Shown one piece after another: positions 1 to 24,039 of a DNA stretch of 24,039 nt. The notes under the pieces are model-generated. The model was given only the letters and a program-made list of their open reading frames with translations, searched no databases and was not told the origin of the DNA. The stretch lies in IMG/VR virus record IMGVR_UViG_3300037515_000193, positions 1 to 24,039 of that record; one strand, written 5' to 3'. Origin of the DNA: a virus (Duplodnaviria > Caudoviricetes). Numbering within the stretch: the stretch's first letter is position 1; the number at the start of each line of letters is the position of its first letter. The position numbers were made by a program, and so were the translations under genes.

Positions 1-138
1 CCTCCGGGCGATCCGCGCCTGCGAGTACCCCGACGACCCTAGCCACGCAATCAACTCCGCGAAACCCTCATCGTGTTCGTAGCACTTCACCTTCGAGCAC
101 TCCGGGCAAATCGCCGCCGCTACCGTCCTTACAGCCAT
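1..138 (-). CDS. Partial small protein with CxxC and a probable HTH (runs off the window edge)
   Basis: Manual translation from ATG at 138: MAVRTVAAAICPECSKVKCYEHDEGFAELIAWLGSSGYSQARIARR. The start overlaps the previous gene's end, and 'YSQARIARR' is HTH-like. Confidence 0.55.
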   Translation of the reverse strand, partial: MAVRTVAAAICPECSKVKCYEHDEGFAELIAWLGSSGYSQARIARR

Positions 139-338
139 GCCGGCTCTCCCCTTGCAAGGCGATCCTTTATCCGGGCGTTCCCGATCTTCACTTGCCGCTC
201 GTGGTCGCGCCGGGATAGACCATCCTCAGCTTCAAAGTCGTACACCAGGTCACGTTCTGCCCGCTCCGCACGGCAGTCCCCGCAGTAGCACCACAGCAAC
301 AAGTGACCGCGATCGGAGAGTAGGGTTAGTCCCTTCAC
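129..338 (-). CDS. Hypothetical phage protein (CYCGDC motif)
   Basis: ORF 129..353; likely GTG start at 338 overlapping the upstream TAG (TAGTG). Confidence 0.55.
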   Translation of the reverse strand: MKGLTLLSDRGHLLLWCYCGDCRAERAERDLVYDFEAEDGLSRRDHERQVKIGNARIKDRLARGEPAWL

Positions 339-658
339 TAGACGCCACCACATCCGGCGCGCAATTCCTTAACGAGCTTGTAGACCTTCGCCGGAACGCC
401 ACTTCCCTTCTTTCGGGGGTCAGCCTTCGCCCAGTCCCACACGTCCTTGACGCCCTCTCGGAAGACGATCGCGTTGTCACGGCTCTGGAAGTGCCCAAGT
501 GCGTAGCCACTGGGAACGTGGGTCGCCGAATACAGCCCGTCCGATTCCGGCACCTTGTGAACGGCCAGGAGTCCGTCAACGTCGGCGATAACTCGGCGCT
601 CTTCCCATTGCACGCCCATATCGGGGTTTCCCCACGCGATCGAAATCCACTTCCTCAT
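338..658 (-). CDS. Hypothetical phage protein
   Basis: 106 aa ORF with AAGGAG upstream of the ATG, packed in the operon. Confidence 0.7.
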   Translation of the reverse strand: MRKWISIAWGNPDMGVQWEERRVIADVDGLLAVHKVPESDGLYSATHVPSGYALGHFQSRDNAIVFREGVKDVWDWAKADPRKKGSGVPAKVYKLVKELRAGCGGV

Positions 659-677
659 TCCGACAACTCCTTCTCGA

Positions 678-1085
678 TCACCACTCGTCTCCCTCCAATT
701 CGTCCGGGTCCACGGAAACGATGTTTACGACCGTGCCCACCGTCCCGCCCCGAAGTTTGAGCGCTTGGATCTGAACCACTTGCCGGTCGTTGTCGAAGAT
801 CATTCCCTGAGCTGCGTCCAGTACCGACTTCACAAGGTTGTCCAGATCAGCGGAGCCGTGAGCGCCCTGGAATGTCACCTCGAGCGACAGCGGCCCAGTC
901 AGTAGCCGGCCGCCGTTCTGCCGCACGCACGCGTCCCTCAGCAACCGTTGGGCAGCGTCGCGCCACACGGTGTAGCCCTCCGGGTAGTAAGTTCCCTTGA
1001 CGCCGACTCGTGGGCGCGGACAAGGTACGGGGCGACCGGGGATCGACACATAAATAAGCGCCTTCTCTGCGGGGGTGAGAGTCAT
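678..1085 (-). CDS. rusA: RusA-family Holliday junction resolvase
   Basis: IPGRPVPCPRPRV N-terminal motif and DLDNLVKSVLDA...IFDNDRQV catalytic motif; ATG at 1085 overlaps the upstream TGA. Confidence 0.9.
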   Translation of the reverse strand: MTLTPAEKALIYVSIPGRPVPCPRPRVGVKGTYYPEGYTVWRDAAQRLLRDACVRQNGGRLLTGPLSLEVTFQGAHGSADLDNLVKSVLDAAQGMIFDNDRQVVQIQALKLRGGTVGTVVNIVSVDPDELEGDEW

Positions 1086-1423
1086 AGCCAAATCTTCGGG
1101 TGGGGATCGTCCTTCGTCCCCTTCGGGCACCACCACGCCTGCCAGGGGGAGCCATCCTTCTTTGATACCCCGTCCTTGAACTCCATGACGGTTTTACACT
1201 TTGCGCACACCGGAGCCTTCGGCTTGGCAAGGGCCTGCCCCGCCTCAAACGGCACATCGCTCTCTGGCGGCTCTGTGGGTGGCTCGTGGCCTGCGGCGAG
1301 CCAACCGTAAAACCTCGCCGCGTACCCGATAATCGCTTCCGGGTCTGCGGACGTGGCGATGCCGTATTCCATCGCACATTTCAGTGCAACTTGCCGCTCG
1401 ATACTACTCCTCTGATCGTCCAC
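1082..1423 (-). CDS. Hypothetical protein with C-terminal zinc ribbon, possibly recombination or ssDNA related
   Basis: IERQVALKCA helix, Pro-rich linker and CAKC...GVSKKDGSPWQAWWCP tail, a type seen on phage recombination proteins. Function is inferred. Confidence 0.6.
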   Translation of the reverse strand: MDDQRSSIERQVALKCAMEYGIATSADPEAIIGYAARFYGWLAAGHEPPTEPPESDVPFEAGQALAKPKAPVCAKCKTVMEFKDGVSKKDGSPWQAWWCPKGTKDDPHPKIWL

Positions 1424-1814
1424 GCTTTATCTCCTCGATTTCCACCTTGCGGACTGTCCCCGTCAGTACCTTCGCGTTGGCCCCGGCGAGCTGTCGGTCC
1501 GTTATCAGCCCCTTCTTCACCCACTCCTGAACCACCTTCTTGTCAACGACCGTCTTCAAACACTCGCCGAAGTCCCGCTCGAACATCACCCCGGACTCGA
1601 CTAGGGAGTGGAGCGCCGTCGGGTCGTACTCGTACCGGGCCTCTTCCTTCACGTAGGCCCGGAGCCCTGACTCCTCGTCCACCAGCGGCCCCTGATCTTC
1701 GATGATGTCCAGCAGCAGCTTTCGGATCTGATCGCCCTCCCGCTTGGCGTCGTTGGCGATATCGCGCACTTCACGGAGCCTTCGGATCAGGGCGCCGGTG
1801 TCAACGGCTGTCAT
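1404..1814 (-). CDS. Hypothetical coiled-coil phage protein (Gam/Gp157-like architecture, uncertain)
   Basis: ATG at 1814 (MTAVDTG); helical N-terminus and a VVDKKVV motif. Confidence 0.55.
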   Translation of the reverse strand: MTAVDTGALIRRLREVRDIANDAKREGDQIRKLLLDIIEDQGPLVDEESGLRAYVKEEARYEYDPTALHSLVESGVMFERDFGECLKTVVDKKVVQEWVKKGLITDRQLAGANAKVLTGTVRKVEIEEIKRGRSEE

Positions 1815-1902
1815 CGTCGTCCTCTTCGATGTCGCGCCAGCACGCTTCGCACATGGTTTCGTCGTCGGCAACCTGCTCACCGCACCTCTGACAGTGATTC
1901 AC
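1801..1902 (-). CDS. 33 aa zinc-finger microprotein
   Basis: Manual: MNHCQRCGEQVADDETMCEACWRDIEEDDDDSR; GTG start overlaps the upstream TGA and the ORF fills the gap. Confidence 0.6.
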   Translation of the reverse strand: MNHCQRCGEQVADDETMCEACWRDIEEDDDDSR

Positions 1903-2138
1903 AGCACACCCACCCGCATCAGCCATGCCGCCCGCTGTATCGTGAGCCGGACCGGTCGCATCGCCATCGCCTCCGCATCGCTCCGGGGCTCAGAGTCGCC
2001 CGCCACGCGCGCGGCTAGATCGGTCAGAGCATTCTCGTCCAGGCCGTTGAACGGGTTGAGGGCAAGCTCCAGGCACCGTTCACAGCCGTCGGCGAGTCCG
2101 AAGTTGTGGATGTCCGGGTGTCGGGAGTGGGTTGTCAC
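1899..2138 (-). CDS. Hypothetical phage protein (CERC)
   Basis: GTG start at 2138 in a GTGA overlap; 79 aa. Confidence 0.65.
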   Translation of the reverse strand: MTTHSRHPDIHNFGLADGCERCLELALNPFNGLDENALTDLAARVAGDSEPRSDAEAMAMRPVRLTIQRAAWLMRVGVL

Positions 2139-2476
2139 TTCGGTTCTCCCTTCACGCGCTCGATGATGTCGCGGGCAGATTCGCGGCGCTGCGATAGCTT
2201 CTTGTGGGCGAGTTGGCCAGAGAAGGCGCATCCATCAAAGGCTCCGTCAGCGTTTCCCTTTGCGATGTACTTGAGCGCTGTCTCAAGCGCTTGCGTGGTC
2301 GCCTCCAGCGCTTCCAGCATGGCCGGAGACTCGGCGATAAGGCGGGCATTGGCCTCGTCGGGCACGTATGCCACATCCGCCCCGTATCCGTCTCGGGCTG
2401 AGATCAGAATGGCCCCTGCCGGAGTCAGCATCGTGCCGTTTGCCTTCCACGGCCCCGGCGTGTGTTGGTTGGTCAC
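2135..2476 (-). CDS. Common phage hypothetical protein (HTPGPW...ANARLIAxxP family)
   Basis: HTPGPW and EANARLIAESPAMLEAL motifs; GTGA overlap start. Confidence 0.8.
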   Translation of the reverse strand: MTNQHTPGPWKANGTMLTPAGAILISARDGYGADVAYVPDEANARLIAESPAMLEALEATTQALETALKYIAKGNADGAFDGCAFSGQLAHKKLSQRRESARDIIERVKGEPK

Positions 2477-2685
2477 TTCCACTCCCTCCCGCACTCGCAC
2501 CCGTGAACGCATTTCCATTCCCTTCCGCATTCACACCGATGAACGCCGTCGTGAGCGTTGTCACGGATGCAGATGTGGACGCATTTAAACGGTCGCTCAA
2601 GGGCGCTTCTGCACTTCTGGTCAAGCGTCTCAGCGGGCGGCGATCTGCGGCTTTTGGTATGCTCTACTTGGATTGCAGAGGTCAT
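2473..2685 (-). CDS. Cys/His-rich small protein with duplicated VHxCECGREWK
   Basis: AAGGAG RBS, ATG at 2685, 70 aa; 36 nt-period repeat whose differences are mostly synonymous. Confidence 0.7.
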   Translation of the reverse strand: MTSAIQVEHTKSRRSPPAETLDQKCRSALERPFKCVHICIRDNAHDGVHRCECGREWKCVHGCECGREWK

Positions 2686-2699
2686 TTCTCTGTCTCCTT

Positions 2700-2970
2700 C
2701 TGCGGCTGGTTTCTCAGCCGCTTTTTCTTGCTTTCCGCGCCGAGGCCCGAAAGTCCTCTCCCCAGCAGCCAGCACCCTTGATATTGGCTGTCGGCGTCTC
2801 AGGCCCCGGCGTAGACGGTGGACCAGGCCAGTTGCGTAGGAGTTCGTAGCACGTCCGATTCGTCCACCTGAGAACCTTCCATGCTCGGGCGGCGCTCAGA
2901 GCGACACCGGACGGCTCGGAGCCCGGTGTCACCCCTTGGGGGGTGCGGCAGTCAGATGCCGCTCTGAACG
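2700..2970 (-). ncRNA. Candidate structured RNA in the early operon
   Basis: Nested complementary segments: 2893-2902/2961-2970, 2903-2910/2923-2930, 2798-2803/2867-2872, 2817-2823/2862-2868, and a hairpin at 2702-2721. The overlapping ORF is unconvincing as a protein. Confidence 0.4.
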
Positions 2971-2975
2971 TCGTC

Positions 2976-3113
2976 TCAGCCATGCCGACACCTCGGACAT
3001 AGGCACTGGTTCTTAGGTTTGTGGGGATCGTGGCCGCACCGACGGCACATCGTCTGCGAGATCGGGTTCGCCATCCCGCACCAGGCGCACGTAGCATCGA
3101 GGGCCAGCGTCAT
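2976..3113 (-). CDS. 45 aa Cys-rich zinc-ribbon microprotein
   Basis: Manual: MTLALDATCAWCGMANPISQTMCRRCGHDPHKPKNQCLCPRCRHG; ATGA overlap. Confidence 0.65.
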   Translation of the reverse strand: MTLALDATCAWCGMANPISQTMCRRCGHDPHKPKNQCLCPRCRHG

Positions 3114-3421
3114 GCCGCGCCCCGCCTTCGTCGCATATACCAACGCGAGTACGCATTTATAACCTCTCGGTTCCTCAGCCTGTACTCACGCATGTACGCA
3201 GCAACCCTCTCTCTGTGCAGTTGTCTGCGCTTGCGTTGGCGTGAGCGGTCACAAATACGGCAGTTGACCGTACCCGTTTCATTGGGCTCGCGGACATGAC
3301 CGAACCTTTGCCGGTGTCGGTTGGGGGGTACTGGTTCGCCATCCCAACAGCGCACGCATAGGCCAGCGTTCTCGACCGCAACGCCGCAACGAGGACAGGG
3401 CGGAGGATCAGGCAGGCTCAT
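3110..3421 (-). CDS. Basic zinc-finger protein
   Basis: ATG at 3421 (ATGA overlap); CPRC, CVRC and CRIC followed by an Arg-rich helix (AYMREYRLRNRE). Confidence 0.65.
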   Translation of the reverse strand: MSLPDPPPCPRCGVAVENAGLCVRCWDGEPVPPNRHRQRFGHVREPNETGTVNCRICDRSRQRKRRQLHRERVAAYMREYRLRNREVINAYSRWYMRRRRGAA

Positions 3422-3654
3422 ATCGCCCCCTTGAGGACGTACTCGATCTGGTACGTCTCGTGATCGTGGATCTGACAGCGGCGCGTTTCGATGACGAACC
3501 CAGACCGCCGTAGCTCGAAAATGCGAGCCCCCGCGCGAGGCATGTAGGCCCGGAGGAAGTCCGTACTGCACACCGGCCCCTGTTGGAGCATCCGCAACAC
3601 GCGCTCGACCTGGGTTAGCTTGGCGCTCAGGGGAAGGGTGAGTTGTTCAGTCAC
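3418..3654 (-). CDS. Winged helix-turn-helix DNA-binding protein (HTH_39-like)
   Basis: TQVERVLRMLQQGPV...PRAGARIFELRRSGFVIET pattern; GGAGG RBS before the GTG. Confidence 0.75.
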   Translation of the reverse strand: MTEQLTLPLSAKLTQVERVLRMLQQGPVCSTDFLRAYMPRAGARIFELRRSGFVIETRRCQIHDHETYQIEYVLKGAI

Positions 3655-3797
3655 ACCCACCTCCACCCGAACACGATCACGACACCCAGGACGATGACGC
3701 CGGCGCAGGCGAACGCGATCAAATAGGGGAATGGGCTAGCGTAGTGCTCTGGCTCCTCGAAAGCGTGGATGAACCGCGAGTCTCGTCTTACCGGCAT
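3651..3797 (-). CDS. 48 aa single-pass membrane protein
   Basis: Manual: MPVRRDSRFIHAFEEPEHYASPFPYLIAFACAGVIVLGVVIVFGWRWV; its stop overlaps the next start. Confidence 0.6.
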   Translation of the reverse strand: MPVRRDSRFIHAFEEPEHYASPFPYLIAFACAGVIVLGVVIVFGWRWV

Positions 3798-3877
3798 AGG
3801 TCACACCCCTTCTTGCAACGGCCTTTGTTCAGTAACTTCACGAAGTCATGGAGTTGGGTAACGGAGTAGTCATTCAC
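3788..3877 (-). CDS. Possible 29 aa microprotein
   Basis: Manual: MNDYSVTQLHDFVKLLNKGRCKKGCDLCR; GTGA overlap with the upstream stop; bridges the gap. Confidence 0.4.
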   Translation of the reverse strand: MNDYSVTQLHDFVKLLNKGRCKKGCDLCR

Positions 3878-4350
3878 GCCGACTTCCCCTTGTCGTTGCG
3901 ATGGTGATGCGGGTGCTCGACCGAATGGCACGGCGGGCAAAGCCAGCGGACATCAAGGGGGTGATCGTAGTTATCGTGGTGTCCCTCAATGCGGGCTCCC
4001 TGGCAACTGCATTTCTCACAAGCGTCAGGCTTTTCGATGTCGCCCGCGCGGACGGCGTTCCCCAGTGCTATCCGCGCAGCGTGCTTGTCTGGATTCGCAA
4101 GCTGATGAACCCGCTGGCGACTAATCCGCATGGACCGCGCGACAGAGGACAGCCCCTCACCGGCCGATAGCCGAGAGCGAATCTCCTTGACGCGCTTCCG
4201 GGAGAGGGGGCCAAACATGCAGCGCTGGCAGCGACCAGTTCGCCCGAAGCACAGCGCCCCACAGTCGCTACAAACACCCAAGCGCTCAAGCACTTTGAGG
4301 GCGGGTGCTTCACGTTGCTCCTTACGTACGCGTACTGTGCTAGGCGTCAC
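3874..4350 (-). CDS. HNH-like endonuclease with zinc ribbon and HTH
   Basis: CSDC/CQRC, an HTH (LSSVARSMRISRQRVHQL), and CEKC...EGHHDNYDHPLDVRWLCPPCH. Likely GTG start at 4350 overlaps the upstream TGA. Confidence 0.75.
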   Translation of the reverse strand: MTPSTVRVRKEQREAPALKVLERLGVCSDCGALCFGRTGRCQRCMFGPLSRKRVKEIRSRLSAGEGLSSVARSMRISRQRVHQLANPDKHAARIALGNAVRAGDIEKPDACEKCSCQGARIEGHHDNYDHPLDVRWLCPPCHSVEHPHHHRNDKGKSA

Positions 4351-4520
4351 CGAGTTCCTTCTCTCTTGTCGCCGCTCTTTCGTGGCCTGTTCCAGTACGG
4401 TGAATTGCACTTTGGGCAGACTCGGATTTCCGCGAGGCTCTCATAGTTTCTTCGCGGAACCCACGTATGGCCGCACCGTCGACACTTCAACTCTGGAACC
4501 TTGACGCCTGTTATTTGCAT
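4347..4520 (-). CDS. 57 aa zinc-ribbon protein, first gene of the early operon (missing from the ORF track)
   Basis: Manual: MQITGVKVPELKCRRCGHTWVPRRNYESLAEIRVCPKCNSPYWNRPRKSGDKREGTR. Confidence 0.8.
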   Translation of the reverse strand: MQITGVKVPELKCRRCGHTWVPRRNYESLAEIRVCPKCNSPYWNRPRKSGDKREGTR

Positions 4521-4530
4521 ATGTTATAAC
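4501..4530 (+). promoter_or_regulatory. Sigma70-type promoter for the recombinase operon
   Basis: TTGACG (4501-4506), 18 nt spacer, TGt-TATAAC extended -10 (4522-4530). Confidence 0.65.
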
Positions 4531-4560
4531 CTATCGGTATCCCTAGTCATTGCGCCTTGT

Positions 4561-4590
4561 AGTTTACGCAGCCCCGCGACTAAGAGTCAA
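4561..4590 (-). promoter_or_regulatory. Sigma70-type early promoter
   Basis: Minus-strand TTGACT (4590-4585), 18 nt spacer, TAAACT (4566-4561). Confidence 0.6.
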
Positions 4591-4591
4591 T

Positions 4592-5437
4592 ATGGTTATG
4601 GTTAACTTGAGCGGGGAAAATCAGAATTCGTTGTGGATAGCCGCTGGTCGCGAGTATCTCCGCTATCTTCGCTCGAAGAACCGTTCCCCCGACACCCTCG
4701 AATCCTACGCCGGAGCCATCAAACGAGCCTCCCACTTGCACTTAACCCGTGACGCTATCGAGGGATATTTCGACTCCCTATGGCAGACATCGAAGCCCGC
4801 GACGGTCCTTCACCACCACAAGAACCTCCGGGCGTTTCTCAACTGGTGCGTGCGCGCCGGATACCTGGCGGCTAACCCCATGAACGGCATCCCGGAACCC
4901 CGCGTCAGGCCGAACATCGTCGAGCCCTACACCCCGGAGCAGGCCCGCGCTCTGTACGCTGCGGCCGCGTCCTTGCGGGACCGCGTCCTCGTGGCGGTCC
5001 TGCTGAACACGGGTATTCGGATCGGCGAAATGCGTTCACTCAAACCCGCCGATGTCCACTCCGGGCGACTGCTGATCCACGGGAAGGGTTCGCGTCAACG
5101 CTGGGTTGGCATTGAGCCACGTACGGAGACACTCCTCAAGTCGCACATATCCATGAGCCCAGCGGAGACTGTGTTCGGCGTCGAACGGCGAACCCTGTAC
5201 TGGGCGATCCGGCGCATGGGAGATCGTGCCGGCGTCCCGAAGGCGCACCCCCACAGATTCCGTGACACGTTCGCCGTCAGGTTCCTTGAGAACGGAGGGA
5301 ATATCGATGATCTACAGGTGATCTTGGGCCACTCAAACATCAGCATGACGCTCCGCTACATCCAGTGGGGACGGGCAGAGCGAGCGATCCAGGGGCAAAT
5401 GCAATATGCGCCCAGCGTGTATAATCGCGCCCAATGA
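4592..5437 (+). CDS. Tyrosine recombinase/integrase (XerC/D-like)
   Basis: SAM-like N-domain and a full catalytic set: TGIRIGE (R), HGKG (K), HRFR (HxxR), LGH, TLRY (Y). Start uncertain (4550, 4592 or 4598). Confidence 0.93.
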   Translation: MVMVNLSGENQNSLWIAAGREYLRYLRSKNRSPDTLESYAGAIKRASHLHLTRDAIEGYFDSLWQTSKPATVLHHHKNLRAFLNWCVRAGYLAANPMNGIPEPRVRPNIVEPYTPEQARALYAAAASLRDRVLVAVLLNTGIRIGEMRSLKPADVHSGRLLIHGKGSRQRWVGIEPRTETLLKSHISMSPAETVFGVERRTLYWAIRRMGDRAGVPKAHPHRFRDTFAVRFLENGGNIDDLQVILGHSNISMTLRYIQWGRAERAIQGQMQYAPSVYNRAQ

Positions 5438-5451
5438 AAGGACGGTACGAA

Positions 5452-6267
5452 ATGAGTACTCTAATGAAGATCGGCGAGTGGTTGGTGCTACTCCCGATAT
5501 GGCGAGTGATTTTTCAGGAACGTAGGTGGCAAAAGTGGGCAGCGATCGGAACCGGCGCAGCGTGGATTCTCATAATTGTGATTGCTTCCGCTGTGTCAGG
5601 TGGCAGCGAAGACTCACAGAGCGATGCCGTTGCCAACGTCACCGCGTCACCGACTGAGAATGCAACTGGCGAGCCGACCGACTTACCAGAGCCCTCAGCG
5701 GCACCCACAGAAGCCCCTACCGCCGAGCCGACAGCGGAGCCAACCCCTGAGCCCACGCCCGTTCAAATCCAGGGGTCAGGGCCAACGGCTACTGATCCGA
5801 TCACCCCGCCCGCTCCTGTCTCAATCGTCACGATGACGCACAGCGGCGAGTCCAACTTTATCGTTCACGTATTCCGCGCCGACTCAGAGGACTTGCTGGT
5901 AAACAAGATCGGAGCATACACCGGAAGCCGGCCGCTCTTTGGAGGAGAGCCGGTAGTCTTCGATGTGGATGCAGACGGCGCGTGGACGATAACGCTAGAG
6001 GCTCCGGCGACGACTACCGATCCGGCGTTCTCCGGAGAGGGAGACTCCGCCAGCGGTCTACTCATTGAGGAGATAGAGGGCGGTTCGTGGGAAATAGCGC
6101 ACACCGGCGAACGCAACTTCATCGTCCGCCTCCACTGCGCCAGCGGGACAGAATTGATTGCCAACGAAATCGGGCCCGTGGCCGGGAGTACAGTTGTAAA
6201 CTTTGGCGAACCCCCTTGCCTCTGGGAAGTAGAGGCGGACGGGAGTTGGAGCCTTGTCCCGCGCTAA
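5452..6267 (+). CDS. Membrane-anchored exported protein with Pro/Thr linker and two repeated beta domains (moron or superinfection-exclusion candidate)
   Basis: N-terminal hydrophobic segments, a PTAEPT linker and two copies of H(S/T)GExNFIV...LxxNxIG...VxADGxW. AAGGA upstream of ATG 5452. Confidence 0.75.
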   Translation: MSTLMKIGEWLVLLPIWRVIFQERRWQKWAAIGTGAAWILIIVIASAVSGGSEDSQSDAVANVTASPTENATGEPTDLPEPSAAPTEAPTAEPTAEPTPEPTPVQIQGSGPTATDPITPPAPVSIVTMTHSGESNFIVHVFRADSEDLLVNKIGAYTGSRPLFGGEPVVFDVDADGAWTITLEAPATTTDPAFSGEGDSASGLLIEEIEGGSWEIAHTGERNFIVRLHCASGTELIANEIGPVAGSTVVNFGEPPCLWEVEADGSWSLVPR

Positions 6268-6488
6268 GGAGCGTCGGCTGGCCCTGTAACAGCACGCCAC
6301 CACGTAGCAAGGAACGGCGTCACCAGTCCGGCGAAGGCGCACCAGGCGAGGACCCACAGGGGGATCGGTAGGTTCACTTCGCCGCCAGAGGTATCGACAG
6401 CCACGGGCAGCAGCGCGATCGTCCCCAGAAGCGTTCCCGTCGCCGTGATGATCCGGTGTCCGCGGGCGCTCAGCTTCGTCCAGTTCAT
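6264..6488 (-). CDS. Putative holin (2 TM)
   Basis: 74 aa with two hydrophobic helices, downstream of the endolysin; GGAG RBS. Confidence 0.65.
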   Translation of the reverse strand: MNWTKLSARGHRIITATGTLLGTIALLPVAVDTSGGEVNLPIPLWVLAWCAFAGLVTPFLATWWRAVTGPADAP

Positions 6489-6492
6489 GCTC

Positions 6493-6681
6493 CTACTCCT
6501 TGTTGTCGGTGTCCCAGAGTCCGCAGATCAGCGGCCCGAGAGCGATGCCAGCGCTGTGAAAGTGGAAGCCCGGCTCCCAGTGCCAGAACGGGCCGAAGCG
6601 CCAGTGCCACGACAGCCACACGCGCGGTCGCATCGTCCTGATACCCCGAATGAACGTCGGCCAGCCGTACCACACCTTCAT
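6493..6681 (-). CDS. Trp-rich hypothetical protein
   Basis: 62 aa ORF with a TAATG overlap on the endolysin stop. Confidence 0.55.
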   Translation of the reverse strand: MKVWYGWPTFIRGIRTMRPRVWLSWHWRFGPFWHWEPGFHFHSAGIALGPLICGLWDTDNKE

Positions 6682-7475
6682 TACTTCACCTTGATCTCGA
6701 ATGTCTTGGCGAGGATCGCCGCGGCCACGATCGGGGCCGCGAACTCGCCTACCTTCTTCAAGTCGGCGTCGGACAGGGTCACGTTGATCGGCGTTCCCTC
6801 GTTCAGCTTGCCGTTGATCCAGCCCGCCAGCGTCGCGTTCTCATCCGTCGCGAAGTCGCCGTCGAACCAGTGACTCTTGCCCAGCAGGAACTTGATCTCG
6901 CGGAACCTCTCGTCGATGTACCTCTTTGCGTCTGCGTCTAGCGCCATATCTTCCTCCTCAAGCTGTTCTAGAATCACGTCCCACGGAACCCGGTTCGACG
7001 GACAGGACGTGACGTTGCTGATCCAGTTGTGCTCCCATAGGTTGACTGCCAGCTCAGGTGGGTTCGCGCCGGCAAAAGTCAGAGCCCGGAGATCACGCGA
7101 GATCCGAACGGTTGACTCGATTTGTTTCGAAGTCAGCGGTTCGCCAGCCCTCCCCTCGTGCTCGATACCCACCAACGCCGCGTTGCCAATCAGTTCCGTT
7201 TCGGTGTGCAAGTCACCGGGCTTACCACAGTGCCAAGTGACGCTTTCCAGCGGGTAGTGCTGGACGACGTGTCCGTCCTTGCGGACCGCGAACGTCCATG
7301 ACGACTGACGCGTCGGGTGATTGATCTCGTTGAGTAGCGCAGCCCAGCCGCCCTCCGCCGAGTGCTTCACGTCGCCCTCAATGAGGGACAGCGGGCGATT
7401 GGGGATGCCGAAGTAGCCCTGCTTCCACGCCGGACCGGGTATCTTCTCGCACCAACTCAGCCACGTCTCGCTCAA
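6681..7475 (-). CDS. Endolysin, N-acetylmuramoyl-L-alanine amidase (Amidase_2-like)
   Basis: KHSAEG, SWTFAVRKDG, TWHCG, VGIEHEG and WEH...SCP zinc-amidase motifs; TTG start. Confidence 0.88.
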   Translation of the reverse strand: MSETWLSWCEKIPGPAWKQGYFGIPNRPLSLIEGDVKHSAEGGWAALLNEINHPTRQSSWTFAVRKDGHVVQHYPLESVTWHCGKPGDLHTETELIGNAALVGIEHEGRAGEPLTSKQIESTVRISRDLRALTFAGANPPELAVNLWEHNWISNVTSCPSNRVPWDVILEQLEEEDMALDADAKRYIDERFREIKFLLGKSHWFDGDFATDENATLAGWINGKLNEGTPINVTLSDADLKKVGEFAAPIVAAAILAKTFEIKVK

Positions 7476-7597
7476 TTCGTCCCTCCCGCGAAGACAGACT
7501 CCGGCGCCGGTGTCAGCTTACGTGCGGGCTGAAAGAGCAGCAGCAGCGCGATAGTCCCTCCCACCAGCATCAGGAACGCTAGGGTGCACGGCGTCAT
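7472..7597 (-). CDS. 41 aa membrane protein
   Basis: MTPCTLAFLMLVGGTIALLLLFQP; overlaps neighbours on both sides. Confidence 0.55.
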   Translation of the reverse strand: MTPCTLAFLMLVGGTIALLLLFQPARKLTPAPESVFAGGTN

Positions 7598-7908
7598 GCT
7601 GATCTCTCCAATAGCTTCATCGCCTCGATCCTTTTGGCGAGCTCTCGATTGCCGTTCGCGCACTCCTGCAGCACCCCGCGAGCCTGGTACTGCCACCCCT
7701 TGAATCTCTGCATCTCTTGTCGCATCTCGGCCAACTCCGCTTCGAGGCGTTCCACTCGCCCTTTGTATTCGTCTCTTAGTTCGGACGCCTCTTTCCAAAG
7801 CCGGTCCGCGTCGGTCTGTCGGACTGTGCCGCCCAGTAAGAGCCTGCCTATAAAGGTCAGTGCCCCACCACCGAGAGCCGCGCCGAGTAGGGTAGCTAAA
7901 TCATTCAC
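7594..7908 (-). CDS. TM plus coiled-coil lysis-region protein
   Basis: N-terminal hydrophobic helix followed by a long coiled coil; typical just upstream of endolysins. Confidence 0.7.
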   Translation of the reverse strand: MNDLATLLGAALGGGALTFIGRLLLGGTVRQTDADRLWKEASELRDEYKGRVERLEAELAEMRQEMQRFKGWQYQARGVLQECANGNRELAKRIEAMKLLERSA

Positions 7909-8194
7909 GGGCTCGCACCAATCCTCCTAGCACAAAGGCAAACACTAACCACACTGCAAAGCTGGCATAGACTACGGCGTCCGTGGCGTCGATCCAGCGC
8001 AAGGGACTGGCCAACGCCCGGATCGCCGAGAACGCGGCAAGCTGCGACAGCCCGCCCACCAGCACAACATTGACCCGCTTCTGACTCAGGGGCGTGAGCG
8101 CCACGTTAGCGCGATGCACGAGAATAATCCCGAGCGTCACGACGCCGACGAACCCGGCTACCGAGAACAGGGACGCCCACTCAACGGTTGTCAT
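7901..8194 (-). CDS. 3-TM membrane protein (holin-like)
   Basis: ATG at 8194 (ATGA overlap); three hydrophobic segments. Confidence 0.65.
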   Translation of the reverse strand: MTTVEWASLFSVAGFVGVVTLGIILVHRANVALTPLSQKRVNVVLVGGLSQLAAFSAIRALASPLRWIDATDAVVYASFAVWLVFAFVLGGLVRARE

Positions 8195-8481
8195 TTGCCG
8201 TTCGTCGCGCCCTCTAACGCCGCCAGCATCCGCGCTTTCGCAAAGTTGGCCGTCTGCTGATCCTGCTGTACGCAATGCTGAACGATGTCGAACTCTATCT
8301 TGTCGAGTGTGATTTCCTGCTTGGCCTTGAGCAGCCGGAGCGAGATGTCGTTCGCCAGCGCCGCTTCGGGATGAACGCCGCGAGCCACTGAGTTGGCGAG
8401 CACCCGCCCGACAGTCGCGCCGACAGGCGTCCCGTCGATGAAGGTCACGGGCTGATCTAGTCCGGTGATAGTCTTAGACAA
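8191..8481 (-). CDS. Small tail-associated hypothetical protein
   Basis: TTG start at 8481 after GGAGG; 96 aa. Confidence 0.65.
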   Translation of the reverse strand: MSKTITGLDQPVTFIDGTPVGATVGRVLANSVARGVHPEAALANDISLRLLKAKQEITLDKIEFDIVQHCVQQDQQTANFAKARMLAALEGATNGK

Positions 8482-8722
8482 TGCCTTCCTCCGATTCCAA
8501 GTGTGACTTGAGCGCGGCAAACAGTGAGGCGACCTGCTGTAACGCCTGCCCCTTGATCTCGAATCGTTCCAACTCCCGCCCCCACGACTCGCCCTCAACC
8601 GTCACGATCCGATAGCCCACGTTGGCGTATACCTTCGCCACGCCTTCGGCGTCGATCTCCCGGTACAGGTATGCGGTATCGAACTCGATGTCTGCCTTGT
8701 TGACTTGCTTCGTTCTCGCCAT
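8474..8722 (-). CDS. Small tail-fibre-associated hypothetical protein
   Basis: GAGGAG RBS, ATG at 8722, 82 aa, directly after the fibre gene. Confidence 0.65.
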   Translation of the reverse strand: MARTKQVNKADIEFDTAYLYREIDAEGVAKVYANVGYRIVTVEGESWGRELERFEIKGQALQQVASLFAALKSHLESEEGIV

Positions 8723-8735
8723 AGCGCTTGCTCCT

Positions 8736-10463
8736 CTAGTAATAGGCAAGGTGTCTAGTCACTCCTCCGATGGTCACCGGAACGCGCCCTATTGCAGCGC
8801 CGCCGCCGCTCGTCGGGTCGGTTGCGTCTGCCGGAAGCTCGAATATGTGCGTGCCGTCGCCGTCGAACCTGGATAGTCCGGCGTCGATGAACAGGGCGTA
8901 GGTGCCCACCATGTCGGTGTAGATGCCGTAGATGTTCCCGGTCGGGTTGGAGACGTTGGCTACCCGAACGCCGTAGTAGTCCGCGAAGCTCGCCGAGTTG
9001 AAGGCCCGGACGTAAAGACCGTGGAACGTCGTCACGCCCGCCGTCGTCAGGAAGCCCACGTTGGCGTCAAAGACATTGAGCTCGGTGCAGGTGACCCCGT
9101 TATCGAACAAGAACGGCGTCGCCCGGACAACGGAGATCAGGGGGATCGTTGGAGTTCCCGCCACGCCCTGAAAGCCCGCCAGGAAGTCGAGGCCGAACAC
9201 GGCTACATTAGTAGCGCTCGACTTCATCAGGGAGTATCCCCCGACGCCAATGACTTGGCCCGCGCCCGCAGCAGGGGCAGAAATCCCCATCCCGATCGAC
9301 AATCCCGTCTTGCCGTCAGGGTCACTTGTGGTCTGGCCTATGAAGAAGATGTTGGCGTTGGGCGGCGCGTTGTTCGCGGCGATTACCCCGCTTACCTTCA
9401 CATTTCCGGTCAACGTGACGTTAGGCGAGGATGCCGCGAGCGCGATCCGCGTGTTGCCGGACGTGTCAGTCAACGAGGCGATGGGGGGCGAGGTGTCCCA
9501 GAGCAGCGTCGAGCCGTTGTAGACGAGAAAGGCGTTCTGAGTCGGCGCCAGCCTTGCCGCCGTGTTCGAGCCCGTGCCCTGTGCGAGGTCGCCCGCCGCG
9601 TCCCAGATGGCGTCCGTGGCTACGTCACCGCCGCCCGCGTGACTGTGCAGCGTCGTCTCCGACCCGTCCGACAGGGTTTCGAGCTCCGCCCCTGTGACAT
9701 CCGTGTCGCCGTCGTTGCCGGAGATCGCAGCGTAGTCCAGCGCGGCCAGCAGCGCATCAACTTCCGTTTCCGTGTAGTAGATGGCCCCGTGGTCGTTGTC
9801 GTCGAGTCCCGTCAACGCTCCGTGGTCACTCGCACCGCCACCACCAGCGCCAGCGCCGGCCGGGATGAACGCCACGATTACCGCATTCGCCTCATTCACC
9901 CGCGCCGCACCTCCGGCGTTCTGCTTCCGCACCTCGATCGTCACCGTCTGCGGCCCGCCGGAGATCGTCAGCAATGCCCCCAGCACAAGCGTCCCTAGTG
10001 ATGTCGGCTCTTCGACATATGCGTCTGTCTCATCCTGGGAGGCCGCGTCAATTGCAAACCGCGCTCGCAACCAGCCTGTGCCCGCCGTCGTAACCTCAAC
10101 CTCCACCTCGCCAAACACGAAGTACGTGCCGTCTTCCAGCGACAGTTGAGACTCTATGGCCGAATTCGTCGTGGTGATCGTCTTTGTTCCGCTACCTACA
10201 TCCGACTGAGGAGCTGCAAACGGCGCCAGCACCTCAACCGTCCCGTCGCCCAGCTTGACCTTGAGTTCGCCCGAGGTCGTGTTGTACCAGATCCACCACG
10301 TATCGTCTGCGGGGGTGTATGTCGGGTCGGTCGCCAGACTGCCCAGGTTCCGATATGGCGCGTGCGGGTCAGCCGCCCCTCGCTGGTGTTCGGGGGTTTT
10401 CTCCGCTGGCACGAACTTGTTGTCCGTGGGAGATACCTTGTTAGTGCGGGGGAGGGTAGGCAC
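8736..10463 (-). CDS. Tail fibre / receptor-binding protein
   Basis: Likely GTG start at 10463. Contains ADPHAPY, DHGALTGLDDNDH and TTLHSH His motifs, Gly-rich linkers and a beta-rich C-terminus. Confidence 0.75.
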   Translation of the reverse strand: MPTLPRTNKVSPTDNKFVPAEKTPEHQRGAADPHAPYRNLGSLATDPTYTPADDTWWIWYNTTSGELKVKLGDGTVEVLAPFAAPQSDVGSGTKTITTTNSAIESQLSLEDGTYFVFGEVEVEVTTAGTGWLRARFAIDAASQDETDAYVEEPTSLGTLVLGALLTISGGPQTVTIEVRKQNAGGAARVNEANAVIVAFIPAGAGAGGGGASDHGALTGLDDNDHGAIYYTETEVDALLAALDYAAISGNDGDTDVTGAELETLSDGSETTLHSHAGGGDVATDAIWDAAGDLAQGTGSNTAARLAPTQNAFLVYNGSTLLWDTSPPIASLTDTSGNTRIALAASSPNVTLTGNVKVSGVIAANNAPPNANIFFIGQTTSDPDGKTGLSIGMGISAPAAGAGQVIGVGGYSLMKSSATNVAVFGLDFLAGFQGVAGTPTIPLISVVRATPFLFDNGVTCTELNVFDANVGFLTTAGVTTFHGLYVRAFNSASFADYYGVRVANVSNPTGNIYGIYTDMVGTYALFIDAGLSRFDGDGTHIFELPADATDPTSGGGAAIGRVPVTIGGVTRHLAYY

Positions 10464-10465
10464 CT

Positions 10466-11086
10466 TTATGCGGCCCTCACGAAAATCGCCGCTTGGCCCT
10501 GCCGGTCGAGTGAATCTGGCGTTCCCCAGGGGTCTGGTAGCGCGCCAAACGAGAAGGATCGATATACTGCAACGGAGTAACCAGGATCTGTTGACCCAGG
10601 TACGAACGGCCCCGTAAAGCCAATCCCAGATCGTAGATCGATAGTAGCGTTTGCGGAGCTGAATACTCCCGCCAGCCAATAGAGGGCAGGGCCTGCTAGT
10701 TCTTCGGAAATAGTTTGGAGGTTGAGAGCGCCGCCCCCCGTGATTGCAAAGGTTCCTGTGTCTACAATTAGCGCACCAGGTGCACCGCCATCGTCGTCGT
10801 ATATACCCAACCGAACATTGCAACCCGCACCTGCACTGTCGCAGGCAATCCCGATTCGGTCATAAGTACTCGTGGCCGGAATAGGAAAGGGCTGCGCCTG
10901 TAGAATATCGGCTTCGGACGCGCTGGCGGCGATAGTCTTAGCAATGGGCGCATAGTAGTAACCTGATTTATGCTCAGGGATTAACGCTGCTCTACTCAGC
11001 ACGTTCAGGTTGTCCCGCGTTTCGTTTAGATGTGCTGCGGCCAATACCGCTCCCGCCACGTACGTCCTCGGCACGACCCAACTAAT
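10466..11086 (-). CDS. Minor tail protein with probable ATT start
   Basis: SWVVPRTYVAGAVLAAAHLNETRDNL is a typical minor-tail N-terminus; AAGGAG lies 8 nt before an in-frame ATT. Confidence 0.75.
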   Translation of the reverse strand: MSWVVPRTYVAGAVLAAAHLNETRDNLNVLSRAALIPEHKSGYYYAPIAKTIAASASEADILQAQPFPIPATSTYDRIGIACDSAGAGCNVRLGIYDDDGGAPGALIVDTGTFAITGGGALNLQTISEELAGPALYWLAGVFSSANATIDLRSGIGFTGPFVPGSTDPGYSVAVYRSFSFGALPDPWGTPDSLDRQGQAAIFVRAA

Positions 11087-11114
11087 GACACACACTCCTT
11101 GCACGTGATAAACT
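11085..11114 (+). promoter_or_regulatory. Promoter of the inverted HNH gene (probably leaderless)
   Basis: ATGACA (11085-11090), 18 nt spacer, TGa-TAAACT (11106-11114). The GTG start begins 7 nt later with no SD. Confidence 0.55.
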
Positions 11115-11120
11115 GGTGAC

Positions 11121-11909
11121 GTGCTCACCGATAAAGAACGTCGTCGCCGTAACGCCGAGAAAGCCATGAGGGCGTATCACAAGCGTTCGGCGGAGATCGC
11201 CGCAATGCCAAAGATCGCTTGCGGGTGCGGATGCGAAACGATGATCGCTCCGCTCCGTATTCAAGATCGCAAACCTGCCCGCTTTGCCCCCGGCCACTCG
11301 CTGGGTGGCCGTGGCGTTGAAACGCGCTTTAAGAAGGGCCAGACGCCGCACAATAAAGGAAAGCCAGGACCACCCAACCCCCGTAAGGGAACGCGCGTCG
11401 CTAAGGAAATCATCGACAAGACCATCGCCGCCCGGCGTGCGAAAAATAGAGGCGCTTACTGGAAGCCCGGTCGCACGCTCACTGACGTGCGAGACCCCGA
11501 CAAATGGCTTGATGCCGTAACGAAGGCCAACCGCAGCCGCGATATCACTGGACCGAACAATCCGTTCTTCGGAAAAACTCATACTGCTGAGACGCGCGAA
11601 CGGATATCTAACGCCCTGACCGGAGAGCGCAATCCCAATTGGGCGGGTGGGGCTTCGACGCTCCCATACGGCCCCGCATTTACAAAGAAGTTCAAGCGCT
11701 TGATACGTCAGCGCGACGGGAACCGCTGCCAGCGCTGCGGCAAAACGCGAGAGAAGCACCATCGCGCCCTTGAAGTGCATCACATTGACCATGACAAGGC
11801 GAACAATGACCCGGCTAATCTGATAACGGTCTGTGGCTCCTGCAACGTGTGGTTGAGCTATCATCGCGACGTGGCTCTGTGGGAATTTCCGAAGCGACGC
11901 TTGCTGTAG
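11121..11909 (+). CDS. HNH homing endonuclease with NUMOD3-like repeats, inverted relative to the operon
   Basis: CGCGC, RFKKGQTPHNKGK, NPFFGKTHTAETRERIS, IRQRDGNRCQRCG and VHHIDHDKANNDPANLITVCGSC. Confidence 0.92.
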   Translation: MLTDKERRRRNAEKAMRAYHKRSAEIAAMPKIACGCGCETMIAPLRIQDRKPARFAPGHSLGGRGVETRFKKGQTPHNKGKPGPPNPRKGTRVAKEIIDKTIAARRAKNRGAYWKPGRTLTDVRDPDKWLDAVTKANRSRDITGPNNPFFGKTHTAETRERISNALTGERNPNWAGGASTLPYGPAFTKKFKRLIRQRDGNRCQRCGKTREKHHRALEVHHIDHDKANNDPANLITVCGSCNVWLSYHRDVALWEFPKRRLL

Positions 11910-11911
11910 CA

Positions 11912-12349
11912 TCAGTTATCCTCCAAGTGCTTCGCGTTCTCCGCCCGCAGGTCGGCCAGCGTTTCGTGAGTGAACCAGTTTCTACGTTGCGGTACGGGCC
12001 GCTCTTTCAGCACTTCCTCGATCCGCTCCCTGTCCTTCGGGAACGTCACTTCCAGCGGCCCCATCCGGCAGTTCCGGCAGACAAACACCGGCCAGTCAGG
12101 GTCGGCGAACTCCGCGTTCCGGCAGTCCTTACGCGGGCAGTCCACGATCCAGGCACCCTCGTACACTCTCGCCTCGACCTTCCCGATCGGCGTCCAGTCC
12201 GTGATGAGCCCGTGCCCCGCCTTGAGCAACGCCTTGTTGACGTACCGCTGATTCAGTTCGTTGAGGTACTCCAAATCCAGTTCGGGCGCGGTACGCTTCT
12301 TGAAGCCGAGCTTCAACCGCTGTTGTCGGGTATCAAGCAACGAAGGCAA
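11912..12349 (-). CDS. Tail-region protein with zinc ribbon
   Basis: GGAGG RBS plus TTG; WIVDCP..C and FVCRNC; C-terminal RNW...ETLADLRAEN. Confidence 0.7.
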   Translation of the reverse strand: MPSLLDTRQQRLKLGFKKRTAPELDLEYLNELNQRYVNKALLKAGHGLITDWTPIGKVEARVYEGAWIVDCPRKDCRNAEFADPDWPVFVCRNCRMGPLEVTFPKDRERIEEVLKERPVPQRRNWFTHETLADLRAENAKHLEDN

Positions 12350-13805
12350 GGACGTCCTCCCCGTCTAGCACTGACTCGTCAAGGATGAAGAACTGGTCAG
12401 CCGTGAACGTGCTCAACAGCCATTTCGTCTCGTGCGCGTGTGATACGGGGTCGAGCGTGTGCGTAACCCCCTCGATGAAAAAGTCCTCGTCAACCTGCGA
12501 CGAGTACGCAAACGAATCGTCTGTGATCGTCACCCGATCGTTGATCTCCCTTGCAAGCATCTGGGTTAGCTGCGCGTCGGAATCGTCCGAATGCGGGAAC
12601 AGCGTCAGCCCCAACCGTGGGTGAGGTTCGGAGAAGTGGGACGCGATATAGTCCGCCCATCCCTGCAACTCAACGAGGTTCCCCAGCCCCAACAGCCGGT
12701 AGGACTGCTCATACGTCTTGTCGAAGGGCGCGATGCTGGACGTCGCCTGAGCCGAGACGGTCCGCAAGGAAGTAGGTTGCAGCAGCAACTTTCCGAGCAC
12801 CACCGTCTTCTGGAACCAGACGCCGTTCGGCGAATTGTTGGTGATGCTCCACGAAGCCCCGTGTCCGTAGTTTGTGAAGCTCGACGCCATGTCGGAACTC
12901 AGGTCTGTCCCTGACCCGTCCCGCTGAACGTTCGCCGTGAAGTGTGTCCCTGCAACGGGCGTCACCACATCTTGCGCAGGGCCTACATAGTTGGGGTCGA
13001 TCTTCCACGTCTCCCCTTTCGCTAAGAAGAAGGGGAGCGGCTGATATGTGAAAATCATGGATTCGCCGTCAGGAACCTCATATCCCCCTGCTTGAAGGAT
13101 CACGTCCGTGTACAACTGATCTTCGGCGTACATGTACTCGATCCCCTGCATTCGGGTGATCGTGCCGTCAGACTCCGCCAATGCTCTGGCGTTGCGATCC
13201 CGGAAGGTGAACACTCCGCCCGCAGATATGAAGATGATCCCGCCGAGGTCGTGGTCGGCGCACTCCTGTAGCGCTGAAAGCGCGTCCGTGGTCCGCCAGT
13301 AGGGACGGGGAAGAACCATTTGACCAGTGTCCAGATCTGCTGCGGCGGAGAACGTCGCGTCGAACAGGTCAAGGATGGCGTCGATCCGGTCTCCCGTCAG
13401 TTTGTCGGACGCTACCGCGAGGTTCAGGTGGAAGTTGCGGAGGAAGTAGAACTCGTCAACGCACTGGATCGTCACCCTTCGGTTGATGACGTCGGGGGTG
13501 AAGGAAACGATGTACCCCGTGAACAGCGGGTACGGGGTTGCGGAGAGCGTGGCCTTGATCTGGACCTTGGAGTAGAGATCGAGGTTGCCGAAGTACGCCC
13601 CGGAGTCGTAGACCGGGTTGAAACGCCCGTCCGCGTTGTTCAGGACGATGGTGCAGTGCCCAACCTCCACGGACGATAGCTCCCGAGACCGCCCCCGCCG
13701 GATCGTCACCTGTAGCGCGTAGGAGATAACGTCCGTTTCCGGCGTTCCGTCGTCGTTTAGATCGATAAGGGCCGCGTAATCGGCGGCTGAGGATGCGGTA
13801 CTCAT
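12333..13805 (-). CDS. Minor tail / baseplate hub-like protein
   Basis: Follows the tape measure gene (ATGA overlap); VTIRRGRSREL...GHCTIVLNNADGRFNP and LFTGYI motifs. Confidence 0.8.
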   Translation of the reverse strand: MSTASSAADYAALIDLNDDGTPETDVISYALQVTIRRGRSRELSSVEVGHCTIVLNNADGRFNPVYDSGAYFGNLDLYSKVQIKATLSATPYPLFTGYIVSFTPDVINRRVTIQCVDEFYFLRNFHLNLAVASDKLTGDRIDAILDLFDATFSAAADLDTGQMVLPRPYWRTTDALSALQECADHDLGGIIFISAGGVFTFRDRNARALAESDGTITRMQGIEYMYAEDQLYTDVILQAGGYEVPDGESMIFTYQPLPFFLAKGETWKIDPNYVGPAQDVVTPVAGTHFTANVQRDGSGTDLSSDMASSFTNYGHGASWSITNNSPNGVWFQKTVVLGKLLLQPTSLRTVSAQATSSIAPFDKTYEQSYRLLGLGNLVELQGWADYIASHFSEPHPRLGLTLFPHSDDSDAQLTQMLAREINDRVTITDDSFAYSSQVDEDFFIEGVTHTLDPVSHAHETKWLLSTFTADQFFILDESVLDGEDVLAFVA

Positions 13806-16201
13806 GCGCCTGCCAAACTCCACCTGCCCCGAAGCACTTGGTCGAGCAAGGTGGCCAACCGTTCCACCTCCAACGGCGATGCCGTCGAGAGCGTGGGCGC
13901 ATAGGTGAGGTTAACCGTTACCGCGCCGTCCATGCCGCCGCCCTTGTGGGTGGGCAGTACCGTTTCGCCGCCGTGAGCACGGATGATCTGGGTAGAACCG
14001 ATCGGCCCCGGCACAACCCCGCCAGCATCGAAGCCAGGGAGGCTGATTCCAGGCAACCCGCCAACACCGGGGATCAGGTTGAGCGGGTTCGGAATGTCGA
14101 CTGAGAGCATTCCGTTGATGAACCCCTGGATCAAATCCTTCCCCTTCTGGAAGAGAACCCCTGCCGTACTCCCAATCAGGGATGCAATGCGGTTCGGAAC
14201 CCCAACGAGCCAGCTCGCGATTTCACCCCACCTCTCGTTGATCCCATTCCAGAACCCCGAGAGGAGAGACCGCCCCTTCTGCTTAAGGGTTACCGTTACA
14301 TCCCCGAGCGCGTTACGGGCGAGTTCGGGGAATCCAGCAAGAGCACCTGCGATCTCGCCCCATCGTTCGATGATCCCGTTCCACATGCCAGAGAGAAGTT
14401 CGCGGCCCTTCGGCGCCAGCGTCGTAAGCACGTCCCCGATTGTCTCGAAGATCAGCAATGGGAACCCGATGAAATACATGTAAACGGCGTCGTCCCAGTG
14501 CTCCTTGAAGCCCTCCCAAATGGCATCCAATAGCTCGATGCCCTTCTCTTTCATCGTCGGCAGGAAGTCCACGAACATTTGCACCATCTCGTCAAGGAAG
14601 CCGATCTGTAGGAAGTCCAGGAACAGGTTTAGCGTCGCTTCGGCCAGCTCCTTAAACTCCGTCCATGCGAGCGACCAGTCCCCTGACGCCAACGCGGAGA
14701 TCAATTCGACGACGTTCTCGACGACGGTGATGATCGAGTCGATCAGGTCGATCAAGTCCTGCACGTTATCGGCAACCATCCGGAACGCGCCCGCCGCGAT
14801 GTCCGCCCAGACGCCCGCCGACTCAAACCGGGCCTTGATCTCATCCCAGTTGTCCCGGATAAGCCCGATGGCCGTAATGAGACCCACGATCGCGGCCAAC
14901 GCAATCGCTCCCGGCCCGAACGCCACGACGATTGCAACGCCGATGGCAATGATAGCGGCGATCATCAGCGGCTTGTTGTCCTTGAGGAACTCCCAGAAAT
15001 CCTCAATAAGCGGCATGATCGTTTTGAAGCCGCTAATGAACGAGTTGACCAGCACCGTCAGCGCGGGCTTCATGTCCTCGAACGCTTGCCGCGCCGACTC
15101 TATCGCCTTCGGAAGGTTCTCCTGCAACCACGGGACTACGACTTCCAGCGCCTTCGTTACGTGGGGCAGCGCTTCCAGCCCTAGCTCCATGAGGAATATC
15201 TTGGCCTCGTTGATGGCCTTGTTGAATTTGAAGCTGAACGTCTCCTGGATCTTCGCCGCCGCCGCGTCCGTGGCCCCGGCGGAATTGCTCATCTCATCCA
15301 TTGCAGAGGACACCGCATCGAAGTTGGGGCCAGTCACGCCCAGCACCGCGTTCATAGCTTCGACGCTCCCAAACAGGTCTTTGAAGTCCTGTTCCGGCAT
15401 CGACTGGCGCAGCGTTTCGAACACCTGCGGCATCGTCTGGCCATCTTTAATGAGGTCTGCAAAGCCCTTCCCGGAAAGGTCACGGAGCGCTGTGTCCAGT
15501 TTCGATCCGGACTTCTGCGCCTCGACCATCGCCGCCCGGATTTGGGTTGTCGCAACGGACGTCGGTGTGCCCGATGCGGTAATGACGGCGAGTTGGGAAG
15601 CCACGTCGCCGAAGCTAACCCCCAGCGAGGAAGCGGTCGGGATGACGTTAAACAGCGAGGATGAGAGTTGGGTGAAGTCCGTCTTCCCCAGACGAACAGC
15701 AGTGAACATCTGGTCGCTCGCCTCTTGCGCGGAGATCACCTCGTCCCCGTAGGCGTTGACCACGGACGTAATGCCGTCGACAGCAGTCTCTAGGTCCGTG
15801 ACGCCGCCGATAGACGCCTTTGCCGCCGTCTCCATGAAGGACACGATGTTGTCCGAAGGAACCCCCGCAGAGATCGCCTGGTAGAGTGCCGGGATGCTCT
15901 GGTTAGTGGCGATGCCGAACTCCTTGGAGACGCCAATGATGTCATCCTGGAGCTTCCCGAACGCCTTTTCCGACAGATCGGGCAGAAGCGTTTTGACTTC
16001 GGCAAACGACGACTCAAAGTCCGCCGCCATCTTGATCGACGCGATGCCCAGCCCAGCGATTGCCGTCGCTCCGCCGAGCGCTCCCGCCCTGACGACGTTG
16101 CCCAGCGCGCCGCCCAGCCCCTTCGCCTTCCCCTCAATAGAGCCGAGAACAGACGACGCCTGATCGTCTGCGCGGACGCGGATAACTAATTCATTGGCCA
16201 T
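13802..16201 (-). CDS. Tail tape measure protein (TP901-like core)
   Basis: 799 aa, helical and Ala/Gly-rich; AADFESSFAEVKT, ALYQAISAG and AVRLGKT; C-terminal FDAGGVVPG...AHGGETVLP. Confidence 0.93.
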   Translation of the reverse strand: MANELVIRVRADDQASSVLGSIEGKAKGLGGALGNVVRAGALGGATAIAGLGIASIKMAADFESSFAEVKTLLPDLSEKAFGKLQDDIIGVSKEFGIATNQSIPALYQAISAGVPSDNIVSFMETAAKASIGGVTDLETAVDGITSVVNAYGDEVISAQEASDQMFTAVRLGKTDFTQLSSSLFNVIPTASSLGVSFGDVASQLAVITASGTPTSVATTQIRAAMVEAQKSGSKLDTALRDLSGKGFADLIKDGQTMPQVFETLRQSMPEQDFKDLFGSVEAMNAVLGVTGPNFDAVSSAMDEMSNSAGATDAAAAKIQETFSFKFNKAINEAKIFLMELGLEALPHVTKALEVVVPWLQENLPKAIESARQAFEDMKPALTVLVNSFISGFKTIMPLIEDFWEFLKDNKPLMIAAIIAIGVAIVVAFGPGAIALAAIVGLITAIGLIRDNWDEIKARFESAGVWADIAAGAFRMVADNVQDLIDLIDSIITVVENVVELISALASGDWSLAWTEFKELAEATLNLFLDFLQIGFLDEMVQMFVDFLPTMKEKGIELLDAIWEGFKEHWDDAVYMYFIGFPLLIFETIGDVLTTLAPKGRELLSGMWNGIIERWGEIAGALAGFPELARNALGDVTVTLKQKGRSLLSGFWNGINERWGEIASWLVGVPNRIASLIGSTAGVLFQKGKDLIQGFINGMLSVDIPNPLNLIPGVGGLPGISLPGFDAGGVVPGPIGSTQIIRAHGGETVLPTHKGGGMDGAVTVNLTYAPTLSTASPLEVERLATLLDQVLRGRWSLAGA

Positions 16202-16204
16202 TTA

Positions 16205-16227
16205 TGGTACACTCCAAAGAAAGGAGG
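16205..16227 (+). promoter_or_regulatory. Extended -10 and SD for the second inverted HNH gene
   Basis: TGg-TACACT (16205-16213) then AAAGGAGG (16220-16227); no clear -35. Confidence 0.5.
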
Positions 16228-16237
16228 GGCGGAGCCA

Positions 16238-16723
16238 ATGCTTATAGCCTGTATTCAGTGCGGACGAAACCGAGAAATCTCTCACGCTCATGCAACAAAC
16301 GTCACTCGCGCTCAGAGACACCCATGCGCTAAATGCCGGAGCGAGTCTCAGCGAAAACCTGAAAGGGTAACGTGTCCAGAGTGCAAGGGGCCGAAGCCTA
16401 ATCGCCGTGCTAAGCGGTGCCGTGCGTGCCGTCTGCAACAGGTAAAGGACGCTGGCCCGCGCAACGTGCCCATTGGAACAGAAAGTTCGGACAAAGATGG
16501 CCGCGTAATTGTGAAGGTCGCACACCGCCGATGGGTCAGGCGCGCTCGCCTTGTTTGGGAGCGCGCACATGGTTCTATTCCTGACTGGCCTCGTGCCGTG
16601 ATTCATCACATCAACGGTGACCCAAGTGATGATCGCCTTGAGAACTTGGCGTGCGTTACCATCGGAGACCATGTACGCATTCACAATCCAGGGAAGGGTC
16701 CTCGGCGGAAGGGATTGCGGTAG
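16238..16723 (+). CDS. HNH endonuclease (HNH_3-like) with zinc ribbons, inverted relative to the operon
   Basis: Four CxxC pairs and RLVWERAHGSIP...IHHINGDPSDDRLENL. Confidence 0.9.
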   Translation: MLIACIQCGRNREISHAHATNVTRAQRHPCAKCRSESQRKPERVTCPECKGPKPNRRAKRCRACRLQQVKDAGPRNVPIGTESSDKDGRVIVKVAHRRWVRRARLVWERAHGSIPDWPRAVIHHINGDPSDDRLENLACVTIGDHVRIHNPGKGPRRKGLR

Positions 16724-16724
16724 G

Positions 16725-16889
16725 CTAGCCATCGACCACCGCTCGCTGTTCAAGCATCAGGCTCATCTCGTCGTCAGGCGATACGGCATCCTCACTCTGT
16801 TCGAGCATGGCGATGCCGCGCACCAGCCACGCCGGTTCGGTCAGCACGGCCGACGGCGGAATGTGCCAGCGTTGGGCCAGAGCGTCCAC
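16725..16889 (-). CDS. Tail assembly chaperone, frameshift extension (gpT-like part)
   Basis: Manual: VDALAQRWHIPPSAVLTEPAWLVRGIAMLEQ...VVDG*; it is in the -1 frame of the upstream chaperone and open from the slippery site. Confidence 0.8.
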   Translation of the reverse strand: MDALAQRWHIPPSAVLTEPAWLVRGIAMLEQSEDAVSPDDEMSLMLEQRAVVDG

Positions 16890-17248
16890 TATTCGGAGGC
16901 CGTCTCCGCTAAAGGGTGCGTATCAGCCATAGCGCGGCTCCACGCGCCCATCAGATCGACAACGAAATTGACAGGTAGGGACATCAGCCCGTCGAAGTCA
17001 GCGGGGACGGGCTCGCCGTTACGGTCCTTGATGTTCCACTCGATCAGGAACTTCGCAAACTCCTGCATAAGAGCGCGGACATCTTCGACGTTGCGGTCAT
17101 CGTCCTTGTTCAGTTCCTCGAACCGAAGCGCCGTACCGAATGGGGCATCAAGAGACGCCCGGATAATCAGGCCATCGTGCTTCCCCTCGAACTGGAGAAT
17201 CGCGATGGTCTCCGGGATCTGATACCCGGTTCCGTTCTTCTTGCTCAT
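16889..17248 (-). CDS. Tail assembly chaperone (gpG-like)
   Basis: Lies between the tail tube and tape measure genes; LIEWNIKDRNGEPVP motif; GGGAGAAGGA RBS before ATG 17248. Confidence 0.85.
   Translation of the reverse strand: MSKKNGTGYQIPETIAILQFEGKHDGLIIRASLDAPFGTALRFEELNKDDDRNVEDVRALMQEFAKFLIEWNIKDRNGEPVPADFDGLMSLPVNFVVDLMGAWSRAMADTHPLAETASE
16910..16916 (-). other. Programmed -1 ribosomal frameshift site C CCT TTA
   Basis: XXXYYYZ heptamer in the correct phase, a few codons before the chaperone stop. Confidence 0.8.
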
Positions 17249-17339
17249 ATTCCTTCTCCCATCCACTAGGCGGCGGGCGGTTGTCATCGGAGAGACGTGG
17301 CCGCTAGTGGTCGGCCCCGCCCGCCATAGGTCTAGTTGG

Positions 17340-17759
17340 TTACGCCCAGGCCGGAACCACGCCGCTCGACAGGTTGGCGGTTGTGGAGCCCGTGAGAGAG
17401 CCGTCAGCCGCGCGGGTGAACGGGAAGTCTCCCAGTAGGCAGTCCATAGCCAGCGTCAGGCTGTCGTGCGTGAACGTGTGCGTCCGGCCGACGTCCGAAC
17501 CGTTGAGGGTGCGGTACGCCTTGAGGACGGTGACGATGCCTGTTGTCGCCGCACTGTTCCAGACGTAGCTGTAGTTGAACGATCCGTCCGCCAGCAGCAG
17601 CAGCCGTTCATGGGCGCTGACATCGAGCCCAGTCGTGTCCTGCTGGCCGCTTGGGGTGTTCAGTGTTACGGTCGTCACGTCGTTCTTCACGGCTCGCTGC
17701 GTGCCGCCGGCGTCGTCAATGCTGAACGTGGTGACGCCCAGTCCGGAGATTTTCGCCAT
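17340..17759 (-). CDS. Major tail (tube) protein
   Basis: MAKISGLG start, 139 aa and beta-rich, directly upstream of the chaperone. Confidence 0.8.
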   Translation of the reverse strand: MAKISGLGVTTFSIDDAGGTQRAVKNDVTTVTLNTPSGQQDTTGLDVSAHERLLLLADGSFNYSYVWNSAATTGIVTVLKAYRTLNGSDVGRTHTFTHDSLTLAMDCLLGDFPFTRAADGSLTGSTTANLSSGVVPAWA

Positions 17760-17871
17760 CTCTGTTTTCCTTTCCCCCAGAGACGGCCTAGAATCAGGCC
17801 GAGCCTCCGGGCTCACTACCGCCCCGCGCCGTCCATGCCGCCAAGCTCAGGCGGCGCGGGGCCTCTTTCTG

Positions 17872-18324
17872 TTAGGCTTCGTTCATTTCCTTGAGTCGCG
17901 TTCTTGCCTCTATGAGCGCGTCACCGCCGACCTGATAGCGCTCCTGGTATTCGTCGTGCGTTGTCCGGCGCTTGCGGCCGGCGGGAGTCGTCCCGGCGAA
18001 ATAGATCGCCTCGTCGTCCTCCCACTGCAGCCGGTGTCCGGTGCATTGACCGGGGAAGAAGTCGATTCGGATCGCACCCTCAACCAGCGCCGCTTCTTTG
18101 TGCTGGCCCGCCTTGCCTTCTCTGATGTAGCGATAGAGATTCGCGTCCTTCTCGTCGCTCAGATCAAGAGTGATGCTGTAACCCTTCTCCCAGCGCTCGC
18201 AGCCATCCTTCGGGCACGGCTTACTGCCCTGTCGTTTCGCCGCCGTGATCGCCTGCATCCCTTCGGCCTGACCGTGACCCTGCCCGGAGAGCTGTTGGCC
18301 AGAGCGATAAAAGTTAGTCCTCAT
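17872..18324 (-). CDS. Hypothetical tail-region protein
   Basis: 150 aa ORF with an ATGA overlap; FFPGQC motif. Confidence 0.65.
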   Translation of the reverse strand: MRTNFYRSGQQLSGQGHGQAEGMQAITAAKRQGSKPCPKDGCERWEKGYSITLDLSDEKDANLYRYIREGKAGQHKEAALVEGAIRIDFFPGQCTGHRLQWEDDEAIYFAGTTPAGRKRRTTHDEYQERYQVGGDALIEARTRLKEMNEA

Positions 18325-19097
18325 GCCGTCGCCCCTTCGTTTCGGTTGGCCGAGTAGTAGCGGACAATCATTACCGCGAAGTCAACGCTCGTGTAACCAG
18401 CCGATGTTGTGAGGTCGAGCGTCAGGTATTGCTCGATCGTCTGCGTCAGCGATGTCTCGATGCGCTCCGTCACTGGCGCCGTTGTGATCTGCGTGAACGC
18501 CCCACCGGTGATGTTGCCGTAGGCGTCGGACCCGCCGTTGTCGTCCGACTCCTGAATGGTGATCGTTACGTCATCGCCGTCGAAGTCGGTTACGTGGAGA
18601 TAGGCCGCGAGCCCGAAGCTGGTAGCCGTCGCCGCTACGTCATCCCCAAAGTCCACCCCGGTTAGCGTCTCGATACCGGTTGACTGGACAACGCCCGCTG
18701 TCATTTGCAGCCCGTACTCAAGTCCGTAGCCGTTCGCCATGAACTGCACCGGCATGAGGATGTCGCCGTCGGCGGATCGGTTCTGCCCGAACGCAACCTT
18801 GTGTGCGACCAACGACACGCCGACATTCCCCTGAGCCGTGCCCCGGAAGTACGTCACCAGCGCGTCCGTGAGGCTGGCTTTTAGAACGGGGTGCGCTCCC
18901 CCAGAGTCGGAGTTCCAGTACGCATCACAGGCGATCTCACCGTCAGCGAGTCCGTAGGCACGCTCGTGGGCGCTCTTGTCGATACCGGTGCGTATTAGGT
19001 GCGCCGACGGCCAGCCGAGCCGGGTAACGGCCTTGATGTCGTTGGACAGGTTGTTTCCGTTGACGTATAAGTTGTCACCGAGCCCGCTACTCTTCAT
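18321..19097 (-). CDS. Tail-tube paralogue with C-terminal beta domain
   Basis: N-terminal half aligns by eye with 17340..17759 (SGLG, TGxDxSAHER, LADG, WNS, VLKA, RxADG). Confidence 0.75.
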   Translation of the reverse strand: MKSSGLGDNLYVNGNNLSNDIKAVTRLGWPSAHLIRTGIDKSAHERAYGLADGEIACDAYWNSDSGGAHPVLKASLTDALVTYFRGTAQGNVGVSLVAHKVAFGQNRSADGDILMPVQFMANGYGLEYGLQMTAGVVQSTGIETLTGVDFGDDVAATATSFGLAAYLHVTDFDGDDVTITIQESDDNGGSDAYGNITGGAFTQITTAPVTERIETSLTQTIEQYLTLDLTTSAGYTSVDFAVMIVRYYSANRNEGATA

Positions 19098-19269
19098 CGC
19101 TCACCTCTTCTCTCTTCCGGCGCGTACCCGCCTCCACGACGATCCCCCGCGCCAGCGCCTTCTTGACGTTCATGTGGTCTGGCGGGTCAAACACTTCCCC
19201 GTCAGCCCATCGAAGCTGCGTGCCGTCCTTGTCCTTGATGCTTACCGTTCCTACTGCGCGTAATCTCAT
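19087..19269 (-). CDS. Small hypothetical virion-region protein
   Basis: 60 aa with a GGGAGAAG RBS. Confidence 0.65.
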   Translation of the reverse strand: MRLRAVGTVSIKDKDGTQLRWADGEVFDPPDHMNVKKALARGIVVEAGTRRKREEVSDEE

Positions 19270-19279
19270 GTGCTTCTCC

Positions 19280-19720
19280 CTACGGTGCGAACGTCGCCCG
19301 GTCGTCTATCCGATAAGCAAACTCAAATTCCAAAATGCGATGCCAGAGAGTTTCGATCTGCGCGTATCCCCAGCGCCATTCGATTTCGGTCGGCAGCAGG
19401 TACGCCACTTCGCCGCCGATCGTGAAGTCCCCGGCGAGGTCGGCGGCGATTTGCGCGCGCCAACGATCCAGGTCAAACTCCACCTGCTCCTGTGGCTCGC
19501 GTAGCATGTTTTCGTATCGGCGAAGCATTACAACATGGATCTCGCGCATGGTCTGTAGCGTTACTTCGTCGACGCGACCCGTCATCGGAATCACAGCGAC
19601 GACTCCGTTTTGCATCCCCTTTTTCGGCTCGCCAATCACCACCTTGCTCACCTTGCCGATCGCCTTGACGTGAGACTGGATCACCCGGAGCGCGTCAAGG
19701 TTTGTCGTCGCGTCCGTCAC
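19280..19720 (-). CDS. Putative tail terminator / completion protein
   Basis: Position in the neck module, 146 aa, GDFTIGG motif. Confidence 0.65.
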   Translation of the reverse strand: MTDATTNLDALRVIQSHVKAIGKVSKVVIGEPKKGMQNGVVAVIPMTGRVDEVTLQTMREIHVVMLRRYENMLREPQEQVEFDLDRWRAQIAADLAGDFTIGGEVAYLLPTEIEWRWGYAQIETLWHRILEFEFAYRIDDRATFAP

Positions 19721-20109
19721 GTCAACCTCTTCGTTGCGCGCTTATAGACCTTGCCGCCGAACTCTCTCGATAGGCGGGTGATGTGCTGGCGAGTCTTACG
19801 CCAAATCCCATAGCCCTTGAAGCGGCCCTGGTGACGCGACCCGGACTCTAGCCAATTCCCGATGATCGCCATCTTTCGCGTGCCTTCGTTGCCGATGCCG
19901 CCGTGAAGATTACTCACTATCGTTCCGTGGATCGTGGACTTGTAACGGCCCGAAAGCTCACCGTGCCCGACGTACAGTTGCGACAGAGCCTTAGCGCGGC
20001 CTTCGTTCACCATGTCCTTCACCCACTCCCGGTTCGCCTCTTTCATCACCTTCTGGGACGCGCCGAAGAACGGCCCCGCAACGCTAGTGTCGATCGTGAC
20101 CCTCGCCAT
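19717..20109 (-). CDS. Putative neck protein (HK97 gp10-like)
   Basis: Basic 130 aa; SGRYKSTI, WLESG and FKGYGIWR; TGATG overlap. Confidence 0.65.
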   Translation of the reverse strand: MARVTIDTSVAGPFFGASQKVMKEANREWVKDMVNEGRAKALSQLYVGHGELSGRYKSTIHGTIVSNLHGGIGNEGTRKMAIIGNWLESGSRHQGRFKGYGIWRKTRQHITRLSREFGGKVYKRATKRLT

Positions 20110-21146
20110 CAGATCGAAACCACCCCGAAGGCTTCGATGCACTGCATCCGCAACCGCTCGACCTCGTTGGCGTTGATGTTGACCGCCGAGTCGCCTGAGA
20201 TTTGCCCGGTGTAGCCGGACGCGCCCTCCTTGACCCCCAGGATCGCCATCGCCCGTACCCACTTCGCCAGCAGCGCCGCAGGAGCGTACTTCGTGATCGC
20301 CGCACTGTTGGCATGTACCGCCGCGTCCGTACCGTTGACCCCCCTCACAACCGTCAGGGTCCGCGCAACGTAGACGGTGATGCCGGTGGAGTGAGCCGAC
20401 AGCACGGAGCCGTCGACCGCCCGCTCGACCGTGATATCGTTGCCGCTGATCGCCTCAACGCGGACCTTCTCCGAGTCCAGCAGTAGCACCTCACCCACGT
20501 TGACCGCCGCCCCGGACGTCAGCGTGATCGTGACATCGCTCAGGGATTCGGTGACATCGGCGTCGTTGACCGTAGTGCCCGAAGTCACGAACGCCCGCCC
20601 GGACACGAACAGCGCCTCGGTGCCGATCAATAAGGTGTCCCCCACTTCGATCAACGCTGCGCTGGAGCAGACAAACGTAGTAGCGGCGGCATCTGATGCC
20701 AGCCCGCTCGCCACGGTCCCCGCAGTCTTGGTGGCTTCGGAGTAGCCGAACCGCCCTGTAACAACAACACTCCGCTGCGTGGTATCCCCTGCTTGGAACG
20801 CCGCTGACGTAGACAGGTCGATCTCGATCTGGCGGTAGGGCGGCTCGTTGACGGGCTCAAGGAAGATGCTCCCCAGGACGATAGCTGTTCCCCCGGCGGT
20901 CAACTCCGTCACATCAAGGATGTCCTCTCGCGGCTCGTAGAGGATCGCGCTCCGGCCAGCCTTTTGCGGCCAGTCGTAATAGCGGGATTCAGTAACGGGG
21001 ATAAACGTGCGCTTAAGGACCTGCTCGGCTGTTTCGCTGCCAGCTTCGATCTGCGCGTCTATTACGGCATCGATGGCGCTACCGTCTAAGCCAGCAGCGG
21101 CCTTCACCGCTTCCCGCGAGGTGTACCACCTCGTAGCGTTACTCAC
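20109..21146 (-). CDS. Head-tail adaptor-like protein with inserted beta domains
   Basis: YTSREAVKAA...IEAGSETAEQVLKRTF and SVVVTGRFGY adaptor motifs plus an inserted repeat. Confidence 0.7.
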   Translation of the reverse strand: MSNATRWYTSREAVKAAAGLDGSAIDAVIDAQIEAGSETAEQVLKRTFIPVTESRYYDWPQKAGRSAILYEPREDILDVTELTAGGTAIVLGSIFLEPVNEPPYRQIEIDLSTSAAFQAGDTTQRSVVVTGRFGYSEATKTAGTVASGLASDAAATTFVCSSAALIEVGDTLLIGTEALFVSGRAFVTSGTTVNDADVTESLSDVTITLTSGAAVNVGEVLLLDSEKVRVEAISGNDITVERAVDGSVLSAHSTGITVYVARTLTVVRGVNGTDAAVHANSAAITKYAPAALLAKWVRAMAILGVKEGASGYTGQISGDSAVNINANEVERLRMQCIEAFGVVSI

Positions 21147-21195
21147 CTAATACTCCCTGCTTTCGAGGAGAAAGAGAGCGACGCAGGTATTCCGT

Positions 21196-21375
21196 TTATG
21201 TTCCCTGCGTCGACCCCTCCGTTGTTCGATAGTGCCCAAGCGCGCAGTTCAAGATTCCGTCTCGGTTGTCCAGTGGTTCACCACAGAGCGGACAGGCAAC
21301 GTTCTCCTGTTGCTTGTCCTGCTCCTCCAGATCGCGGGCCTCTTCCTTGATGGCCGCGTACTGCTCCCAGCTCAC
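21196..21375 (-). CDS. 59 aa zinc-ribbon protein (missing from the ORF track)
   Basis: Manual: MSWEQYAAIKEEARDLEEQDKQQENVACPLCGEPLDNRDGILNCALGHYRTTEGSTQGT; GTGA overlap. Confidence 0.7.
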   Translation of the reverse strand: MSWEQYAAIKEEARDLEEQDKQQENVACPLCGEPLDNRDGILNCALGHYRTTEGSTQGT

Positions 21376-22145
21376 GACAGCCCCACCATCGGATTCATCA
21401 GGTTGTAAAGCTGTGACACCTCAGCGGCGGTGAGTTCTTTGCCCGTAATGAACGGCATGGCGATCCGTCCGTGAAACTCCGTTGTCGGTGTGGCCGTGAC
21501 ACCCCCGCACCCGATGGTCAGCGGAGCGTCCGTGTCCTCCATGCCGACAAAGGAACCATCCTCCGTCGTGCTACCGTCATTCACCGCAACGCCATCCACG
21601 TACAGAAAAACCTCCGGGCCGTCGGCGGTGCCGTCGTAAGTGGCCACGACAAACTGAAGGAGTCCTTGTGTCAGCGCCGCATCCGATACCGCGATCTCAG
21701 TAGCCGAGGCCGAAGCGTCATGTAGTTCCAAATCGAGCTTGCCGTCAGCGTCGATCCAGAACCGCCACTCCTCCTTATTCCCGGCGGAGTCATACTTGGC
21801 CATGATGACGTTCGAGGCGATGGCGTTCGGTCGTATCCATGCGCCCCATGAAACCGCGCCCGTGGTAAATGTGTAGTTGGCGTGGTCGATCCCGGCGAGA
21901 TGGTGATCCCCCGTGGGGTGGAAGTGGTAGGAGAACAGCCCACAAGGAAGCAGCAGCGGCGAAAAGTCATCCTCAAGCGCCTCCGCAGAACCACCCGACT
22001 CCGCCGCCGTCAAGTCCCCAACGCCAATCCCGGTAACGAGAGTCCCCGTCTTTTCCCAGAACGGCCACAGCGAACGCTTGGTCGTCCCGAGAACCCCGAG
22101 GATCGTGTCGAGCTTGGCCTCTAGGCCAGGGTTGTAACCAGCCAT
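21372..22145 (-). CDS. LamG / concanavalin A-like domain virion protein
   Basis: SWGAWIRP, FVVATYDG, LYVDGV, PLTIG, FHGRI and LTAAEVSQLY; TAATG overlap start. Confidence 0.85.
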   Translation of the reverse strand: MAGYNPGLEAKLDTILGVLGTTKRSLWPFWEKTGTLVTGIGVGDLTAAESGGSAEALEDDFSPLLLPCGLFSYHFHPTGDHHLAGIDHANYTFTTGAVSWGAWIRPNAIASNVIMAKYDSAGNKEEWRFWIDADGKLDLELHDASASATEIAVSDAALTQGLLQFVVATYDGTADGPEVFLYVDGVAVNDGSTTEDGSFVGMEDTDAPLTIGCGGVTATPTTEFHGRIAMPFITGKELTAAEVSQLYNLMNPMVGLS

Positions 22146-22624
22146 TACGCAGGCTCGATGTATGCGCCCTCGTCGAGCGGGATGTACGTCAGCAGCCAAG
22201 CGATCTCCAGGTTGGCGTCATCGCCCGTCTGTACAAGCTGGATGGCGTCGAGCGTGTCCGGCCTGCCGAGAATGACCGGCGAGGACGGCATACCCGTAAG
22301 GTTCGCGCCCACGTCGATAATCGGCGTGTTGCCGGTGCCGTTCAGGATCACCGCAACCTCGCCCGTCAGGAAGTAGGTCGTGCCCACCGCATCGCCAGTT
22401 ACGGTAGTGGCGGCGCAGAGGTCGATCGTGTTGGTCTCCGTCTGGAGCTTGATAGTCGTCGCGCCGCCGTCGGCCTCGACCGTCACCGAGCCCGTGAGCA
22501 AAGTCACGAGATTGCGCCCGTAAACCGTGAAGATATTGGCGCTGGCGAGTGCGGCCATCGTCTTGTTGACGACGATGCCCAGGGTCGTCTCGCGGACTGC
22601 CTGCCCTTGACTTGGGTTGCTCAT
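22145..22624 (-). CDS. Putative capsid decoration protein
   Basis: 159 aa beta-rich ORF in the post-capsid cluster. Confidence 0.55.
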   Translation of the reverse strand: MSNPSQGQAVRETTLGIVVNKTMAALASANIFTVYGRNLVTLLTGSVTVEADGGATTIKLQTETNTIDLCAATTVTGDAVGTTYFLTGEVAVILNGTGNTPIIDVGANLTGMPSSPVILGRPDTLDAIQLVQTGDDANLEIAWLLTYIPLDEGAYIEPA

Positions 22625-22962
22625 CTGTTACTCCTTCGCCTCTTGGGCTTAGATCGTTCTGGCTCTTCCGGCGGCGCCGGCTCTTCGAATCCGCCTACGA
22701 TCACGGCCTCTGCGGGCTCCTCAGTGGCCTCCTCGATCACGCCTTCAACCACCTCTTCCTCCGGTTCCGGAGACTGAACCGGAACCGGAGACACTGCCCC
22801 GAGCGCTCTCACCTTCGCTTCGAGCGGGTGCTCGTAGTTGTACTTGTCCTTGATGTAGTCAGCCGCGCCGTCGAAGTCGCTCTCATCCAGGCATCGATAC
22901 ACGTCATGCCCTTGCGGGAATCGAGACGTAAGCCGTGCGCGAATGTCAGCGAGGTTAGCCAT
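22621..22962 (-). CDS. Hypothetical protein with acidic/Pro-rich tail
   Basis: 113 aa ORF packed in the operon. Confidence 0.6.
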   Translation of the reverse strand: MANLADIRARLTSRFPQGHDVYRCLDESDFDGAADYIKDKYNYEHPLEAKVRALGAVSPVPVQSPEPEEEVVEGVIEEATEEPAEAVIVGGFEEPAPPEEPERSKPKRRRSNR

Positions 22963-22966
22963 TGGT

Positions 22967-23389
22967 TTAGGACTTCACCGCTGGAAGGTTCTCCGGCGTC
23001 CGCTGGACCTTTAGGCCGTGCAGCACGACACTAACCACACAGGAGCCGTCCACTTCGACCTCCAGTTGGTTGTAATTGGCGGAGAACATCGATTGGTCGA
23101 ATTCGATGGCGCAGAGGGACTGGGCGGCGGCGCTGGATTTCGTCACCTCGTCATCTGCGGTCTGGGTCTGCTTCGACCATGCCCCACCGGCCCCGTCGCT
23201 CGTGTAGTAGTGGTCGATCACGTTCCCCAATGCGGCGGGGGACCCACCATTGAGCCGCTGCTTCAGCGAGATGACCGCCTCCGCTGAGGACTCATAGGCA
23301 TAGATTGTCGCTCCGCTGTAGTTCTTCATGTCACAGATCACCGAGTCACCGATGTGGACATAGTTGTGACTTTGTCCTAGTCCTTCCAT
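22967..23389 (-). CDS. Putative capsid decoration/cement protein
   Basis: Directly after the capsid gene; strong AAGGAGG RBS; beta-rich. Confidence 0.6.
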   Translation of the reverse strand: MEGLGQSHNYVHIGDSVICDMKNYSGATIYAYESSAEAVISLKQRLNGGSPAALGNVIDHYYTSDGAGGAWSKQTQTADDEVTKSSAAAQSLCAIEFDQSMFSANYNQLEVEVDGSCVVSVVLHGLKVQRTPENLPAVKS

Positions 23390-23406
23390 TTTTCCTTTTC
23401 CTCCTT

Positions 23407-23469
23407 GCGCCGAAGGGTTTCAATGCTCCGGTGCGCTAGCCCCGGCAGGGGGTTGATTGCCTGCCGGGG
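23407..23469 (-). promoter_or_regulatory. Twin hairpins with similar loops after the capsid gene
   Basis: CCCCGGCAGG/CCTGCCGGGG (23440-23469) and a second stem at 23407-23436; loops GCAATCAACCC and GCATTGAAACCC. Confidence 0.5.
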
Positions 23470-23482
23470 TTGGATCACTTGA

Positions 23483-24039
23483 TTACGCCCTCGCTGCGAG
23501 CGTGACGAACGGGCTCACAGTGGAACCGTTCACCGGCTGGAATGCGCTCTGAATCCAGGGCCTACCGTCCACGCGAGAGATCACGCGCAGAAGCGTCTCG
23601 TCGTTGAGGAACCGGGCGTGCTCGCTCGTCTCCATCGAGACGGCCTGCCGGTCTCCCACCAGGTAGTAAGAGAAGTCGAGCAGGTTGAGATCGCCCTGGT
23701 CGCCGAGAACCGGCACCTTCTCCGTGATGATTAGTGGACGGCCCAGCATGGTCGCAAACGGACCGCTGCGAATGTCCACCAGCGCAACCGAAGATCCACC
23801 CGTGCCAACCGGCAGGGAGAGGGTCATCAGTTCGGTAAAGGTCGTCTGGTTGGTGACCCAGACCGCCGTGTTGAGCGAACTCGGAAGGCACCGGGAGTAC
23901 ATATTGAGCACATTGTTCAGGACGATGGTGTCGGCAGTCTGCCCGCCTTCCTTCGCCACAACCACCGTCGCGTCCGCGTTCAAGATGCCCTCCGGCTCAC
24001 CCGCCCCTGTGCCGGTGAAGAACGCCAGGTCCTCGAAGA
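23483..24039 (-). CDS. Major capsid protein, HK97 fold (C-terminal part)
   Basis: TMLGRPLIITEKVPVLGDQGDLNLLDFSYYLVGDRQ...FLNDETLLRVISRVDG; the frame runs off the window. Confidence 0.92.
   Translation of the reverse strand, partial: FEDLAFFTGTGAGEPEGILNADATVVVAKEGGQTADTIVLNNVLNMYSRCLPSSLNTAVWVTNQTTFTELMTLSLPVGTGGSSVALVDIRSGPFATMLGRPLIITEKVPVLGDQGDLNLLDFSYYLVGDRQAVSMETSEHARFLNDETLLRVISRVDGRPWIQSAFQPVNGSTVSPFVTLAARA

Follow-up and report, generated by a model that had tools for sequence, protein, structure and literature searches.

Inverted HNH genes at coupled tail-gene junctions of a tailed phage and their stop-free antisense frames

In the structural operon of the viral DNA analyzed here (the window, 24,039 nucleotides), each of the two HNH genes is an inverted insert that directly follows a tail-gene start codon. 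The strand opposite each of them is a stop-free frame, and comparisons among related loci indicate that translation of this frame, acting as a bridge, probably maintains coupling of the displaced tail gene and shields the late mRNA from Rho. The interpretation given in the first-pass annotation, in which such cassettes were a class of splicing-free homing elements made harmless by antisense translation, is partly supported.

In the mechanism that we propose, the HNH gene would insert in reverse orientation immediately after a tail-gene start codon, and the old start, still overlapping the stop of the previous gene, would open a stop-free frame across the back strand of the HNH gene. Ribosomes would translate this junk frame into a throw-away peptide, and their termination at the end of the bridge would drive re-initiation at the replacement start, a step that may be helped by the new Shine–Dalgarno motif (SD) and may tolerate AUU or AUC. 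The ribosome cover would prevent polarity, while the nuclease, transcribed from its own putative promoter in a spacer of 35–50 nt, would spread by homing, that is, by cutting empty alleles. The insert would thus do little harm without splicing. Translational coupling has been described as requiring short gaps (PMC10666635) and polarity as arising from untranslated RNA (PMC12360218).

Architecture of the two cassettes

HNH1 (plus strand, 11121–11909, 262 aa) and HNH2 (plus strand, 16238–16723, 161 aa) are real genes. The former combines NUMOD3 (Pfam, E 5e-12) with HNH (E 1e-7), whereas the latter consists of a Cys-rich N-terminus that matches no family and an HNH_3 domain (E 5e-13), and is preceded by its own SD, AGGAGG, at 16222–16227. 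In the alignment of HNH1 relatives (A2), His220, His221, and Asp223 are invariant and Asn233 and Asn242 nearly so; the model of HNH1 has a pLDDT of 85.7, and its best fold matches are HNH nucleases, albeit weak ones (E about 0.01). A sequence search of the PDB with HNH2 returned no match, and the A2 profile found only DotN, weakly. Viral scans with HNH1 as the single query yielded distant HNH genes only, and close relatives of HNH1 or of the hub protein were not found among cultured phages. A gene caller applied to 6681–24039 calls HNH1 and scores HNH2 too low; it finds no other plus-strand gene there, in agreement with the earlier description of the pair as the only such genes of the structural operon. 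An integrase and a second gene occupy the plus strand at 4550–6267, outside that operon.

The gene upstream of junction 1 (minus strand, 11912–12340) encodes a Cys-rich virion-operon protein, 81% identical to its homologue in the related phage L049 (alignment A3). Its TGA overlaps an ATG as TGATG, and this ATG (minus strand, 11912–11910), 0 nt from the stop of HNH1, is the ancestral start of the tail gene downstream, which in L049 follows directly as TGATG and then MAWTAPRT. The retained codon now opens bridge frame 1 (minus strand, 11082–11912), which runs for 276 stop-free codons in register with HNH1 and ends in ATTAG (11086–11082). The last T of the putative ATT start (11086–11084) is the first letter of the TAG, and the ATT matches the Met-1 position of the MAW/MSW family in the alignment. 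A GGAG (11098–11095) lies 8 nt ahead of it, so that the new initiation region covers 11082–11098 of the minus strand. The downstream gene itself (minus strand, 10466–11086), 46% identical to that of L049 (alignment A5), is of the MAWTxPRT type and, judging by its position, probably encodes a protein of the tail or fiber region. The stop/start overlaps at the two ends of the bridge are −1 and −5. A promoter is predicted for HNH1 on the plus strand (11085–11114), with ATGACA as the −35 element, 18 nt of spacing, and TG-A-TAAACT as an extended −10 (TGnTAnnnT, 11106–11114); HNH1 is probably leaderless, as its start lies 6 nt after this predicted −10. The same promoter geometry is seen again across the HNH1 family. 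A promoter scan of the window gave 1 site vs 2.5 in shuffled sequences, i.e., not above chance, and a scan for promoter motifs hit two loci without a useful element.

Upstream of junction 2 lies a tail-assembly-chaperone-like gene (17248–16889) with a −1 frame extension to a TAG at 16727–16725, the two together spanning 16725–17248 of the minus strand. Its slippery CCCTTTA (16916–16910) points to a probable frameshift of the G/GT kind, an arrangement known from the region ahead of tape measure genes. The second minus-strand ATG (16732–16730) is 6 nt from the stop of HNH2 and lies in an 8-nt overlap with the upstream TAG. The original 5′ end of the tape measure gene, three codons long (ATG GCT AGC; minus strand, 16724–16732), has been kept and is the same 9 nt as at the start of the L049 tape measure gene; it now opens bridge frame 2 (minus strand, 16202–16732), which has 176 stop-free codons in register with HNH2. 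The terminal TAA abuts the new ATG (TAA|ATG, 16204–16199), and the tape measure gene (minus strand, 13802–16201) has the replacement start ATG GCC; the stop/start distances at the two ends of this cassette are −8 and 0. Signals of both strands overlap at 16205–16215, namely a predicted extended −10, TG-G-TACACT (plus strand, 16205–16213, again TGnTAnnnT), and the GGAG SD of the tape measure gene (minus strand, 16215–16212). The sigma-70 scan, for which a −35 is required, did not report this −10. The insert supplies the new SD and start, and the distances from stop to ATG, the lengths of the open frames, their contact with the new starts, and the paired motifs of the two strands all agree with the first-pass annotation.

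It is barely credible that the insert is removed as intron RNA or skipped by bypass or frameshift to yield a fused product. The exact position of the insert behind the start codon would suit such a process, and an endonuclease-linked bypass is described for T4 (10.1101/2022.08.31.505936), but the window has no Rfam match at all, a group I or II ribozyme core included, only 34–36 nt of the insert lie outside the HNH gene, the bridge is offset from the frame of the next gene by 0, +1, or +2 depending on the case, and splicing would not need an open frame. An intein was also considered and rejected, since the bridges terminate at stops and are without a Pfam family match.

Empty junctions in relatives

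In L049, an 80%-identical phage, both junctions are empty and coupled, reading TGATGGCTTGG and GATGGCTAGCAAC; each antisense ATG of the window is therefore a leftover old start. Gaps of −4 to +4 are found in 26 of the 27 empty type 1 junctions, and relatives of HNH1 recur ahead of MAWT-type genes. The proposal of insertion behind the start codon at a coupled junction is supported by these comparisons, and the junction sequences that had been predicted for HNH-free relatives were correct in form, not in their exact letters, when checked in L049.

Stop codons opposite inverted and co-oriented HNH genes

Within the window, the evidence is suggestive only. Given the encoded protein and the codon usage of the window, the probability of an open antisense frame is 0.091 for HNH1 and 0.252 for HNH2; four of the 21 other genes (113–159 codons) are also fully open on the antisense strand, and the longest open run in one gene reaches 373 codons. 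Openness in the window may be due to chance, so that the statistical weight rests on relatives. There, the criterion was the absence of in-register antisense stops after codon 20, counted by cluster. A home-made gene caller supplied the orientations and some of the starts; Pfam finds no HNH domain in L191, the start of L318 was not checked by homology, and L056 and L057, identical over the HNH gene, were counted once. One locus, L048, was discarded as a shadow ORF.

By this criterion, 10 of the 29 inverted clusters are stop-free (0.93 expected), as opposed to 1 of the 110 co-oriented ones (1.44 expected). When the window is left out, the inverted count is 8/27 (0.85 expected), and when both the window and the HNH1 family are left out it is 5/20, vs 1/108 co-oriented (Fisher p 3e-4). 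Among held-out loci, four of six inverted and none of 17 co-oriented genes are stop-free (p 0.0017). Counted over all loci except the window, the proportions are 12/33 and 1/127. Frames remain fully open even at GC3 of 0.22–0.41, where 5–9 stops would be expected: no stops are seen in L064 (GC3 0.22; 5.8 expected), L045 (5.4), L211 (8.3), or L060 (9.2). Leucine is encoded by TTA or CTA at 3 of 79 positions in low-GC bridged genes vs 69 of 137 in unbridged ones, while A-ending codons of Thr, Val, Ala, and Pro are used alike in both, although the two groups were chosen on outcome. TTA, CTA, and TCA are avoided across several families and sites of inverted HNH genes, with other A-ending codons used normally. 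Stops are not depleted in the two remaining antisense frames.

These data bear on the possibility that GC-rich codon bias alone opens in-register antisense frames and that the ATG is a mere leftover start. Consistent with such shadow ORFs are the unremarkable probabilities within the window, the four open ordinary genes, the fact that a leftover ATG needs no selection, and the many inverted HNH genes that are not open. Openness at low GC, its dependence on orientation, the normal stop content of the other two frames, and the position of the terminal stops all speak against it, and the cluster and held-out counts largely refute it; we regard it as highly unlikely. The survey comparing the two orientations, which the first-pass annotation had called for, found depletion of stops in inverted genes only, also at low GC. 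This supports the view that selection keeps the in-register antisense frame free of stops when the HNH gene is inverted and not when it is co-oriented.

The bridge is not universal among inverted HNH genes. An open run of 85% or more is absent in 17 of the 29 inverted clusters. Normal or excess stops are found in L062 and in a low-GC clade that occupies the same junction (L051, L054, L055, L071, L072, and L085), and T4 segD has nine in-register antisense stops in 223 codons, with gaps of 50 and 90 nt. That the unbridged clade and L062 might derive from uncoupled empty sites was rejected, as their empty sites are coupled too. No alternative antisense frame is in use in the unbridged genes, and in L058 the TGATG has been kept while the frame is broken.

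Ends of the bridge frames and replacement starts

In 14 of the 19 long-open cases (null sum 1.47), or in 12 of 17 without the window, the terminal stop falls −8 to +2 nt from the next start, as compared with 0 of 7 unbridged genes; these limits were chosen once the data were known, and cases of the HNH1 family are related by descent. Direct coupling at the 5′ end (−8 to +1) is seen in 8/19. None of the four held-out open frames ends directly within −8 to +2: one has a gap of −35, one of +95 followed by a relay to −10, one of +55/+43 followed by −8, and one breaks 314 nt short. The exact endpoints, considered earlier to be the real signal, are borne out by the larger set and not by the held-out frames. 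Two-step relays are present in L056 and L059, and duplicated N-termini in L342, L191, and L045.

An SD-like motif is found at every new start. ATT or ATC occupies the Met-1 position of the new start in 7 of the 13 long-open MAWT-type cases, vs none of the 50 empty sites, and in L060, L070, and L039 no canonical in-frame start is available. In the window and in L060, an ATG at this position would remove the stop of the bridge, so that ATT supplies both stop and start. Protection from self-cleavage was considered as another possible role of ATT; ATG has been kept at many occupied sites.

The frame could alternatively be open only as RNA cover against Rho or decay, with the downstream gene relying on its own SD and coupling being irrelevant. 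Open frames that end 16–95 nt before the next start (L211, L052, L061, L156, L374, and L402) would fit this proposal, as would the SD-like motifs, which make de novo initiation possible, and the presence of Rho in the hosts, seen in three Chloroflexota genomes with open elements (G001, G037, and G053). The clustering of stops in 14 of the 19 cases, the occurrence of the weak ATT and ATC starts only behind open frames, and the double role of ATT make it rather unlikely. Antisense translation might instead serve mainly to silence the nuclease, if protected late transcription crossed the HNH gene and its promoter and shut them off during DNA packaging. The predicted promoter does lie within the last codons of the bridge and overlaps the new SD, and tight regulation of phage endonuclease genes has been described (PMC2988022), but stops adjoining the next start and ATT/ATC starts would be left unexplained, and we consider this role highly improbable.

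The antisense peptide

A frame with a proper start and stop and a length of 176–390 codons might encode a functional protein, such as one that inhibits the nuclease of the same cassette, and antisense peptides do align at 19–30% identity. That identity is imposed by the sense protein. In bridged pairs, third positions are identical at 0.267 vs 0.248 expected, i.e., near saturation; no homologue of bridge 1 was found among 8000 scored candidates, no Pfam or PHROG family matches the bridges, and bridge 1 is predicted to be unfolded (pLDDT 39.7). The frames also differ in length and at their termini, and relays switch from one reading frame to another. A functional product is thus very unlikely, and by these sequence measures it is openness alone that is shown to be kept, the peptide not being conserved.

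Comparison with known systems

We did not find the antisense-bridge design in print. A close parallel is the ShiLan domain, an out-of-frame HNH hidden in actinophage methylases (PMC11855218). Like the cassettes described here, it is a mobile HNH without splicing, with a second stop-free frame, predicted to be disordered, through which host translation passes; however, ShiLan is on the same strand and within a gene, and its junk frame joins the host protein, whereas here the HNH gene is antisense and at a gene junction, and the stop of the junk frame itself would be coupled to a replacement start. The MobA element, which splits a coding region, and the gene 60 bypass, a ribosome hop of 50 nt, are likewise on record (10.1101/2022.08.31.505936). 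MobA resembles our cassettes as an HNH element that brings along a translational device together with a substitute copy of host sequence, and differs in that no antisense frame or avoidance of stop codons is described in the available part of that account. Both ends of the bridges resemble termination–reinitiation sites, with overlaps of −1, −4, −5, or −8 or gaps up to +2 (PMC10666635). Here, unlike in ordinary coupling, the upstream partner is an antisense frame that lies opposite another gene and is not conserved, and the putative restart codon is often ATT or ATC.

The late operons of lambdoid phages contain morons, extra genes with their own promoters. The HNH genes are similar as extra genes with predicted promoters of their own in a late operon, and differ in that a scan of the window found no plus-strand terminator-like site after either, in their nuclease cargo, and in the duplication of the start by the insertion.

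We can speculate, with somewhat less than even confidence, that the backwards HNH gene with a stop-free back strand, from which ribosomes are handed to an often AUU or AUC start, is a third way besides introns and inteins, in which an essential tail gene depends on a junk strand. Such dual-strand HNH genes, which would also lie backwards in inteins and large proteins (L341 and L379), might then be widespread and convergent and form a nursery of antisense overlapping ORFs. If this were true, purifying selection would act on a frame because it is translated and not because of what it encodes, coupled initiation at AUU and AUC would occur naturally, and one origin would be at hand for the long antisense ORFs commonly set aside as shadow ORFs. 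The bridge would also offer a natural model for building inverted cassettes without polarity.

Among free-standing homing endonuclease genes of the T4 type (PMC2988022), mobE is coupled to nrdA by a UAAUGA overlap, and segD, between the capsid genes 23 and 24, is inverted, with the other such T4 genes co-oriented. Both resemble the cassettes of the window in being located outside introns, between essential genes; in our cassettes, by contrast with T4, an inverted HNH gene provides on its back strand the frame proposed to be coupled. The T4 literature raises the question of how, in the absence of splicing, a free-standing homing endonuclease gene can invade a tightly coupled late operon; the bridge would be a concrete answer. 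At the junction occupied by HNH1 in the window, L073 has a co-oriented gene, a solution similar to that of mobE.

Insertion of the two HNH genes at start codons

The window spans an entire virus record of 24,039 nt. Its minus-strand structural operon (capsid, adaptor, tail tube, chaperone, tape measure, hub and fibre-region genes, amidase) contains two inverted HNH genes: HNH1 (11121–11909(+), NUMOD3 and HNH domains), ahead of the MAWT-type fibre-region gene at junction 1, and HNH2 (16238–16723(+), HNH_3), ahead of the tape measure gene at junction 2. They share the nuclease motif and are otherwise unrelated. Gene orientation in the survey below was taken from a purpose-made gene caller, which reproduced this operon. 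All four points described for both cassettes in the first-pass annotation are present, namely an ATG at the HNH stop, an open antisense frame (the bridge), its end at the new start of the downstream gene, and a GGAG SD with a −10 element. Both bridges are in codon register with their HNH genes and gave no match in family or homologue searches.

In the close relative L049, whose DNA is 80–87% identical to the window, both junctions lack an HNH gene. Junction 1 reads TGATG (stop/start) followed by MAWTAPRT, and junction 2 reads ATG GCT AGC with an 8-nt overlap with the upstream TAG. Since exactly these starts are retained in the window, upstream of each insert, the antisense ATG of each cassette is, by this comparison, the ancestral start, the new SD and new start having been delivered by the insert; the proposed insertion at a start codon is thus borne out. 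Among distinct empty type-1 junctions (ahead of MAWT-type genes), 26/27 have a gap of −4 to +4, and each of the 50 empty MAWT-type sites whose start could be located begins with ATG or GTG, a count that omits two further matches with no start close by.

Antisense openness of inverted and co-oriented HNH genes

Taken alone, the window is weak evidence for selected openness, because P(open) is 0.091 for HNH1 and 0.252 for HNH2, and 4/21 other window genes also have an open antisense frame. The survey comprised 267 HNH ORFs of 90–450 codons in 209 clusters at 60% identity, after removal of L048 (a shadow ORF), three L211 duplicates and two loci from unpublished genomes; 29 clusters were inverted on both sides, 110 were co-oriented, and 70, mixed or undetermined, were excluded from the contrast. 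Stop counts ignored the first 20 codons, and expected values were fitted on co-oriented genes. In-register antisense stops were absent from 10/29 inverted clusters (0.93 expected) versus 1/110 co-oriented ones (1.44 expected), from 8/27 inverted clusters with the window removed, and from 5/20 versus 1/108 (p 3e-4) with the HNH1 family removed as well. A later scan, scored by identical rules as a held-out test, covered 65 loci with 55 usable ORFs and 36 new clusters; its counts were 4/6 inverted (0.22 expected) versus 0/17 co-oriented (p 0.0017).

The claimed openness therefore stands as an excess over co-oriented genes, but it is not universal. The bridge is one solution and no requirement, since long open runs are missing from 17/29 inverted clusters, an unbridged clade occupies the junction-1 site, where its empty sites are coupled too, and T4 segD has no bridge. 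On sequence evidence, some inverted free-standing HNH genes carry the bridge as a real, selected feature, which is convergent among families and sites.

HNH1 homologues (n = 76, 33–63% identity) are mostly inverted ahead of a MAWT-type gene, and their in-register antisense stops are bimodal: zero in L053, L056, L060, L064 and L211, few in L052, L059, L065, L070 and L061, and normal or in excess in L051, L054, L055, L058, L062, L071, L072 and L085. In a tree with weakly supported deep branches, open members are scattered (34–54% identity) and unbridged low-GC members form one clade; sister pairs of unlike state are L060/L062 and L059/L058. The usual spacer motif, TTGACA...TRTAAT/TAACAT, lies 6–7 nt ahead of the HNH start, its −35 adjoining the opposite-strand SD. 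A co-oriented family member at junction 1 (L073:380–889(+)) is read straight from the host start and is followed by a new SD and ATG. In the unbridged clade, a second small plus-strand HNH-like gene is inserted beside the first (L051:1119–1472, L067:292–651).

Another HNH family is represented at the junction-1 site by an inverted HNH_3 gene with a TAGTG-coupled open frame (L358:3073–3474(+)). Locus L159 carries three inverted HNH genes (930–1445, 3617–4438, 5939–6469), one with a fully open in-register frame (0 stops vs 5.4 expected) and two without. In L374, which looks like a different phage group with podovirus-like neighbours, an inverted HNH_3 gene (2803–3330(+)) has an open, 5'-coupled frame.

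Ends of the bridges and unusual starts

Inverted genes with a long open run were checked by hand; in 14 of the 19, the last stop falls −8 to +2 nt from the next start, a range set after inspection (shuffle null sum 1.47), and with the window removed it does so in 12/17; the other five frames end at +16, +56, +71, +73 and −13. None of seven unbridged genes has an in-register stop within this range. The exact ending claimed for the window frames is thus common, but it is no rule, since 0/4 held-out open frames (L397 among them) end directly within −8 to +2. At the 5' end, 8/19 bridges begin −8 to +1 from the upstream stop, those of L056 and L059 are reached via a short coupled ORF, and those of L342, L191 and L045 begin in a duplicated N-terminus of the target gene (26 codons in L342). 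In L342 (2613–3314(−); G053:C98), the old N-terminus copy opens the bridge, which ends with ATGA on the new copy. No clear coupled 5' start was seen in L065, L211, L052 or L061.

Met-1 is ATT or ATC in 7/13 long-open cases ahead of a MAWT-type gene, and in 0/50 empty and 0/7 unbridged sites. No canonical in-frame start lies upstream of it in L060, L070 or L039; in window cassette 1, a GTG overlapping the SD lies three codons upstream of the ATT. In the window and L060, the bridge TAG is created by ATT and would not be by ATG. Since IF3 disfavours non-canonical de novo starts (PMC2268962), it is reasonable to suppose that these starts depend on re-initiation.

The antisense peptides are 19–30% identical to each other, third-position agreement at conserved four-fold codons is 0.267 vs 0.248 expected (1717 columns), and AlphaFold pLDDT is 39.7 for the antisense peptide and 85.7 for HNH1. 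By these comparisons, the conserved property is the absence of TTA, CTA and TCA, not the peptide.

Possible mechanism and related systems

The following mechanism is, in our judgement, fairly probable. The leftover ATG would in any case take re-initiating late ribosomes finishing the upstream gene. An early stop in the bridge would expose 500–800 nt of untranslated RNA and uncouple the next gene; coupling is lost at gaps of ~20 nt (PMC10666635) and bare RNA attracts Rho (PMC12360218). Rho was found in the Chloroflexota genomes G001, G037 and G053, which carry open elements; the available text of PMC11347177 gives no settled answer on its distribution in Chloroflexota. The in-register frame would be the cheapest to hold open, as this constrains codon choice for Leu and Ser alone, and selection would then bring the bridge's stop to the replacement start. 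The slippery heptamer CCCTTTA (16916–16910(−)), at the 3' end of the tail chaperone gene and kept in L049, likely directs a −1 frameshift of the G/GT type. The upstream partner at junction 2 is probably the frameshifted chaperone product, and bridge 2 might for this reason also maintain tape-measure stoichiometry.

A literature search, with most subscription papers beyond its reach, returned no description of this design; among the closest known systems, as far as the available parts of the sources describe them, are T4 mobE/segD (PMC2988022), the ShiLan element (PMC11855218) and the MobA bypass element (bioRxiv 2022.08.31.505936).

Two further genes lie backwards within longer frames. An HTH-HNH gene (L341:2692–3390(+), inside L341:2393–3727(−); G053:C230) lies in an intein-like segment (Pfam Intein_splicing E 4e-7, below cut-off) within an ATPase's Walker A region. 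The intein frame has 0 stops over 232 codons and differs from the antisense frame of the bridges. The other, an in-register HNH_3 gene (L379:2656–3210(+)), is embedded in a phage ORF at least 1566 codons long, whose frame reads through it.

Other features of the window

Homologues of the junction-1 upstream gene occur in 5/401 Chloroflexota genomes, and one HNH1 relative is carried by an Aggregatilineaceae genome; from these we would guess a Chloroflexota host. The gene behind cassette 1 (10466–11086(−)) has a GC3 of 0.53 vs ~0.78 for the operon, and its product is only 46% identical to the L049 counterpart, which suggests recent exchange beside the nuclease. A third endonuclease-like gene (PHROG 2340, 3874–4410(−)), with one in-register antisense stop, lies beside the integrase, outside the structural operon. 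The integrase and a membrane-anchored Pro/Thr-rich protein (4550–6267(+)) are convergent to the lysis genes; in L049, another gene takes the place of the Pro/Thr-rich one. Two tail-tube-like genes (17340–17759 and 18321–19097(−)) resemble each other weakly, one being 35% identical over 100 aa to the L049 copy of the other.
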